Shown piece by piece: positions 1 to 64,000 of a DNA stretch of 64,000 bases; positions within the stretch are counted from its first letter, which is position 1, and the number at the start of each line of letters is the position of its first letter. Under the pieces are notes generated by a model, which worked only from the letters and a program-made list of their open reading frames with translations, was not told the DNA's origin and did not search any database. The stretch is from a virus, in IMG/VR virus record IMGVR_UViG_3300036846_001176, positions 29,048-93,047 of that record; one strand, written 5' to 3'. The translations under genes and the position numbers were made by a program.

Positions 1-6259: not shown

Positions 6260-7762
6260 ATGCCGTTTGACGCCAATGCCACCGAAGCCTTTCTGTCGAA
6301 GCGTGTCGAGGCCGAGCGCGAGCTAGGCCGCCGCAGCTTCTACGATTTTTATCAGATGAGCTGGCCGATTATCGATGCCGCTCAGTTCGTTCCTGGCAAA
6401 CATATCCGGGTCATCAGCTATCATCTGCAGCTTGCCGCCCGCCGCGAGATCCGCAAGCTGCTGATCTGCATCCCGCCGCGCTACTCGAAATCGCTGCTGT
6501 GCAGCGTCGCCTTTCCGGCCTGGGTGTGGACCTGGTGGCCGAGCGCCAAGTTCATCACCTGCAGCTTCGATCAACGTCTGGCGGGTCGCGATAGCCTCGC
6601 CACACGCCGCCTGGTCGAGCACCCCTGGTATCGCGCGCGCTGGCCCGAGGTACGCCTGCAGCGCGACCAGAACCAGAAGATGTTCTACCAGACCACCGCC
6701 GGCGGTCAGCGCTTCGTCGGCTCACCCCAAACAGGCGTTACCGGGCACGGCGCCGATTTCGCCGAGTTCGACGATCCGCACGATGTGGTCAACGCGGAGA
6801 GCGAGGCCGATCGTATCCGGGCGATCTCGTTCTGGTTCGAAAGCATGAGCTCGCGGTTCAACGATCCCGAGCAGGGCGTGTCGATCGTTGTCGGCCAACG
6901 GGTGAACCAAAGCGACGTGCAGGGCGAGTGCATTCGCCGCGGCTACCACCACGTCATCCTGCCGGCGCGCTACGAGCCCGACCATCCGGAGCGGCACGGC
7001 TACGACTGGCGCAAGACGCCGGGCGAGCCGCTGTGGCCGGAGAAGTTCACCGACGGCGTACTTGAGGGGCTGTGGGAGACGCTGCGCGACTACGCCGTCG
7101 CCGGCCAGCAGCAGCAGCGCCCGACCGCGCGCGAGGGTGGGCTCTTTAAGCGCGAGTGGTTCGAGATCGTCGACACCATGCCCGACGAGATCACCTGGGC
7201 GCGCGGCTGGGACTGGGCGGGTACGGAGAAGTCGATCAAGGCCGACCCCGACTGGTCGGTGGGCGTGAAGCTCGGCAAGCACAACGCCACCAATGTCATC
7301 TACATCGCCTCGGTGGTGCGGTTTCGCGCGGATCCGGGCGGCGTGCAGCAGCGGGTCAAGGCGGTGGCCCAGCAGGACGGCCCAGCCACCAAGGTCGCCA
7401 TCCCGCAGGATCCGGCCCAGGCCGGCAAGTTCCAGGCCCAGCAATACGTCACCCAGGTGCTGCCCGGCTATCCGGTGACGGCGATCCCGCAGTCGGCCAC
7501 CAAGATGGACCGCGCCGATCCGTTCGCCGCGCAGTGCAAGATGGGCAACGTGAAGATCTACCGGGCCAACTGGAACGATATGTTCCTCGATGAGCTGACC
7601 TCGTTCCCTGCGGGATCGCACGACGACCAGGTCGACGCCGTGGCGCTCGGCTACATGCTGCTGATGGACAACACCACCGGCATCCTCGACTTCATGCGCC
7701 AATCGGCATTGGCCTCGCGCGCGCCGATGGTAGCGGTTCCGACATGGCACCCGTCGCCATGA
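6260..7762 (+). CDS. terL: Terminase large subunit
   Basis: Walker A region IPPRYSKS, Walker B AEFDDPHD, nuclease RGWDWA and HDDQVDA. Confidence 0.95.
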   Translation: MPFDANATEAFLSKRVEAERELGRRSFYDFYQMSWPIIDAAQFVPGKHIRVISYHLQLAARREIRKLLICIPPRYSKSLLCSVAFPAWVWTWWPSAKFITCSFDQRLAGRDSLATRRLVEHPWYRARWPEVRLQRDQNQKMFYQTTAGGQRFVGSPQTGVTGHGADFAEFDDPHDVVNAESEADRIRAISFWFESMSSRFNDPEQGVSIVVGQRVNQSDVQGECIRRGYHHVILPARYEPDHPERHGYDWRKTPGEPLWPEKFTDGVLEGLWETLRDYAVAGQQQQRPTAREGGLFKREWFEIVDTMPDEITWARGWDWAGTEKSIKADPDWSVGVKLGKHNATNVIYIASVVRFRADPGGVQQRVKAVAQQDGPATKVAIPQDPAQAGKFQAQQYVTQVLPGYPVTAIPQSATKMDRADPFAAQCKMGNVKIYRANWNDMFLDELTSFPAGSHDDQVDAVALGYMLLMDNTTGILDFMRQSALASRAPMVAVPTWHPSP

Positions 7763-8013
7763 CGCCGGAGCTCTGGGCGGTCACCCTGGTGGTGGTCGGC
7801 CTGGTGCTGGTCGTCGTGATCCAGGATCTGCGGCTGGCCGGGCTTCGCCGCCGCCACGCCAACCTGGCGGCGGAGACCATCCAGATACTGCGGCTGCACC
7901 AGGATTACCTTGCCGGCCTCGATGCGCGGCTCCGCGCGCTCGGCTCGCGCACCCCGAGCGACCAGCCGATCCCGACCGCCGACGAGATGGCCGAGGGGCG
8001 GTGGCAGCGATGA
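7759..8013 (+). CDS. Small membrane-anchored coiled-coil protein
   Basis: N-terminal hydrophobic helix; ATGA overlaps at both ends. Confidence 0.6.
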   Translation: MTPELWAVTLVVVGLVLVVVIQDLRLAGLRRRHANLAAETIQILRLHQDYLAGLDARLRALGSRTPSDQPIPTADEMAEGRWQR

Positions 8014-8393
8014 TGACCCGGTTCATGGCCGAGCAGCCGGAGCTCTACCGCGGCACCTCCGTGGGTGACGGCAACTGCATCGCTTTCGTCCGGCGGGTGG
8101 CACGGATGCCGGACCCCCAGCGCTGGCGCCGCGGTCCCAGGGTGCGCGGCGGCGATCTGAGCCCGGGCACCGTGATCGCCACGTTCACCTCGAACGGCAC
8201 CTACGGCAACCAGCTCGATGGCCGCTCCCACGCTGCCATCCTGATCGCCGAGAACAGCGACGGGCTGCTGGTGTGGGACCAGTGGTTCGGCCAGACGGTG
8301 CACCAGCGGGTGATCCGGTTTCGCGGCGGCCAGGGCGAGGCGATCAACGACGGCGACCAGTTCTTTGCCATCCAGGCCGTGGCCGATGCATGA
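8010..8393 (+). CDS. BPSL0067/Tae2-like cell-wall amidase (papain-like Cys-His)
   Basis: GNCIAFVR, WRRG.RV, GTVIATF...G.Y, SHAAILI, LVWDQW. Confidence 0.8.
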   Translation: MMTRFMAEQPELYRGTSVGDGNCIAFVRRVARMPDPQRWRRGPRVRGGDLSPGTVIATFTSNGTYGNQLDGRSHAAILIAENSDGLLVWDQWFGQTVHQRVIRFRGGQGEAINDGDQFFAIQAVADA

Positions 8394-8428
8394 TAACCCG
8401 CACATTGCCATGGGCTTGGAGGATTACG

Positions 8429-8794
8429 ATGAGCGAGACGTACGAGGCCGACGCGAAGTTCCGGGTGTTCGAGAACGCCGCCAAGGCTGGGCTGCTGGTG
8501 CGGATCCACTACATGCAGACGGTGCCAAAGGACCCGGCGCTGCCCGAGCACATCCGTGAGCAGGGCATCCGGACCATCATGGACGGCTACCCGGTGGCGC
8601 TGTCGAAGACCGAGCTGTCGATCTCGCAGGCTGGCGCCCAGGGGCTTGAGCCGGCCGACCTGGCAGCGCTGCGCAAGGTGGTGCCGCTCAGGACCATCCC
8701 GCGCGATCGGGTGCTCAGCGTGAACCTGATCGGCGAAACGACAGCATCGCTGCCAAAGACCGACGAGGACTGGAAGCCGCCGGAAGCGGCCTGA
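8429..8794 (+). CDS. Hypothetical protein
   Basis: GGAGG RBS 8418-8422; 121 aa. Confidence 0.7.
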   Translation: MSETYEADAKFRVFENAAKAGLLVRIHYMQTVPKDPALPEHIREQGIRTIMDGYPVALSKTELSISQAGAQGLEPADLAALRKVVPLRTIPRDRVLSVNLIGETTASLPKTDEDWKPPEAA

Positions 8795-8797
8795 TTG

Positions 8798-9115
8798 ATG
8801 CCCTCGCAGACCGGGATCATAGAGCGCTGGCGGGAGCTCACCCTGCGGTGCGAGGTCTTGGCCGCGCGCTGCATGGCCGATCCCGCCGTCGCGGCCCTCG
8901 AGGGGATCGAGCCCGAATACGAGACGGGAGACGAGTTCGCGACCTTCGGCGGCCGCGGCGAACGCCAGCCGCGGAACGAACTGGCCGCCTGGTTGCGTGG
9001 CACCACGCGAAGGCATATAAATCAGTCCATCTGGCAATACCGGATAATCGAAACGATTGGCGGCCAGGTGTATCTCGCGCTGATCGCCTTTAACGGGGAG
9101 GACGAAGTCCCGTGA
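8798..9115 (+). CDS. Hypothetical protein
   Basis: Tightly packed ORF in + operon. Confidence 0.6.
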   Translation: MPSQTGIIERWRELTLRCEVLAARCMADPAVAALEGIEPEYETGDEFATFGGRGERQPRNELAAWLRGTTRRHINQSIWQYRIIETIGGQVYLALIAFNGEDEVP

Positions 9116-9450
9116 GCACAGGGGCAGACGGCCACAGCGATGGCGCCTACGAGTTCGACTGCCAGGACTGTGGCCGTCACGTCATCATGTTCATGCGGGG
9201 CGGCAACAGTCCCACGCACTGCTCTAGCTGCGCGTGGGTCAATGAGTTCATTGAGGGCGCCGAGCAAGCCGAGGTGCGCCAGTTGTTGGGCGTTCCGCTC
9301 AAGTCTTCGCTTCATGAAGTGCTACGGCCCACGCCGCGGGAGGCCTATCGCGACGACAGCTATCTGCCGCGCCATTGTGACCGCTGCCAGAAGGTGTATC
9401 GCGGGCCGGCGGTCTATTGCTCGCTCGACTGCGCCATGGCCGATGCCTGA
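9112..9450 (+). CDS. Multi-CxxC putative zinc-binding protein
   Basis: CQDC, CSSC, CDRC, CSLDC. Confidence 0.6.
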   Translation: MSTGADGHSDGAYEFDCQDCGRHVIMFMRGGNSPTHCSSCAWVNEFIEGAEQAEVRQLLGVPLKSSLHEVLRPTPREAYRDDSYLPRHCDRCQKVYRGPAVYCSLDCAMADA

Positions 9451-9763
9451 GAACACCGGCGCTGGCCGGCGGGGTGACATGCTGCGTCAGGTGGCCGAAG
9501 CGGTCCGGCGACGCAAATACGCCCAGGACGGCTTTAACCGCTACCAGCGCGATGGTCTGAACCCGGCCTGGATCAGTTGCGGGTTCTGCTCGGGCCAGAC
9601 GATCTTCCTTCAGGCCCAATTTCGCCAGCACATCTGTTGCGTGATGTGCGGTGCCCAGATGATTGCAACGAGGAAGATGAACCAACGGACTTTGACGCCC
9701 ATGGTGGTGATGGAAGCGATCACGCCGGGGCCGCCCTACCGGGAGTGGAGTTGGGATCCGTGA
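9443..9763 (+). CDS. Zinc-ribbon protein
   Basis: CGFC and CVMC pairs; overlaps neighbours. Confidence 0.55.
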   Translation: MPENTGAGRRGDMLRQVAEAVRRRKYAQDGFNRYQRDGLNPAWISCGFCSGQTIFLQAQFRQHICCVMCGAQMIATRKMNQRTLTPMVVMEAITPGPPYREWSWDP

Positions 9764-9930
9764 TCCTGTTGAGCGCGTGGCCGACGCTCCCGGAGATCGA
9801 GGCGGCCATCGAGAAGAACGTGAGGTTCTTCGTCGACCTCGACCTGGCGGGAGATCGCGAGAAGCAGGCGGCGCAGATCGCCTTGGCGGCCCAATCGGTG
9901 CTGAGATTGTTCCAGGCCTACCAGCGATAG
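9760..9930 (+). CDS. Small hypothetical protein
   Basis: GTGA overlap start; 56 aa. Confidence 0.5.
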   Translation: MILLSAWPTLPEIEAAIEKNVRFFVDLDLAGDREKQAAQIALAAQSVLRLFQAYQR

Positions 9931-9941
9931 GAGCACCACGC

Positions 9942-10187
9942 ATGATCAAGGCCACGGCAAAGCACAATGGCCGGGACGCCCTCCTGGTGGGCTTGTCATT
10001 TGCCAACCTCGACAGGTTTCGCGCCGAGCCGGCTGACACGTACATCACCATCAAGGGCGATGAACTCGGCCTGTCGCATGACGTGATCATCTTCTCGGGC
10101 CGCACCGAGGCCGACCTGCTCGACCTGCTGAGTTCGGGTTTCAGGGAAACCACCAAGGTGGCGGTTGCCGACAGGCTGAAGAACTAG
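9942..10187 (+). CDS. Hypothetical protein
   Basis: AGGAG RBS 9929-9933; 81 aa. Confidence 0.7.
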   Translation: MIKATAKHNGRDALLVGLSFANLDRFRAEPADTYITIKGDELGLSHDVIIFSGRTEADLLDLLSSGFRETTKVAVADRLKN

Positions 10188-10189
10188 CG

Positions 10190-10510
10190 ATGAGCGACAA
10201 GCCGATCTACCGCTTCGCGGTCATGCTGGTGATGGAGACGGATGACCCGCGGCTGGCGCCCGAAGCGATCAATCAGGCGATGACCAGCGCCGATAGTGTC
10301 ACGGCGCTGCGCGGTGCCTTGATCGAGCATCTGCCGGGTGCCGTGCGGCGGGTCGCCGCGGTGTTTCCGGTCGAGCACGCCGAGGCGCTGGTGCTGCTGC
10401 ACGAGGCGGTCGGCGACGAAATCGCACAATCCCTGCGCGCGAAGGGGATCGATGTCGACGTCAGCTTTAACCGGCCGCCTGCCGACTATGTGCCGCCGAC
10501 GACGGAGTGA
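10190..10510 (+). CDS. Hypothetical protein
   Basis: 106-aa ORF, tight packing. Confidence 0.65.
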   Translation: MSDKPIYRFAVMLVMETDDPRLAPEAINQAMTSADSVTALRGALIEHLPGAVRRVAAVFPVEHAEALVLLHEAVGDEIAQSLRAKGIDVDVSFNRPPADYVPPTTE

Positions 10511-10513
10511 ACG

Positions 10514-10792
10514 GTGACCACCCGCTTCAAGCCCTGGATGTGCAGCGAGTGTGGCCACGTCATGGATGCGGCATCGCATCTGACCAAGGAGGTCGAGCCG
10601 AAGGAGGGCGACTTTTCGATCTGCATCAACTGCGGCAAGCCGTATCGGCTAGCTGGCTGGAAGTGGCGGCCGGCAACGTCGGCCGACCTGGCAGAGCTGC
10701 CTCCGGAAAGCCGGCGCGAACTCGCCATGCTGCAGGCCGCCCGCGACATGGCGGGGCTCGGCGATCTCAGAGAACGCGGTGGCCGGGCATGA
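10514..10792 (+). CDS. Zinc-ribbon protein
   Basis: CSECG and CINCG. Confidence 0.65.
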   Translation: MTTRFKPWMCSECGHVMDAASHLTKEVEPKEGDFSICINCGKPYRLAGWKWRPATSADLAELPPESRRELAMLQAARDMAGLGDLRERGGRA

Positions 10793-10995
10793 CCGACGAA
10801 TTCGTCAAACAGACCTGCCGCCCAGGCGCTGGCGCTGCGTCCTGCCGCTACCTCTCTATGGGCGCTCGCGGCTGGGGTTGCGAGAAGCTGACGGCGATGA
10901 AGGCGTATCTGGACCGCCGGGTCGCGTCTGGCACGTTCACCGCGCAGGGCGATAACTGTCCAGGTGTGGCGCAAAACGACGGGGTGGGAGGATGA
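10789..10995 (+). CDS. Small Cys-rich protein
   Basis: ATGA overlap; four Cys in 68 aa. Confidence 0.55.
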   Translation: MTDEFVKQTCRPGAGAASCRYLSMGARGWGCEKLTAMKAYLDRRVASGTFTAQGDNCPGVAQNDGVGG

Positions 10996-11204
10996 TCTGG
11001 CTGGCCATCTTAGCGGCGGCCTGCGTCGCGCTATCCGTGGGCAACCTGCTGATTTTGGTCATCCTGTCCCGCCGCCTTCGGCAGGTCATGCGGTTGCGCA
11101 ACGTGCTGCTGCATCTCTGCGTCGACACCTGGGTTGCCGGTCCCTGGGCGACGCAAGCGCTGCGTCCGTTCATGACGATCACCACCCACGACCGGCTGCG
11201 ATAA
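10992..11204 (+). CDS. Small membrane protein
   Basis: N-terminal hydrophobic helix; ATGA overlap. Confidence 0.6.
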   Translation: MIWLAILAAACVALSVGNLLILVILSRRLRQVMRLRNVLLHLCVDTWVAGPWATQALRPFMTITTHDRLR

Positions 11205-11218
11205 ACAAGGAACCAGCG

Positions 11219-11455
11219 ATGCAACTGCACCCATCGACGTTCGAATACCTGATGCCGACCGAGGCGCAGAAGGCGCAGATGCAGCGCTGCCGCAACGCGT
11301 TCTCGATGTTCGTCTCCCTGATCGACCAGGAACTGCCGAACGGCCCGGACAAAACCTTCGTGCTGCGCCAGCTGCGTGACACTGCGATGTGGTGCAACGT
11401 TGCGATCACGAGGCATGCCGATGGGGCACCGCGTGGCGACGACAACGCTTTCTGA
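11219..11455 (+). CDS. Acb2/Tad1-like helical-hairpin protein (putative anti-defence nucleotide sponge)
   Basis: AAGGA RBS; F-x-Y-x-x-P...ELPNGPDKTFVLRQLRDTAMWCNVAITR matches the family pattern. Confidence 0.6.
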   Translation: MQLHPSTFEYLMPTEAQKAQMQRCRNAFSMFVSLIDQELPNGPDKTFVLRQLRDTAMWCNVAITRHADGAPRGDDNAF

Positions 11456-11774
11456 CCGGCCGCGCTCGCACGAGCATCGCCGCTTCGTCGGCTCGCTGCG
11501 CTGCATGGTCTGCTACGCCGATCCGCCCTCCGACGCGCACCACCTGAAGTTCCAGCAGCCTCGGGCGATGAGCCTGAAAGCCGGCGACCAATGGACGGTG
11601 CCGCTCTGTCGGCGCTGTCACACCCTCGTTGAGCTCGCCGGCGACGAGGCCGGATGGTGGCGTTCCCTCGAAATCGATCCTATCCCGCTGGCGACCGAAT
11701 TGTGGCAGCTTTCGCTGGAACGAACCGGAGGAACGGTCGATGGATCTGCACCTACAGGAACCAGCGGTGGTTGA
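11415..11774 (+). CDS. DUF968-like HNH/zinc protein
   Basis: CMVC...DAHHLK...D.WTVPLCRRCH...WW...IDP...A.ELW; start uncertain. Confidence 0.75.
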   Translation: MPMGHRVATTTLSDRPRSHEHRRFVGSLRCMVCYADPPSDAHHLKFQQPRAMSLKAGDQWTVPLCRRCHTLVELAGDEAGWWRSLEIDPIPLATELWQLSLERTGGTVDGSAPTGTSGG

Positions 11775-11925
11775 GCGGACGATCTTCGTCGAACAGGGCG
11801 ACGGACCCAATCAGCAGATGAAGGTGGTCGTCACCGGCGCCTTCGACGCCACCATGCTCGAGGCGCTGGCCAACTTCGTGACCCGCCAGAAGCGGCGCAT
11901 GGGCCGCCAGGAGAAACCGTCGTGA
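11740..11925 (+). CDS. Small hypothetical protein
   Basis: GGAGGA RBS 11727-11732. Confidence 0.6.
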   Translation: MDLHLQEPAVVERTIFVEQGDGPNQQMKVVVTGAFDATMLEALANFVTRQKRRMGRQEKPS

Positions 11926-12104
11926 CGATTATTCTGGTCATCCTGATCATTCTGCTCGTCTGCGGTGGTGGTTGGGGCTATCGCGCCGGCTGGTACGGCG
12001 GCCCTGCTGGCGGCTTTGGCGGCCCCGTCGGCATCATCCTGGTGGTCGTGCTGCTCCTGCTGATCTTCGGCGCCATCGGCGGCCCGCATTATCATTGGTG
12101 GTAA
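11922..12104 (+). CDS. DUF3309-like small membrane protein
   Basis: IILVILIILLVCGGGWGY...G.VGIILVVVLLLLIFG. Confidence 0.75.
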   Translation: MTIILVILIILLVCGGGWGYRAGWYGGPAGGFGGPVGIILVVVLLLLIFGAIGGPHYHWW

Positions 12105-12434
12105 ATGCCCTACGTCATGGAAATCGCCGCTGATCCGGTGCCGCTCAACGATGACGACCAGGCCAAGCACCTGATCGATCTGGTGAGGGGCCGAGCGCCC
12201 ATGCGCTTCCTCAAGCGCTTCGATCCGGAGGCAAATGGCGGCCTGGGCGAGGTGGTCATGACCAACGACCTCACCCAGGCCATGCTGTTCCAATCCGTCG
12301 GGGATGTCCTGTCGCTGTGGAACACCCAGTCCGCCACTGTCCCGTTCCGTGATGACGGCAAGCCGAACAAGCCGATGACCGCCTTCACCATCTCCCCGCG
12401 CCAGGTCACGGCGCATCGGACCGGCTTTGTCTGA
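12105..12434 (+). CDS. Hypothetical phage protein
   Basis: 109 aa, immediately after previous stop. Confidence 0.7.
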   Translation: MPYVMEIAADPVPLNDDDQAKHLIDLVRGRAPMRFLKRFDPEANGGLGEVVMTNDLTQAMLFQSVGDVLSLWNTQSATVPFRDDGKPNKPMTAFTISPRQVTAHRTGFV

Positions 12435-12440
12435 GCCGAA

Positions 12441-12480
12441 ACCCGACAGCGCCGAGGCGCTGCCGTTCCCGCTGTCGGGT
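12441..12480. terminator. 11-bp inverted repeat after the small-gene cluster
   Basis: acccgacagcg / cgctgtcgggt; no U-tract. Confidence 0.5.
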
Positions 12481-12580
12481 CGTCCGCGCTGTGCCAAACG
12501 CCCCCATTTGGAATGCATCGACGGGTGTGAATACGGCCTGGCGGGCCCGTGCGGGCACGATGCGGCCGGCGTCCCCACTG

Positions 12581-12610
12581 TTGAAATGACCGGAACCGCG
12601 TGACTATGGT
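12581..12610 (+). promoter_or_regulatory. Candidate promoter for head operon
   Basis: TTGAAA-18 nt-TATGGT, 45 nt upstream of ATG 12656. Confidence 0.4.
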
Positions 12611-12655
12611 CCCCCCAGGGCCGGCGCTTGCCGGCGTTCCCGGGGGAAACCGCCG

Positions 12656-12937
12656 ATGCCGGACCCGCTTTATTCCGACCGCTGGACGCAGATGTTCCTC
12701 GTGACGCCCTCGCCTGGACCGCTCACCGGACCGAACCTGCCACAGCGTAATGCGCCAACGGGCAATGTGACCTCGGCCTCCGGCTTCATGGTCGATGTGG
12801 CTGGCACGGTCACCATCGAGCCGCTGAACAGCACGGTCCCGGTGACCATCCCGGTGCAACCCGGCGTGCAGTACCACATCGCGTTCAAACGGCTGCTCGC
12901 GGTGGGCACCGTGACCACCGTGTGGGGCGCGCGCTAG
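12656..12937 (+). CDS. Small beta-rich putative virion protein
   Basis: 93 aa just before portal. Confidence 0.65.
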   Translation: MPDPLYSDRWTQMFLVTPSPGPLTGPNLPQRNAPTGNVTSASGFMVDVAGTVTIEPLNSTVPVTIPVQPGVQYHIAFKRLLAVGTVTTVWGAR

Positions 12938-14731
12938 GTGGCGCTGACGCCATCATCCTGGCAGTCCCCCAACCGTCCCTGGAACGTGCCAGGCCTGAAC
13001 CGCGACAATGCGCAATCACGGCCGATCGACCCAGGGTTGATCCAGCGGATTTCCGGCCAGGTGCGGAACTGGTTCGGCCTGAACCAACCGGGATCCACCG
13101 AGCTGCCATTCTTCCCGCCGGGGCGGCCGCTGGATCCGGTGGCGCCAGGCGCCGGTGGCCGGCGCTTCGACTATCCCACCAGCACCAATACGATCTACAC
13201 GCCGCGGTCCTACGAGCCGATCAGCTTCGACCTGCTGCGCTGCATCGCCGATCCGGCGCTGGGCGGCTACGACCTGATCCGGCTGGCGGTGGAAACCCGC
13301 AAAGACCAGATCGGCAACCTCAAGAAATCCATCCTGCCGCGCAAGACCAACGACATGGACACGCGGCCGAAGGCCGATGCGCGGTGCGAGAAGCTCGAGA
13401 AGATCTTCGAGCGGCCCGACGGCGAGACCGACTGGCAGCAATGGGTCGCGCAACTGACTGAGGAACACCTGGTCATCGATGCGGCGACGCTGATCCGCAA
13501 GAAGGCGCGCGACGGGTCGACCATCGGCATCGAATTGATCGACGGCGCCACCATCAAGCCGCTGCTGAACTACGATGGCCGGATGCCGACCGAAGGCCCG
13601 GCATTCCAGCAGGTGCTGAAGGGCATCGTCGCAGCCGACTTTACCAAGGATGAGATGCTCTACGCGCCCAGAAACCGGCGCGTGCACAAGGTCTACGGCA
13701 TGAGCTGCGTCGAGCAGGTGCTGGTGACGGTGAACATCGGCCTGCGGCGCCAGGCGCAGCAGCTTGCCTACTTCACTGACGGCACCATCCCCGACGCGGT
13801 CTGGCAGGTGCCGACGACCTGGTCGACGCAGCAGATCGCCGAGTTCCAGGCCTACTGGGACACCATCGTCAACGATGCGGTAACGCGGCGTAAAATGCGC
13901 TTTGCCCCGGGCGGCGTGACGCCGGTGATGACGCGGCCGCCGGAGGCGTTGGTCGATCAGTTCGACGAGTGGCTGGCCCGCATCATCGCGTTTGCCTTCT
14001 CGCTCCCGCCGACCCCGTTCGTGCGCCTGGTCAACCGCGCGACCGGCGAGACGATGTACGAGGAGGCGCTGCAGGAAGGCCTGATGCCGCTGATGCAGTG
14101 GATCAAGGGCCTGATCGACAGCATCATCAAGAACTGGTTCGGCTTCGACGACATCGAGATGGTCTGGGACGATGTGCGCAAGATCGACCCGGCCGAGAAA
14201 GAGCAGCGCGACGTCGTCCTGGCCAACGAGGGCGCGATCAGCCTCGACGACATCCGCTCCGAGCGCGGCATGGAGCCGCTGGGCGTTCCGGCGTTCATCA
14301 AGGGCATCGGCCCGATGGGCTTTATGAGCATCGAGGGCGTCAAAAAGGTCATCGCCAACGGGTGGGACGTCACCGGCCTGCCGCAGGTTCAGCCGGGGAT
14401 GGAAGGCGCCGGCGTAGCTGGTGCTGGCCCTGACGGCCAGAACGTCGACCAACTCGTCGAAGGCCTGCCGCCAGAGATCCTCGAGGCGCTGGGGATCGAT
14501 CCCACCGAGGTTGGCGGGGGCGCCCTGGCGCAGCAGGCCGCGCCCGGTGGCACCGACTTCGGCGGCGGCACCCAGACCGGGCCACCGCCGGACAGCGCCG
14601 GCGATCAGGTCACCTCGCCTGGCGGCAACGTCGTGCCGTTCCACCAGCATCCCGGCGTGCGCGCGGCCCTGGCCGAAGGCGAGCGGCAGGCGCGGCATCA
14701 TGCAGCGAGGATGAAGGGCGGCCAGCGATGA
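12938..14731 (+). CDS. Portal protein
   Basis: IDGATIKP...AFQQVLKG...MLYAPRN....VYGMSCVEQ; N/DDIRSERGMEPL-type C-terminal motif; position. Confidence 0.9.
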   Translation: MALTPSSWQSPNRPWNVPGLNRDNAQSRPIDPGLIQRISGQVRNWFGLNQPGSTELPFFPPGRPLDPVAPGAGGRRFDYPTSTNTIYTPRSYEPISFDLLRCIADPALGGYDLIRLAVETRKDQIGNLKKSILPRKTNDMDTRPKADARCEKLEKIFERPDGETDWQQWVAQLTEEHLVIDAATLIRKKARDGSTIGIELIDGATIKPLLNYDGRMPTEGPAFQQVLKGIVAADFTKDEMLYAPRNRRVHKVYGMSCVEQVLVTVNIGLRRQAQQLAYFTDGTIPDAVWQVPTTWSTQQIAEFQAYWDTIVNDAVTRRKMRFAPGGVTPVMTRPPEALVDQFDEWLARIIAFAFSLPPTPFVRLVNRATGETMYEEALQEGLMPLMQWIKGLIDSIIKNWFGFDDIEMVWDDVRKIDPAEKEQRDVVLANEGAISLDDIRSERGMEPLGVPAFIKGIGPMGFMSIEGVKKVIANGWDVTGLPQVQPGMEGAGVAGAGPDGQNVDQLVEGLPPEILEALGIDPTEVGGGALAQQAAPGGTDFGGGTQTGPPPDSAGDQVTSPGGNVVPFHQHPGVRAALAEGERQARHHAARMKGGQR

Positions 14732-15345
14732 GCGAGCCGGTCATGAAGCTGGTGGGGATCGTCGTCAACATTGGCGAATACCAGCAGATCTTCGACATCC
14801 GGGACTTGAGCGTCCAGGAGGGGTTGTGGATCGTCTATCAGCTGAACCAGCGGATCTATCAGCTGCAGAAGCTGCGGTCGCCGAACAGCAAGATCATTTA
14901 CCCGGGCGGCAAGAAGCGGGACATGCAGTTGCTGCCCGCGCTGATCGAGGAGCGAAAGCTCGGCGAGATTTTCGAAAACGGAGATCTTCGCAGGATCGAG
15001 CTGAAGACCGAGAACTGGCAGTGGTCGCAGACCGGCAACGTCTGCGTTGAGCACGAAAGCTACGGTCGCCCGTCCGGCATCGCGGCAACCGATGCGACGT
15101 GCTGGACGCAGCAATTGTGCCGTGATGGCAAGACGCTGCTCTGGCTGATGTTTCCCCACGCGTCGTTGCTGGCGTTGGTGGAGCAGGCCAAGCGTAACCG
15201 CGGCAAGCGAGAAGGCGGTGATGACCATCAGTCGAAGATGACGGTGGTGCCGCTGTCGGAAATCCTGCGCTGGCTGCGCGGATCCTCCTCATGGTCGCTG
15301 ACCTCGCCGTGGCAGTACGGTCGCTGCGCGCACTGCGGAAAATGA
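14728..15345 (+). CDS. Hypothetical protein
   Basis: ATGA overlap with portal; 205 aa. Confidence 0.6.
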   Translation: MSEPVMKLVGIVVNIGEYQQIFDIRDLSVQEGLWIVYQLNQRIYQLQKLRSPNSKIIYPGGKKRDMQLLPALIEERKLGEIFENGDLRRIELKTENWQWSQTGNVCVEHESYGRPSGIAATDATCWTQQLCRDGKTLLWLMFPHASLLALVEQAKRNRGKREGGDDHQSKMTVVPLSEILRWLRGSSSWSLTSPWQYGRCAHCGK

Positions 15346-15348
15346 GCC

Positions 15349-18285
15349 ATGGTGTTAAAGCGTGACACCAAGCCACTGACCGAGGCCGAGCACCGCCAGC
15401 GACAGGAGGCGGCCGAGGCGTCGGCCAAGGCCAGGCACCGCGCGGAAACCGCGCCGTCGGTGCAGCAGGGCTCGACCGGCACCCCCTCTCGCGCAGCCGT
15501 CGGATTATTCCGCCAGGGCCAGTCGCGTCCCGGCGGCGGCCGGGCCGGGGGTGGCCTGTGGGACACCCGCACCTCCGAGGCGACGCTCGGCTCGGTCAAC
15601 GCTCGTTTCCGGCTGCACTTTCCGGACGCCTACCGCGGTGAGCCACACGAACTGGCGCCGCCGGTCAAAGGGCGCCCGCTGGTGGCCGAAGGCCTGGGCG
15701 AGCCGATGCCGGGCAAGAAGATCGGCGGCTCGCGCTACCGGGCCGTGGGCGCGCAGCTCCACCGCGACCTGGTGATCGAGAACCCCGGCACCTTCACCGA
15801 GGCGCTCCGCCACCCGAAGATGCGGGAGATCCTGCAGCGCTCGATTGGTGTGGTGCGTGAGCACCAGGCGGGCACCGTCGAGCGGGGCTACAAGGAGCGC
15901 CTGATCCCGCCGACGACGCCGAGGGGGCTGGCGGCGCGGGCCTACAAGCACGCCGCCCTGATGGCCCTGCACCGGGCGGGCGTCGGCGATTACGACTTCC
16001 ACATGGATCCGGAGGCCAAGCGGCAGTTCCGCGGGCTCGAGCGGTTCATGCGATTTGCGCATAGGCGGGTGTTCGACCGGCTGCACACCGAGGCGCCGGC
16101 GGCGACGTACGAGCCCTTCAAGCAGCAATTCGGCCAGCCCTTCCGGTCTCGCAAGCGGGGACGACTGATGGACGTGCCACGGTATCGCATGAGGCCCAAC
16201 GAGAGATTTGTGAAGCTGGCCAAGGGCTGGACCAACGCGACAGGGGTGATCCACTCCCCCGGGCGCGGCCCGACCGATCAGGGCGACCAGGGTCACCAGC
16301 CGATCGACGTCACACGTGAAACATTGGACAGGATTGCTGGCGCATCCCGCAAGCTGCGGTTCAGCCCCAAACTGCACGTGAAGCACGCCGCCCGCCAGGT
16401 CGAGCACCACCTGCTCGGCAAGCGCTGGGACAACACCAAGCACCCTCGTGAGCACACCGGGCAGTTCGCTTCCAAGACCGCCGAGCGGGTCGGCGGCTTT
16501 GCCGGGGGTGGTGTGGGCGCAGCCGGCGGCACCTATCTCGGCTACCGCCACGGCGCGGACGCCGGCGCCTGGCTGGGCCGCAAGACCGGCATCGCCTATG
16601 GCCGGGCAGCTGACGCCATCCGCGGCAAACGCGGCATTGCCTCGCAGGCCGCCGAGAGCGCCGAAATGGCGGGCGCCAGGATCGGCCGCCACCTAGGCCA
16701 CAACCGCGGCATGCTGCTCGGCGCCGCGCTGGTCGGCATCCCGTCGGCGCTGGCCGGTCGGTATGTCGGGGCCAAGCTCGACCGGCTGCTCAGCCGCCGG
16801 CGGGCCAAAAAGGCTGGCAAGCTCGAGCAGTGGCGCCGGCTCAACGAGGGCATCTCGGTACGACCAACCTCGCGGAAGCAACTCAAGCACGCCTTCCGCA
16901 ACGCCCGGAGTGCCAGCGGCAAGATCGGCGCCGCGCATGCGTTCGTTCGCGGCGAGCTCGGCAAGAGGGCGTCTGCAGCGCAAATAGCTCCACCGATCGC
17001 TTTTGCGATGCAGCCGGACCCGGAACTGCGCAAGGTCAGCGGCAGCTTCTCGCTGTCCGACCCGTTCTCCGAGCCACAGTTTGGCGACTACACCTCGAGC
17101 CCGGCCATGATGCTGCGCCGCGCCATGCGCCCGCGCATGCGCCACCGCCGCGCCACCCTGCGGCTCAACACCCAGCGCGGCCTGCGCCATGCGCTGTCCG
17201 GCGGCGTTACCCGTCAGGAGCGCTGGCAGCTCGGTGCCGGTAGCGGCTTCGGCAAGGGTGAGGCGCTGGACAAGTCGTTTGGCTCGATCGCCGGGTCGGC
17301 CATCAAGCTCGGCACAAAAGTTGGTCGCGGACTTGGTCGCGGTGCCGTCCGCGCCGGCCAGGAAGCCAAGGCGACCTGGAAGGAAGAGGGCATCAAGTCG
17401 GCGCTCGCTCCCGCCCACGTGGCGGGCCGGATGGCCGGCGCCGCGGTCGGGGGCGCGCGCGGAGCCAAGATCGGCGGCGCGGCCGGGCTGGCCTCCGACT
17501 ACGTGCCGCTTGCCTACACGGCGTACAGTCTTGGTCGCCAAGCCATGAAGCCGCCGGAGCCAAAGCCGCTCGGCAAGGGCGTCATCGGCGATGCCGCCAA
17601 CCTTGGTCGGCGGATCTCGAGCCGGGTGTTCGCCCATCCGCGCGTGGTTGCCGCGGTGGACGAGGCCAGGGCACTCGGCGGCCTTATGCCGAAAACGCAT
17701 GGCTACCGCTTGGGCCGCACGATGGGCGCCGCGATCGGCGGCGAGCGTGGCGCCAGGATCGGCGGCCATGTTGGTCGTGCTGCCGGCCTGGCGCCGGTTG
17801 CGCTGGTCGGGGGCGGCCTGATCGCCAGCCGCAAGAAGCGCGACGAAGCGATCAACGAGAAGATCAAGCAGTTCCAGCACGTGGCCGATCCGCTGCTTGG
17901 CAAGGCGTTCGGCCCTGCGACGATCGTCCGCGCCGTGCACAAACCGATCGCGGCGCTTTCGCGTCATATCGTTCGGGGCGCGCGCAAGCATCCCGCGATC
18001 GCCGGCTTGGCGGCCGGTGCCGCGGCATTGCCGGCGGCGCATTACCTGCAGCGCCATCCCGGCGAGCGGACGATGATGGGCGCCGTTGCCGGCGGTCTCC
18101 TGGCTGCCCGGCTCTCGCGCGGACGCAGCGCGGCGAAGTTGCTAAGATCAGGGATCGGTAAGGTTCGGGCCTCGCGGACGGCTGTCGCCGCGGGTGCAGC
18201 GTTGGGAGGAGCGACAGCGGCATCCGCAGGTGTGCTCGGTCGGCATAACCGGTTCGAGGATCTGCCCAATCCCGCCAACCCTTAG
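15349..18285 (+). CDS. Large modular Gly/Ala/Arg-rich head-region protein (978 aa)
   Basis: WDNTKHPREHTGQF motif; several glycine-zipper helices; repeated L-G/A-K motifs. Confidence 0.8.
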   Translation: MVLKRDTKPLTEAEHRQRQEAAEASAKARHRAETAPSVQQGSTGTPSRAAVGLFRQGQSRPGGGRAGGGLWDTRTSEATLGSVNARFRLHFPDAYRGEPHELAPPVKGRPLVAEGLGEPMPGKKIGGSRYRAVGAQLHRDLVIENPGTFTEALRHPKMREILQRSIGVVREHQAGTVERGYKERLIPPTTPRGLAARAYKHAALMALHRAGVGDYDFHMDPEAKRQFRGLERFMRFAHRRVFDRLHTEAPAATYEPFKQQFGQPFRSRKRGRLMDVPRYRMRPNERFVKLAKGWTNATGVIHSPGRGPTDQGDQGHQPIDVTRETLDRIAGASRKLRFSPKLHVKHAARQVEHHLLGKRWDNTKHPREHTGQFASKTAERVGGFAGGGVGAAGGTYLGYRHGADAGAWLGRKTGIAYGRAADAIRGKRGIASQAAESAEMAGARIGRHLGHNRGMLLGAALVGIPSALAGRYVGAKLDRLLSRRRAKKAGKLEQWRRLNEGISVRPTSRKQLKHAFRNARSASGKIGAAHAFVRGELGKRASAAQIAPPIAFAMQPDPELRKVSGSFSLSDPFSEPQFGDYTSSPAMMLRRAMRPRMRHRRATLRLNTQRGLRHALSGGVTRQERWQLGAGSGFGKGEALDKSFGSIAGSAIKLGTKVGRGLGRGAVRAGQEAKATWKEEGIKSALAPAHVAGRMAGAAVGGARGAKIGGAAGLASDYVPLAYTAYSLGRQAMKPPEPKPLGKGVIGDAANLGRRISSRVFAHPRVVAAVDEARALGGLMPKTHGYRLGRTMGAAIGGERGARIGGHVGRAAGLAPVALVGGGLIASRKKRDEAINEKIKQFQHVADPLLGKAFGPATIVRAVHKPIAALSRHIVRGARKHPAIAGLAAGAAALPAAHYLQRHPGERTMMGAVAGGLLAARLSRGRSAAKLLRSGIGKVRASRTAVAAGAALGGATAASAGVLGRHNRFEDLPNPANP

Positions 18286-18297
18286 TAGGAGGCTCCT

Positions 18298-18828
18298 ATG
18301 GCTACCGCCATGCTTCTCGCTCCGACCGCCAACGCCCCGTACCTGACGCGGCTCGGCAATACCTACACGGCCGACGAATACGGCGTGATCCGCGACGTGC
18401 CGTCAGGCACCGAGGTGACCGATCTGCAGTCGATGGGCTGCTCGCTGGTCCAGCCAGGTCGCTACCCGATCTTCGCGCTGAGCGGTGCGGACATGACCAA
18501 GACCACCGACCAGCAATTCTCCAGCACGCTTGGTCCGGCCAACTGGTATTCGCTTTCCAAGGTCGTCATCACCGGCGCCACCGGGCCGATCACGTCGGTG
18601 GTCGGCGGCATCTACACCCAGCCGGAAAAGGGTGGCGAAGCGGTGGTGGCTGATGGCCAGAACTTCGCGTTGGATGGCGCCACCGAGGGCGAGATGGTGG
18701 TGGCAACACTGGCACCGATCTGCGCCACGCAGTGCTTCAAGGGGCCGCTCTACCTGTCGCTGAGCACGCCGCTGAGCGAGCACGAAACCTGCGACATCTT
18801 CGTCTACGGCGACGTGATGGCGCTGTAG
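18298..18828 (+). CDS. Putative virion structural protein
   Basis: AGGAGG RBS; Thr/Gly/Val-rich beta-type sequence. Confidence 0.7.
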   Translation: MATAMLLAPTANAPYLTRLGNTYTADEYGVIRDVPSGTEVTDLQSMGCSLVQPGRYPIFALSGADMTKTTDQQFSSTLGPANWYSLSKVVITGATGPITSVVGGIYTQPEKGGEAVVADGQNFALDGATEGEMVVATLAPICATQCFKGPLYLSLSTPLSEHETCDIFVYGDVMAL

Positions 18829-18867
18829 GCGCCGCAACCAACCGATCGAGCCAACAAGGAGATCGCG

Positions 18868-19272
18868 ATGAGTGGAACCCGAACCGGCACGCAGCCGCCT
18901 GCCGCACCTCCGCCGCCCGCCACGCCACCCGCTGCCACTCAGCCTGCCGGCCAGACGCAGGCCCAGGTAGAGGGCGATGCGCGCGAAGCACAGGGCCAGG
19001 GCAGTGGCGCACCAACCAACGGCAACGGCGCACCAACCAACGGCTCCGATGCAACAGGCAACCTGGAAGAGCGGCTGAACAAAGGCCTCGAGCGCATCAC
19101 CGCGTTCCTCGACAAGGCCGCGGCGAGCGCCCGCGGCGAAGAGGAAGAGGAACCGGCCGAGGCTAAGCTCCGCAGGGAAGCCATGGACCGGCTGGAGAAG
19201 GTCATGGCGCACCTGAACGCCGCGTCGATGGAGCTTGGCCAACTCCGCAGCAAGATCGGCTCGACCCAGTAG
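18868..19272 (+). CDS. Hypothetical protein
   Basis: AAGGAG RBS; disordered N-terminus plus coiled coil. Confidence 0.65.
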   Translation: MSGTRTGTQPPAAPPPPATPPAATQPAGQTQAQVEGDAREAQGQGSGAPTNGNGAPTNGSDATGNLEERLNKGLERITAFLDKAAASARGEEEEEPAEAKLRREAMDRLEKVMAHLNAASMELGQLRSKIGSTQ

Positions 19273-19274
19273 CC

Positions 19275-19694
19275 ATGGCCGATCCGCCCAAACCCGCGCC
19301 ACCAGCACGGGTCGCCGCCACCGCCGGCGATCGGGGCTATGTGCCTGACTTCGATCCCGGCAAATCGAGCCTGACCGGCGAGAAGGTCCAGGTTGTCCCG
19401 GTGATGCAGCGCCAGGGCGACGTGGCCTCGCCGGCCATGGTCGAGGGCATCACGATCCGCCCGGCCAAGGTGATGACCGCCGCCGAGGCGCGCAACACCA
19501 TGGCGCGCATCATCACCGACATGCTGGTGTGGATCGACGGCTGGCCGCACGACCTTCACGGCGAAGAGGCCTATGTGCTGGAGATCTTCCGGGAGATCGC
19601 CACGCGGCGGAAACTGCGCACCCAGGCGGGGTTGCACGACCAGGACATCGTGGCCGACGACATCGACAAAGCGCACTACGAGCCAAAGCCATGA
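19275..19694 (+). CDS. Hypothetical protein
   Basis: 139 aa, tight packing. Confidence 0.65.
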   Translation: MADPPKPAPPARVAATAGDRGYVPDFDPGKSSLTGEKVQVVPVMQRQGDVASPAMVEGITIRPAKVMTAAEARNTMARIITDMLVWIDGWPHDLHGEEAYVLEIFREIATRRKLRTQAGLHDQDIVADDIDKAHYEPKP

Positions 19695-20066
19695 ACGTCG
19701 TCGTTGTCCTGCTCGGGGTGATCATCGTCATGCTGGTGCGCTATCACGTCGCCTGGTAGGCGTCTGTTCCACTGGCTACGCCATCTGCTGCACCTCCAGC
19801 CGATCGAGGTCGTCACGGAGCGGCGCAACGGTGATCTCTGGATCGGCGCGCGCTGCGTGATCTGCGGCCGCACCGCGGGCTGGCATCACGCGCGGTTTCG
19901 CTGACCGCTGCCGGTCGGGGGATCAATCCCGACCTCCCATGTTGGATTTTCACGGGACCGCGCCGGCCGGCCTTTCCTGGTCCGCACTGCCAGGCGGTAT
20001 CGGCCGACACGAGGCAGTGGTGGAATGTTGCAATCATTAGAGCTTTCCGGCAAAACTTGACCCAAT

Positions 20067-20089
20067 GCGGCCAGAGAGCCGCTTTTTTT
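20067..20089 (+). terminator. Intrinsic terminator
   Basis: gcggc-cagaga-gccgc followed by T7. Confidence 0.7.
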
Positions 20090-20106
20090 GTGGGGAACCG
20101 CCGACG

Positions 20107-22209
20107 TTGCTTCTTGCCAAGCATACGCCCGGGCAACCTCTCTCAGAAGCTGAACACCGCCAGCGGCGCGAGGCCGCGCGCGCGCGATGGGCGGCAGCCG
20201 GCAAGACTGCGGCGATCGGCGCGGTCGGCGGCGGCCTCATCGGTGGCTTCCGCGGCGCTATCCTGAGTGGTGGCAGCGAACGCGCAGCGTCCCTCGCAGC
20301 GAGCGCCGAAGGCCTGCGCCAAGCCTATGTCGCGCGCGCTGCCGAGGAAGCCAGGCGCCGCGACAAGCGCGATGTCGTCCAGCGCTTTTACGAACGCCAG
20401 ATGCGCCAGACGCCGGAAGCCGAGGCGCAGACCACGCTGGCCGAGGCGATCGAAAGCCTGCGCAACCCCTATGCCCGCGCCCAGCGACCGGCGCGGCGCC
20501 CGGTACGCGAGCCGCCGATCGTCGGCAACACCACCAACCACCTGGTCTATACGCGCCTGGTCTGGAAGGCCGAGCGCAATCTGAAGCTCGCCCGCAACAA
20601 GATCGAGGCTCTGGTGCGGGCCAACATGGCCGCCGGCGACGACCGCGAGGCGGCCGAAGCGGAACCGACCGTGCGCAGACTGCGCGTCGAACTCGCCTCG
20701 ACCGAACGCGAACTCAAAGACCTCAAGCGGCTGCGGGATCGGGCCGCCACCATCCAGTCGCGTGCCGAGCACACCCGTACGCCGACCAGGCGGCGCGGCA
20801 AGGAGATCGCCGAGCCGAAGACCCAGCGGGTGAAGGCGAACGTGGTGCGCCAGACCCGGGGTGGCGAAAAGGAGGAGATCGAGGCCGGCCGCGGCCGCAC
20901 GGAACGCGCGGATCTACGGGCCGAACTGGAGCGCCGGCTTGCCCAGCACGACATCAAAACCGAGCGCTTCAAGGCAGCCGCCGAGCGGCGCACCATCACC
21001 GAGACCGCCGAGGCGGTACGGCAGAACCTGCTGTCCGGCCATTACCACTCGCAGATCCTGCGCCGGGCCGGCCGGGGCGCGCTGATCGGTGCCGTCGCCG
21101 GCCTGACCACCGCCGGGGTGGCCCTGCTCGCGCATCACGTGGCGACCGCCGGGCGTCGCCGGGCCACCGCTGTGCATAACCCTGTGGGTCCCGTGCATAA
21201 AACCGGGGACCTCCCGCATAATCCGGGCATGTCGCTTTTTGCTCCCTCATTTGAGGGGCCGAAAAGTGACATGCTCGCCAAGGCCGAGCCGCCGCGCGAC
21301 ACGCCGGAAGGCCAGATGGGCCCCGATCTGGCGGGCGTCTATCGCCGCTGGATCGACCGTCTGCTCGGCCATGGCGATGACCCGGTCAATATCGGCGACG
21401 GCCTGGTCGAGGCGCTCGGCCCGGGCATCACCGAGGCCTTTGCCCAGGGCCTGATCACCCCGCCGATCACCGGGCCCGAGCATCCGGACTATCGCATCGA
21501 TGTCGACTTCGACCTGCTGAACCCGGCGCAGTTGCGCCACATCGCCGAATACAGCCTCGACCGCATCGTCGAGTTGACCGACGCCCAGCGCGAGACCATC
21601 CGCGACGCGCTGCGCGAGCAGAGCGTGCTGCAGGGTATCGGCCCCAAGGACGTCGCCCGCACCATCAAGGAAGCGATCGGCCTGACCACCTACCAGCGTG
21701 GCGTGGTCGCGTCCTTCCGCCGGCAGCTCGAGCAGCTCGATCCGCGCGCGCTGGAGCGCCAGCTCCGCGACAAGCGCTACGACCGCACGCTGTCGGCGGC
21801 GATCGCGGCCAACACGCCGCTCAGCGCCGAGCAGATCGACACCATGGTCGATGCCTACCATCGCAAGATGCTGGCGCTGCGGTCGCAGACCATCGCCCGC
21901 ACCGAGGCGCTGCGTGCCACCTCCTACGGCGGCCTGGCGCGCGCGCAGGAGGTGCTCGACCGGCATCCCGAGCTCGAGGTGACCAAGAAGTGGCTGGCCA
22001 CCGAGGATAACCGCACGCGGCCCACCCACCGCGACCTCGATGGTCGCGAGGTCGACGGCATGCTCGGGCATTTCGTGACCAGCGCCGGCCATCCGATCCG
22101 CTGGCCGCTCGATGAGACCGCGCCGGCCGACGAGGTCATCAATTGCCGCTGCACCCTTCGCTACATCTTCAAGCCGAAGCGGGGCCAGCAACTGGCCGTC
22201 AACGCTTAA
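20107..22209 (+). CDS. Mu gpF/SPP1 gp7-like head morphogenesis protein with long N-terminal extension
   Basis: IARTE...KKWLATEDNRTRPTH..LDG...INCRC at C-terminus; TTG 20107 chosen because ATG 20065 lies within the terminator and GGGGAA precedes TTG. Confidence 0.85.
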   Translation: MLLAKHTPGQPLSEAEHRQRREAARARWAAAGKTAAIGAVGGGLIGGFRGAILSGGSERAASLAASAEGLRQAYVARAAEEARRRDKRDVVQRFYERQMRQTPEAEAQTTLAEAIESLRNPYARAQRPARRPVREPPIVGNTTNHLVYTRLVWKAERNLKLARNKIEALVRANMAAGDDREAAEAEPTVRRLRVELASTERELKDLKRLRDRAATIQSRAEHTRTPTRRRGKEIAEPKTQRVKANVVRQTRGGEKEEIEAGRGRTERADLRAELERRLAQHDIKTERFKAAAERRTITETAEAVRQNLLSGHYHSQILRRAGRGALIGAVAGLTTAGVALLAHHVATAGRRRATAVHNPVGPVHKTGDLPHNPGMSLFAPSFEGPKSDMLAKAEPPRDTPEGQMGPDLAGVYRRWIDRLLGHGDDPVNIGDGLVEALGPGITEAFAQGLITPPITGPEHPDYRIDVDFDLLNPAQLRHIAEYSLDRIVELTDAQRETIRDALREQSVLQGIGPKDVARTIKEAIGLTTYQRGVVASFRRQLEQLDPRALERQLRDKRYDRTLSAAIAANTPLSAEQIDTMVDAYHRKMLALRSQTIARTEALRATSYGGLARAQEVLDRHPELEVTKKWLATEDNRTRPTHRDLDGREVDGMLGHFVTSAGHPIRWPLDETAPADEVINCRCTLRYIFKPKRGQQLAVNA

Positions 22210-22222
22210 TCAGGAGAGAGCC

Positions 22223-23791
22223 ATGGCAGTCGATCCCGCCCAGATCCAGGCCACCCTCGATGGCGAACTGGCCAAGTTCGTCGAAGCCGCCGGCAGTCCC
22301 GAGCGCCAGGCAGAGGTGCTGATCAAGATCGGCTTCTACCGCCAGGAACTCGCCAAGCAGGCCGACATGCTGTCGAGCGTCGATGACGATCTCGCCATCG
22401 AGGTGGCCGAGCAGTGGTTCGGCGAGGGCGACGAGTTGCTCAAGCGGGCGGTGTGGAATGCCTCGGCGGGCTCTGAGGAAATCCCGCTGCGCAAGCAGGC
22501 GCCGGTGCCGGAGGCCGAGCAGGCGCTCGCCAAGATGGTCGACGAGTGCCAGACCGACAACGCCCGCGCGCTGCTGCTGCACAAGATCGGCAGCTACACG
22601 CGCGAGATGAACGACATGGTCGATGCGCTGCAGGGCCAGCCCGATGCGCGGGTCAACGAAGTGGTGACCGCGTGGCTGACCGCCGATCCCGGTGAGACGG
22701 CGTTGAAGAAGAACGTGCTCACCGCGGGCATGCCATCGTCCGGCAGGCGCCTCTACGGCAACGGCGTCGATGGCGATGGCGATCCGGTCAAGGAGACGAT
22801 CGGCAACGCCTCAAGCCATGTCGGCAATGAGCTCGACGGCAGCGAGAAGGGTTCCGATCAGGCCATCCGGCGGACAATTCCGCGACGTCCGACCGGTGAG
22901 GGAGCGGGGAAGCGGGTTCGTGGCAGCTTCCCCGCACCCAACCAGCGTGACGGCGAAACGCCGAGCCCTGGCTCGGGTCCGAACGACACCGGCGACGGTG
23001 GCGTCAATCCCGAGATCATCCGCCGCAAGGGCACCACGGGCGGCCTTGGCAGCGTGAAGGGCGCCGATGCCGAGAGCAACGCGACGGTCACGCAGGACAG
23101 CACCCATGGCACGAACCAGTGGGGCGGTCAGAGCGGCGGCAAGAACCGCAAGCGGAGCAACGAGAGCGACCAGGGCGTGCACACCGCGCAGAAGGCCGAG
23201 TTCATCGCCGACCTGATGAAGATCGCGCCGGACGAGATGGTCGATGCGATCCTCGAGCTACCGGAAGATGACCAGGACCTCGCCGCCGGCGTAGCCGCCA
23301 ACCATGCGGCGGACCTGCTGGCCTGGACGGGCCTAGTGCCTGAGGGTGGGCTTGCCAAGCGGGCGCTCGATGCCTCCGTCACCGAATGGCTGGAGGAGGA
23401 TCCCGACCAGATCCAGCTGAAGAAGTGGGTGGCCGAGGCGTTGACCACCGCCGAGGAAATCCCGCTCGATCTCGGCAAGGCGATCATCGAATGGGAGCCG
23501 GCGGGGCCGCAGTTCACGGTGCGGCGCGAGGTCGGCAAGAGCGAGGTCGGGGGCGGATTGCGGAAGCTCGGTCCCGGCGGCCAGTTGGCACGCACTGCGG
23601 CGATCGTAACGGGCGCGCATTTGGGCGCCGGTGCGGCGGTCGGTGCTGCTGTCGCTGCCGGCCACAAATTCAAGAAGGCGCCGAAGCACACGCTCGCCCA
23701 TCATCTCGGCTACAGCATGCTGTTCAACCCGGTCGCCTACGGCGGCTATCGAGCAGGTCGCGCGATCGGTCAGCGCCCGCGGGGGGATTAA
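22223..23791 (+). CDS. Acidic/helical head-region protein (scaffold-like)
   Basis: AGGAG RBS 22212-22216; two similar helical blocks around a disordered linker. Confidence 0.75.
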   Translation: MAVDPAQIQATLDGELAKFVEAAGSPERQAEVLIKIGFYRQELAKQADMLSSVDDDLAIEVAEQWFGEGDELLKRAVWNASAGSEEIPLRKQAPVPEAEQALAKMVDECQTDNARALLLHKIGSYTREMNDMVDALQGQPDARVNEVVTAWLTADPGETALKKNVLTAGMPSSGRRLYGNGVDGDGDPVKETIGNASSHVGNELDGSEKGSDQAIRRTIPRRPTGEGAGKRVRGSFPAPNQRDGETPSPGSGPNDTGDGGVNPEIIRRKGTTGGLGSVKGADAESNATVTQDSTHGTNQWGGQSGGKNRKRSNESDQGVHTAQKAEFIADLMKIAPDEMVDAILELPEDDQDLAAGVAANHAADLLAWTGLVPEGGLAKRALDASVTEWLEEDPDQIQLKKWVAEALTTAEEIPLDLGKAIIEWEPAGPQFTVRREVGKSEVGGGLRKLGPGGQLARTAAIVTGAHLGAGAAVGAAVAAGHKFKKAPKHTLAHHLGYSMLFNPVAYGGYRAGRAIGQRPRGD

Positions 23792-23797
23792 CCCGCC

Positions 23798-26700
23798 ATG
23801 GACGGCTTCACCTTCTTCCTGCCGCTGACCAAGGCGGATCAAGAGAAGCGCCTGGTCTGGGGCCGTGCGGCCGTCGAGGAACCCGACAAGTCGCGCGAGA
23901 TCATGGACTACACATCGGCCAAGCCGGAGTTCCAGAAATGGAGCGACGGCTACGCCAAGGCCACGCTCGGCAAGAGCTTCGGCAACGTGCGCGCGATGCA
24001 CAACCCGAGGCACCTGGCCGGCAAGATCGCTGAGATCATCTACAACGATCAGGCCAAGGCGGTGGATGTCTGCGTCAAAGTGCTGGACCCGGTCGACTGG
24101 CAGAAGGTCGAGGAGGGTGGCTACACCGGGTTCAGCATCGGCGGCGGGTATTTGAAAAAGTGGACCGACCAGCCCTCCGGCTGCACGCGCTACACGCCCC
24201 GCATCCAGGAGATCAGCTTCGTCGACAGTCCGTGCATTCCTTCGGCGCGGATCATGGAGATGCAGAAGCAGGACGGCTCGACCGAAGAGGTGCGCTTGCG
24301 CGGTGTCGCGCGCTCGTTTGCCGAGCTGCTGCCACCACCGACGTTCGGCGATCTGCATAAGTCAGGAGGAGCGTGGCGCCATCTGGCTGCCGGCGCTGTG
24401 GGTGAAACCGCCGGCAGTGCCGCAGGCTCGATGATTGGCGGGGAAAACATCGGCTCCAACATTGGCGGACAGCTCGGTGGTGCGGCTGGTAGTGCAATCG
24501 GGTCAGCCTTCGGCCCGGTTGGCACGTTTGCGGGTGGGACGCTCGGGAGCCTTGCCGGCTCAGCGATCGGCGGCGCGATCAGCGGTGGCAAGAAGAAAAA
24601 GCCGAAGGTGCCGGATCCAGACGACGATGACGACGACATGGGCAAGGCCGGCTATTCCGGCATGCGCGGCGTCACCGGCATCGTGCGGCCGCCGAAGAAG
24701 CTTCGTCCGGGTGGCAGCATGTTCAAGATCCATCCCGGCATCATCCGCGCGGCCGCGACCGGTGCGCTGCATGGCGCCAAGATCGCGCGCCGCTATGCGC
24801 CGCATGCCGCTCTCATTGGCGCAACCCTTGGCGGCAAGGCTGCCTTCCATGCCTCGCGCCGCATCGGTGGCCGCATTGCCGACCGCATGATGGAGGCCAA
24901 TGTCCGCCGCGCCCGGATCTTCGAGGGCATGCACGGGCACTGGCACAAGCCTGGGCCGCCCTCATCGAGCAGGGCGCTGGTGGTGCATGGCGCCAGTACG
25001 CACGACTTTGCCAGGCGGTTGAGCGAGAAGCAGATGCACCACCTGCTCGCCGGTGCGGGAGCTGCGATGATCGGCGGCGCTGGGGTGGGCGGGGCCACTG
25101 GCTATTTCGGCACTAGGCATGCCAGCCGGCGCGCGGAGCGGGCGCTGACGCCGCGACCACGGCGCATCGCGCGCAAGCAGGAATTGATCGATCGACTGAG
25201 CAAGGCGGCTGCGCCCTCGGTGGCGCGCCGAGGGGCGCGGCTGGCAGCGGAAGCCGCTGCTCTCGGTCTTGGTGTCGGCGTTGGCGCCGCGGCGGCCAAT
25301 AGGTTCCACGCGCCGGAGCCGAAGCCCTGGAAGCACCACCTACTCTATACCGCGACGCTCGGGCCAGCCTATGGCGGGTATCTCGCCGGCCGCTACACCG
25401 CCGGCTTTCGCGATCGAAAGCCGGACACCGAGGTCACCAAGGCCGAGTACGAAGGCTCAGCCGCGGATGAGCGCGAGGACCGGCGTGGCGCGCGTCGCAT
25501 GGGCATGACGCTCGCCCAGTACGAGCGCACGGCGCGCGATCGGCGCGAGGACGCTGCCGGTGAGCGCCGGATGGGCAAGGCAGCGCTTGGTGGGTATCAG
25601 CAGGGCTATGACGACGCGGAGAACGCTGCCGAGGGCACCGAGTTGGCCAATAGCGCGTTCCGCACAGCCGGCAATTTGTACGGCAAGTTGACCGGCAAAA
25701 AGCCGGCGCCGGGCACACAGGGCGCCGTCGAGAAGGTTTCGTTCGGCGCTGTTGCACCAACGCTGCGCACGATCGGCCGGAGCCTCCGTGCCGCACCACT
25801 GAAGACGACACGCCAGTTGGGCGGAGCGGCGGTTGGCCTGGCCGGACGCGCCGCCCGGCGCAATCCTGCGGCCACCTTCGCGGCCGGCGGCCTGACCGGT
25901 GCCGCGCTGGCGCCGTCAGGCAAACGCGAGGACGAAGCGCAGAAGTCCGAACTGGTCGACCTCGAGCAGCTGCGCAAGAACATCCTGCTGCAGGACGACA
26001 ACACGGTGAGCCAGTGGCGCGCCGCGCGCTCCGATCAGTGGGAGCCCTCGCACGCGCTCGACTTCAGCTATCACGATCCGAACGACCCGCATCAGGTGAT
26101 GGCCGGCATGCCGGCGCAGGCCAAGGGACCGATGGAGCTCGCCGAGCCGATGGGCGACATGGCCAAGGCGACCTCGCCCGAGCAGCGCGCGAAAATTCAC
26201 CAGACCATGCACGAGTTCAAGCATGGCCAGTTGCATTCGTTCCGCGCCGGCGTGCCGAAGCGGAAGATGCCGAAGGTGGCCAACCGCAAGCAGGCGATCG
26301 CCATTGCGCTCAACCAGGCGCGTCGGATGGGCAAAGGCGAGGATCCGATTTTCGTTGCCGCGCTGACCGATCGGCTGGAAAAGGCAAGCGCCACACGTGG
26401 GAAACTCGCCGCTCCCGATGAGCCAGGCAGCTACACGCACCGCAAGCCGGGTGGTGGAACTGCGTTGGAAAGGCTCGGCATACATCCAAGGCAGCTAGCG
26501 AACGCCGCTGCCAGAACGGGGGCCGAGTATGCCATGCCGCATGCGACGCTTGCCAATCACCCTGCTATGCATGCCGCGTACAGTGCCATGTATAACGCTG
26601 GCGCCGGCATGGCTGCGGGAAGAGCGGCAGGTCATCTGGCCAGCACTCTCCATCTGACCTCGCCGATCGCGCAGCATGCCGCCGCCGAACTTTCCGCCAC

Positions 26701-27619
26701 GGTCGAACGGCGGATGAAAAACCGCACGATGGAGAGCTCGCTCTCGCATCTCTCGCCGAAGGAACGCGAGCAGCGGGTGGCCGCGGCCAAGGCGCGGTGG
26801 CGCAAGGAAGGCCACCTCGACATGGAGGAGTACCACGACACACTGCACCGGCACGCCTCCGAGGCGCTGCTCGGGCGCGAGAACAAGATGGCGCGCGTCA
26901 GCCAGGAGGCCGAGCACTTCTGGCAGAACGTGCATCACGCGCACGAAGCCTACGACACGATGAAGCCACACACCGAGGAAGGCTCGCACATCATGATGGA
27001 GATCCCGCGGTCCGGCGGGATGCTGCACAACCCATCAGGCATCGGCCTCGAGCACTTCAGTCGCTTCGGTCGGCCCAAGCACAAGATCTACCTCATGCAC
27101 CCCGACGAGGTGGGTGACTGGATCAAGAAGCACGGCAAGGATGCCGGTGTGAACAAGGCAGCGCCCTATGGCGTGGTCGAGCATTGGGATGAGCTGAACG
27201 AGGTGTCCGAACTCACCAACGAACAGCTCGAAAAGATATTTGGCTCCTCGCTGATTGCCGCCGGCGCGAAACGCCTGATCGGCAGCCGGATCGGCCAGGC
27301 CGTGGGCGCCACCGCCAAGGATGTCGGCTCGCGCGTGGCCAGCAGCAGGGTCGGCCAGGCGGTGGGTGATACCGCCAGCGATGTCGGCAGCCGCATCGCC
27401 GCCAGCCCAGGCGGGCAAAAGGTCGCCGACGCTGCCAGCAACCTCAAAGGCCGGATCATCGGTCTGACCGCCCATCCAGCGTATCAGAGCACAGCAAGCG
27501 CGCTAAGCAGTCCGATGGGGCGTGCTGGGGTCAATGCGGCCGGGGCTGCCGCGGCTGGGTATGGTCTAGGACGCATGACGGGCGGCAGCAGCAAACCCGA
27601 CGACGACGACGACCAGTGA
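23798..27619 (+). CDS. XkdF-like prohead serine protease fused to ~1100 aa modular cargo (includes DUF6496-like domain)
   Basis: N-term LTKADQEKRLVWG...NVRAMH...KVEEGGYTGFSIGG, EISFVDSPC; internal MHEFKHGQLHS...NRKQAIAIAL. Confidence 0.85.
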   Translation: MDGFTFFLPLTKADQEKRLVWGRAAVEEPDKSREIMDYTSAKPEFQKWSDGYAKATLGKSFGNVRAMHNPRHLAGKIAEIIYNDQAKAVDVCVKVLDPVDWQKVEEGGYTGFSIGGGYLKKWTDQPSGCTRYTPRIQEISFVDSPCIPSARIMEMQKQDGSTEEVRLRGVARSFAELLPPPTFGDLHKSGGAWRHLAAGAVGETAGSAAGSMIGGENIGSNIGGQLGGAAGSAIGSAFGPVGTFAGGTLGSLAGSAIGGAISGGKKKKPKVPDPDDDDDDMGKAGYSGMRGVTGIVRPPKKLRPGGSMFKIHPGIIRAAATGALHGAKIARRYAPHAALIGATLGGKAAFHASRRIGGRIADRMMEANVRRARIFEGMHGHWHKPGPPSSSRALVVHGASTHDFARRLSEKQMHHLLAGAGAAMIGGAGVGGATGYFGTRHASRRAERALTPRPRRIARKQELIDRLSKAAAPSVARRGARLAAEAAALGLGVGVGAAAANRFHAPEPKPWKHHLLYTATLGPAYGGYLAGRYTAGFRDRKPDTEVTKAEYEGSAADEREDRRGARRMGMTLAQYERTARDRREDAAGERRMGKAALGGYQQGYDDAENAAEGTELANSAFRTAGNLYGKLTGKKPAPGTQGAVEKVSFGAVAPTLRTIGRSLRAAPLKTTRQLGGAAVGLAGRAARRNPAATFAAGGLTGAALAPSGKREDEAQKSELVDLEQLRKNILLQDDNTVSQWRAARSDQWEPSHALDFSYHDPNDPHQVMAGMPAQAKGPMELAEPMGDMAKATSPEQRAKIHQTMHEFKHGQLHSFRAGVPKRKMPKVANRKQAIAIALNQARRMGKGEDPIFVAALTDRLEKASATRGKLAAPDEPGSYTHRKPGGGTALERLGIHPRQLANAAARTGAEYAMPHATLANHPAMHAAYSAMYNAGAGMAAGRAAGHLASTLHLTSPIAQHAAAELSATVERRMKNRTMESSLSHLSPKEREQRVAAAKARWRKEGHLDMEEYHDTLHRHASEALLGRENKMARVSQEAEHFWQNVHHAHEAYDTMKPHTEEGSHIMMEIPRSGGMLHNPSGIGLEHFSRFGRPKHKIYLMHPDEVGDWIKKHGKDAGVNKAAPYGVVEHWDELNEVSELTNEQLEKIFGSSLIAAGAKRLIGSRIGQAVGATAKDVGSRVASSRVGQAVGDTASDVGSRIAASPGGQKVADAASNLKGRIIGLTAHPAYQSTASALSSPMGRAGVNAAGAAAAGYGLGRMTGGSSKPDDDDDQ

Positions 27620-30600
27620 GCGGGCCCGTGTTCAATCCGGCGATCATCGAGACACTGCGCAAGCGCGTGGCGGCGCATAACGAGATCGTCGCCGGCCATC
27701 CGGATCATCAGGTCAAGCTCACGCGGGTGAAGAAGCTCTACAAGCGCTGGCACTCGGGTCCGAACCCCGCCGGGCACGCGCTGGCCATGATCGATGGGCG
27801 CCTGCTGACCTTGCAGACCCAGGCGCTAGGCACGCTGGCCAAGGCGCGCGAGCCGTTCGATCCCGGCCGCCACCCGCGCGGCCGCGGCGGACGGTTCAGC
27901 GGCGGTGGTGGCGATGACGGCGATGGCGGCCAGCCGCCGGCGCCAGTTCCGTCCGACGATCCTCTGCTGCAGGCAGCGCAGACCCAGATCATCCCGGAAA
28001 CCCGCTACAGCGTGATCTGGCCGAAGATCCTCGGCGCAGCTGGCCTTGCCGTCGGCGCGGGGGTTGGCGCGGTGGCCGATACAAGACTGCCCGGCCAGGG
28101 CGGCGGCAGCGTGCCGGATCGCATAGCTACCCACGTGCTCGAGCGCGTCGGCCGCGGCGGTGGCAAGCTCAGCGGGCGCGTTGCGGCGCTGCTCGCGGTG
28201 CGGCTGCCGATCCGCATGGCGCGCGGCGTGATCGGCCGGATCAACCGTGATTACAGCATGGCGATCCCGCGGCCGCGGGCCGGCACCGAAGTGCGCTATC
28301 GGGCTGCCATCAGGGATGTGGGCGGCAAGGTCGGGGCATGGACCGGTCGCACCCTGGGCAACACCATGTCCTACCAATCGCTGCCGGCCGGCTACACGCG
28401 CCGCCTCGCCGAATTCGAAAGCAACGGCTCGCCGATCGCCGGCCACATCGCCGGCGGCATCGTCGGTATGGCGGTCCCTGGCCTGCCGATCGCCATGCGC
28501 CTGCACGACTGGCAGGAAGAGGCGGGCCCCTACATGGACACGGCGTTCCCGCGGCGCGTGCAGAAAGCCGTAGACGACCTCTGGAACGCACCCGAGGTGC
28601 TGGCCAAGCAGGCGGAACTGCTGGCGCTCGCCGGGGTGCCGGAATTGCGCAAAAGCGACGGTGCGCTCGACCTCGACCAACTGGAAAAGGCGATAGGCAC
28701 GCAGGCGCTGCGCGGGCTGTTCAGCGTCATCCGCCGGCCACCGTCGATTTCCGGGATGTTCCGCCGGCCTGCCGCTGCGGCGGCGGCGGCAGCGGGAGGA
28801 CCGGATACCGGCGCCTATCATGCCGCTGCCGGGGCGTTCGGGCGAGTGCGACCGCATGTCGCGGTGCCCAACAACCGCCTGGCGCGCGCGCTCTACATGG
28901 CCGGCCATGGGGTGGCGATTGCCGGCGCCGGCGCCGGTGTCGGCGCGCTGACCGGTGCCGGGCTGGCAGCGTTCGCCTCCGAGCATCCGCGCGATCCGCA
29001 TACCGGGCAGTTCCGCACCAAGGGGCAGGCGGCGATCGCCGGGGCCAAGCGTGGCGCGCTGATCGGTGCCGGGATCGGCCTGACCGGCGGCGCGATCGCG
29101 GCCACCCAGGCGCAGCGCCGGCTGCTGCGCGAGGCCATCGAGCGGCTGCGCGGGCGCGCCACCACCAAGGTGACCACCGACGGCGTCACCAAAGACGTCA
29201 ACCTGCACCAGCAGGCGCACGAGGAGGCCCAGGCCGCGGCGCGCACGGCCTACGCGCATCAGTTCCACGATGAGCACCGACTGGGCCGGCAGCGCATTCC
29301 GGCGGCCGCCGCCAACGTGACCGGCGAGGACCACATCAAGCACATCGGCGCCGAACTGCAGCGCCACGCCGTTGAGACCTTCATGGCCGAGAAGGGCACG
29401 GCGATGCAGGCCGGTGCCAAGGTCTGGTATCGCCATCAACTCGAGGCCGGCTTCGAGGCCGCGGTCAGACGCGCGTTCGGCGAACTGCCCAAGGGGCAGC
29501 GCAGCATTCCGCGCAAGACGAAGTTCGGCACGCTGTTCGATGCGATCGACAAGCGCAAGCTGAAGCCCAATCAGCGCAAGCTCTGGAACAGCCTGGTCAT
29601 CACCCGCCGCAAGGGCCTCAAGGACATCGAGGACGTCTATCGGGGCCGTTCCAGGGAGGTGCAGCGGCATGGCGCGACGTTGGGTCGGGAGATGCGCGAG
29701 CACGCGCATCTGACCGAGGTCTTGCCGACGATTTCCCATGACTGGGCGGCGCTGAAGAATTCCGAGCCGACGCTCGAGCAGATCCGCGAGTTCGCCAAGA
29801 CGACGATGGGTCACACCGTGCGCTCGCAGAGCGTCGAGACCGCGATCGAGGAGGTCGACCACCGCATTCCGACCTGGCTGGAGGGTGCGACCGTCCGGCA
29901 TACCGCGCTTGGGACCCAGATCGAACAGGACAAGGCAGCCTACAACGCGCTGAAGGCGGCGGCCGACCAGGGGTTCGATCCGCAGGAAGCGCAGACCATC
30001 GAGAACCCGTTCTCGACCAACAAGAAGAACCGGATGTTCGAGCCGCTGATCGGCGACATCCCGGGGCACCTGCAGAGGCTGCGCGAGGCAGCGGTCAAGC
30101 CGTTCCACGACGCGTTGGCAGCCGAGGTCGCGGCCGCGCACGGGCATCTCGGCGAGATGATCGACGCGACCGAAGCCTCGCTGCAGGCGCGCGCGACGGA
30201 TCCCGGCGTGATCGAGCGGATGGCGCCCAAGATCATGGCGGCGATGGCGGGGCGCATGAAGCAGGCGGCGATCGACACCGCCAACCTGGCACGCGCGCAC
30301 CGCGACAGCCTGTCCGGCACGATGCGCGACATCTACGACCAGGTGTATGTTCACACCAATCCGACCAACGCCTGGGCGTCGGCCAAGAAGATGGCGATGA
30401 ACGCCGCCGATTATGGCGAGAAAATCGGCGACTGGGTGCGCCGCAACCACAAGATGATCTGGGGGCTGATCGGCATCGGCACCGCGGTCGGGGTCATCGA
30501 CATGACCGCGCCGCGCGGCAAGCGGCTCAATATGCCGCGGCGGCCGAAGGACATGGACGTCGTCTTCGAGGTGCCCGATCCGATCAAGCGGCCGGGCGAG

Positions 30601-32409
30601 GCGCTCTACGGGCTGTCCTATCGCGACACCAAGAACCGCGAGAAGTTCCTCTGGGGCACGCATATCCGCAACCGCGAAGGCACCGATTACGCGGACATTC
30701 CGCCGGGCGCCGAAGTCGAGCGGATAAAGGGCTCGCTGCGCAACTTCAGTGGCAGCGGTGGCGGCAAGATCAACGTGCAGGACGAGGCCGTGGTGCGGAA
30801 GGCCATGGCAGCGGTGGGCGCGAAGCTGAAAAAGGGCGGGCCGCCAGGGTTTGAGTTCGAGCACCGCGATCCGAACCAGACCGACGGTGACGCCAACCGC
30901 GCCGGCCAGGAGATCACCAACGCGCTCAACCGGACGCATATCCGCGAGAACCTGCGCAACGTGAAGGGCGACGAGGCGCACCCCGACGCCGACCCGTTCT
31001 GGCACTCGCTGGCGCAGATCTTTACCGGTGAGGGCAGCGGGCTCATGACGCTGCGGCAGCGCGCCGGCCTGCTGTTCGGCTTCCAGGACGTCAAGGCCAA
31101 CCAACTCCGCCGCGGCATCCTGCCGAACGCATCAGCCTACCAGGGAAGCGACGCCACAAAGGTCGTTCCCGAGATCAGGAAGCTCATCAATATCGGCCGC
31201 TTGGCACCGCGCAACGCCGAGGAATACGGCAACATGCGACGGCTGATCTGGATGAGCGGTCAGCGTGGTGTCGGCGGAAACGTGCAGAACAGCCTGGTCC
31301 AGGATCTGAACAGGGTCTGGACCAGGGCGCATCACAGCAATCCGCCGACCGAGGTCAGCGCTGCGACCACGCCGCCGCCAGGGGCGGCTGCCTCGCATCA
31401 GGCCAGGTTCGAGACGGAGTTCGTCAACATCCTCGACAGCATGCCGCAAGAAGATCGCCCGCTGATGTGGCACGACGAACGGGATTTCCACGACGAGCTC
31501 TCGCAGATGTACATGTCCGAACGCACGCGCAGTCATGCGGCCGGGCAGGACGACAATACCGCGCACCGCCATGCGATGGAGGTGATCAACGAGGCGCTCG
31601 ACCGGTATCGCACCGTCGAACAGGCCGAACCGCTCGGCGATCTCTACAAGATGTTCGGCCTGACCAAGCTGCTGCCCGACCATCATCGCCAGCGCATGGG
31701 CCTGCCGCCGATTTCCGGCGCCTCCAGCGAGCAGCGCCTCGCTCAGCCGCAACCAGCTTCGCCGGGGCCGATGCAGCCCGAGGAGTTCGCCCACCAGCGG
31801 CCGCCCGAGAGCCCGGGTATGGCGCCGACGCAGCCGTCGCGCCCGTCGGGGACAGCGCACGTCCTTGGCCAGGTCGGCTCCTACGGCCTGTCGCAGGCCG
31901 GCTACGATGCGGTGCGTCATCTCACCGCGCATTTCATGCCGTCCGGCGGGATGGTCAGCCGGGCGATGAAGATCGGCCTGAACACCATCGGCGGCGGTGT
32001 CGGTGGTGGGGCATTGGGCGAAGCCGGCGGCCACGCGATTGGCCGCGCCATGGGCGACTATTCGCCGCAGCAGCGGCCCGACGACACCGGGACCATGGTC
32101 GGCCAGACGACCGGCACCCTGGCCCAGGTCGGCTTCAACATGGCGGCCCCGCGCATTGGCCGCTCGGCGGTCGGCCAGGCCATGCGGCGCGGTGTCACCG
32201 GCACCGTCGCGCGCGTGCTCGGCGGCGCGGTCGGCACGATGGCTGATCCCTGGATCGGGCCATCGGGTACACTCATCGGCGCGACGCTGGCCGGCGCCCT
32301 GGCCGACGAGGGGGCGGACATCCTCTACCGCCACCTTCACCACTACGGCGAGCATGTGCCGCAACATGCGCTCAAGACCCTCGGCCACCAGCGGCAGTCC
32401 GCGACATGA
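27616..32409 (+). CDS. Giant modular head-region protein (1597 aa)
   Basis: FDPGRHPRGRGGRF and EHPRDPHTGQF motifs; glycine zippers; GTGA overlap start. Confidence 0.8.
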   Translation: MSGPVFNPAIIETLRKRVAAHNEIVAGHPDHQVKLTRVKKLYKRWHSGPNPAGHALAMIDGRLLTLQTQALGTLAKAREPFDPGRHPRGRGGRFSGGGGDDGDGGQPPAPVPSDDPLLQAAQTQIIPETRYSVIWPKILGAAGLAVGAGVGAVADTRLPGQGGGSVPDRIATHVLERVGRGGGKLSGRVAALLAVRLPIRMARGVIGRINRDYSMAIPRPRAGTEVRYRAAIRDVGGKVGAWTGRTLGNTMSYQSLPAGYTRRLAEFESNGSPIAGHIAGGIVGMAVPGLPIAMRLHDWQEEAGPYMDTAFPRRVQKAVDDLWNAPEVLAKQAELLALAGVPELRKSDGALDLDQLEKAIGTQALRGLFSVIRRPPSISGMFRRPAAAAAAAAGGPDTGAYHAAAGAFGRVRPHVAVPNNRLARALYMAGHGVAIAGAGAGVGALTGAGLAAFASEHPRDPHTGQFRTKGQAAIAGAKRGALIGAGIGLTGGAIAATQAQRRLLREAIERLRGRATTKVTTDGVTKDVNLHQQAHEEAQAAARTAYAHQFHDEHRLGRQRIPAAAANVTGEDHIKHIGAELQRHAVETFMAEKGTAMQAGAKVWYRHQLEAGFEAAVRRAFGELPKGQRSIPRKTKFGTLFDAIDKRKLKPNQRKLWNSLVITRRKGLKDIEDVYRGRSREVQRHGATLGREMREHAHLTEVLPTISHDWAALKNSEPTLEQIREFAKTTMGHTVRSQSVETAIEEVDHRIPTWLEGATVRHTALGTQIEQDKAAYNALKAAADQGFDPQEAQTIENPFSTNKKNRMFEPLIGDIPGHLQRLREAAVKPFHDALAAEVAAAHGHLGEMIDATEASLQARATDPGVIERMAPKIMAAMAGRMKQAAIDTANLARAHRDSLSGTMRDIYDQVYVHTNPTNAWASAKKMAMNAADYGEKIGDWVRRNHKMIWGLIGIGTAVGVIDMTAPRGKRLNMPRRPKDMDVVFEVPDPIKRPGEALYGLSYRDTKNREKFLWGTHIRNREGTDYADIPPGAEVERIKGSLRNFSGSGGGKINVQDEAVVRKAMAAVGAKLKKGGPPGFEFEHRDPNQTDGDANRAGQEITNALNRTHIRENLRNVKGDEAHPDADPFWHSLAQIFTGEGSGLMTLRQRAGLLFGFQDVKANQLRRGILPNASAYQGSDATKVVPEIRKLINIGRLAPRNAEEYGNMRRLIWMSGQRGVGGNVQNSLVQDLNRVWTRAHHSNPPTEVSAATTPPPGAAASHQARFETEFVNILDSMPQEDRPLMWHDERDFHDELSQMYMSERTRSHAAGQDDNTAHRHAMEVINEALDRYRTVEQAEPLGDLYKMFGLTKLLPDHHRQRMGLPPISGASSEQRLAQPQPASPGPMQPEEFAHQRPPESPGMAPTQPSRPSGTAHVLGQVGSYGLSQAGYDAVRHLTAHFMPSGGMVSRAMKIGLNTIGGGVGGGALGEAGGHAIGRAMGDYSPQQRPDDTGTMVGQTTGTLAQVGFNMAAPRIGRSAVGQAMRRGVTGTVARVLGGAVGTMADPWIGPSGTLIGATLAGALADEGADILYRHLHHYGEHVPQHALKTLGHQRQSAT

Positions 32410-33959
32410 GCGGCGCCGGTGGCGGCATGACGACCGGTCCCGGAGGGTCGGGAGGCGGCTTCGCCCAGAGTTCGAACCCATTCGGGGGACTGAACAACAC
32501 CGACCTGCGGCCCGGCCGCCGCAGACGACGTCAGCTGCTCAACACATCCTGGGTCACGCGCACAAAGGAGCCTGCCATGCGCAAGGATGTAGCTACCCTC
32601 GTCGACACGCTCCGCGACAGCGTGGCTGGTATCGTCGCGTCCGGTGCGCCGGACATGGATCAGTTGCTGACCAAGAGCTTCGGCGAGTTCGGCGAAGCGC
32701 TCGGCGGCCAACTCGAGGAGGAATACGGCCCCGATCCCGAGCCGATCGGCGAAGGCCTCGACCATATCGCGCTGTTCGCCAACGGCCTCGCCAAGATGGC
32801 CGACAACATCGCCGCGATCAAAGGCGACGAGGACGTGCCGCTGCTCGACCGCTTCATCGATCATGGCGCGCTGGTGCTGAAGCAACTGGCCAACGACACC
32901 GCCGAACTGCCGGAGGACGACCAGGACATCGGCCGCGCCGAGGCCTCCGGCGAGTTGGTGAAGATCGAGGGCAGCTGGGGCGAGATGCTGGTGAAGAGCC
33001 AGTTGCCGGAGGAATACGCGGCCTATCTGACTGAGCCGCTCGACGTGCTGACCGAGATGGCGACGCTCGGCACCAGCCTCGTCGAGGACGCGCGCGACAT
33101 GGCCGACGCGCTCCTGAAGCAGGACCCGGAGAGCATCCCGGAGGAACTGGTCGACGCGTTGCCGCTGGTGTTCGAGAAGGCCGACAACCCGTTCCGGCGG
33201 AAGCGGCCCGACGATGCCCGCGACGGCGGCGGCCAGGACGACGATCCCGATGATGGTCAGGATGACCAGCCGCAGGGCGGTGGCCGTCAAGCTGGCCCGC
33301 CGGGCCAGGGCGGTGGTCGTCAGGTTGGTCCGCCGGGCCAGGGCGCGCCTGGACAGGACCCGGGTGACCAGGGCGGCGCGCCGGGCGACGACATGCCGCA
33401 GAACCCGGTCGAGACCATCACCAAGCTCGCCTCGATCATCGTGGTGATCGCCGGCTCGATGCAGCAGGCGATGGGCGGCGACATGGCAGGCCAGCAGGAC
33501 CAGGCCGGCGGCCAGGGCGCCGATATTCGCAATGTCGGGTTGCAGCGCGGCGAGCCGTTGCTCGATCAGCCGCTGGCGAAGATCTTCGCCGGCGAGGCCG
33601 AGATCAACGCGCCTGGCATTGGCCAGATGACGCTGTTCGGCGCGATCGAGGAACTCGCCAAGCTGCAAGACGCGGTGCCGGATCTGCGGAAGCAACTCGG
33701 CCAGAAAGACGAGGCATTCCGGTTGCTGAAGCAGCGCTTCGACGAACTGGCCGGCCAGCCGGTGCCGTCGCGTGGTGCGGCCAAGCCGGTCGCCGTCTCG
33801 AAGGGCGAGGACATGGGCGGCGGCGTGCCGTCGGTCGAGGCCGACGTGGCAACGCTGGAGAAATTGGCCAAGGAGGGCGGCGAGGGCGGCGCCGCCGCGA
33901 AATTCCTGATCGGCCGCGTGCACCAGGCTGGCGGTTCGCCGCTGGTTCCGCCAAACTAG
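32406..33959 (+). CDS. Putative head scaffolding protein
   Basis: Acidic/coiled-coil, directly before capsid gene; alternative start ATG 32577 with AAGGAG at 32565. Confidence 0.65.
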   Translation: MSGAGGGMTTGPGGSGGGFAQSSNPFGGLNNTDLRPGRRRRRQLLNTSWVTRTKEPAMRKDVATLVDTLRDSVAGIVASGAPDMDQLLTKSFGEFGEALGGQLEEEYGPDPEPIGEGLDHIALFANGLAKMADNIAAIKGDEDVPLLDRFIDHGALVLKQLANDTAELPEDDQDIGRAEASGELVKIEGSWGEMLVKSQLPEEYAAYLTEPLDVLTEMATLGTSLVEDARDMADALLKQDPESIPEELVDALPLVFEKADNPFRRKRPDDARDGGGQDDDPDDGQDDQPQGGGRQAGPPGQGGGRQVGPPGQGAPGQDPGDQGGAPGDDMPQNPVETITKLASIIVVIAGSMQQAMGGDMAGQQDQAGGQGADIRNVGLQRGEPLLDQPLAKIFAGEAEINAPGIGQMTLFGAIEELAKLQDAVPDLRKQLGQKDEAFRLLKQRFDELAGQPVPSRGAAKPVAVSKGEDMGGGVPSVEADVATLEKLAKEGGEGGAAAKFLIGRVHQAGGSPLVPPN

Positions 33960-33984
33960 AACCTCGCTAGACACAAACCCCCTT

Positions 33985-34014
33985 GGGCCGCTCTGCCGGG
34001 CGGCCCGTTTTTTT
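33985..34014 (+). terminator. Intrinsic terminator
   Basis: gggccgc / gcggccc stem followed by gT7. Confidence 0.8.
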
Positions 34015-34278
34015 CACTTGAAATGAGTGTCGCGTTCTGAAAACGCTGTGCCTTGGTGTTGAGCAGCACCTATTGGCCCGGTTCGCCCGCGGGATGGCCG
34101 CATGCCTGTTGCGTGCGGACCGGGTCATACACGCTCCCGTCTGTCGGTCTGAGCAACCGGCGCTGCCCTTTCCTCATGCCGCGGGGCACGGCGACCCGAT
34201 GATCTGACGCACCGGCGCATGCGCGCTGGTCTGCCCGTTACACGCCGCGGATTGCGGGCGCGGCGGGATCTCTTATCC

Positions 34279-35787
34279 ATGTCAGGTAGCGTCTCAGAGA
34301 GCGTACGCCTTGTACGCGACATGATGGCGTCGAACGCGACAGGCGTCGGCGCATCTCCACTGGCCAAAGCGTTTCTCCAACCGACCACCGCGACCACGGG
34401 TCTTCAGGTTTACGACCTTGAAGCGCCCGCCAAATTGCTCTATCCGGTGCTCACACCGTTGCGTAACAAAATCCCCCGCGTGGGCGGTGGACGTGGTATC
34501 CAGGCTAACTGGCGTGCAATTACAGCTATCAATACCAGCAATATCAGTGCTGGTCTTGGCCAGGGTAACCGCGGCGGCGTGATGGACCAGACCATCAAAG
34601 AATACTTCGCAGCCTATCGCGGAATTGGCCTGGACAACTACGTCACCTTCGAAGCCGACATGAGCGCCGAAGGCTTCCAGGATCTGAAGTCGACCGCGGT
34701 GCAGAGCTTGCTCCGCGCGCTGATGATCCAGGAAGAGCGCATCCTGCTCGGCGGCAACGGCATCACCGGGCTCGGCACCACGCCGACACCGACGGTGACC
34801 GCGATCGGCTCGGGCGGCGCGATCGGCACCGGTATCACCGTGCAGGTCGGCTGCGTCGCGCTGACCATGGAAGGCAAGCGGCTCTCGACGATGGGCGCCG
34901 GCGTGCCGCAGCAGATCAGCCGCACCAACGCCGACGGCTCGACCGACGTCTATGGCGGCGGCGCGGGCGGTCCCTCGGCCATCGGCTCGGTCGCCACCTC
35001 GGCCGCCGGTTCGTCGATCTCGGCGCACGTCGCGCCGGTGGTCGGCGCGTTCGGCTATGCCTGGTATCTCGGCACCGCCGGCACCCAGTACCTCGTCGCG
35101 ATCACCTCGATCAACTCGATGCTGTACACCACGGCGCTGCCGGCCACGGGGCAGCAGTTCTCCACCATCGCCGGCGACAACTCGGTCAATCAGTTGGTGT
35201 TCGACGGGTTTTCGGCCATCGCGGCCAAGCCCGGCTCCGGCGCGTACTGGGCGGCCATGCCGACCGGCACCGACGGTATCGGCACGCCGCTGACCGCCGA
35301 CGGCGCGGGCGGCATCGTCGAGATCGACAGCGCGCTGCAGTCGTTCTGGGACAACTACCGGCTCAGCCCCGACGAGATGTGGGTATCGTCTCAGGAGCAG
35401 AATTACTTTCGCAAGAAGGTGCTGATGGCGCCATCGGCCACCGTGCCGCTGTCGCGCTTCACCATCGCCACCTCGCAGGACCGGGTGCGCGGCGGTTCGT
35501 CGGTGCGTGGCTACCTGAACCCGTTCGGCATGGGCCAGGCGCAGGAGATCCCGATCCGCCTGCATCCCGACATGCCGCCGGGCAACGTCCTGTTCACCAC
35601 GTCCGAGTTGCCGTACGCCCTGAATGACGTGACGAACGTGTATCAGGTTCGCACACGGAAGGACTATTACCAGATCGAGTGGCCGCTCAGGACCCGCAAA
35701 TATGAGTACGGTTGCTACAGTGACGAAGTGCTTCAGCACTACTTCCCGCCGAGCTTGGGTTTCATAACGAATATCGCGCCGGGCTAG
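34279..35787 (+). CDS. Major capsid protein
   Basis: YDLEAPAKLLYPVLTPLRNKIPRV N-terminal motif, YQIEWPLRTRKYEYG C-terminal motif; position; start may be 34321. Confidence 0.85.
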   Translation: MSGSVSESVRLVRDMMASNATGVGASPLAKAFLQPTTATTGLQVYDLEAPAKLLYPVLTPLRNKIPRVGGGRGIQANWRAITAINTSNISAGLGQGNRGGVMDQTIKEYFAAYRGIGLDNYVTFEADMSAEGFQDLKSTAVQSLLRALMIQEERILLGGNGITGLGTTPTPTVTAIGSGGAIGTGITVQVGCVALTMEGKRLSTMGAGVPQQISRTNADGSTDVYGGGAGGPSAIGSVATSAAGSSISAHVAPVVGAFGYAWYLGTAGTQYLVAITSINSMLYTTALPATGQQFSTIAGDNSVNQLVFDGFSAIAAKPGSGAYWAAMPTGTDGIGTPLTADGAGGIVEIDSALQSFWDNYRLSPDEMWVSSQEQNYFRKKVLMAPSATVPLSRFTIATSQDRVRGGSSVRGYLNPFGMGQAQEIPIRLHPDMPPGNVLFTTSELPYALNDVTNVYQVRTRKDYYQIEWPLRTRKYEYGCYSDEVLQHYFPPSLGFITNIAPG

Positions 35788-35868
35788 CTGCGCGGTTAGG
35801 GTTTGGCGGGGCGCGTGGGGCTTCCTCCCCCTCAGCGTCCCGCCAGACCCGCTCAAGGAGCCACAGCG

Positions 35869-36132
35869 ATGCCGCAGTACTATCAACTGCCCGATCCCAA
35901 CGTCACCGCGATCTCGGTCGACGGCTTCGAGCACAAGGTCAATCCGACCTCGGGCCTGCTCGAGGTGGAGATGCTGACGCCCAACCTGGTGAACGACCTG
36001 GTGGTGGTGCGGGGCGCGATCCTGGTCGAGCCCGGCGAGGTCGAGAAATACACCGCCGACCGGGCGGCCGCGCAGAAGGTCATGGCCGAGGCGAAGGCAC
36101 CCCCACCCGCCGGCAAGGCCAGAAGCGGCTGA
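35869..36132 (+). CDS. Small post-capsid virion protein
   Basis: AAGGAG RBS 35855-35860. Confidence 0.7.
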   Translation: MPQYYQLPDPNVTAISVDGFEHKVNPTSGLLEVEMLTPNLVNDLVVVRGAILVEPGEVEKYTADRAAAQKVMAEAKAPPPAGKARSG

Positions 36133-36133
36133 C

Positions 36134-36772
36134 ATGACCAGCTGGATCACGTCCGACGATATGAAGGCCTACCTCTGCGACGACACGATGGACGACGCGA
36201 CCGCGCAGAAGATCGCCGACGCCGCGACCGGCGCGGTGCAGGACTTCATCGTCCATGACCTCGAGCAGAACACCTTCACGGAGTTCTACACGACGAACAA
36301 CACCGATTACATCCTGCTCACCAACTTTCCGGTGGTCAGCATCGCTTCGGTGCAGATCACCGGGATCGGCGTGATCCAGCCCTTTACCATCGCCAATTTC
36401 GGCAGCTCGAACGGCGGCTGGGTGATGGACGATCCCTACCTGTCACGGAAGCTGCGCTTTGCCGGCTACGGCAAGCTGCCGCGCTGCCAGATGCCGAACG
36501 TGCTAGTCACCTACACCGCCGGCTACCCGATTGGCACACCACCCGACGTGAAATCGAGCCCGTTCTTCGTCGGCACCGGCATCCCCACCGCGGTCGACGA
36601 GGCGCTCAAGCTGACCGGCGCGGCCATCTACAACGCCCAGGCGGCGGACCCGAACCTTGCCGCCGAGAGCACGGTGGGTGTCTTCTCCGGGCAGTTCTAC
36701 GCCACCGGCGTGGGTGCCGTGCCGCCCGGCGCGCGCTCACTGCTCGAGCCCTACATCTTCTACGCGCCATGA
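36134..36772 (+). CDS. Head-tail adaptor
   Basis: LL.NFPVVSIASV, VTYTAGY, P.AV.EA, LLEPY; position. Confidence 0.75.
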   Translation: MTSWITSDDMKAYLCDDTMDDATAQKIADAATGAVQDFIVHDLEQNTFTEFYTTNNTDYILLTNFPVVSIASVQITGIGVIQPFTIANFGSSNGGWVMDDPYLSRKLRFAGYGKLPRCQMPNVLVTYTAGYPIGTPPDVKSSPFFVGTGIPTAVDEALKLTGAAIYNAQAADPNLAAESTVGVFSGQFYATGVGAVPPGARSLLEPYIFYAP

Positions 36773-36781
36773 GGCCCGCCC

Positions 36782-37486
36782 ATGGTCTGCCGTAACCGCT
36801 ACGTTCAGAACCGCGTCGCCGTCCGCATGAAGCAGCGCGGCGAGCCGATCATCCTGCGCAGCGTCTCGATGCTGAACGGCCCCGAGCCGTTCCGGAACCC
36901 GCCCGACCTGTCGGACGACATCACCGTGACCGCCGGATCCATCACCAACGGTCAGGCGTTCATCGGCCTCGCCGGATCGACCATCACCGGGCGCCTGGTG
37001 CCGGGCGATCAGATCCTGCTCGCCGATGTCCTGGCGACGACGCTCACCGTGCTGGCCATGCCGGACTGGGTGGCCACCGACGTCGATGGCATCCCCGAGG
37101 TCGATGCCAACGGCGATCCGGTGGTCGGCGAGCCGCTGATTTACTATTCGGACACGCTAGCCGCCGAGAACGGCTTCCCGGTGATCGCGGTCGAGGGGGT
37201 GGCTGATCCGACCACCCTGCTCGATGCCGCGGTGGACGACATCGTCTTCGCCGCCGACCAGACCTGCTACGGCATCCAGATGTCGCGCCAGCAGATGGTC
37301 GAGATGGGCTGGGTGGAGATGGACAGCATCGGTGTCCAGTTGGCTGCGCAGGGCCTCGGGGACCTGCAGCCCAAGGTCAACGACCAGTTGATCTTCGGCG
37401 CCACCAACGACATCCGCTCGATCATGTCGATCAACCGCCGCGCGATTGGCGGGGTGGCGTTCACGTTGCAGATCCAGGCGCGCTGA
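36782..37486 (+). CDS. Head-closure-like protein
   Basis: Position; C-terminal PKVNDQLIFG...FTLQIQAR. Confidence 0.5.
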   Translation: MVCRNRYVQNRVAVRMKQRGEPIILRSVSMLNGPEPFRNPPDLSDDITVTAGSITNGQAFIGLAGSTITGRLVPGDQILLADVLATTLTVLAMPDWVATDVDGIPEVDANGDPVVGEPLIYYSDTLAAENGFPVIAVEGVADPTTLLDAAVDDIVFAADQTCYGIQMSRQQMVEMGWVEMDSIGVQLAAQGLGDLQPKVNDQLIFGATNDIRSIMSINRRAIGGVAFTLQIQAR

Positions 37487-37489
37487 TGC

Positions 37490-37909
37490 ATGCCGCCCGC
37501 CGACTTCTCCGTCAGTGTCGAGCGCTGGGTGAACCAGCGGCGCCCGCACGCCGAGGAGATCCGCATCGCGATCGCCGTGGAACTGGTGAACCGGGTGAAG
37601 GAACTGACGCCGGTCGACACCGGCTTCCTGCGCAGCAACTGGACGGCCATCAAAGCGGGCGATGCTCTGCCGATCGCCGGTGCCGTCCCGGATCCGCAAA
37701 CCGCGTTGGCCGGCCTGACGCCGCGCGACCGGATCACGATCATCAATCCGACCCGTTACGCGAGGCGCATCAATTACGGCTTCGTCGGCGAGGACAGCGC
37801 CGGGCGGCACTACCACCAGCAGGGCGCTCACATGCTCGAACAAGCCATGGCCGAGCTGCCGCAGATCGCCGAGCGGGTGCTCGCGCGTTACCAGCAGCCC
37901 GAGCGATGA
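37490..37909 (+). CDS. HK97 gp10-like tail completion protein
   Basis: TPVDTGFLRSNW, YARRINYG. Confidence 0.85.
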   Translation: MPPADFSVSVERWVNQRRPHAEEIRIAIAVELVNRVKELTPVDTGFLRSNWTAIKAGDALPIAGAVPDPQTALAGLTPRDRITIINPTRYARRINYGFVGEDSAGRHYHQQGAHMLEQAMAELPQIAERVLARYQQPER

Positions 37910-37912
37910 GCC

Positions 37913-38347
37913 ATGGGCGCTGATATCCAACTCAGATATTTCGACGACGCGTTGAACGGCCTGCTCGCGGCCGCGCCGATCCCTGGCATTCCGCCCGAGC
38001 AGATCGCGTGGCCCGAAAAGACGTTCGTTCCGACCAAAGGACGACCCTACCTGCGCCCCGAAATGGCAGCCCGCCTGCGCCGGCCGATGGGCGTCGGGGC
38101 CGACAGCGTTCAGGAATGGACCGGAACGTTTCAGATCAGCGTGATGGTGCCACGCGACACCGGCACCCGGCTACAGAACGAAATCGCGTCGGCGCTGCTC
38201 CACGCCTACCCACGCGGCCACTCGGTCACCACCCCGCAGGGGATCCTGGTGATCATCGTTTCGACGACGGTGCCTGCGGCAGTACCGTACGCCGACTGGA
38301 TCAATTTGCCGGTCCAGATCGCGTGGTTCGCGCACGAGCCCCCTTAA
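37913..38347 (+). CDS. Tail terminator (DUF4128-like)
   Basis: IAWPEKTFVP.KG.PYLR...GTFQISV..P..TG. Confidence 0.75.
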   Translation: MGADIQLRYFDDALNGLLAAAPIPGIPPEQIAWPEKTFVPTKGRPYLRPEMAARLRRPMGVGADSVQEWTGTFQISVMVPRDTGTRLQNEIASALLHAYPRGHSVTTPQGILVIIVSTTVPAAVPYADWINLPVQIAWFAHEPP

Positions 38348-38367
38348 CAAGCTGACGGAGACAGGCG

Positions 38368-39570
38368 ATGCCGACATTCGCAACTGGCGTAGCAAAACAA
38401 GTGGCCATCGCCGCCGAGGTGACCGAGGGCGTCAATCCCGTCACCGGCGGGAAATACCTGCGCCGCGTGTCCTCCGACCTGGCGATGAACAAGGACACCT
38501 ACGAGAGCCAGGAAATCCTGGTCTCGCAGCAGATCCGCGACGCCCGCCACGGCGTGCACCGCCCGCAGGGCACCTTCGCCGGCCAGGTCTCGCCCGGGTC
38601 GTTCAACGACTTCTGGGAAGGCATCCTGCGCAACAACTTCATCGCCGGATCCTCGATGGGGCCGTCCAGCCTCGATCTCGATCCAGTAGCCGGCACGCTG
38701 ACCCTGACCGGCGGCGGGTTGCTGGCCGCCGGCTTCAAGCGCCACGACGTGTTCCGGGTCACCGGGGCGGGCGCGCCGAACATCGCGATCAACAACGCCA
38801 ACCTGCGGATCACCGACCTGACCGATACGGTGATCACCAGCCGCGACATCCCGAAGATCACCGGCCTGACCGCCGGCTCGCTGGCCGGCATCACGGTCAA
38901 GGTGGTCGGCAAGAAGGTGTTCATGCCGCCCATCGGCGCGCTCTACAAGTCGTTCTCGATCGAGCACTACTTCAGCGATATCGGCCAGTCCGAACTGTTC
39001 GTCGGCTGCAAGTTCGGCCAGACCTCGATCGCGCTGCCGGCCACCGGGCTGGTGACCTTCAGCTCGCAGGTGATCGGCATGGACATGGTCCAGTCGCCCA
39101 CCCAGCAGCTGACCGCGCCGGCGCCGACCACCACCTCGACGTCGCTCGCCGCGGTCAACGGCCTGGTCGAATACAACGACCAGGACGTGGCGATCATCAC
39201 CGGAATGAACATCCAGCTGAACGGTGCGCTCGGCGCCGATCCGGTGGTGGGCAGCAACATCGTGCCGCACATCTTCCAGGGGCGGTTCCGGGTCACCGGC
39301 AACATGACCGCGCTCTTCATGGACGAGACGATGTTCAACACCTTCCTCAATGAGACCGAGGTTGGTGTCACCTTGATGCTGACCATGGGCTCGGGACCGA
39401 ACGCGGACTTCATGAATTTCATGATGCCGCGCGTGAAGCTGATGGGCTCGACCAAGTCGGATAGCGACATGGCGCTGATCCAGACCTTCAACTTCTCGGC
39501 CTTGGAGAACGTCACCTTCGAGCCGAACGGCGACATGAGCACCTTTGTGATCCAGGACAGCCTTGCGTGA
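38368..39570 (+). CDS. Major tail tube protein
   Basis: [16 protein letters not shown]...[12 protein letters not shown]; position. Confidence 0.85.
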
Positions 39571-42128
39571 TTTCAGGGCCGGACCCGGACGAGGAAGCGG
39601 CCGGTAGCGCCGAGCCGGCTGGCGAGCCGGCTCCCGAAACACCGACCCAGCACGTTGGGCCCATTGTTCAGCCGAGCGCGCCGATGTCGCGCCCGGCGGC
39701 GTGGGTCGGCGATGGCGTGGCGCTGCCGCACTGGCTGACCGCCGGCGCCGTCCCGATCGACCCGACCATCATCACCGGTCAGGACCGCATGCTCCTCGAG
39801 CATGGCGAGGACTACACCCGGTATTACTGCACCCTTGATGATCTCGGGGGATTTGGCGGCGGCGGAACCGGCCCGCGCGGGCCGCCGGGTCCGCCCGGAC
39901 CGCTCGGGCCGGTAGGCCCGCAAGGCGCGCAAGGCCTCACCGGTGCCACTGGGATGACCGGCCTGGCCGGCCAGACCGGGCCGCAGGGCGCGACCGGCCT
40001 GCAAGGCCCACAAGGGCCGCAGGGCAACCCTGGACCGACCGGACCGCAGGGGATCGATGGCCCCGCCGGCATCACAGGGCCGCCGGGTCCGGTGGGGCCG
40101 GCAGGGCCGCAAGGTGCCACCGGGTTGACCGGTGCGGAGGGACCGGAAGGGCCGGTTGGTCCGCCGGGTGCGGGCGCGCAAGGGGATCCCGGACCGACCG
40201 GGCCGCAAGGCGATGTCGGCCCACCAGGTGCCACCGGGCCACAAGGGGCGCCCGGTCCGATCGGTGCGACCGGCCTCGCGGGACCGAAAGGCGATCCCGG
40301 CTCGCCAGGACTGACGGGTCCACCTGGTCCGCAGGGCGACCCCGGGCCGACTGGCCCGCAAGGCAATGTCGGACCGCCGGGTGCCACAGGCGCTGACGGA
40401 GCGACGGGTCCGATCGGCCCGACGGGTGCCACCGGGCTGACTGGCGCCGATGGTCCTGCTGGCGCCCAGGGCCCGCCTGGCACGGGCGCGCAGGGGGATC
40501 CCGGGCCGATCGGGCCGCAAGGGATCGACGGACCGCCTGGTGCGACCGGGCCTGCCGGCCCTCCCGGACCGACCGGCGCCACCGGCCTGACCGGCGTACA
40601 GGGCAACGACGGCCCCGCGGGTTTGACCGGGCCCGCGGGACCGCAGGGCGATCCTGGCCCGGCTGGGCCGCAGGGCGCTACGGGTCCTGCCGGGCCTATC
40701 GGTGCCGATGGTCCGGCTGGTCCTCAAGGACCGACCGGCGCCACCGGATTGACCGGGCCTGCCGGACCTGTCGGGCCCGCGGGACCACAAGGGCCACCCG
40801 GAACCGGCGACGGCACAGGGACGGAGGGTCCGCCCGGACCCGCTGGACCGCAGGGCGATCCTGGACCAGCAGGGCCCACGGGGCCTATCGGCCCAACCGG
40901 CGCGACCGGTCTCACTGGGGCACAGGGCAACGATGGCCCTCAGGGGCCGGCGGGTCCGACCGGTGCCACCGGCGCGCAAGGGCCAGCCGGACCAGCGGGG
41001 GCGCAAGGCGACGTCGGCCCGGCGGGATCGCAGGGCGACGCTGGACCAGTTGGCCCGACCGGCGCCACCGGATTGACCGGCGTGGCCGGTCCTGCGGGTC
41101 CGCAGGGGCCGCCCGGCGTCGGCACCCAGGGCGATCCTGGACCGGCCGGTCCGCAGGGGATCGATGGACCACCCGGCGCCACTGGCCCAGCGGGACCAGC
41201 AGGCCAGACCGGCGCGACCGGCCTGACTGGCGCGCAAGGCAACAATGGACCCCAAGGGCCAGTTGGTCCGACCGGCGCCACCGGGGCGCAGGGGCTTACG
41301 GGACCGAAGGGCGATCAGGGTCTGACAGGGGCGACGGGTGCGGTCGGTGCGACCGGACCGGCCGGCCCGACTGGCGCGACGGGTGCCACCGGGGTGGCCG
41401 GTCCTGCGGGTCCACAAGGGCCGCCCGGCACCGGCATACAGGGACCAGTTGGACCGGCAGGCCCACAGGGGATCGATGGCCCAGCAGGCGCCACGGGTCC
41501 GGCCGGCCCAATTGGTTTAACCGGTGCCACTGGCCTGACCGGCGCAAAGGGCGATCCTGGCGCCACCGGGCCGCAGGGAGTGAAGGGCGATACGGGTGCC
41601 ACCGGCGCAACCGGATCGCAGGGGGTGCAAGGCCCGCAAGGCGTGCAGGGCACGACAGGCGCCACCGGGCCCGCGGGGCCGACCGGCGCCACCGGCTTAA
41701 CCGGACCTGTCGGGCCACAAGGGCCGCAGGGACCGCAGGGCGATCCCGCACAGATCATCGCCGGCAACGGCTTGACCATGACCGGCAGCACGATCGACGT
41801 GGTCGGCACCGCCAACCGGATCGTGGTTGCCGCGGACAGCATCGATATTGCCAGCACCTATGTCGGGCAGACCTCGATCACCACCGTCGGCACGATCGGC
41901 ACCGGCACGTGGCAGGGCACCGTGGTCGGCGTGCCGTATGGCGGATCGGGAGCGACGACGCTAAGCGGCTACCTGAAGGGCAATGGCACGGCGGCGTTCA
42001 CCGGCGTTAGCAGCATTCCGAACACCGACGTCAGCGGGCTCGGCTCGATGAGCACGCAAGGCGCGGGTGCGGTGGCAATCACCGGCGGCACAATCGATGG
42101 GGTCACGCTGGACGGCGGCGTGTTTTAG
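39567..42128 (+). CDS. Collagen-like fibre protein (853 aa)
   Basis: Long Gly-X-Y run with a C-terminal beta-rich domain ending LDGGVF. Confidence 0.9.
39870..41747 (+). repeat. Gly-X-Y collagen repeat (~200 triplets)
   Basis: GGN every 9 nt; recurrent [10 protein letters not shown] and QGDPGP blocks. Confidence 0.95.
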
Positions 42129-42130
42129 CG

Positions 42131-44179
42131 ATGACGGACGTCCTGCGCATTAAGCGACGGCTGACGGGCGCGGCGGGCGCGCCATCGGCACTGGCCAACG
42201 CCGAGCTTGCCTACAACGAGCTCGACGACACGCTCTATTACGGCAAGGGCGGCAGCGCGGCCGCGGCGGCCAGCATCCTGGCCATCGCGGGGCCCGGCAA
42301 ATTTGCCACCCTGCTCTCGCCGGGGTTCGGCGGTGTACCAACCGCGCCCACTGCGGCGCCTGGCACCAACACGACGCAGCTCGCAACGACCGCCTTCGTT
42401 ATCGCCAACGCTTCGGCGGGCGCAAATTTCGGCGCACCACCGCCGATCGGCAATGTGACGCCGAACACCGGTGCGTTCACCACGATCAATGCGAGCGGGC
42501 GCGTCACGCTCGCGATCGCGACCGCCAACACAAACAGTCCATCGCTGACATTCCAGACGGCCGGCAACGGCACCGATGCGAACATCTGGGATTTCAATAT
42601 CCAAGGCCTGGCGCTCTACGGCCGTTTGATCAACGACGCCTACGGCGTTGCCACCAACTGGCTCACCGTCACCCGTTCCGGCATGACGGTCAGCAGCATC
42701 TCGCTGAACGGTGCGCTGTACGTCAACAACGCGACCATCCAGCAGCTTGCCGCGACGGCGCCGTTGCTTCGGCATAACGTCAGCAACGGCGCCGCCGACG
42801 CCAAGATCTTCGACGTCGTTACCCAGACTGGCAGCACCATCCTTCGTTTTGTGAACGACACCGGCGCGCAGGCTTACAACTGGCTGGTTGCCTACCGCTC
42901 GGGCTACACCTGCACGTCGCTCGTGCTCACCGCGTCGGCGATCACGCTCAGCGGCCCCACGACAGTGGCGGGAGCCCTCGCAAGCACCAGCACCATCGGC
43001 GTCTCCAGCAACGGCGGCGCGAACGGCTACGCCACCTTGCAGCCGGGCGACGCCTCGCACAGCGGCTACGTAGCGTTCTGGAATACTGCCGGCACGCGCG
43101 TGGGCTACATCGGCTTTGTCGTCGCCGGCGGCTTGATTAATTTCAACGCTTCCGAAGGCGGTACCACCGGGGTAACCCTCACGGGCAACCTCGGTGTCAG
43201 CGGCACCGCGACCATCGCCGGGACTTTTACCGCCAACGCCGGCTCAATCCTCCAAGCGTCCATCTCACACAACGTCGCCGGCACCGTGATGTACAGCCAG
43301 TACGTCACCAACGGCGCCGCCGACGCCAAATACGCAGAGATCTATACGAACAGCGCCAGCACGACCGTCTGGCGTTTCATGAACGACGCCTACAACGCGG
43401 GCTACGCGTGGATGCAGGTCGGCCGCGCTGGCTACCAATGCAATAGCATTTCGTTCACCAGCACGGGCAACATCACCCTCAACTGCCCGAACGTCATGCC
43501 CAGCACCAACATCCTCGTCGGCGCCGCAGTGTATTTTGGCTATGCGACATACGGCGCGTCCTACATCACCAACGATGCCACCTACGGCTACTTCAATTGG
43601 ATGTCGAACTATTATTTCCGCATGAACCGCGGCACCGGCATCACCGAATGGATCGGCGCCGGCGCCGTCATCCTGACGCTGTACCCCGCGGGCGGCCTCT
43701 ACGCAGCCGGCTCGCAGCCGGGCTCGCTCAGCAACATCTCGGTCTTCTATAACGGTGGCGTCGCGAACGGCTGGTCCAATGCCGTCAACTGGGCATGGAA
43801 CAGCGCGCAGGGCCTCATCGGGTCGGCTTTCTACGCGAGCTCCGACCGGCGACTGAAGAGTGACATCCGGCCGATCGAAGACGCGATCGCCCTGGCGTGG
43901 ATCCAGCAGGCGCGCCCGGTCACCTTCGTGAAGGAAGGCCGGGCCAGCAGCGGCTTCATCGCCCAGGAAGAGCTGGAAACCGTGCGCGGCGCCTCGGTCA
44001 CCTTCATCGACAGTCCGGATCCGCTATTCGCCGAAGGCGACGGCCGCGTGCCGCCCGGCATCAAGCTGCTGAAGAACTACGAAGATGATATCGCCTACAT
44101 CACCCGCGCAATGCAGATCATGATGGCGGAGAACGCGGCAATGGCCGCGCGCATTGCAACGCTGGAGGCGCGCCTCTGA
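42131..44179 (+). CDS. Tail fibre with C-terminal intramolecular chaperone (Peptidase S74-like)
   Basis: PTAPTAAPGTNTTQLATTAFV fibre motif; SSDRRLKSDIRPI and terminal coiled coil. Confidence 0.85.
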   Translation: MTDVLRIKRRLTGAAGAPSALANAELAYNELDDTLYYGKGGSAAAAASILAIAGPGKFATLLSPGFGGVPTAPTAAPGTNTTQLATTAFVIANASAGANFGAPPPIGNVTPNTGAFTTINASGRVTLAIATANTNSPSLTFQTAGNGTDANIWDFNIQGLALYGRLINDAYGVATNWLTVTRSGMTVSSISLNGALYVNNATIQQLAATAPLLRHNVSNGAADAKIFDVVTQTGSTILRFVNDTGAQAYNWLVAYRSGYTCTSLVLTASAITLSGPTTVAGALASTSTIGVSSNGGANGYATLQPGDASHSGYVAFWNTAGTRVGYIGFVVAGGLINFNASEGGTTGVTLTGNLGVSGTATIAGTFTANAGSILQASISHNVAGTVMYSQYVTNGAADAKYAEIYTNSASTTVWRFMNDAYNAGYAWMQVGRAGYQCNSISFTSTGNITLNCPNVMPSTNILVGAAVYFGYATYGASYITNDATYGYFNWMSNYYFRMNRGTGITEWIGAGAVILTLYPAGGLYAAGSQPGSLSNISVFYNGGVANGWSNAVNWAWNSAQGLIGSAFYASSDRRLKSDIRPIEDAIALAWIQQARPVTFVKEGRASSGFIAQEELETVRGASVTFIDSPDPLFAEGDGRVPPGIKLLKNYEDDIAYITRAMQIMMAENAAMAARIATLEARL

Positions 44180-44550
44180 TGGCCGAATATTCCCACAGCC
44201 ACATGGACGACTGGGTGGTGCACAACGAGCAAGGCTCGCTCGTGCCGATCACCGACCCGGACTACGTGGCCTGGCTCGAAGCCGGCGGCGTGCCCGATCC
44301 CTATGTTCCGCTCCCGGACAACATAACGCCGAACCCGATGGACAACCCGCATTTCAGGCTCGACACCGGCGTCCAAGGCGCAGTGACGGCATGGAACGCA
44401 AACACGCCACAGGCCGCGCCAGGCGGTGGCGGCGGTGGCCAGGGCGGGCTGTCGGTCGAGGAACGGCTGACCAGGCTGGAAGCCAGCCTCACCGCCATGG
44501 CACAAGGGCAGGGACTGTCCACCAACGCCCCCGTCACCATGAAGACATGA
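44179..44550 (+). CDS. Fibre-associated small protein
   Basis: IPxD/ITDPDYVAWLEAGGVP motif; coupled start. Confidence 0.65.
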   Translation: MAEYSHSHMDDWVVHNEQGSLVPITDPDYVAWLEAGGVPDPYVPLPDNITPNPMDNPHFRLDTGVQGAVTAWNANTPQAAPGGGGGGQGGLSVEERLTRLEASLTAMAQGQGLSTNAPVTMKT

Positions 44551-44557
44551 GGCACCG

Positions 44558-44773
44558 ATGCAACCGCAGCCGATCCAGATCGAAGCCACGCAGGAGATGA
44601 CGATCACCCTGCAGGCGCAGGAGTGGCAGATCGTCATGGAGGCCCTGGCCGAACGGCCATTCAAGATAGCGGCCCCGCTGATCCAGAAGTTCAACCAGCA
44701 GTTCGAGGCCGTGACCCAGCCGGCCGCGCCAAAGACCAACGGCGCCCAGGACCCGGCAGCTCCGCCGCACTGA
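44558..44773 (+). CDS. Small hypothetical protein
   Basis: 71 aa; GAGG RBS. Confidence 0.6.
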   Translation: MQPQPIQIEATQEMTITLQAQEWQIVMEALAERPFKIAAPLIQKFNQQFEAVTQPAAPKTNGAQDPAAPPH

Positions 44774-46290
44774 TGGCCGACTGGTACGTCTCCTCGGTGA
44801 ATTACAATACGCTGCCGGTGTGGCAGGCCTCGACGCCCTATGCCGTTGGCCAGATCATCCGCCCCACCGCGCCGCAGGCCTACCGGCTCTACCCGCAGCG
44901 CTGCACCGTGGCGGGAACCTCCGCAGCGACCGAACCGACCTGGCCCACCACAATTGGCGGAACCGTGGTTTCCGGTGGCGCCACGTTCCAGAACATCCAC
45001 TCCCAGGTGACGGCCTGGGGCTGGAATGCCGCGACCGGCAATCTCTACACATTGTCACAGTCAGGTGGCGGCGGCCCGGTGGCGGGGGACCGGATTTTTG
45101 TCGCGAACGATCACGCCGACAGTTTTTCAGCAACCTATCTGCAACTGGCTCCCGCCGGCGCCGGCACCACTCTGGTCATTTCCGTCAACCGCGCCGGCAA
45201 CGTGCCACCGACGGTGGCCGACGAAGTCGCTGGCGCCACCATCACCCTGACGGCCGCCAACAACGTACTCGACTGCGTGTCGAACATGTACTGGCAGGGG
45301 TTCACCATAAACTGCCAAGGGACCGCGGCGGTCTTTCTGCTTTATACCGGCCAGAAACAGAACTACTTCAGGAACTGTGCCTTCATCCTTGGCGCCAGCA
45401 TGACCCGTATCGACGTCGATAACCCCGGTCGGGTGGTGTTCGACAACACGACGGTGCAGTTCGGCGCCACCACCCAGTATATCGGCGCCACCGCCGGATA
45501 TCCGTTCGATTTTCTCTGGATCAACACGCCAGCGGCGATCCAGGGCGGCATCATACCGGCGGCATTGTTCTTAAAAGGCGCGGGCTCTAACGGCTCCAAC
45601 CTCTTCACATGTCGCGGGGTTGACCTGAGCGCTGTCACCGGATCGCTGGTCAATTCTGCAACAAGCGGCAGCTACTCGAAGGTGCTTTTCGACAGCTGCC
45701 TGATCGCGCCAGGGGTTGTCCGCCTCGGTCCTACCTTCTCCGCCACGCCGACCGATGAGGCCGAACTGATCAATTGCTTTGACGGCGCCAGCATCCTCAA
45801 CGAGCGCCATACCTGGGCGGGCGATCTGACGCTCAACCGCTCCACGGTCATGGTCGGCGGCGCGCAGGACGATCTTGGCATCTATTCCATGCAGATGGTT
45901 TCCTCGTCGCGGACCGATCGCCTTGGCGTGCCGCTGAGCAGCTTCTGGCTCGATGTCGAGAACACCCAGCTCAACACGACGCGCACCGCGACCATCGAGT
46001 TCATTTCCAGCCTCGCCCTGAACAGCGGCGATATCAGCGTGCTGCTGGAATTCCAGCCGACCGCCGGTTCGTCGGCGGCGGGGTTCGTCAACTCGGCACC
46101 CTCGCCGCTCAGCACGCTGGTCGTTCTCGCGACATCGTCGGCAGCCTGGAACAACCAGCCGGCCACGCCGGTCAGGCAGAACATCGCGCTCAACTTCACG
46201 CCGCGGCAGGCCGGGCGGTTGCGCGCGCAGGTGCGTCTTGCCAGGCCATCGACCACGGTGTGGGTCAACCCGATCATCGTGGTGACCTGA
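44773..46290 (+). CDS. Beta-rich tail/receptor-binding protein, paralog 1
   Basis: MADWYVSS...WQASTPYAVGQIIRPT; TGATG coupling. Confidence 0.75.
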   Translation: MADWYVSSVNYNTLPVWQASTPYAVGQIIRPTAPQAYRLYPQRCTVAGTSAATEPTWPTTIGGTVVSGGATFQNIHSQVTAWGWNAATGNLYTLSQSGGGGPVAGDRIFVANDHADSFSATYLQLAPAGAGTTLVISVNRAGNVPPTVADEVAGATITLTAANNVLDCVSNMYWQGFTINCQGTAAVFLLYTGQKQNYFRNCAFILGASMTRIDVDNPGRVVFDNTTVQFGATTQYIGATAGYPFDFLWINTPAAIQGGIIPAALFLKGAGSNGSNLFTCRGVDLSAVTGSLVNSATSGSYSKVLFDSCLIAPGVVRLGPTFSATPTDEAELINCFDGASILNERHTWAGDLTLNRSTVMVGGAQDDLGIYSMQMVSSSRTDRLGVPLSSFWLDVENTQLNTTRTATIEFISSLALNSGDISVLLEFQPTAGSSAAGFVNSAPSPLSTLVVLATSSAAWNNQPATPVRQNIALNFTPRQAGRLRAQVRLARPSTTVWVNPIIVVT

Positions 46291-47801
46291 TGGCCGACTG
46301 GTACGTCTCCAGCGCGAATTACAACGCCTTGCCGGTCTGGGTGGCCTCGACGGCGTACAGCGTCGGGCAGATCGTCCGCCCGACCGCGCCGGTCGCCTTT
46401 CAGCAGAACCCGCAGCGTTGCACCGTGGCTGGCACGACGGCTGCCACCGAGCCCAGTTGGAATACCACGATCGGCGGAACCACCGTCTCGGGCGGCGCCA
46501 CGTTTACCAATATCGGCGGCCAGAGCGCGTCCTGGGGCTGGAACGCCGCGTTCGGCAACATCGTCTCGCCGTCCTACAACGGTGCCAATCGATTATCGGT
46601 CGGCGATCGGGTGTTCATCGCCAGCGATCACGTCGAAACACTGAGCAACGGCCTTTACTTAGGCCCCCAAGGCTCCGGAACCATACAAGCCATCTCGGTC
46701 AACCGTGCCGGTGCCATCCCGCCAGCCGCCGCCGACGAACTGGCCGGCGCCACCTTGACCATTTCCGCCGGTATCCTTGAGTGCTACTGCAACAATTATT
46801 GGCAGGGCATCACCTTCAACTGGACGGGCACCACCATCTACCTCGCCAGTGGCGGCAACAAGCTGCACTACTTCAAGAACTGCAAACTCACCTTAGCCGC
46901 GTCTTGCGGCCGGATCGGCACCAACAACCCGGTCAGGATCATCCTCGACAACACCACGGTGCAGTTCGGCGCCACCACCCAGGGCTTTGTCGTGGGAAGC
47001 AGCTATCAATACGAACTACTCTGGCTGAACACCCCCGCGGCAATCGTAGGACCGACGCTGCCTGCGATGCTGTTCGGCACAACCGCTGGTAATGCCTCCC
47101 CGAGCTTCACCTGCCGCGGTGTCGACCTCAGCGCCGTCACCGGCTCGCTGTTCAACCCGACGGGTGGTGCCTCGTCGAACAAGCTGTTGTTCGAGGGTTG
47201 TCGGATCGCGCCGGGCGTCGTGCGCTACGGCCCGAACGGCATCGTCTCCACCACGAACCCCTCCGACGAAGTCGACCTGGTCAACTGCTTCGACGGCACC
47301 TCTGTCATCACCGAGCGTCACACCTATTCCGGCGATGTCACCACTGACCGGCTCACCACCATGGCCGGCGGCGCGCAGGACGATAACGGCAACTATTCAC
47401 TGAAGCTGGTGTCTCGCGCCACCACCGACCGCTTTGGTGCACCACTCGACAGCTTCTGGTTCGATATCGAGAACGCCGTCGTTGGCGGGACGCATTTCGC
47501 GTACATCGAGTTCATCGCCTCGCTGACGCTGACCACCTCCGATATCCATGTGCTGGTGGAATATCTCGGCACCGCAGGATCGACACTGGCAAACTTTGCC
47601 TCATCGCTACCGCCAGTCCTCTCGACCGTGGTCGCGGCAGCAGGATCAACGGCCATCTGGGTCAATCCCCCCAGCACCCCGTTCGCACAGCGCCTCGCGG
47701 TACAGTTCAGTCCGTTCCAGGCGGGCCGGCTGCGCGCGCAGGTGCGGCTTGGCCGGCCCTCGACCACCATCTGGGTCAACCCGCAGATCATCGTCAACTG
47801 A
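46290..47801 (+). CDS. Beta-rich tail/receptor-binding protein, paralog 2
   Basis: Colinear with paralog 1 from MADWYVSS to RLRAQVRL.RPSTT.WVNP. Confidence 0.75.
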   Translation: MADWYVSSANYNALPVWVASTAYSVGQIVRPTAPVAFQQNPQRCTVAGTTAATEPSWNTTIGGTTVSGGATFTNIGGQSASWGWNAAFGNIVSPSYNGANRLSVGDRVFIASDHVETLSNGLYLGPQGSGTIQAISVNRAGAIPPAAADELAGATLTISAGILECYCNNYWQGITFNWTGTTIYLASGGNKLHYFKNCKLTLAASCGRIGTNNPVRIILDNTTVQFGATTQGFVVGSSYQYELLWLNTPAAIVGPTLPAMLFGTTAGNASPSFTCRGVDLSAVTGSLFNPTGGASSNKLLFEGCRIAPGVVRYGPNGIVSTTNPSDEVDLVNCFDGTSVITERHTYSGDVTTDRLTTMAGGAQDDNGNYSLKLVSRATTDRFGAPLDSFWFDIENAVVGGTHFAYIEFIASLTLTTSDIHVLVEYLGTAGSTLANFASSLPPVLSTVVAAAGSTAIWVNPPSTPFAQRLAVQFSPFQAGRLRAQVRLGRPSTTIWVNPQIIVN

Positions 47802-47814
47802 AAGAACCCGCCCG

Positions 47815-48261
47815 ATGCATCACCAGGTTCGCTTCGCCCTCGACCATCCGGTCTATGACCCGCAGCGCCAGATCATCCCGGGCCACTACTGGCGCATCGC
47901 GCACGACTTCAGCGCCTGTCTCACCGTCAACATCGGCCAGCAATGAGTGGTCTATGCCGGCGGTCGTCCACTGTTTCAGCTCAGCCTGGCCGCCCAGGAC
48001 CTGAAGCACGGATGTCCCCGACCAGTGCTCAGTCTGAGCCTGACCAAGCGACGTGAAATGGACCATCTGCGCGACACCGTGTTTCGCGGCATCGGCACCG
48101 ACGAACCGGTCATCGAGGAGGACCTGCAGCGCATGGCCGGCGAGCTCCGCATGGATCCTGGCATGATCGTCTCCCGCCAGTGGCGCAAGCCGCTGCGCAT
48201 CGACGAGATCGCCCAGATGGCCGACACGCCCGAAGTGCGTGCCAGGCCTGGCCGTCCCTGA
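47815..48261 (+). pseudogene. ORF interrupted by one in-frame TGA (47944-47946)
   Basis: Frames 47815-47946 and 47947-48261 are contiguous and in frame; no RBS before GTG 47947. Confidence 0.4.
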
Positions 48262-48533
48262 TGCCGGGAGACCCCCCCGCCAAGGCGCCTGCCAACGGCC
48301 ATGGCAATGGCCGCAACGGCGGCCTGTGGGGGGCGGTCAGCCGCGTCGGGCAGTTGCTGATCGGCTCGCTGCCGCCGGCCTTCCTGGTGCTCGTGCTGCT
48401 GAACCTGGTGTTCCTCGCCCAGGTGCTGTGGTTCGTTGACCACAACCTCGAAGCGCGCAACGAACTGATCAACAAGATGGTCGACCGCTGCTTCCTGATG
48501 ATCAAAGTCCAGCCGCCTGGAGGAGCGCCATGA
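48261..48533 (+). CDS. Membrane protein (possible holin/lysis accessory)
   Basis: Single long hydrophobic helix FLVLVLLNLVFLAQVLWF. Confidence 0.55.
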   Translation: MPGDPPAKAPANGHGNGRNGGLWGAVSRVGQLLIGSLPPAFLVLVLLNLVFLAQVLWFVDHNLEARNELINKMVDRCFLMIKVQPPGGAP

Positions 48534-48739
48534 GCGAGAGCGATGTCTACGCCTACGAGCGCCCGCTGAAGGAGCCCGGCGAGGACGGCCAGCCCTGGGG
48601 CTTCATCGACGCGGCCGGCGTCTGGCACCGGCTTCCCAAGACGCCGATGCTGCTCTCGGCGCTCGGGCCGCCGCCGTTCGATGTCGTGCTGCCGTCCGGC
48701 GAGGTCCGCCACGTGGTGCACGAGCCAAAGCTGTTGTAA
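48530..48739 (+). CDS. Small hypothetical protein
   Basis: GGAGGAG RBS; ATGA overlap. Confidence 0.65.
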   Translation: MSESDVYAYERPLKEPGEDGQPWGFIDAAGVWHRLPKTPMLLSALGPPPFDVVLPSGEVRHVVHEPKLL

Positions 48740-48999
48740 TTCCGTATCTTGTAACAATTGTAACGAATACCAATATCTACGGCGTTGCGATTGTCGCAGC
48801 CAACCGTCACGACTTAAGTCTATGTACGCCCTCGGGCTATGTCGCCGGATTGACCACCGGCTTGGGAGGGAATTACGTACTGGGACGGAGGGGTCGCTGC
48901 GCAAGCGGAGACCCTTGGCGCCGAGCAGACTTTCTTAAATTCCTCGGAATTGGTCCAGCGCATGCACGCGCTGCTAGGTAGCTGTGGCGATCACAACAG

Positions 49000-49032
49000 A
49001 AGCCCTGTCGCTCTACAGCGGCAGGGCTTTTC
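49000..49032 (+). terminator. Intrinsic terminator
   Basis: aagccctgtcgct-ctac-agcggcagggctt plus T-tract. Confidence 0.7.
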
Positions 49033-49100
49033 CGTTTCCGGCGCATTGTGCGCCGGGGTGATCAGCCCCCACCAGGGGAGTTCGAAACGGAAACCACCCT

Positions 49101-49337
49101 ATGAAACCGTACGAAACCGTTGATGAGAATGGGGTCAAAACCATTCACACGGCGTGTGGCGCATTCACGGAAGCAACGCCCTTCATGGGCGTCGGTGACA
49201 GGTATCACTATTGCTACCACACCGTCGATCTCGACACCGGTGAAGTCTACACCGGCCGTCGTTCCACGCGGAGGCTCAATGACCCTTACCAGGGATCGGG
49301 AGCCAGATTGAAGGCCAGGAGCAAGCCGGATGCGTAA
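49101..49337 (+). pseudogene. Truncated GIY-YIG (Seg-like) homing endonuclease fragment
   Basis: HYCYHTVDLDTGEVYTGRRSTRRLNDPYQGSG resembles the Seg-type YxxxNxxNGKxYIGKHST..LND.Y.GSG; stops after 78 aa. Confidence 0.55.
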
Positions 49338-49599
49338 GCGCAACCGGGTTACCTACAAAACCAGCTTCCATCCATGCGCTGCGCGGGCTGGACTGCAGGA
49401 ACGGAAAAACATCCGTGCCTTGCGGCAAGCCAATCCCGATTTCTGCCTGAACGAGCACGATGCCTCGTCAGGCAGCATCGACGATGACACCATGCAGTAT
49501 GCCGCTGCACTCGCAAACGCCTATGAAAACGACAGTGTCGTAGACAGGCTAGGCAGCCTGATTGCCGACGTCCTCGGACGTCGCCGACAGCTCGTTTGA
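49330..49599 (+). CDS. Hypothetical protein (possible remainder of the insertion)
   Basis: 89-aa ORF overlapping previous stop. Confidence 0.4.
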   Translation: MRKRNRVTYKTSFHPCAARAGLQERKNIRALRQANPDFCLNEHDASSGSIDDDTMQYAAALANAYENDSVVDRLGSLIADVLGRRRQLV

Positions 49600-49602
49600 A
49601 CC

Positions 49603-49636
49603 ACCCCCATCGCCCTAGCCGGCGGTGGGGGTTTTC
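49603..49636 (+). terminator. Intrinsic terminator
   Basis: acccccatcgcc / ggcggtgggggt plus TTT. Confidence 0.7.
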
Positions 49637-49719
49637 GTTTGTACGCCGCGTGTGGCCAGTTGCTCTTGAGGCTGGCAGGTAGCCGTGGTTCAGTCCGGCC
49701 GTCACACGGAGGGGAAACC

Positions 49720-49950
49720 ATGAGCGGCACGGGTGAGGATCCGCTCGCCGGCTTCCCGGCCATCGGTCAGTACGAGCTGGTGCCGGAACCGGGCGAGCCT
49801 GGGTACGAGGAGCCGGAGACACTTGCGGCGCCGGACAGCGACGAACCGCTGATGGCGTTCGAGGATGATCCGGAAGCCGAGGGCGACGACGGCGACGTCA
49901 TCGATCCCGACAGCGAGGATCCGTTCGGCGACGAGGAGGGGCAGGAATAG
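49720..49950 (+). CDS. Small highly acidic protein (76 aa)
   Basis: GGAGGGG RBS; D/E-rich, no Lys or Arg. Confidence 0.65.
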   Translation: MSGTGEDPLAGFPAIGQYELVPEPGEPGYEEPETLAAPDSDEPLMAFEDDPEAEGDDGDVIDPDSEDPFGDEEGQE

Positions 49951-49952
49951 CC

Positions 49953-50468
49953 ATGGCCGTCAACGGACATGCCAAGTTCAGCTTGGTCAGCATCATGCCG
50001 GTGCGCGCCAACGACGGCGCCGAGATGTTCATTCGCCATCCGGTCACCTTCGATCTGATGCGCAACGCCGACGACACACCGGCCTCGATCACCATCCGCG
50101 GCCAGTCCTCGCGGGCGTTCCGCGACACCGTTCTGGCGATGAACCGCAAGCGCGCGGCAACCCGCATGACCGACGACGAGGTGCGCAGCCAGGAGCATAT
50201 CTACGACACCGACACCGAGCTCCTGGTCGCCTGCACCGTCGGCTGGAACTTCGACGAACTGGCGCCCGACGAACCGCTGCCCTACTCGGAGGAGAATGCC
50301 CGCGCCCTGTGGACCGATGACCGGTTCAGCAACCTTCGCTTCCAGGCGATCCAGTTCATGCTGAACAACGGAAATTTTTTGCCAGTGCCTCCCGCGCTAT
50401 CGAGCGCTATGCCCGATACCAGTTCCGTCTCCACAAGCCCCTCCCCGGACCGGCTGGCGGCGGAGTAG
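49953..50468 (+). CDS. Tail assembly chaperone
   Basis: ITIRGQSS..FR, LLVACTVGWN; upstream of tape measure. Confidence 0.85.
   Translation: MAVNGHAKFSLVSIMPVRANDGAEMFIRHPVTFDLMRNADDTPASITIRGQSSRAFRDTVLAMNRKRAATRMTDDEVRSQEHIYDTDTELLVACTVGWNFDELAPDEPLPYSEENARALWTDDRFSNLRFQAIQFMLNNGNFLPVPPALSSAMPDTSSVSTSPSPDRLAAE
50372..50378 (+). promoter_or_regulatory. -1 ribosomal frameshift slippery site A AAT TTT
   Basis: X XXY YYZ heptamer in frame; -1 frame stays open to 50797. Confidence 0.8.
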
Positions 50469-50797
50469 TCGCCGACGCCATCGCCAAGTACCGGCAGTAC
50501 ACCGGTAAGCCGCACAAGATCGAATTGCTGGCGCCGCCGATGCCGCGGCAGCTGCTCTACATCTACGAGTGGTTCAACCTCATCTCGCGCGGCCGCAAGG
50601 AGATCGCCGCACTGACCTGGGGCGAGATCGATGCCTGGGCCCGGCTACAACAGGTAGAGTTAGAGCCCTATGAGATCGACATCATCTTGAGGCTGGACCG
50701 GGTCTGGCTCAAGGTGTGCTCGGAGAAAGGTAACCCCTTTGATGAGATAAGCGATGAGCAACAAGAGACGGAACTGGCGCGGCAGGCGAACGCCTAA
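50378..50797 (+). CDS. Frameshift extension of tail assembly chaperone
   Basis: PPMP..L.YIYEWF...LTWGEIDAWA.L....L.PYEI.II..LD..W. Confidence 0.75.
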   Translation, partial: FASASRAIERYARYQFRLHKPLPGPAGGGVVADAIAKYRQYTGKPHKIELLAPPMPRQLLYIYEWFNLISRGRKEIAALTWGEIDAWARLQQVELEPYEIDIILRLDRVWLKVCSEKGNPFDEISDEQQETELARQANA

Positions 50798-51251
50798 GTC
50801 AGAAACCCAGCTCTTCTGGGGGATGGTAGACGTCAAAGGCCGAGATGAGTGCTGGCCGTGGCGAGGAAAACTTTATGGCACGGGTCAATACGGCATGTTC
50901 GCCAGAAAGGTCGATGAGAAGTGGCAGACCGTCTCCGCTCACAGGCTTAGTTTCGAATTAACAAAAGGTCCTATCCCCAAGGGTCTTCAGATCTGTCACT
51001 CCTGCGATTTTGGTCCTTGCTGCAATCCGCAGCATCTCTTCGTTGGAACGCAGACCGACAACATCATAGACATGTTCGACAAAGAGCGGGGAAATGCGAA
51101 GTTAACTAAGCAGGCTGTGTCTGAAATTCGCCAGTCTCATCGTAGCCTTCCATCGACTGATACGGTGCGACGTCTTGCCAGGAAACACCTGGTTCACCCA
51201 AGGACAATCCGGAACGTCATCAACGTCCAAACCTGGGCGCACCTGCCATGA
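50754..51251 (+). CDS. HNH homing endonuclease
   Basis: CWPW.G...YG, AHRLSF, ICHSCD...CCNPQHL..GT..DN..DM; lower GC than flanks. Confidence 0.9.
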   Translation: MSNKRRNWRGRRTPKSETQLFWGMVDVKGRDECWPWRGKLYGTGQYGMFARKVDEKWQTVSAHRLSFELTKGPIPKGLQICHSCDFGPCCNPQHLFVGTQTDNIIDMFDKERGNAKLTKQAVSEIRQSHRSLPSTDTVRRLARKHLVHPRTIRNVINVQTWAHLP

Positions 51252-54200
51252 GCGATCGCGCGCCGCTGTCATTTGACATCGACAGCACCAGCGCCCAGCG
51301 CGCCGTCTCCGTGCTGCAGACGCTGGTCACCCAGGCGCAGGCCGCGGTCGCCACCACGACGCAACTGGCGCAGGCCCAGGGCCAGCTCACCACCTCCTAC
51401 GCGCAACAGGCCTCCGAGATTTCGCGACTGGCCGATGCCACCCGCAATTACGGCGGCACGCTCAACGGCCTCGTCTCTCAGCTGAACCAGCTGCGCACCG
51501 CGGTGACGTCGGCCTCCGGCGGCAACCTGTTCTCCGGCTATGCGCGCATGCTGAACGAGGCGCAGGCCGTCGCCGCTCAGCTCAACACCTCGGTCGAGGG
51601 CATCGACCGGTTCATCTCCAAGGCCCGCCAGCTCAACATCACCTCGCAGGATCTGGCGACCGGCCTCGGCCGCATCACCGATGCGCTGAAAGGACAGTCG
51701 GCGGCCGGGATCAACGCCAACGTCATGCTCGCGCAGCTCGGCGTGAACATGAGCGGCGTCTCGCCGAACCAGCCGAACCTGATCCTGCAGCGCATCCAGG
51801 ACAGCCTGCGCCAGATCCAGGATCCGACGCTGCAGGTGCAGATGGCCCAGCGGGTGATGGGGCCGGCGTTCACCGCGCAGGACACCCAGCAACTCGTCCG
51901 CCAGCCCTACATCCCCTACTGGCAACAGCAGGAGCAGAACCGTCGCGCCAACGACCGCGCGAACATCGATGCGCAGCAGGTCACTGCCCAGCGGTTGACG
52001 ATGGAGCACCGCCAGCGGGCCGACGAACTGGCCGACCTGCAATCGCGGTTCACCCGCTTCGGCGGCTTCTTCGGCCGCGCCGGGGTCACCGACTTCCTCG
52101 CCAATCCCTTCGTCACCAACAACGAACTGCTGCGGCAATACCGCGAGATCGCCAGCCGTCCCGAGAGCCAGCGGGCACCCAATGAGCGCTTCGGCGAAAT
52201 GGGCCGCCAGGCCTATGAGCGAAGCGACATTGCGCGCATCACCCGCAACTTCGCCTCCGGCGGGTTCACCTCCAGCCAGGGCGAGATCGAGGCGCGGTTC
52301 GATAAGGACCTCGATGACGTCGGGCGCATCCAGGCGACCATCAACGAGATCAAGCGCACCTGGCAGAACCTCGGCGGCAACTATCAGCGGCTCACCCCGG
52401 AGCAGATCCAGACCGCGCTGACGCCGATAGAACTCAGGGAGCGTCAGCGCCAGGCCGGCGACACGCTGGCAACCTCGTTCGGCGATGCCAGGGTCTCGAA
52501 CATCGTCCGGCTGCAGGACCTGGCAGAGGTCGACCAGGGCAATCAGCGGGAACTCTACAACCGCGCTTATGGCGGCCCGGGCTTTGCGCCCGGCGAGGGT
52601 GAGCGGCAGTACCGCTACGGACAAACCCGCCGGCAGACCGAACTCGAGGATCTGCGCCGGCCGGAAGCGGGGGCGCTGCGGGACGCCAACTTCCGCCGCT
52701 ACATCCAGGGTCTGGCGCCTGGCGACCGGGCGCGCGCGATCGCCGGTGCGGCGTACTATCGCGGCCAGACCGGCAATGAGTTCGTGCCGGGCGAGGGCGC
52801 CGGCGCGGATGCCGCCTACCAGAGCCCGGACCTTTCAGACAGAGCGCGGGCCGCCGGGCGGACGCTCGAGCGGGAAGGCCAGATCGGCCTGCGCGCGGCC
52901 GATACCGAGCAGACCCAGCAGACCATCCAGCTGCAGAAGGAACTCGCCCAGGCGCTGACCGGCACCCGGGCGGCAGCGGAAGACGCGCTGCGCGCCTGGA
53001 ATGCCTACCTCGCCGCGCAATCCAACAACGGCGATGCCGAGACCCGCAACCTGGCCGCCCAGCACGCGGTCACCGCGGCGATGTCGCAGCGCATCACCCA
53101 GGGCCAGGCCCTGGTGCGCCAGCAGCAGCAGGAAAACACCGTCGCCGCGCAGCGCGCCGCCGACGCCTCGCGCTACGCCACCGCCGATCCGGTCACCCGC
53201 GCCGCCTTCATGGCCGCCTCCGGCGTCGATGCCCAGGTGCAGCGGGCGATCTTCGCCGGCCAGCTCCAGGATCCTACCGGCGGCCGCGTCGCGGTGCGCG
53301 ACGCCAATGGCCGGATCACCCGGTACGACGACGTCCGTCTGTCGGACGACGAACGGCGCCGCGCCGAGCAGACCAACGCGGAATACCGCCGCGGCCTCTT
53401 TTCGCAGCAGGCCGCCGAAGGGGCGGGTGCTGCCGCCGCGCAGGCCACCGGCATCGTCTCGGCCACTCAGACCGGCGCGCGCACCGCTGCACTGATGGGC
53501 CAGGGCTACACCGCCCAGCAGGCCGAGGAACGCGCGACCTCCGAGCAGAAGCTCGCCGAAGCCGCCGGCGCTGCGCAGAAGGCGATGGAGGAAACCGCCA
53601 ACGCCACCGACCAGGTCGGCAAGAGCGCCCATGAGGCTGCCGAGCAGAACCTGCACACCGTGCAGGCCGAGCAGCAGCGCCTGGAAAGCCTGACCCGCCA
53701 GCTCGATGCCCAACGCGCCATCGTCGCGGTGATGGAACAGACGCGCCAGATCATGGAGGACACCAACCGCACCATCAACGACATGAAGATCGGCGACGCC
53801 TTCCGTCAGGCGGCCGACGAGTTGCAGCGGTTGATCCAGCCGATCCTCAATGCCCCCGGCGTCACCGGCGGCGGCGGCGAGGCGCAGATCTCCGGCGTCT
53901 ACGGCGTCGTGTCCGGCCAGGAGACCGGCGGCGGTCGCACCGGCACAGGCAGCAACCTGGTCAACCAGCCGCTGCCCGGGCAGAAGCCCTCCAGCGCCAG
54001 CGGCTATTTCCAGATCGTCGATAGCACCTGGCAGGAATATGCCAAGAAGGCCGGCGTCGATACCACGCAGTATCCGCGCGCGATCATGGCGCCGCCCGAC
54101 GTGCAGGCGCACGTCGCCTCGCTCATTCCGCTTGGTGCCTGGAGGAGCTCGGTTCCCGGCAAGCCGGGTGCTGCCGACATCATCGTCCAGCAGCATCCCA

Positions 54201-57200
54201 ACGTGAACTTCGGCATGCCACTCGGCCAGGTGGCGACCACGCTGGGCCAGCCAATGCTGCCGACCATCACGACGACCAGGGCGGGCACGCCGGTGACGGT
54301 GACCGGCGGGCAGCCGGCCTTGCCATCGGTCTCGCTCAGCATCGAGGACATCCGCCGTCTGGTGGAGCGCGGCGAGCATCTGAAGCACGGCGACTACGGC
54401 CTGCAGGACCCCGACATCGACACGATCAATCGCTCCGTCGATGAGGTCAGGCGCAAGCGGCAGGTCGGCATCCAATACACGACGCAGCAACTGACCGAAC
54501 AGGTCGACCGCGAGTTGGCCGCGCAGGGTGGCCGGATCCGCATCCTCCAGGGCGGCGGTGGTGCTGGCGAGGCCGCTCGCGTCGTCACCCGTCCGCCAGG
54601 GTTGACCGATGCCGAATGGGATCAGCGCCGGGCGCAGGAACAGCGCCGTGTCGTCGGTGGCCAGCAGACCGAAGCCGCCGGCGATGCCGCCCGGCGTGCC
54701 GACGAGATACGCCGCCTGCAAGAGCAACAGCGCGCCTACACCGGCACGATCGCCGAGCAGATCGCCGCCCAGCGCGACCTGACAGCCGCCGAGCAGGCGC
54801 ACCAGGAGGTGCAGAAGGTCGGCTCAGGCATCCTCAACGAGGCCGATGAGCGAAGCCGCAATTTCGTCGCCAACCTCGCCAAGGAGACCGATGAAGTCCG
54901 CGCATCGACGGCGGAGATGCAGCGCCAGCGGTCCGGCATGGAAGCTGCCGCGGATGCCGCCAAGTTCGGCCCCGGTGCCGAGCAGAAGGCCGCCGAACTC
55001 AAGCATATCACCGACGAAATCGAGAGCCTGCAGATCCGCCTGCAAACCGCCAACGAGGCGGAAAGGAAGGGCATCGAGGACGCGATCACGGGCTACCAGC
55101 GCAAGGCGCAGGCGATCGAAGAGACCTCCCTCGCCGCGGCCAAGCAGCGTACCGCCGAGGAAGCCTATCGGCAGTCGACGCAGAACCAGGACCAGATGGC
55201 GACCAACGCGCTGGGTCCGTTTGCCACCCAGCTCGACATCCGCCGCACCCAGCGCTGGATGGGCGTCGCCCGCGAGTTCGCCGAACACCCCGGCCTCGAG
55301 CAGACACAGGCCGGCCAGGAGCGGATTTCCGCCGCCCGCGCGGCCGACGAGATCGACAAGCAGACCGAGAGCATGAACGAGCTGCGCCAGGCGGCGCAGT
55401 CAGCGGGCGATGCCATGGAGCAGGCCTTCACGGCGGTCGCCAACCGCTCGGAGACCGCCGGCCAGGCGGTCCACAACCTGGTCGGTTCGCTCAACCAGAT
55501 CGCGCTCAAGACCTTCGTCATCAAGCCGTTCGAAAAGGCGATGGGCTCGCTGTTCGGCGACATCTTCGGCAGCGGCGACACGCCGAGCGGCTCATCGGGC
55601 GGCAAGACCGACAACACGGTGTTCGGCATCGCCCATCGGCTGATGAGCGGCGGCGGGGGGGCGGGCGCCGGCAGCGGCGGCAGCAGCACCACCGCGACGG
55701 CCGACGAGGACTGGATCAGCCGGGGCTGGCATTACCTATTCGGCCGCAAGGGCTCGGGCGGCCAGGGCACGACGGGCGTGCCGACCGACATCGCCAGCGC
55801 CGGCAAGACACTGGCCGATGCCGGGGTCGGCGGCACCGGCGGTGGCAAGACGGAGACGGCTCTGCTGGCGGCTGCGCAGCCGGTCTACGTGGTCAACTGG
55901 CCGACCTCGCTCGGGGGAACGGGAACCGGCGCCGGCACCACCGCGGGCAACGCCACGGGCGGCGGTATGGGCAGTGGCGGCGTTGGCGGGGCGGCGGGCG
56001 ACAAGGCCCTCGCTGACGACCTGGCGCGGCGCGGCGGCAACGTCATCTCGCAGCGCACCGGCATCCCGCCCGAGAACATCACCACCAACGGCGTGCCGCT
56101 AAGGGGCGGCGGCACGGCCACCACGGGCGACGGCATCCCGATCAAGCCTTACCCGCAGCCCGATGACGTCACCAGCGGCGGCGGAAGCGGTGGTGGCGGG
56201 ACCGATGGTGGCGGCGGGGCGGCCACCTCGTCCTCGCCCGGCTGGTTCATGCCGAGCGGACAAAGTGGCCAGCAGTACTATGACCTGAGCCCGCCCGCCT
56301 GGAACTGGCAACCGAGTGCCGGGGATACCGGAACCGGCGGTGACAGCGGCGCCTCGCAGCAGGACCTCAAGGACCAACTCGACCAATTCCACCGCGACAC
56401 CCTGAGCTCGAACGACAACGCCCCACCGGACGACGGCTCTTATGCCGGCCTGATGAGCGTCGCCAACGACAATGCCACCGGCGCCGACGTCTCCGCCGCC
56501 AGCGGCGGCTGGGACGCCTCGGGCGACCAGACCAGCTGGGACACCTCGGGCGGCGGCAACGCCCGCACCATCCAGCTCGGCGGCGGCCCGCGCGTGTCGC
56601 GCAACTACAGCGGCACCGAACTCGACGCCGGCATCTACGGCCTCGGCCAGCTCGGCCGGGCGGTTCCGGCGGTCGGCGGCGCCAGCGCCAGCATCGGCGG
56701 CGCCAACGTCAACATCTTCTCCGGCATCATGGACGTGCTGAAGGCGGGCTCGGCGCAGGAGAAGTCGGACGCCGCCCACAGCGGCGGCACGGCAGGCGGC
56801 AGCGTCGGTGGCAGTGCGAGCGGCTCCAGCAGTTCCAGCCCCGGCCTGCTCTCGGAGATCTTCGGCCATGCCGGCGGCATCACCGGCTGGGCGACCGACA
56901 AGATCCTCGGCAAGGGCATGTACGAGCGCGGCGGGTTGATCGGCATGCTCAGCCGCGACATCCAGGGCAAGGGCGGCGACAAGGCGGCCGACGCGATCAA
57001 GACCGGCGGCACCACGCCGGCCGGCAGCAGCAAGGTGACGACCCAGGACCTCGCCACCACCCAGAAGGCGATGGCCGACGCCAAGGACGACAACACGGTC
57101 GGCAGCGGCACCGACACGGCCACCACCGACACCAGCGCGGCCGGGGTAGCGCTCTACGACGATCCCACGAGCACCGGCGGTGATGGCGGCGACGGCGGCG

Positions 57201-57664
57201 GCTGGGGCGACGACAGCACCTTCAGCGGCGGTGACTTCGGCGGCGACGTCGGCGGCGGCGGGGACTTCGGTGGTGGCGACTTCGGCGGTGGGGGTGGGGG
57301 CGACCTCGGCGGCGGCTGGGGCGACGACAGCACCTTCGCCCTCGGTGGCATCCCGCGCAGCGGCCTGGCAGGCCTGCGCAACACCATCGTCGAGGCGCCC
57401 ACCGTGTTCCGCTTCGCCGGCGGCGGCCGCACCGGCATGGCCGGCGAGGCAGGCGCCGAAGCCATCCTGCCGCTCAAGCGCGACGGCTCAGGCCGGCTCG
57501 GCGTCTCGGCCGGCGCCTTCGGCGGCGGCAACGGCGGCGACAATCACTTCCACACCTGGAACATCCAGACGCCGAGCCCCGAGAGCTTCATGCGCAGCCG
57601 CAACCAGGTCGAGGCGGCCATGACCCTCTCGATGAGCAAGGCCAGGGCCCGCAACAACCAGTAG
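51248..57664 (+). CDS. Tape measure protein with internal lytic-transglycosylase-like domain (2138 aa)
   Basis: Gln/Ala helical repeats; QETGG...SSASGYFQIVDSTW; C-terminal GEAGAEAILPLKR.GSGRLGV. Confidence 0.9.
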   Translation: MSDRAPLSFDIDSTSAQRAVSVLQTLVTQAQAAVATTTQLAQAQGQLTTSYAQQASEISRLADATRNYGGTLNGLVSQLNQLRTAVTSASGGNLFSGYARMLNEAQAVAAQLNTSVEGIDRFISKARQLNITSQDLATGLGRITDALKGQSAAGINANVMLAQLGVNMSGVSPNQPNLILQRIQDSLRQIQDPTLQVQMAQRVMGPAFTAQDTQQLVRQPYIPYWQQQEQNRRANDRANIDAQQVTAQRLTMEHRQRADELADLQSRFTRFGGFFGRAGVTDFLANPFVTNNELLRQYREIASRPESQRAPNERFGEMGRQAYERSDIARITRNFASGGFTSSQGEIEARFDKDLDDVGRIQATINEIKRTWQNLGGNYQRLTPEQIQTALTPIELRERQRQAGDTLATSFGDARVSNIVRLQDLAEVDQGNQRELYNRAYGGPGFAPGEGERQYRYGQTRRQTELEDLRRPEAGALRDANFRRYIQGLAPGDRARAIAGAAYYRGQTGNEFVPGEGAGADAAYQSPDLSDRARAAGRTLEREGQIGLRAADTEQTQQTIQLQKELAQALTGTRAAAEDALRAWNAYLAAQSNNGDAETRNLAAQHAVTAAMSQRITQGQALVRQQQQENTVAAQRAADASRYATADPVTRAAFMAASGVDAQVQRAIFAGQLQDPTGGRVAVRDANGRITRYDDVRLSDDERRRAEQTNAEYRRGLFSQQAAEGAGAAAAQATGIVSATQTGARTAALMGQGYTAQQAEERATSEQKLAEAAGAAQKAMEETANATDQVGKSAHEAAEQNLHTVQAEQQRLESLTRQLDAQRAIVAVMEQTRQIMEDTNRTINDMKIGDAFRQAADELQRLIQPILNAPGVTGGGGEAQISGVYGVVSGQETGGGRTGTGSNLVNQPLPGQKPSSASGYFQIVDSTWQEYAKKAGVDTTQYPRAIMAPPDVQAHVASLIPLGAWRSSVPGKPGAADIIVQQHPNVNFGMPLGQVATTLGQPMLPTITTTRAGTPVTVTGGQPALPSVSLSIEDIRRLVERGEHLKHGDYGLQDPDIDTINRSVDEVRRKRQVGIQYTTQQLTEQVDRELAAQGGRIRILQGGGGAGEAARVVTRPPGLTDAEWDQRRAQEQRRVVGGQQTEAAGDAARRADEIRRLQEQQRAYTGTIAEQIAAQRDLTAAEQAHQEVQKVGSGILNEADERSRNFVANLAKETDEVRASTAEMQRQRSGMEAAADAAKFGPGAEQKAAELKHITDEIESLQIRLQTANEAERKGIEDAITGYQRKAQAIEETSLAAAKQRTAEEAYRQSTQNQDQMATNALGPFATQLDIRRTQRWMGVAREFAEHPGLEQTQAGQERISAARAADEIDKQTESMNELRQAAQSAGDAMEQAFTAVANRSETAGQAVHNLVGSLNQIALKTFVIKPFEKAMGSLFGDIFGSGDTPSGSSGGKTDNTVFGIAHRLMSGGGGAGAGSGGSSTTATADEDWISRGWHYLFGRKGSGGQGTTGVPTDIASAGKTLADAGVGGTGGGKTETALLAAAQPVYVVNWPTSLGGTGTGAGTTAGNATGGGMGSGGVGGAAGDKALADDLARRGGNVISQRTGIPPENITTNGVPLRGGGTATTGDGIPIKPYPQPDDVTSGGGSGGGGTDGGGGAATSSSPGWFMPSGQSGQQYYDLSPPAWNWQPSAGDTGTGGDSGASQQDLKDQLDQFHRDTLSSNDNAPPDDGSYAGLMSVANDNATGADVSAASGGWDASGDQTSWDTSGGGNARTIQLGGGPRVSRNYSGTELDAGIYGLGQLGRAVPAVGGASASIGGANVNIFSGIMDVLKAGSAQEKSDAAHSGGTAGGSVGGSASGSSSSSPGLLSEIFGHAGGITGWATDKILGKGMYERGGLIGMLSRDIQGKGGDKAADAIKTGGTTPAGSSKVTTQDLATTQKAMADAKDDNTVGSGTDTATTDTSAAGVALYDDPTSTGGDGGDGGGWGDDSTFSGGDFGGDVGGGGDFGGGDFGGGGGGDLGGGWGDDSTFALGGIPRSGLAGLRNTIVEAPTVFRFAGGGRTGMAGEAGAEAILPLKRDGSGRLGVSAGAFGGGNGGDNHFHTWNIQTPSPESFMRSRNQVEAAMTLSMSKARARNNQ

Positions 57665-57675
57665 AGACGAATGGC

Positions 57676-58329
57676 ATGGGCGTCAGCTTCGATGAGGTGC
57701 AGTTTCCGTCCTCGATCAGCCAGGGCGCGGTCGGTGGCATGCGCTTCTCCACCACCGTCATCAGCCTCAGTTCCGGCTCCGAGCACCGCAACATCAACTG
57801 GTCGGCCTCGCGCGGCAAATGGGACGTCAAGCACGGGCTGAAAACGCAGTTCCAGATCGAGCAACTCATCGACTTCTTCGCCGCGCGATACGGGCGCGCC
57901 TACGGGTTTCGCTTCAAGGACTGGATCGATTACCGGGTGCCACGCTGGGAGTACGCGCCGGGCGATCTGTTTCCGATCCCGATCATGTTCACGACAGATG
58001 GCCATACGCCATCGTTCCAGATCACCAAGTTCTACGGCGACGTGAACCGCGGCTACCTACGGATCATCCAAAAACCTGTGAGCGGCTCGGTGGTAGTGCT
58101 GCGCAACGGCGCGCAGATCCTGCCGCCGCAATGGTCGGTCGACGTCACGACTGGCATCGTCACGCTGGCCGCCTCGATCTACACGACGGTGGGCACGCAG
58201 ATCGGGCTCGCGTGTGAGTTCGACGTGCCCGTTCGCTTCGACACCGACGAGATGCAGACCACCATCACGACGACGGAGATTTATAGCTGGGACGCCGTGC
58301 CGATCGTCGAAATCCGCGAGATCAACTGA
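57676..58329 (+). CDS. DUF2460 distal tail protein (RcGTA-like)
   Basis: FDEVQFP..IS.GA.GG..FST.V, FRFKDW.DY, FDVPVRFDTD. Confidence 0.9.
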   Translation: MGVSFDEVQFPSSISQGAVGGMRFSTTVISLSSGSEHRNINWSASRGKWDVKHGLKTQFQIEQLIDFFAARYGRAYGFRFKDWIDYRVPRWEYAPGDLFPIPIMFTTDGHTPSFQITKFYGDVNRGYLRIIQKPVSGSVVVLRNGAQILPPQWSVDVTTGIVTLAASIYTTVGTQIGLACEFDVPVRFDTDEMQTTITTTEIYSWDAVPIVEIREIN

Positions 58330-58360
58330 TGCCGGGACCTTACGATCACCGGCATCAGTT
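58324..58360. terminator. Perfect 12-bp hairpin closing the orphan guide
   Basis: aactgatgccgg / ccggcatcagtt, 13-nt loop. Confidence 0.75.
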
Positions 58361-58418
58361 TCACGCCTGCCATGCCCCGCCGTGTCATGCCTTGTCGTGC
58401 CACGCCGAGCCGGGCCGT
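58361..58418 (-). ncRNA. Stand-alone GGC-NN guide unit
   Basis: Minus strand ac GGC cc GGC tc GGC gt GGC ac GAC aa GGC at GAC ac GGC gg GGC at GGC a GGC gt; same grammar and GGC-A-GGC terminus as array units. Confidence 0.85.
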
Positions 58419-58422
58419 ATGA

Positions 58423-58451
58423 TTACTAAGCCCACCACGATGGACGGTCAA
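58423..58451 (-). promoter_or_regulatory. Sigma70-like promoter for the orphan guide
   Basis: Minus strand TTGACC-17 nt-TAGTAA(T), ending ~5 nt before the first NN. Confidence 0.65.
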
Positions 58452-58456
58452 TAGCG

Positions 58457-59803
58457 ATGCCAAAAACCATCTCCGTCGCCTTGAAGGCCCACATCGCGCA
58501 GACCGTGACGACGCTCGCCACGTGCTGGCGGATCGTGCGCAACGATGGCGCAACGTTCGGGTTCACGACGCATGATGCAGACTTGTTCATCCTCGGCGTG
58601 CCGTACCTGTCGGTCTCGGGGTTTTCGGCGGGGGCGATCCAATCGGGCACCACCGGGCAGGTCGATAACTTGCAGACGCTGGGCTATTTTTCTGACACCG
58701 GCGTCCGGGTGCAGGATGTCAAGAACCGCCTGTTCGACTACGCAACGGTGTTTTTGTTTATGGTGAATTGGCGCGACCTGACCATGGGTCAGATCAACAT
58801 GCGCCGCGGCTGGCTGGGCGAGACGGTGGTGGCGCCGAACGGCGCGTTTGCCGCCGAGCTGCGCGGCATCAACCAGGCGCTGGTGCAGGAGTTCGGCAAC
58901 TTCTTCAGCCCGCTCTGCCGCAACGACCTGGGCGACATGCACTGCCAGGTGCCGATCCTGGCGGCGAAGTGGATCCCGAGCTGGCCGGTCGGCACGGGCA
59001 CGCATATGAGCCAGATGACCGCGACCACCGACGAGACCCGGATCGCGGTCTATGTCGCGACGAATTCCGGCACCACCTGGTCGACCGAGCCGATCTGGAA
59101 CCCGGCCGTCGGCTCATTGACGAATGACAATGACATTGTCTGGCAGTCGATCGAGCCGATCCGCAAGATCGCCTACGCGACGCAGGCGATCGACCAGCAC
59201 AACTTCCTGTCGACGCCCCTAGTGGCGGCGGCCACCATCGGCAACACCGCGCAGATCTCGATCACCAACGACGTCTCACGGGGATCGGCCATCGAGTTCT
59301 CCGACGGCATCAACAGCTGGAGCCTGAGCTTCTACGACGACATGAAGCGCGCCAACGCGGTCGGCTACATCGCCACTCTCCTGCCGACGTCGGGGCTTAA
59401 TTTCAGCTACACCGGCGTGCTCGGGCCGGACAGCTACTACAACATCCAGATCACCAACCTGAACAGCCAGAAGGGCAGCGTCACCAAGACCGGCGACATC
59501 CTTGGCGCTATCGTGATCGACAATTTCGGCGACGCCTACCTCGATGCCGGCACGATCACCTGGGACACCGGCTTCAATGCCGGGGTGACGGTCGAGCTCA
59601 AGACGTACAACCCGACCGCGCAGCAGGTGACCACCTATCTCGGCCTGATGATGCCGGTGACCGCGGGCGACCGGTTCTTCTACTACCCGGGCTGCGACAA
59701 GCGGCGCGACACCTGCGTCAAGAAGTTCAACAACATCCGGAATTTCCGTGGCGAGCCCGACATCCCCGGCATCGACAAGATGCTGTCCTATCCGGACAGT
59801 TGA
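58457..59803 (+). CDS. DUF2163/BR0599 baseplate hub protein
   Basis: TTLATCWRI.R.DG..FGFTTHD; CRNDLGD..C; GCDKRRDTC..KFNN..NFRGEP.IPG. Confidence 0.9.
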   Translation: MPKTISVALKAHIAQTVTTLATCWRIVRNDGATFGFTTHDADLFILGVPYLSVSGFSAGAIQSGTTGQVDNLQTLGYFSDTGVRVQDVKNRLFDYATVFLFMVNWRDLTMGQINMRRGWLGETVVAPNGAFAAELRGINQALVQEFGNFFSPLCRNDLGDMHCQVPILAAKWIPSWPVGTGTHMSQMTATTDETRIAVYVATNSGTTWSTEPIWNPAVGSLTNDNDIVWQSIEPIRKIAYATQAIDQHNFLSTPLVAAATIGNTAQISITNDVSRGSAIEFSDGINSWSLSFYDDMKRANAVGYIATLLPTSGLNFSYTGVLGPDSYYNIQITNLNSQKGSVTKTGDILGAIVIDNFGDAYLDAGTITWDTGFNAGVTVELKTYNPTAQQVTTYLGLMMPVTAGDRFFYYPGCDKRRDTCVKKFNNIRNFRGEPDIPGIDKMLSYPDS

Positions 59804-59805
59804 GC

Positions 59806-60234
59806 ATGACGCGCAACGACATCGTCGAACAAGCGCGCGAGTACCTGTTCGTGCCGTTCCTGCCACGCGGCCGCTCGAAGCGAGGCCTCGACTGCCTGGG
59901 CCTCGCCTGCGTCATCGCCGACCATTTCAGGGTGCACTATGTTGACATGCCGGACTACGACCAGCAGCCGCATCCCAACCGCATGCTGCTGACGATCATG
60001 CGGCAGTTCCTCAAGCCGATGCCGATCGATGGCGAGCTGACCGGCTGCCTGGGCGTCTTCGCCATGGTGCGGCTACCCTGCCATATCGGCTTCTTCAGCA
60101 TGCAGCGTGACCGACAGTACGTGATCCACACGCGCGTCGACTGCGGCGTGGCCGAGGAGCTCTACGACGCCGACGTGGCGAAATCGCAGTTCCGGGTGAT
60201 CTCGGTGCACGCGTTCCCTGAGATGGAGGTCTGA
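59806..60234 (+). CDS. NlpC/P60 tail-associated peptidase
   Basis: GRS..GLDCLGL and PCHIG; RcGTA-like position. Confidence 0.85.
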   Translation: MTRNDIVEQAREYLFVPFLPRGRSKRGLDCLGLACVIADHFRVHYVDMPDYDQQPHPNRMLLTIMRQFLKPMPIDGELTGCLGVFAMVRLPCHIGFFSMQRDRQYVIHTRVDCGVAEELYDADVAKSQFRVISVHAFPEMEV

Positions 60235-60237
60235 TCG

Positions 60238-63200
60238 ATGGGCAGCCAGATCGGCTCCAGCGCCTTCGGCATGGCCGGCCACATGCTGGGCGGATTTTTG
60301 GGCGGCCCGATCGGCGGCGCGATCGGCGGCATGGCCGGCGGCATCATCGGCTCGCTGCTGTTCGGGCGCAAGAACAAGCCGATGGTGCCCGACGTGCAGC
60401 TCATGAACTCGGCGTATGGCAAGCCGATCCCGATCGTCTACGGCAAGATGCGGCTGCCGGCCAATATGATCTGGCAGACCGACATCGAAACCAAGGAGCA
60501 CAGCGTCGGCAAGGGGATGGGCGGGCAGAGCGCCTACAGCTACTTCCAGAGCGCCGCCCTGGCGTTCTGCGAGGGCCCGGTCGATTTCCTCAAGCTCTAT
60601 CTCGATGGCCGGCTGTTCGTCGACCAGACGGTGCTCTATCCGGTCGAGCAGACGAAATACAAGTTCATGCTGCGCGGCTATATCGGCGACGAGACCCAGG
60701 TGGCCGACCCGGCCATGGTGCAATGGGTGGCGCTGCATGCGCTGCCGTGGAACTCATGCCCGGATTATCACGGTCTCGCCTACCTGACCTTCATCCGGCC
60801 GGACCTCACGCATTTCGGCAACCGGTTTCCGCAGGTCACCTGCATCGTGCAGTCCAACCCGAAGCACTTCACCAAGTTCCAGCAACTCGTCCGCTACACC
60901 ACCGACTACTTTATCGTCGCCTACCTGTTCAGCAACGGGCAAAGCATCGCGGTCGACTGGGTGCGTGGCGCGGTTTACACGCTGATGGCACCCAACGGCG
61001 TATCCTTCATGCCGGTGAAAGGCTGGGGGATCGCCACCTTCAACGTCTATCTCGGCGCGCAGACGCAGTTTGCCGACTGGGACCACATCTTCTTCGGCGG
61101 CGGCCTCTATCCGGAAGGCACCGGTGGGGTCAATGCCATCACCTGCACCCAGGGTGGCCGGATCTACGGCTGGAGTTGGTCCACCGGCGTCATCTTCTCG
61201 ATCAACCCGAACACCATGGTGTTCGACGGCGAATACACCCAGGTGGACCTGCACGGCGGCTGGGAGCTCTCGCAACTGCAGGGCTTCGAACTGGTCACGC
61301 CGATCGGCTCGATGGAGATGCTGATCGGCCTTATCCCGGGGAAGGGTGTTGTCATTATCAACCCGTTGACCCGGGCCCAGAGCGGCATCCTGCCGCACCG
61401 TTTCACCAGTTCGTATGCCACGTTCTGGCTCAGTGTCGCTTTCGCCATCGGCCATCAGGACACCATCTCGGGCACGGTCGATATCTGGTATGTCGTCGGC
61501 CACGCGGGCGACCCCGACCAGGGGACCTATATCTACAAGGGCGTCGTCAATTCATCCGATCCATCGGGGCTGGAGATCTGGCCGTGGGAGGAAGTTGGTG
61601 TTCTGACGCCGCAGGACTTCGGCGCCCCGCCGGGTCCGGTCACGACGTGGCAGCCAGGCTACGACAACGTGTTCTATTACGATGCGGATGACAGCATCGT
61701 TGTCTGTTTAAACAGCCCGTTTCAGGCGGTTTGCAAATTCACCAACAATGTCGGCGCTGGCTGGCGTCTGACCGGCGGCACGCTCGGTTGGTATAACCCG
61801 CAGGCCGACACCTCGCTTGGCTACCTGCCGGTCACCGGCGGCGGCGTGTTCGCGCTGATTTTCGCTGAACTCGACAACACCAGCCTGTGGGAGAACGTCG
61901 ATCTCGGGACCGGCAAGATCACGCCGAGCCCGGTCAACTACAGCGGCGCCGATGCCACGCCGAACATCATGTTTGCCAGGTCGGGGCAGATCGAATTCTC
62001 GCAGAGCTATGGCGACTTCGTGCTCTACCAGGGCTGGACGGACGGTGAAATCCACATCGCCTACCTGCTGCGCCAGGCCACCAACCGGGTGAAGGTGGGC
62101 GACATCATCACCGACATCTGCGGCCGCGTCGGCGTCACGCCCGACATGATCGATGTGACGCAGATCGACAGCTACGAGACCACCGGCTACTGCATCCAGG
62201 AGGCCAAATCCGCCGGTGCGGCCATCGCCGACCTGCTGCACGTCTATCAGATCGACATGGTCGAGAGCGACTTCCGGCTGAAGTTCCTGCCGCGTGGCCT
62301 GCCGGTGGTGGCCAGCATCCCGCAGAGCGACCTCGGCTCGGTCGACGAGAAAGACCCCTCGCAGTACTGGCGGGTCAAGGAAGCGCAGCAGCAGGAACTG
62401 CCGATCCAGCTCGTGCTGCGGTTTCAGGATCCCGACCTCGATTTCCAGTCAGGCGCCACCTATGCCAAGCGCATCGAGCTGCCGGTGCCCACCGCCTGGT
62501 CGAAGCGGCGGATGAACATTGATCTTCCCGTCATCGTCAACAACACCGAGGCGCGCGGCATCGCTGAGAAGTGGCTCTACACGATGTGGGCCGAGCGCGA
62601 CACGGTGGAGACCGTGCTGCCGTGGAAATACCTGTTCCTCGATCCGGCGGACAATGTGAACGTCCTGCTGGACAACGGCGACTTCAACGTCATCCGCATC
62701 GAGGAGCAGAACATCGGCGCCGACCTCTCGATCCGCGTCCATGGCGCGTTCGAGGACCTCAACGTCTACAACCCGGCGCCGCATTTGCTGGGCGCCATCA
62801 CTGGGTTTCAGCAGCAGATCGTCCAGGCCGCGCCGTTTGCCGAATTCCTGCAATGGAACACCCCGCTCCTGCAGGACGCCGACGACACCGGCGGGGCGTC
62901 GATGCGGATCTATTACGCGGCGGGCGCCTACACCAACGGCTGGGTCAGCGGCGAGCTCTGGCGCTCGGTCGACAACTCGGCCACCTGGGAGGACTTCGCC
63001 GGGATGCCGACCGCCGCGGCCTGGGGGCACTCGATCACCCAGCTTGGCGATACGCCCTCGCGGTTTGCCACCGACATCGTCAACACGGTGACCATCCAGC
63101 TCATCTCCGGGGCGACCCTGCTGTCGTGCACCTACGACCAGATGCTGAGCGGGGCGAACGCCGGGCTGCTCGCCGGCGAGGTGATCCAGTTCCAGACGGT

Positions 63201-63816
63201 CACCCACAACGACGACGGCACGGTGACGCTGTCGAACATCCTGCGCGGCCGGCGTGGCACCGAGTATGCCTGCGCCGTGCATGCCATCGGAGACGTGTTC
63301 GTCTCGCTGGTGCTCGGCACTATCGGCGGCCGCACGCTGAGCCTGCCGGAACGCAACACCCAGGAGCTCTGGAAGCTGGTGCCGACCGGGCGGGTGATGG
63401 ACCAGACGCCGACCGACGCCTTCACCTATCGCGGCTATGACCTGATGCCTTACGCGCCAGTGTTCGCCAAGCGCACCCCGAGCGGGGCCGACCTGCGGCT
63501 CAGCTGGACCCGGCGCACCCGGCTTGCCGGCCTCCTGATGGACGGCACCGACACCGCCCCGCTCGCCGAGACCAGTGAGGCCTACGAGGTCTATCTGCTG
63601 ACCAGCGTGGCTGACGTGCCTAATTTCAACCCCGACAACCCGGCCTCCTACAAGCGCGCCTTCACCGGGCTGGCCGCGCCGAACGTGCTCTACACCGCGG
63701 CCATGCAGGCGGCGGATGGCTGGGATCCGACGCAGACGCTCTATCCGGTGATCTATCAGCTCTCCGGCGTGATCGGCCGGGGGTTCCCGGGCACCTTCAC
63801 CTTGCCGGCCAAGTAG
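60238..63816 (+). CDS. Tail tip / host-specificity protein J (GTA megatron-like)
   Basis: YGKPIPIVYG..RL..N.IW, NILRGRRGTE, WTRRTR; 1192 aa. Confidence 0.9.
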   Translation: MGSQIGSSAFGMAGHMLGGFLGGPIGGAIGGMAGGIIGSLLFGRKNKPMVPDVQLMNSAYGKPIPIVYGKMRLPANMIWQTDIETKEHSVGKGMGGQSAYSYFQSAALAFCEGPVDFLKLYLDGRLFVDQTVLYPVEQTKYKFMLRGYIGDETQVADPAMVQWVALHALPWNSCPDYHGLAYLTFIRPDLTHFGNRFPQVTCIVQSNPKHFTKFQQLVRYTTDYFIVAYLFSNGQSIAVDWVRGAVYTLMAPNGVSFMPVKGWGIATFNVYLGAQTQFADWDHIFFGGGLYPEGTGGVNAITCTQGGRIYGWSWSTGVIFSINPNTMVFDGEYTQVDLHGGWELSQLQGFELVTPIGSMEMLIGLIPGKGVVIINPLTRAQSGILPHRFTSSYATFWLSVAFAIGHQDTISGTVDIWYVVGHAGDPDQGTYIYKGVVNSSDPSGLEIWPWEEVGVLTPQDFGAPPGPVTTWQPGYDNVFYYDADDSIVVCLNSPFQAVCKFTNNVGAGWRLTGGTLGWYNPQADTSLGYLPVTGGGVFALIFAELDNTSLWENVDLGTGKITPSPVNYSGADATPNIMFARSGQIEFSQSYGDFVLYQGWTDGEIHIAYLLRQATNRVKVGDIITDICGRVGVTPDMIDVTQIDSYETTGYCIQEAKSAGAAIADLLHVYQIDMVESDFRLKFLPRGLPVVASIPQSDLGSVDEKDPSQYWRVKEAQQQELPIQLVLRFQDPDLDFQSGATYAKRIELPVPTAWSKRRMNIDLPVIVNNTEARGIAEKWLYTMWAERDTVETVLPWKYLFLDPADNVNVLLDNGDFNVIRIEEQNIGADLSIRVHGAFEDLNVYNPAPHLLGAITGFQQQIVQAAPFAEFLQWNTPLLQDADDTGGASMRIYYAAGAYTNGWVSGELWRSVDNSATWEDFAGMPTAAAWGHSITQLGDTPSRFATDIVNTVTIQLISGATLLSCTYDQMLSGANAGLLAGEVIQFQTVTHNDDGTVTLSNILRGRRGTEYACAVHAIGDVFVSLVLGTIGGRTLSLPERNTQELWKLVPTGRVMDQTPTDAFTYRGYDLMPYAPVFAKRTPSGADLRLSWTRRTRLAGLLMDGTDTAPLAETSEAYEVYLLTSVADVPNFNPDNPASYKRAFTGLAAPNVLYTAAMQAADGWDPTQTLYPVIYQLSGVIGRGFPGTFTLPAK

Positions 63817-63825
63817 GAGGCCTCG

Positions 63826-64000
63826 ATGGCCGTATCGCCGATCCTGGAGATCCCGCAGCTCGCACCGACGCAGATCGACAAGGTGCCGGCGATCAACGAC
63901 GATTTCGTCGCCCTCGAGGCGGCGTTCAACGCGCAGTTGCCGATCAGTTTCTCGGCCGGGCCGGTGACGCTGACCTTCGGCCAGTTCAGTCGCAACGAGG
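63826..64000 (+). CDS. DUF2793-like tail protein (partial, runs off window)
   Basis: AGGAGG RBS; SPILEIPQL..TQ..K...INDDF..LE; position after J. Confidence 0.55.
   Translation, partial: MAVSPILEIPQLAPTQIDKVPAINDDFVALEAAFNAQLPISFSAGPVTLTFGQFSRNE

What the first reader, a model, noticed from the sequence alone, without database searches (positions are those of the whole stretch)
58324..58451. Orphan, self-contained guide gene hidden antisense inside the tail operon
Seen: 56 kb from the array, a 127-nt intergenic gap holds a minus-strand TTGACC-17-TAGTAA promoter, one unit of GGC/GAC-NN pentamers ending in GGC-A-GGC like the array units, and a perfect 12-bp hairpin. This mirrors the array layout (pentamers, then hairpin) and marks the natural boundaries of one mature guide. 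Inference: guides can be dispersed as single-gene cassettes and act in trans with the distant RAMP protein.
Basis: partly seen in the sequence, partly recalled or inferred. Interest (0 to 1): 0.9.

Follow-up and report, generated by a model that had tools for sequence, protein, structure and literature searches.

The report
Lone VIPR guide-RNA gene in tail operon
The 127-base gap between two tail genes of this soil phage holds a small inserted gene for a single guide RNA of the recently described VIPR RNA-guided DNA-silencing system, and its code spells rival phages' versions of the tail gene it sits behind, which suggests a weapon kept next to its own resistant allele.

Summary
Observation confirmed. 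The gap holds, on the minus strand, TTGACC-17-TAGTAA, ten GGC/GAC-NN pentamers ending in GGC-A-GGC, and a perfect 12-bp hairpin.

The element is a solo vrRNA cassette of a VIPR system, a known kind (bioRxiv 10.64898/2026.04.26.720920; solo vrRNAs in 10.64898/2026.10.15.759431).
- The phage encodes a Vipr protein 56 kb away. Its model's five best AlphaFold-cluster matches are the five founder Vipr accessions named in the paper.
- Nine such islands or arrays in the 104.5-kb genome share the layout.
- The cassette is a 128-bp insertion that relatives lack. A 96%-identical phage from another study keeps it almost unchanged.

Read by the published 1-nt-skip rule, the nine NN spell [IM]PV[IM][FL]VT[DE]G, in frame.
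- The single best match in the whole genome is the adjacent DUF2460 tail gene (15/18).
- The sister phage scores 16/18; more distant phages' DUF2460 genes score 17/18.
- At least four other solo guides here, and some in the sister phage, also best match a neighbouring gene.

No RNA data exist, so transcription and Vipr binding are inferred. The own-gene match (83%) is above the published 80% target threshold, so self-regulation is not excluded. This scan had already found orphan VIPR guides on other DNA, in phages without vipr.

The parts
58446..58451 (-). -35-like hexamer TTGACC of the guide gene
   Evidence: Read directly. TTGAC lies 35-45 nt upstream of the first GGC in 5 of 9 islands, against a 1.5% background per 21-nt window. 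The X2 variant has TTGACG here, the form seen in three other islands.
58423..58428 (-). -10-like hexamer TAGTAA, 17 nt after the -35. The predicted transcript start is near 58416-58418.
   Evidence: Read directly. It matches TATAAT at only 3 of 6 positions and is not called by the consensus scan. The start position is inferred.
58365..58416 (-). vrRNA repeat tract of ten GGY-like/NN pentamers (8 GGC, 2 GAC) plus a terminal GGC. The nine variable NN are CC TC GT AC AA AT AC GG AT, followed by the constant GGC-A-GGC end.
   Evidence: Parse. Enrichment. Unit number lies within the published 9-16 range.
58324..58360 (-). Perfect 12-bp hairpin with a 13-nt loop. It is the likely 3' end or terminator of the guide RNA, and it overlaps the TGA stop of the DUF2460 gene on the other strand.
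   Evidence: Every island in the genome ends in a GC-rich hairpin 5-9 nt after GGC-A-GGC.
58328..58333 (.). Left copy of the 6-bp direct repeat GATGCC that bounds the 128-bp insertion
   Evidence: The junction TGATGCC is single in relatives L141, L142 and at the right side in L001.
58456..58461 (.). Right copy of the direct repeat GATGCC. It contains the true ATG of the hub gene.
58329..58454 (+). 41-codon ORF that fills the gap. Its start is the duplicated hub-gene ATG. It is a by-product of the insertion, and might at most bridge translational coupling.
   Evidence: No Pfam match. The gap is absent in relatives. Both X2 differences inside it are non-synonymous (codon positions worked out by me).
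57976..58001 (+). Near-target site in the phage's own DUF2460 gene (IPIMFTTDG). It matches 15 of 18 informative bases, in frame, with the skipped bases at wobble positions.
   Evidence: It is the unique best match in the 104.5-kb genome on both strands, 368 nt from the guide.
57676..58329 (+). DUF2460 (distal-tail-type) gene, the family whose alleles the guide spells
   Evidence: Pfam PF09343, E 5e-58
58457..59803 (+). Baseplate hub gene downstream of the cassette
   Evidence: Pfam PF09931 and PF09356
2418..3263 (-). vipr gene (281 aa, minimal RAMP), the presumed protein partner acting in trans
   Evidence: AF2 model with pLDDT 77. The top five AFDB-cluster hits are the five founder Vipr accessions of the VIPR paper. 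PDB hits are Csm3/Cas7 RAMPs.
1912..2418 (-). Coupled accessory (vap-like) gene between vipr and the array
   Evidence: ORF and translation. No Pfam match. The role is inferred from its position.
991..1899 (-). Main staggered vrRNA array of about 17 units, each ending in GGC-A-GGC. It closes with a hairpin whose loop AACGGTTCACCG is conserved.

Best explanation
The gap is a 128-bp inserted cassette that encodes one VIPR guide RNA (vrRNA) on the minus strand, antisense to the tail operon.

Expected course of events:
- Transcription starts at its own TTGACC-N17-TAGTAA promoter near 58417.
- It runs through ten GGY-NN pentamers and ends at the 12-bp hairpin.
- Vipr protomers made from the gene 56 kb away (window 2418-3263) coat the repeats, one protomer per pentamer.
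- They present the nine variable dinucleotides, which read double-stranded DNA with one skipped base per unit.

The code spells [IM]PV[IM][FL]VT[DE]G, a conserved stretch of DUF2460 distal-tail genes. The likely job is to bind and silence the tail operon of co-infecting or resident rival phages that carry matching alleles (IPVFFVTDG, IPVLFVTDG, IPVMFTTDG). The phage's own allele (IPIMFTTDG) differs at three informative bases.

The guide sits directly behind its own mismatched allele. Weapon and immunity would therefore be inherited together when related phages recombine.

Shown here: the anatomy, the insertion, the Vipr fold, the code matches and their statistics.
Inferred: transcription, RNA ends, Vipr loading, silencing, and that 15/18 is too weak for self-silencing.
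For: System present.
- The vipr model's five best AFDB-cluster hits (E 1e-14 to 4e-7) are exactly the five accessions the VIPR paper names as founders.
- The PDB hits are Csm3/Cas7 RAMPs.
- The array has 4-nt GGC-A-GGC steps, which fits the published 'staggered arrays'.

Same architecture as the other islands.
- A promoter-like TTGAC lies at -35 to -45 in 5 of 9 islands. All islands have 9-12 pentamers, a GGC-A-GGC end and a hairpin.
- Islands that lie inside operons are all antisense to the flanking genes, so each needs its own promoter.

Insertion.
- In relatives the DUF2460 stop overlaps the hub gene start.
- Here GATGCC is duplicated at both ends of the insert.
- None of 21 other DUF2460 loci has pentamers nearby.

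Conservation.
- An X2 contig from another study is 96% identical over 57600-59000, with 51 differences in 1401 nt.
- Among the differences the output lists, only two fall in the cassette and none falls in the pentamers or the hairpin stems. One is in the hairpin loop. The other turns TTGACC into TTGACG. Ten further differences are not listed in that output.

Information in the NN.
- The unique best self-match (15/18) lies 368 nt away, in frame and wobble-aligned.
- Only 9 of 200 permuted guides reach that score anywhere in the genome.
- The homologous site scores 16/18 in the sister phage. It scores 17/18 in L136, L137, L138, L139 and L255, which are DUF2460 genes of other phages.
- None of 300 permutations of NN order reaches 8/9 residue compatibility with any of 119 DUF2460 homologues. 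The real guide reaches it in 12.

Same habit elsewhere.
- The solo guides i10026, i22518_u1, i23008 and i100300, and the array-edge guides i20050_u10 and i30038_u3, each have their unique best genome-wide match 55-830 nt away.
- In ±1.5-kb neighbourhoods of other viral contigs, permuted guides of the 34 solo guides gave 0.0 such matches.
- Guides of the sister phage match our alleles better than their own: 20/22 against 17/22, 17/20 against 15/20, and 15/18 against 13/18.
Against: - There is no RNA evidence at all. Only DNA runs from soil metagenomes hold the sequence.
- The -10 element is poor and the generic promoter scan finds nothing.
- The hairpin is unrelated to the conserved terminal hairpin of the arrays (loop AACGGTTCACCG) and has no U-tract on either strand.
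- Two of the ten scaffold triplets are GAC rather than GGY.
- No perfect 18/18 DUF2460 target was found in IMG/VR or in the metagenome sample.
- Many perfect matches exist in unrelated contexts, so database-wide hits alone prove nothing.
- The phage's own allele scores 83%, above the published 80% cut-off at which the authors saw no self-hits.
- Three other solo guides have no hit of 21/24 or better in the sister phage.
- The neighbour-gene habit was not seen in 34 solo and 432 array guides of 109 other viral loci.
Confidence: 0.75

Rival explanations
1. The element is the same guide RNA, but it acts on the phage's own tail operon. The Vipr-guide complex binds the 15/18 site inside the phage's own DUF2460 gene and damps or times transcription of the downstream baseplate genes, or keeps late genes quiet in a lysogen.
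For: - The own site is the unique best match in the genome and scores 83%, above the 80% threshold used for natural targets.
- All neighbour-matching solo guides score 79-83% on their own neighbour.
- The RNA would be made right next to the site.
Against: - Foreign alleles match better than the own allele (16/18 and 17/18 against 15/18).
- For sister-phage guides the foreign allele also beats the own one in three of three comparable cases.
- Relatives manage the same operon with no gap and no guide.
- The published systems show lower self-scores than non-self scores and no self-targets.
Confidence: 0.12
2. The cassette is a decaying or hitch-hiking copy of a guide unit with no present function, for example a scar of recombination with the array or with another phage.
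For: - The -10 is weak and two scaffold triplets are degenerate (GAC).
- No perfect target was found.
- The junction is a hot spot for selfish inserts. The sister phage has an HNH/His-Me endonuclease gene there.
Against: - A 96%-identical variant from another study keeps the pentamers, the NN and the stems unchanged, and its only change in the promoter region moves the -35 towards the family consensus.
- The NN still spell a conserved, in-frame protein motif.
- The GGC-A-GGC end and the hairpin are intact.
Confidence: 0.06
3. The element works on the plus strand. The hairpin would be a terminator or an RNA-stabilising structure after the DUF2460 gene. The C-rich (NNGCC)n stretch would be a spacer or a Rho-loading site. 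The 41-codon ORF would be a real small gene or a bridge for translational coupling.
For: - The hairpin abuts the stop codon and is followed by TTT on the plus strand.
- The ORF starts at an ATG that overlaps the TGA stop, and it ends 2 nt before the hub gene ATG.
- The plus strand of the tract is C-rich.
Against: - Termination in the middle of an essential tail operon would be harmful, and relatives have no gap at all.
- The ORF start is simply the duplicated hub gene ATG.
- The peptide's CHA repeats follow automatically from the NNGCC period, the ORF has no family match, and both X2 differences in it are non-synonymous.
- None of this explains why the NN spell a DUF2460 motif.
- A bridging role for the ORF could coexist with the guide.
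Confidence: 0.04

Closest known systems
VIPR systems (Vipr RAMP protein plus vrRNA). Type example: Escherichia phage SUSP1. bioRxiv 10.64898/2026.04.26.720920 and 10.64898/2026.04.26.720927.
   Same: - A phage-borne minimal RAMP protein.
- Guide RNA made of 9-16 GGY/NN pentamers followed by a structured 3' part.
- NN read DNA with one skipped base that falls on codon wobble positions.
- Targets lie in rival mobile elements.
- The G-loop motif D-W-G-R of this Vipr matches the residues reported to hold G1, G2 and Y3.
   Different: - Here the guide lies 56 kb from vipr, inside a structural operon and antisense to it.
- Its 3' part is a plain hairpin, not the SUSP1 pseudoknot tail.
- The scaffold is almost always GGC, with GAC, GTC or CGC variants.
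- The host is an unknown high-GC soil bacterium.
- The VIPR type (I-VII) could not be assigned with the tools available.
Staggered vrRNA arrays (fig. S18 of the VIPR paper)
   Same: Units in this phage's arrays are separated by 4-nt steps (GGC-A-GGC), which means neighbouring pentamers overlap by 1 nt. The solo cassette ends with the same motif.
   Different: The cassette is a single unit with its own promoter and hairpin, not part of an array.
Solo or orphan vrRNAs of satellites and VIPR-null phages (bioRxiv 10.64898/2026.10.15.759431)
   Same: - Stand-alone guide genes away from a complete VIPR locus.
- Wobble-aligned targets.
- Self-match scores lower than non-self scores.
   Different: - Those guides sit in elements without vipr and borrow or misdirect another element's Vipr. 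Most lie at the site of a vipr-vap1 deletion, and they aim at vipr, at vrRNAs, at satellites or at host REP decoys.
- This one is in a vipr-positive phage, is one of several dispersed cassettes, and spells the structural gene next to it.
Free-standing homing endonuclease genes of phages, with intronless homing and marker exclusion (from my own knowledge of T-even phage Seg and Mob enzymes)
   Same: A selfish cassette inserted between genes that acts on the homologous locus of related phages, while the carrier's own neighbouring allele is resistant. The sister phage carries an HNH/His-Me endonuclease ORF at exactly this junction.
   Different: Recognition here would be RNA-guided, and by published data it silences rather than cuts. 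No gene conversion has been shown. This is an analogy only.
Virus-borne mini-CRISPR arrays used in conflicts between related viruses (from my own knowledge; Medvedeva et al. 2019)
   Same: Guide-only or minimal loci on viruses whose targets are close relatives.
   Different: The repeat-spacer architecture is different and they depend on host Cas proteins. Here the effector protein is encoded by the phage itself.

Membership tests
VIPR vrRNA | Tandem YNNGG (GGY/NN) pentamers, 9-16 units, with a conserved scaffold and variable NN | tested here: met
   Ten units plus a terminal GGC. Eight are GGC and two are GAC, and the NN are all different in sequence context. Enrichment over chance. The published method notes frequent internal degeneracy.
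VIPR vrRNA | A Vipr (minimal RAMP) protein available to bind it | tested here: met
   The window 2418-3263 protein model hits A0A0F9A1L0, X1U2U4, A0A661D0E2, A0A1F4YLN4 and A0A2D6XG06 as its top five. These are the founder Vipr accessions listed in the paper. RAMP hits in PDB.
VIPR vrRNA | Structured, conserved 3' tail after the repeats | tested here: inconclusive
   A stable 12-bp hairpin follows 5 nt after GGC-A-GGC. It is unrelated in sequence to the arrays' terminal hairpin, and each solo cassette has a different one.
VIPR vrRNA | Expressed as a small RNA of about 100 nt or less | not testable with these tools
   Only soil-metagenome DNA runs hold the sequence. A promoter-like site is the only indirect support.
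VIPR vrRNA | Co-purifies with Vipr and guides DNA binding | not testable with these tools
   This needs pull-down and reporter assays.
VIPR vrRNA | Natural target under the 1-nt-skip rule with at least 80% NN match, usually wobble-aligned in a coding sequence of a rival element | tested here: met
   17/18 (94%) in the DUF2460 genes of L136, L137, L138, L139 and L255, and 16/18 in the sister phage. All are in frame with the skipped base at the wobble position. Permutation control.
VIPR vrRNA | No self-target at 80% or more on the guide's own contig (as reported for the published sets) | tested here: not met
   The phage's own DUF2460 site scores 15/18, or 83%. This is a reported property rather than a definition, and it keeps the self-regulation rival alive.
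Solo/orphan vrRNA in the sense of Lopez et al. 2026 | The guide is carried by an element that lacks vipr | tested here: not met
   The same 104.5-kb genome encodes Vipr. The cassette is solo by position only.
Intrinsic terminator of the tail operon | GC-rich stem followed by a U-tract on the transcribed strand | tested here: not met
   The terminator scan finds none. Only TTT follows on the plus strand and there is no T-run on the minus strand.
Small protein gene (41 aa) | Conserved ORF with homologues | tested here: not met
   No Pfam hit. The gap is absent in relatives. The ORF start is the duplicated hub gene ATG.

The most novel reading that the evidence does not exclude
Dispersed VIPR guides in this phage lineage are allele-linked weapons. 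Each cassette is inserted beside the phage's own mismatched ('immune') copy of the gene whose rival alleles it silences. Guide and immunity therefore travel together through recombination between co-infecting relatives. This would be an RNA-guided counterpart of free-standing homing endonucleases and marker exclusion, and it could bias which alleles of structural genes survive mixed infections. The sister phage's endonuclease gene at the same junction, and its guides that match our alleles at up to 20/22, would be the other side of the same arms race.
Probability: 0.35. Interest if true: 0.8.

Novelty: new variant of a known kind. Interest (0 to 1): 0.6.

Why it matters
VIPR was described only in 2026, mainly in enterobacterial phages, with guides next to vipr or left behind after vipr was lost. 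This soil phage shows three further things.
- A vipr-positive phage can scatter single-guide cassettes through its genome, antisense inside operons, each with its own promoter and hairpin.
- Such guides can aim at structural genes of relatives.
- In this lineage each guide sits beside the gene it spells. That placement gives a directly testable model for how a phage avoids shooting itself and keeps weapon and immunity linked.

There are also practical consequences.
- Annotation pipelines that inspect only about 20 kb around vipr will miss such guides.
- Short 'intergenic gaps' or small ORFs in phage operons may be guide genes.
- The cassette gives natural boundaries for a minimal expression unit, with promoter, about 50 nt of repeats and a hairpin in 128 bp.

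Tried and rejected
- **41-aa ORF as a gene.** Rejected. It has no family, the gap is absent in relatives, and its start is the duplicated hub gene ATG.
- **Known RNA family.** No Rfam match at E up to 1 in 57600-59000.
- **Generic promoter and terminator scan.** It calls nothing in 57600-59200.
- **RNA evidence.** No RNA run holds the stretch.
- **Exact 18-base target search in IMG/VR.** One hit (L135), in a low-GC contig, on the strand opposite the ORF, with the skipped base at codon position 1. I judged it chance, because about one to two hits are expected.
- **Relaxed 17-base search in IMG/VR.** L139 is a real DUF2460 gene. L140 lies in an unrelated context.
- **Metagenome scan.** Only 1 of 122 hits was in DUF2460 (L255). 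Fifty hits were perfect 18/18 matches in other contexts, mostly a PDZ-protease motif MPVMFVTEG in contigs of about 48% GC and a repeated inverted element in high-GC contigs. Database-wide perfect hits are therefore not diagnostic for an 18-base code.
- **DNA of the best protein-level candidate.** P0209 (IPVFFVTDGV) would score 19/20 with the expected codons, but its DNA could not be fetched.
- **Reciprocal test.** Three other solo guides of this phage have no hit of 21/24 or better in the sister phage.
- **Generality test.** The neighbour-gene habit does not appear among 34 solo and 432 array guides in 109 other viral loci.
- **First array guide against 119 Vipr homologues.** The phage's own protein is the best match at residue level (10/11), and no better foreign allele was found.
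- **Early TRAP-like and Rho-loading ideas for the pentamers.** Dropped once the VIPR papers and the Vipr fold were in hand.
Full report
**What is at the coordinates**

The window is part of a single-contig, 104,559-bp phage genome with 66% G+C. It comes from a soil metagenome. The tail module is of the RcGTA type:
- a 2138-aa tape measure gene;
- a 217-aa DUF2460 gene at 57676-58329;
- a gap;
- a 448-aa baseplate hub gene at 58457-59803;
- a 144-aa gene and a 1192-aa gene.

Read on the minus strand, the gap contains in order:
- TTGACC (58451 to 58446), 17 nt, then TAGTAA (58428 to 58423), then six bases;
- ten pentamers: GGC-CC, GGC-TC, GGC-GT, GGC-AC, GAC-AA, GGC-AT, GAC-AC, GGC-GG, GGC-AT, GGC-A;
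- one more GGC, then five bases;
- a perfect 12-bp hairpin with arms at 58360-58349 and 58335-58324.

The hairpin's arm covers the TGA stop of the DUF2460 gene. The pattern GCC(NNGCC)3 occurs 28 times in the window against 0.23 expected. All hits lie in the array near position 1000-1900 or in this gap. The -10 is weak, and the generic promoter scan does not report the site.

**The pentamers belong to a known system**

A literature search on pentanucleotide repeats led to the VIPR preprints.
- VIPR systems consist of a minimal RAMP protein (Vipr), often an accessory gene (vap), and vrRNAs.
- vrRNAs are made of 9-16 GGY/NN pentamers followed by a structured 3' part.
- The NN dinucleotides read double-stranded DNA with one skipped base per unit. 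The skipped base usually falls on a codon wobble position.
- Natural targets are rival phages and satellites.
- 'Staggered' arrays, in which neighbouring vrRNAs overlap by 1 nt, are described.
- A later preprint describes solo or orphan vrRNAs on satellites and on phages that have lost vipr. Their self-match scores are lower than their non-self scores.

**The protein partner**

The 281-aa protein at window 2418-3263 (minus strand) has no Pfam family but 1923 homologues. I modelled it from a 35-sequence alignment, giving pLDDT 77.
- Against AlphaFold clusters its five best hits are A0A0F9A1L0, X1U2U4, A0A661D0E2, A0A1F4YLN4 and A0A2D6XG06, with E from 1e-14 to 4e-7.
- These are exactly the five accessions that the VIPR paper's methods list as the founding Vipr hits.
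- Against the PDB it hits Csm3/Cas7 subunits of type III and type VII complexes.
- Its C-terminal loop contains D-W-G-R. This corresponds to the G-loop residues reported to hold the GGY bases.

The phage therefore encodes Vipr. A coupled small gene and a roughly 900-nt array follow on the same strand. The array's units are separated by GGC-A-GGC steps of 4 nt, which fits the staggered type.

**The gap is one of many islands with one shared layout**

A genome-wide scan found nine pentamer islands or arrays, plus one coding false positive. In guide orientation they read as follows.
- A promoter-like stretch comes first. TTGAC lies 35-45 nt before the first GGC in five of nine islands, against a 1.5% background.
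- Then come 9-12 pentamers.
- Then GGC-A-GGC.
- Then 5-9 nt and a GC-rich hairpin.

Four arrays or islands end in a hairpin with the conserved loop (A/G)ACGGTTCACCG and co-varying stems. The five single cassettes, this one included, have unrelated hairpins that abut the stop codon of the gene on the other strand. Every island inside an operon is antisense to its neighbours. That explains why each needs a promoter of its own. The main array has no promoter-like TTGAC and follows vipr and the vap-like gene on the same strand.

**The cassette is an insertion and is kept**

- In relatives with 49-72% identical DUF2460 proteins, the stop of that gene overlaps the start of the hub gene. The junction reads TGATGCC.
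- Here GATGCC stands at both ends of a 128-bp insert, at 58328-58333 and 58456-58461.
- This also explains the 41-codon plus-strand ORF that fills the gap so neatly. Its ATG is the duplicated hub gene start. The NNGCC period rarely makes stop codons.
- The nearest relative (G001) is a complete 102.6-kb phage whose DUF2460 protein is 89% identical. It has no pentamers at this junction. Instead it carries a 172-aa ORF with His-Me/HNH endonuclease signatures.
- None of 21 other DUF2460 loci has pentamers within about 3 kb.
- A contig from a different soil study (X2) covers 57600-59000 at 96% identity. Of its 51 differences, only two of those listed lie in the cassette: one in the hairpin loop, and one that changes TTGACC to TTGACG, the -35 form of three other islands. 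Ten differences were not listed in the output. From the order of the table they appear to lie beyond 58540.

**What the guide spells**

I applied the published rule, replacing each GGY by one wildcard, and scored the matching informative bases as both papers do. Read on the plus strand, the nine NN give AT.CC.GT.AT.TT.GT.AC.GA.GG, which is [IM]PV[IM][FL]VT[DE]G.

| Site | Peptide | Score |
|---|---|---|
| Own DUF2460 gene, window 57976-58001 | IPIMFTTDG | 15/18 |
| Sister phage, homologous site | IPVMFTTDG | 16/18 |
| L136, L139, L255 | IPVFFVTDG | 17/18 |
| L137, L138 | IPVLFVTDG | 17/18 |

- The own-gene site is the single best match in the entire genome, on either strand. It lies inside the adjacent DUF2460 gene, in frame, with the skipped bases at wobble positions.
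- The 17/18 sites lie in a more distant DUF2460 clade from three independent sources: an NCBI metagenome assembly, an IMG/VR viral contig and a JGI metagenome. All are in frame.
- Only 9 of 200 permuted guides reach 15/18 anywhere in the genome.
- None of 300 permutations reaches 8/9 residue compatibility with any of 119 DUF2460 homologues. The real guide reaches it in 12.

A terminator, a spacer or a small-ORF reading does not predict any of this.

**A habit of this lineage**

Other guides here also have their unique best genome-wide match close by.

| Guide | Score | Distance | Location of the match |
|---|---|---|---|
| i10026 | 16/20 | 252 nt | neighbouring sequence |
| i22518_u1 | 19/24 | 135 nt | the next gene |
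| i23008 | 19/24 | 55 nt | last 12 codons of the neighbouring gene |
| i100300 | 19/24 | 67 nt | neighbouring gene |
| Last unit of the second array (i20050_u10) | 16/20 | 410 nt | neighbouring sequence |
| First full unit of the main array (i30038_u3) | 18/22 | 827 nt | inside vipr itself (VTMQHAKLSIF) |

- In the vipr case, two of the three mismatched NN positions (three of the four mismatched bases) are Ser and Leu codons. The guide expects the alternative codon families (AGY, CTN), whereas the gene uses TCG and TTG.
- In ±1.5-kb neighbourhoods of other viral contigs, permuted guides gave 0.0 such hits for the 34 solo guides and 0.5 for the 432 array guides. The real guides gave 0 and 3.
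- The habit is therefore real here but not general.
- The sister phage has dispersed guides too. Several match a neighbour at 15/18 or 16/18.
- Three of its guides match our genome better than its own: 20/22 at window 37685-37716 against 17/22; 17/20 at window 63829 against 15/20; and 15/18 against 13/18.
- In the other direction, our orphan guide scores 16/18 on the sister phage. Three other solo guides of ours do not reach 21/24 there.

**Most likely mechanism**

A roughly 95-nt minus-strand RNA is made from the cassette's own promoter. It is capped by the hairpin and coated by Vipr supplied in trans. It is used against the DUF2460 gene, and so against the tail operon, of competing phages. 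The phage's own allele escapes through three mismatched informative bases.

One of those mismatches lies in the third NN from the 3' end. R-loop formation is reported to start at the 3' end; that this mismatch weakens self-binding is my inference.

Keeping the guide next to the mismatched allele would prevent recombinants that carry the guide together with a sensitive allele. This step is inference.

I put about 0.85 on 'it is a vrRNA-type guide cassette'. I put about 0.6 on 'it targets rival DUF2460 alleles rather than its own gene'.

**What weakens the case**

- There are no RNA data.
- The -10 is weak.
- Two scaffold triplets are GAC.
- The hairpin is not the arrays' conserved one.
- No perfect DUF2460 target was found.
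- An 18-base code finds many perfect but irrelevant matches in large databases.
- The own-gene score of 83% lies above the 80% cut-off at which the authors found no self-hits.

**Novelty**

VIPR, its code and solo vrRNAs are already published. This scan had also already met orphan VIPR guides in other genomes, in phages without vipr. Four things go beyond that:
- solo cassettes dispersed through a vipr-positive phage;
- their antisense placement inside operons;
- a structural-gene target;
- in this lineage, placement beside the gene they spell.

I class this as a new variant of a known kind.

Noticed in passing
L001:3651-4169 (sister phage G001): At exactly the DUF2460/hub junction where this phage has the guide cassette, the sister phage carries a 172-aa ORF with His-Me/HNH homing-endonuclease signatures and an HTH (Pfam PF05551 E 5e-6, PF13392, PF13518). 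Its start and stop overlap the flanking genes. The junction looks like a hot spot for competitive or selfish inserts.
   Followed up: partly
window 37685-37716 (in gene 37490-37909): A dispersed guide of the sister phage (G001:91315-91346, locus L172) matches this site at 20/22 informative bases. It matches its own allele at only 17/22. This predicts that the sister phage targets this phage.
   Followed up: partly
window 63829-63857 (start of gene 63826-64965): Another sister-phage guide (locus L171) matches here at 17/20, against 15/20 on its own allele.
   Followed up: no
window 2719-2750 (inside vipr): The first full unit of the main array spells VT[IM]L[HQ]A[KN]L[RS][IM][FL]. It matches vipr's own VTMQHAKLSIF at 18/22. 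Two of the three mismatched positions are Ser and Leu codons from the alternative codon families (TCG instead of AGY, TTG instead of CTN), which looks like escape by synonymous recoding. No better-matching foreign vipr was found among 119 homologues.
   Followed up: partly
G000:C1:20050-20565, and 2209-2298, 10026-10085, 22518-22656, 23008-23072, 24704-24763, 100300-100394 (outside the window): A second vrRNA array of about 10 units with its own TTGACG promoter-like site, and six further small guide islands, lie elsewhere in the same genome. Most are antisense within early-gene operons.
   Followed up: partly
G000:C1 about 2100-2200, 22950-23000 and 24640-24700 (outside the window): Several early genes next to guide islands are preceded by a shared leader, GGCAGAGA followed by a short hairpin and GAAAG, about 10 nt before the ATG. 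Its function is unknown.
   Followed up: no
window 960-995, and G000:C1 about 20550-20600, 22650-22690, 24765-24800: The hairpins that close the arrays share the loop (A/G)ACGGTTCACCG, with different but complementary stems. This is probably the conserved 3' tail of array transcripts in this VIPR clade. I did not build a covariance model.
   Followed up: no
L230 (1201-1226 plus strand, 3086-3111 minus strand), L264, L205, L232, L256, L259: A repeated element in high-GC metagenome contigs, present in inverted copies on one contig, matches the orphan guide's 18 informative bases perfectly in a frame that holds stop codons. It may be chance in a multi-copy element. It could also be a decoy-like site of the kind reported for REP elements.
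   Followed up: no
window 58300-58334, X1 record 4: A 151-nt contig from the source sample aligns to the end of the DUF2460 gene with five differences. It then continues into a diverged version of the hairpin (right arm CCCGGCATCAGG). A third variant of the cassette probably exists.
   Followed up: no
window 39868-41741: Long runs with 9-nt and 18-nt periods (Gly-X-Y type, collagen-like) lie in the 853-aa ORF at 39567-42128.
   Followed up: no

What the first reader, a model, noticed from the sequence alone, without database searches (positions are those of the whole stretch)
57976..58418. The orphan guide spells a variant of the gene it sits behind (DUF2460), suggesting attack on close relatives with self-avoidance
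Seen: orphan NN in plus order = at cc gt at tt gt ac ga gg gt (IPVMFVTDGV). The adjacent gene at 57976-58005 reads atc ccg atc atg ttc acg aca gat ggc cat (IPIMFTTDGH). Seven of 10 dinucleotides match in codon phase, and the mismatches are plausible substitutions. Rough equal-composition chance is about 4e-7 per position (~0.06 over the window, ~6e-4 within the adjacent gene). Inference: the guide targets the homologous tail gene of a sister phage or GTA while this copy has diverged at 3 codons. It is also independent in-window support for the skip-1 code.
Basis: partly seen in the sequence, partly recalled or inferred. Interest (0 to 1): 0.88.

Follow-up and report, generated by a model that had tools for sequence, protein, structure and literature searches.

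The report
Solo VIPR guide beside its near-target
A soil phage carries a lone guide-RNA gene of the recently described VIPR silencing system wedged between two tail genes, and its guide almost, but not quite, matches the gene next door; most lone guides in this phage and its sister follow the same pattern, which suggests each guide is kept next to a resistant copy of its own target.

Summary
Window 58367-58416 (minus strand) is a run of ten GGY-NN pentamers. It matches the units of the phage's large VIPR array at 1004-1862, and the VIPR system and its 1-nt-skip code were published in 2026. By analogy with a validated array guide, the guide has 9 variable units plus a constant terminal GGCAG.

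- **Self match:** the guide matches codons 101-109 of the adjacent DUF2460 gene at 7/9 units (15/18 nt), with the skipped base on the wobble position. This is the best site in the 104.5-kb genome (local shuffle p=0.0045).
- **General pattern:** 6 of 8 solo guides in this phage and its sister have their best, imperfect site within about 600 bp, in the neighbouring gene (combined p=5e-8).
- **Better matches elsewhere:** the sister phage scores 16/18 and a clade of ~47-kb phages scores 17/18.
- **No perfect target:** none was found among 120 DUF2460 homologs or in three collections.
- **Self-avoidance unproven:** the self match (83%) passes the published 80% calling threshold.
- **Same slot, different cargo:** the sister carries a homing endonuclease gene at this junction.

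Verdict: a real solo vrRNA. It is most likely aimed at non-self DUF2460 alleles and linked to a mismatched own allele. This is a new variant of a known kind.

The parts
58367..58416 (-). Guide tract of the solo vrRNA. It has ten GGY-NN units: eight GGC and two GAC. The nine variable NN, read 5'>3', are CC TC GT AC AA AT AC GG AT. The tract ends in the constant unit GGCAG (58367-58371).
   Evidence: The architecture matches the ~40 guides of the phage's three staggered arrays. The tract is 100% conserved in two 96-98% identical variants from other soil samples.
58358..58366 (-). Linker GCGTGAAAC after the terminal GGCAG. The 'GGCA|GGC' one-base stagger seen between array guides is kept here.
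   Evidence: This corresponds to the 'staggered vrRNA arrays' of fig. S18 in bioRxiv 10.64898/2026.04.26.720920.
58327..58357 (-). 3' stem-loop with a 9-12 bp stem and a 13-nt loop. It overlaps the TGA stop of DUF2460. It probably serves as the vrRNA 3' end or cap and as a terminator.
   Evidence: The fold of 58322-58420 (minus strand) gives -47.6 kcal/mol, z = -3.25. The only substitution in this element in variants lies in the loop, at 58342.
58422..58451 (-). Putative promoter for the vrRNA: -35 TTGACC (58446-58451), a 17-nt spacer, and -10 TAGTAAT (58422-58428). The predicted start falls at about the first GGC.
   Evidence: Read from the sequence. The strict sigma-70 scan did not call it. 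Other vrRNA units of the genome carry TTGACG-type -35 boxes. A natural variant reads TTGACG here (58446 G>C).
57976..58001 (+). Near-cognate site in DUF2460, codons 101-109 (IPIMFTTDG). It matches 15/18 guide bases. Mismatches are in unit 3 (AT vs GT) and unit 6 (AC vs GT) in plus-strand order. All skipped bases are codon position 3.
57676..58329 (+). DUF2460 / TIGR02217 tail gene (217 aa). From memory, not tested here, it is the homolog of the GTA g12 distal tail protein.
   Evidence: Pfam PF09343, E=5e-58. A homolog in Citromicrobium phage RXM is annotated 'distal tail'.
58457..59803 (+). Baseplate hub gene (448 aa), the next gene of the tail operon.
   Evidence: Pfam PF09931 and PF09356.
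58328..58333 (+). Left copy of the 6-bp direct repeat GATGCC that flanks the 128-bp insert. It is a remnant of the ancestral TGATGCC stop/start overlap.
   Evidence: Relatives read cTGATGcc with no intergenic space.
58456..58461 (+). Right copy of the direct repeat GATGCC, at the present start codon of the hub gene.
2418..3263 (-). vipr gene (281 aa), a Cas7-like RAMP. It is the effector that would load the solo guide and lies 55 kb away.
   Evidence: AF2 model pLDDT 76.5. Top Foldseek PDB hits are Csm3, Cas7 and Cmr RAMPs, E about 1e-4. There are 2099 homologs. The sister phage has a 63-70% identical copy.
1912..2445 (-). Candidate vap accessory gene, overlapping the end of vipr.
   Evidence: ORF. 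It hits PHROG 15946 (unknown function) and has no Pfam hit.
1004..1862 (-). Main staggered vrRNA array of about 18 guides. Guide K (1504-1563) serves as the positive control for the code.
   Evidence: Guide K matches 22/22 in frame in a patatin gene of another viral contig.

Best explanation
The stretch is a solo vrRNA gene of the phage's own VIPR system (Vipr RAMP protein plus GGY-NN guide RNAs that read DNA two bases on, one base off).

**Anatomy.** It is a 128-bp insert in what is otherwise an overlapping stop/start junction between the DUF2460 (distal-tail-like) gene and the hub gene. It is transcribed antisense to the tail operon from its own promoter. It ends in the clade's constant GGCAG unit and a hairpin.

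**Proposed function.** Loaded into Vipr filaments, its nine NN pairs would bind the conserved IPVMF[V/T]TDG-coding stretch of DUF2460 genes in other phages that share this GTA-like baseplate module. Binding would block transcription of their tail operon.

**Self copy.** The phage's own copy, 366 bp away, is near-cognate but differs at 3 of 18 read bases in two units. I infer that this spares it.

**Linkage.** Keeping the guide next to a mismatched allele of its own target appears to be a rule for solo guides in this clade. Such linkage would ensure that a recombinant inheriting the guide also inherits the resistant allele.

**What is shown.** The anatomy, the match statistics, the adjacency rule, the better matches in homologs, the RAMP fold, and a perfect foreign target for an array guide.

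**What is inferred.** Expression, loading into Vipr, the mismatch threshold, the identity of the real target, and the selective reason for linkage.
For: - **Unit structure:** it is identical to that of the array guides.
- **Effector:** a Vipr-like RAMP is encoded in the genome.
- **Code works in this phage:** array guide K matches 22/22, wobble-aligned, in a patatin gene of IMGVR_UViG_3300037247_000990.
- **Self site:** it is the unique genome-wide best hit at 15/18, in frame, with local p=0.0045.
- **Adjacency rule:** 6 of 8 solo guides in this phage and its sister have their best site within 53-605 bp. In five of these the site lies in the neighbouring ORF with the skipped base on the wobble position. 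Matches are never perfect (2-7 mismatches). Combined p=5e-8. Internal guides of the large arrays behave as the null expects.
- **Better non-self matches:** the sister allele scores 16/18 and is unique in its genome. Seven homologs score 17/18 and eleven score 16/18, against a maximum of 15 for shuffled guides.
- **Conservation:** guide and site are invariant in 96-98% identical variants whose flanking codons carry many synonymous changes.
- **Published precedent:** solo vrRNAs exist, and guides that score lower on self than on rivals have been reported (10.64898/2026.10.15.759431).
Against: - No perfect DUF2460 target (9/9 or 10/10) was found in any collection searched.
- The perfect 9/9 hits that do exist fall in unrelated genes. 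Most are peptidase M28 genes, the rest have no long ORF in that frame, and none is a DUF2460 homolog.
- The self match (83%) is above the 80% identity used in the papers to call targets. The margin between self and sister is a single base.
- For the sister's two testable solo guides, the self site scores 1 nt higher than this phage's allele.
- Isoleucine at position 3 also occurs in relatives without the guide.
- There are no RNA data. The strict promoter scan found nothing.
- Mismatch tolerance of VIPR is not reported in the three papers.
- The adjacency rule could not be replicated outside these two related genomes. Eight more distant Vipr+ phages had no dispersed solo guides.
Confidence: 0.48

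Rival explanations
1. Self-regulation. The solo vrRNA-Vipr complex binds the near-cognate site in the phage's own DUF2460 despite three mismatched bases. There it acts as a tunable roadblock that delays or dampens the tail operon. It could also shield the convergently transcribed vrRNA gene from read-through.
For: - The self site is the best in the genome, is adjacent, and scores 83%, above the published 80% calling threshold.
- Four of seven solo or mini-array guide/site pairs are convergent with the neighbouring gene.
- Two of the sister's solo guides score higher on self than on this phage's allele.
Against: - A dedicated regulator would be expected to match perfectly, yet none of the 8 solo guides does (2-7 mismatches).
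- Positional homologs (own genome 100323 and sister 62242) carry entirely different guides. That looks like turnover rather than housekeeping.
- Some sites lie in the last 10-20 codons of the neighbouring gene, where a roadblock cannot repress it.
- All 72%-identical relatives do without the element.
Confidence: 0.2
2. Homing-like selfish cassette. Vipr binding to a sensitive DUF2460 allele in a co-infecting relative stalls replication or transcription close to the junction. This favours recombinants that copy in the guide together with its linked resistant allele, as free-standing homing endonuclease genes do.
For: - In the 89%-identical sister, the same junction holds a His-Me/HNH homing endonuclease gene.
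- Relatives have no intergenic space at this junction.
- Target and cassette lie within co-conversion distance for 6 of 8 solo guides.
- The insert is flanked by a 6-bp direct repeat.
- A low-depth contig in the source sample suggests a further related variant of the hairpin region.
Against: - Studied VIPR systems repress and do not cut. The vap here has no recognisable nuclease domain.
- There is no evidence of recombination tracts.
- No sensitive (perfect-match) allele was found.
Confidence: 0.12
3. The resemblance to DUF2460 is incidental. The guide's real target lies elsewhere, for example in the unknown host or another element that also carries a beta-strand-TDG motif. Its place in the tail operon would then reflect only a permissive insertion site.
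For: - Perfect 9/9 matches exist only in unrelated genes such as peptidase M28.
- 15/18 matches arise by chance at about 0.1 per 100 kb. Several guides reach 15/18 in 630 kb of unrelated phage DNA.
Against: - Local shuffle p=0.0045 for this guide and 5e-8 for solo guides as a class.
- The match is wobble-aligned.
- The fit to the family motif exceeds every one of 300 shuffles.
- The unrelated hits are from marine-sediment metagenomes and mostly Bacteroidota genomes, not from anything linked to a 67% GC soil phage.
Confidence: 0.08
4. Inactive relic. The cassette once targeted an allele that is now extinct or has escaped. It persists without function, as a homing endonuclease gene does after fixation.
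For: - No perfect target exists in any collection searched.
- Two of ten units are degenerate (GAC instead of GGY).
Against: - Guide, promoter boxes and hairpin stem are intact and unchanged in variants that differ by 2-4% in flanking DNA. One variant improves the -35 box.
- Internal degenerate units are common in functional vrRNAs according to the paper.
Confidence: 0.12

Closest known systems
VIPR systems: Vipr RAMP plus vrRNA with GGY/NN repeats and the 1-nt skip rule (bioRxiv 10.64898/2026.04.26.720920 and .720927)
   Same: - Pentamer GGY-NN guides of 9-12 units.
- A Cas7-like effector with a G-loop.
- A two-gene locus.
- Targets in coding DNA with the skipped base on the wobble position, on either strand.
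- Encoded by a phage.
   Different: - This is a soil, 67% GC, ~104-kb siphophage with a GTA-like tail, not an enterobacterial or Pseudomonas phage.
- Guides lie in 'staggered' arrays (one-base overlap, constant terminal GGCAG) with no conserved pseudoknot tail per guide.
- The genome has three arrays plus four dispersed solo guides.
Solo / orphan vrRNAs of F5 satellites and VIPR-null SUSP1-like phages (bioRxiv 10.64898/2026.10.15.759431)
   Same: A single vrRNA is encoded away from vipr. Reported cases include guides that score lower on self than on rivals, which avoids autoimmunity.
   Different: - Here the carrier genome is VIPR-positive.
- The solo guide sits inside a structural operon.
- Its near-target is the phage's own neighbouring gene, whereas that study found no candidate target region covered by the phage's own homology.
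- Its tail is not shared with the array tails.
Free-standing homing endonuclease genes of phages
   Same: - A small selfish-looking insert in an intergenic junction of a conserved operon.
- The target lies in the adjacent conserved gene of relatives.
- The carrier allele differs at the recognition site.
- The sister phage has such a gene in exactly this slot.
   Different: No nuclease is involved as far as can be seen. Recognition is RNA-guided through a protein encoded 55 kb away. Mobility is not shown.
Phage-borne CRISPR mini-arrays
   Same: Phage-encoded guides are used against competing mobile elements. This comparison is from memory and was not tested here.
   Different: The effector family, the guide code and the lack of an adaptation module all differ. 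No linkage of guide and resistant target allele is known to me for these.

Membership tests
VIPR vrRNA | Tandem GGY-NN (YNNGG) pentamers, at least 4 units and typically 9-16, with constant GGY and variable NN | tested here: met
   There are ten in-phase units at 58367-58416 (minus strand): eight GGC and two GAC.
VIPR vrRNA | A Vipr (minimal RAMP) protein available in the same genome | tested here: met
   The 281-aa ORF at 2418-3263 (minus strand) gave an AF2 model whose best PDB matches are Csm3/Cas7/Cmr subunits. No sequence match to any PDB chain was found, so identity with published Vipr structures was not checked directly.
VIPR vrRNA | Targets obey the 1-nt skip rule with the skipped base on codon position 3 | tested here: met
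   Array guide K matches 22/22 in frame in a patatin gene. For the solo guide, only skip 1 gives a high-scoring site, and that site is wobble-aligned.
VIPR vrRNA | A natural non-self target at 80% NN identity or more, and no self hit at 80% or more (criterion used in the discovery paper) | tested here: inconclusive
Non-self DUF2460 alleles reach 89-94%.
VIPR vrRNA | A conserved structured 3' tail that caps the guide (pseudoknot in type II) | tested here: not met
   The solo guide ends in GGCAG plus a private hairpin. Array ends carry a different hairpin with the conserved loop CAACGGTTCACCGG. Other solo guides have other hairpins. This fits the 'staggered array' architecture of fig. S18 rather than type II.
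VIPR vrRNA | Expressed as a small RNA that co-purifies with Vipr | not testable with these tools
   Only soil DNA runs hold the sequence. No RNA run was found.
Solo vrRNA (sensu Lopez et al. 2026) | Encoded without an adjacent vipr/vap operon | tested here: met
   It lies 55 kb from vipr, between tail genes.
Solo vrRNA (sensu Lopez et al. 2026) | The tail shares high identity with the helper system's vrRNA tails | tested here: not met
   The hairpin sequence is unlike the array-terminal hairpin of the same genome.
Homing-endonuclease-like mobile cassette | Presence/absence polymorphism at a precise junction among close relatives | tested here: met
   This phage and its 96-98% identical variants have the 128-bp insert. 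The sister has an HNH gene there. Five relatives at 63-72% identity have an abutting or overlapping stop/start junction (0-2 nt, no insert).
Homing-endonuclease-like mobile cassette | Demonstrated over-transmission or co-conversion of flanking markers | not testable with these tools
   This needs crosses or population-level haplotypes.

The most novel reading that the evidence does not exclude
Solo vrRNAs in this phage clade are RNA-guided counterparts of homing endonuclease genes. Each cassette sits beside a resistant allele of the very gene it targets. In mixed infections it silences or stalls the sensitive allele of relatives. The cassette then spreads with its linked immunity by recombination. 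In effect it is a guide-encoded gene drive that competes with true homing endonucleases for the same intergenic slots.
Probability: 0.15. Interest if true: 0.9.

Novelty: new variant of a known kind. Interest (0 to 1): 0.66.

Why it matters
VIPR was described only in 2026, and its biology is known mainly from one E. coli phage-satellite pair. This phage shows several things not yet reported:
- a VIPR-positive phage that scatters single guides through its genome;
- each solo guide placed next to a gene that carries an imperfect copy of its own target;
- one such guide sharing its insertion slot with a homing endonuclease in a sister phage.

If the linkage is functional, it gives a population-genetic rule for how RNA-guided weapons avoid autoimmunity when phages recombine: keep the guide next to the resistant allele. 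It also offers natural mismatch series (15/18, 16/18, 17/18) for measuring the specificity threshold of the noncontiguous code. That threshold matters for any use of VIPR as a tool.

Tried and rejected
- **Exact 10-unit pattern:** no hits in IMG/VR, JGI metagenomes or GTDB genomes.
- **Exact 9-unit pattern:** 1, 65 and 37 hits respectively. None is in DUF2460. Most are in a peptidase M28-PDZ family or out of frame, so they were rejected as unrelated.
- **Exact patterns for two other solo guides and for array guide L:** no hits in IMG/VR.
- **Array guides against the sister and eight other Vipr+ phages:** nothing above chance.
- **Replicating the adjacency rule in eight more distant Vipr+ IMG/VR genomes:** they have arrays only beside vipr and no dispersed solo guides, so no test was possible.
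- **Self versus sister allele as a test of direction:** two cases each way, so uninformative.
- **Rfam:** no family matched.
- **Strict sigma-70 and terminator scan:** nothing called.
- **PDB sequence search with Vipr:** nothing.
- **Sequencing runs:** soil DNA only, with no RNA. No demonstrated co-occurrence with the sister phage.
- **Rejected readings of the pentamer tract:** a coding reading (small ORF or CHA-repeat peptide) was considered and rejected, and a plain 15-nt tandem repeat was considered too. Units in the arrays are interrupted by 4-mers that break any reading frame, and the tract follows the array architecture.

Full report
**What is there**

The 127-nt space between the DUF2460 gene (57676-58329, Pfam PF09343, E=5e-58) and the baseplate hub gene (58457-59803, PF09931 plus PF09356) contains a run of ten phased pentamers. 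They read NNG[C/T]C on the plus strand and GGY-NN on the minus strand (58367-58416). The same units make up an ~860-bp array at 1004-1862. That array lies next to a 281-aa ORF and a small overlapping ORF.

They describe VIPR systems as follows:
- A minimal Cas7-like RAMP (Vipr) polymerises on vrRNAs made of GGY/NN repeats.
- Each NN pairs with two target bases and one target base is skipped.
- The skipped base usually falls on the codon wobble position.
- Binding silences transcription.
- Natural targets were called at 80% NN identity or more, and no self hits passed that threshold.
- Solo vrRNAs exist in satellites and in VIPR-null phages.

**Membership in VIPR**

The 281-aa protein has more than 2000 homologs, all annotated as hypothetical. 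Its AF2 model (pLDDT 76.5) finds Csm3, type VII Cas7, Cmr and Cas7-11 subunits as best PDB matches, with E about 1e-4 and probability 1.0.

On the minus strand the large array splits into about 18 guides of 8-12 units. Each guide ends in GGCAG and overlaps the next by one base. This is the 'staggered array' architecture of fig. S18 of the discovery paper.

As a positive control, array guide K (window 1504-1563) has a perfect 22/22 match in the GxSxG elbow of a patatin-like gene on IMGVR_UViG_3300037247_000990. The match is in frame and wobble-aligned. About 0.01 such hits are expected by chance (my estimate). In that target the constant terminal AG is not matched, so a guide consists of its variable units only.

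**The solo guide**

Read on the minus strand, the element has these parts:
- A plausible promoter: TTGACC, 17 nt, TAGTAAT (58422-58451). The strict scan did not call it.
- Nine variable units: CC TC GT AC AA AT AC GG AT.
- The terminal GGCAG with the characteristic GC stagger.
- A strong hairpin (58327-58357) that overlaps the DUF2460 stop codon (fold z = -3.25).

It has no GGY in front of it, so by analogy with guide K it is probably not presented.

Other parts of the 104.5-kb genome, outside the window, hold two more staggered arrays and three more solo guides. Array ends share a hairpin with the loop CAACGGTTCACCGG. Solo guides have private hairpins.

**The match**

- With nine units it scores 7/9 (15/18 bases, 83%).
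- It is the single best site in the window and in the whole genome. It appears only with a skip of 1, and every skipped base is a third codon position of DUF2460.
- With shuffled unit order, a hit of 7/10 or better somewhere in the window has probability 0.02-0.075. Given about 18 guides in the window, that alone would not be convincing.
- Restricted to +-1 kb around the guide, the shuffle p is 0.0045.

**A general rule**

I called all guides in this genome and in a sister phage: IMGVR_UViG_3300036833_000307, 102,563 bp, terminal repeats, DUF2460 89% identical. For each guide I asked where its best genomic match lies.

- For the ~35 internal guides of the large arrays, the best match within 1 kb is what chance predicts.
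- For 6 of 8 solo guides the best local site is significant (p 0.0005-0.046). The Fisher combined p over all eight is 5e-8. In four of the six, that local site is also the unique best match in the genome.
- The same holds for two guides of small or terminal arrays.
- The solo-guide sites lie 53-605 bp from the guide.
- In five of the six the site is in the neighbouring ORF with the skipped base on codon position 3.
- All six sites are imperfect, with 2-7 mismatched bases of 18-24.

I found no mention of this in the three papers. The second study states that no candidate target region was covered by the phage's own homology.

**Who is the target?**

At this site the DUF2460 family reads [ILMF]PV[MFWL][FL][TV]T[DN]G. 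The guide spells IPVMFVTDG and the phage's own gene reads IPIMFTTDG.

| DUF2460 allele | Match to guide |
|---|---|
| This phage (IPIMFTTDG) | 15/18 |
| Sister phage (IPVMFTTDG), the only site with 3 or fewer mismatches in its genome | 16/18 |
| Several relatives at 63-72% identity | 16/18 |
| Seven homologs at about 50% identity (IPV[FL]FVTDG) | 17/18 |
| Shuffled guides against the same 120 homologs, 300 trials | never above 15/18 |

The 17/18 group belongs to clusters that occur on ~36-47-kb phage-like contigs with a GTA-like tail module.

No homolog has a perfect match. The exact 10-unit and 9-unit patterns find nothing in DUF2460 genes in IMG/VR, JGI metagenomes or GTDB genomes. The 9-unit hits are in unrelated genes, mostly a peptidase M28 family.

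- Valine at position 6 is absent from all close relatives.
- Isoleucine at position 3 also occurs in relatives that lack the guide.
- For the four solo guides whose neighbouring gene has a homolog in the other phage, self and non-self differ by one base, twice in each direction.

'Attack on relatives with self-avoidance' is thus plausible and has published precedent, but it is not demonstrated. Mismatch tolerance of VIPR is not given in the papers.

**The junction**

- In five relatives at 63-72% identity, the DUF2460 stop and the hub start overlap or abut (cTGATGcc), with no intergenic space.
- This phage has a 128-bp insert flanked by a 6-bp direct repeat, GATGCC. The left copy forms the 5' arm of the hairpin.
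- The sister has, in exactly this junction, a 172-aa low-GC ORF with a His-Me/HNH homing endonuclease signature (PF05551, E=5e-6). It is spliced in by overlapping start and stop codons.
- Two variants of this phage from other soil samples, 96-98% identical, keep the guide and the site unchanged. Their flanking codons carry many synonymous changes. The only changes inside the element are in the hairpin loop and in the -35 box, which becomes TTGACG.

**Reading**

| Explanation | Confidence |
|---|---|
| Functional solo vrRNA aimed at non-self DUF2460 alleles and kept next to a mismatched own allele, so that guide and immunity are inherited together | 0.48 |
| Self-regulation of the tail operon through tolerated mismatches | 0.20 |
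| Homing-like selfish cassette | 0.12 |
| Inactive relic | 0.12 |
| Coincidence, with another target | 0.08 |

The element is a member of a known kind (VIPR solo vrRNA). The linkage of solo guides to near-cognate neighbouring genes, and the sharing of a slot with a homing endonuclease, are new.

Noticed in passing
L001 3651-4169 (sister phage IMGVR_UViG_3300036833_000307): A 172-aa low-GC ORF with a His-Me/HNH homing endonuclease signature (PF05551, E=5e-6). It occupies exactly the DUF2460/hub junction that holds the solo vrRNA in the window, and is joined by overlapping ATGA and TGATG.
   Followed up: partly
Own genome outside the window: G000 20060-20545 (+), 22533-22641 (+) (locus L093 60-545 and 2533-2641): Two further staggered vrRNA arrays, of 11 and 2 guides. 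The phage therefore has three arrays and about 35 guides in all.
   Followed up: partly
G000 2229-2283 (+; L092), 23013-23067 (+; L093 3013-3067), 100323-100377 (-; L094 7276-7330): Three more solo vrRNAs. Two of them have their best local match, both wobble-aligned, in the adjacent ORF: 16/20, the genome-wide best, for the guide at 23013, and 15/20, one below the genome-wide best of 16/20, for the guide at 100323. The one at 2229 has no local match.
   Followed up: yes
window 961-1003; G000 20546-20590, 22642-22690; sister 28389-28430, 34820-34864: Every array ends in a hairpin whose loop is the conserved motif CAACGGTTCACCGG. This could be an array-specific 3' cap or a processing signal. Solo guides lack it.
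   Followed up: no
Upstream of most vrRNA units (e.g. G000 20015-20059, 22490-22532; sister 62195-62241): A shared promoter-like motif, TTGACG-N8-9-AAAAC-N3-GCACA, followed by a short leader hairpin (GCACA...TGTGC) just before the first GGC. The solo guide at 58367-58416 has the TTGACC box but no leader hairpin.
   Followed up: no
window 1504-1563 and L252 5948-5979: Array guide K matches 22/22, in frame, the GxSxG elbow of a patatin-like phospholipase gene on a 67.7-kb viral contig (IMGVR_UViG_3300037247_000990).
   Followed up: yes
window 58328-58333 and 58456-58461: A 6-bp direct repeat, GATGCC, flanks the 128-bp solo insert. ATGCC is both the hub gene's start and a legal plus-strand vrRNA unit. 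This hints at insertion by microhomology.
   Followed up: partly
window 58300-58334, run X1 record 4: A 151-nt low-depth contig from the phage's source sample matches the end of DUF2460. It continues into a diverged version of the hairpin region. This may be a third, co-occurring relative with its own element at this junction.
   Followed up: no
window 51248-57664: The tape measure ORF is 2138 aa and has long glycine-rich repeats near its C-terminus (57157-57293). Relatives have versions of 1863-1954 aa.
   Followed up: no
G000 20953-20981 (L093 953-981): The terminal guide of array 2 has its genome-wide best match (16/20) about 400 bp downstream, in a stretch without a long ORF. This is unlike the coding-gene sites of the solo guides.
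   Followed up: no
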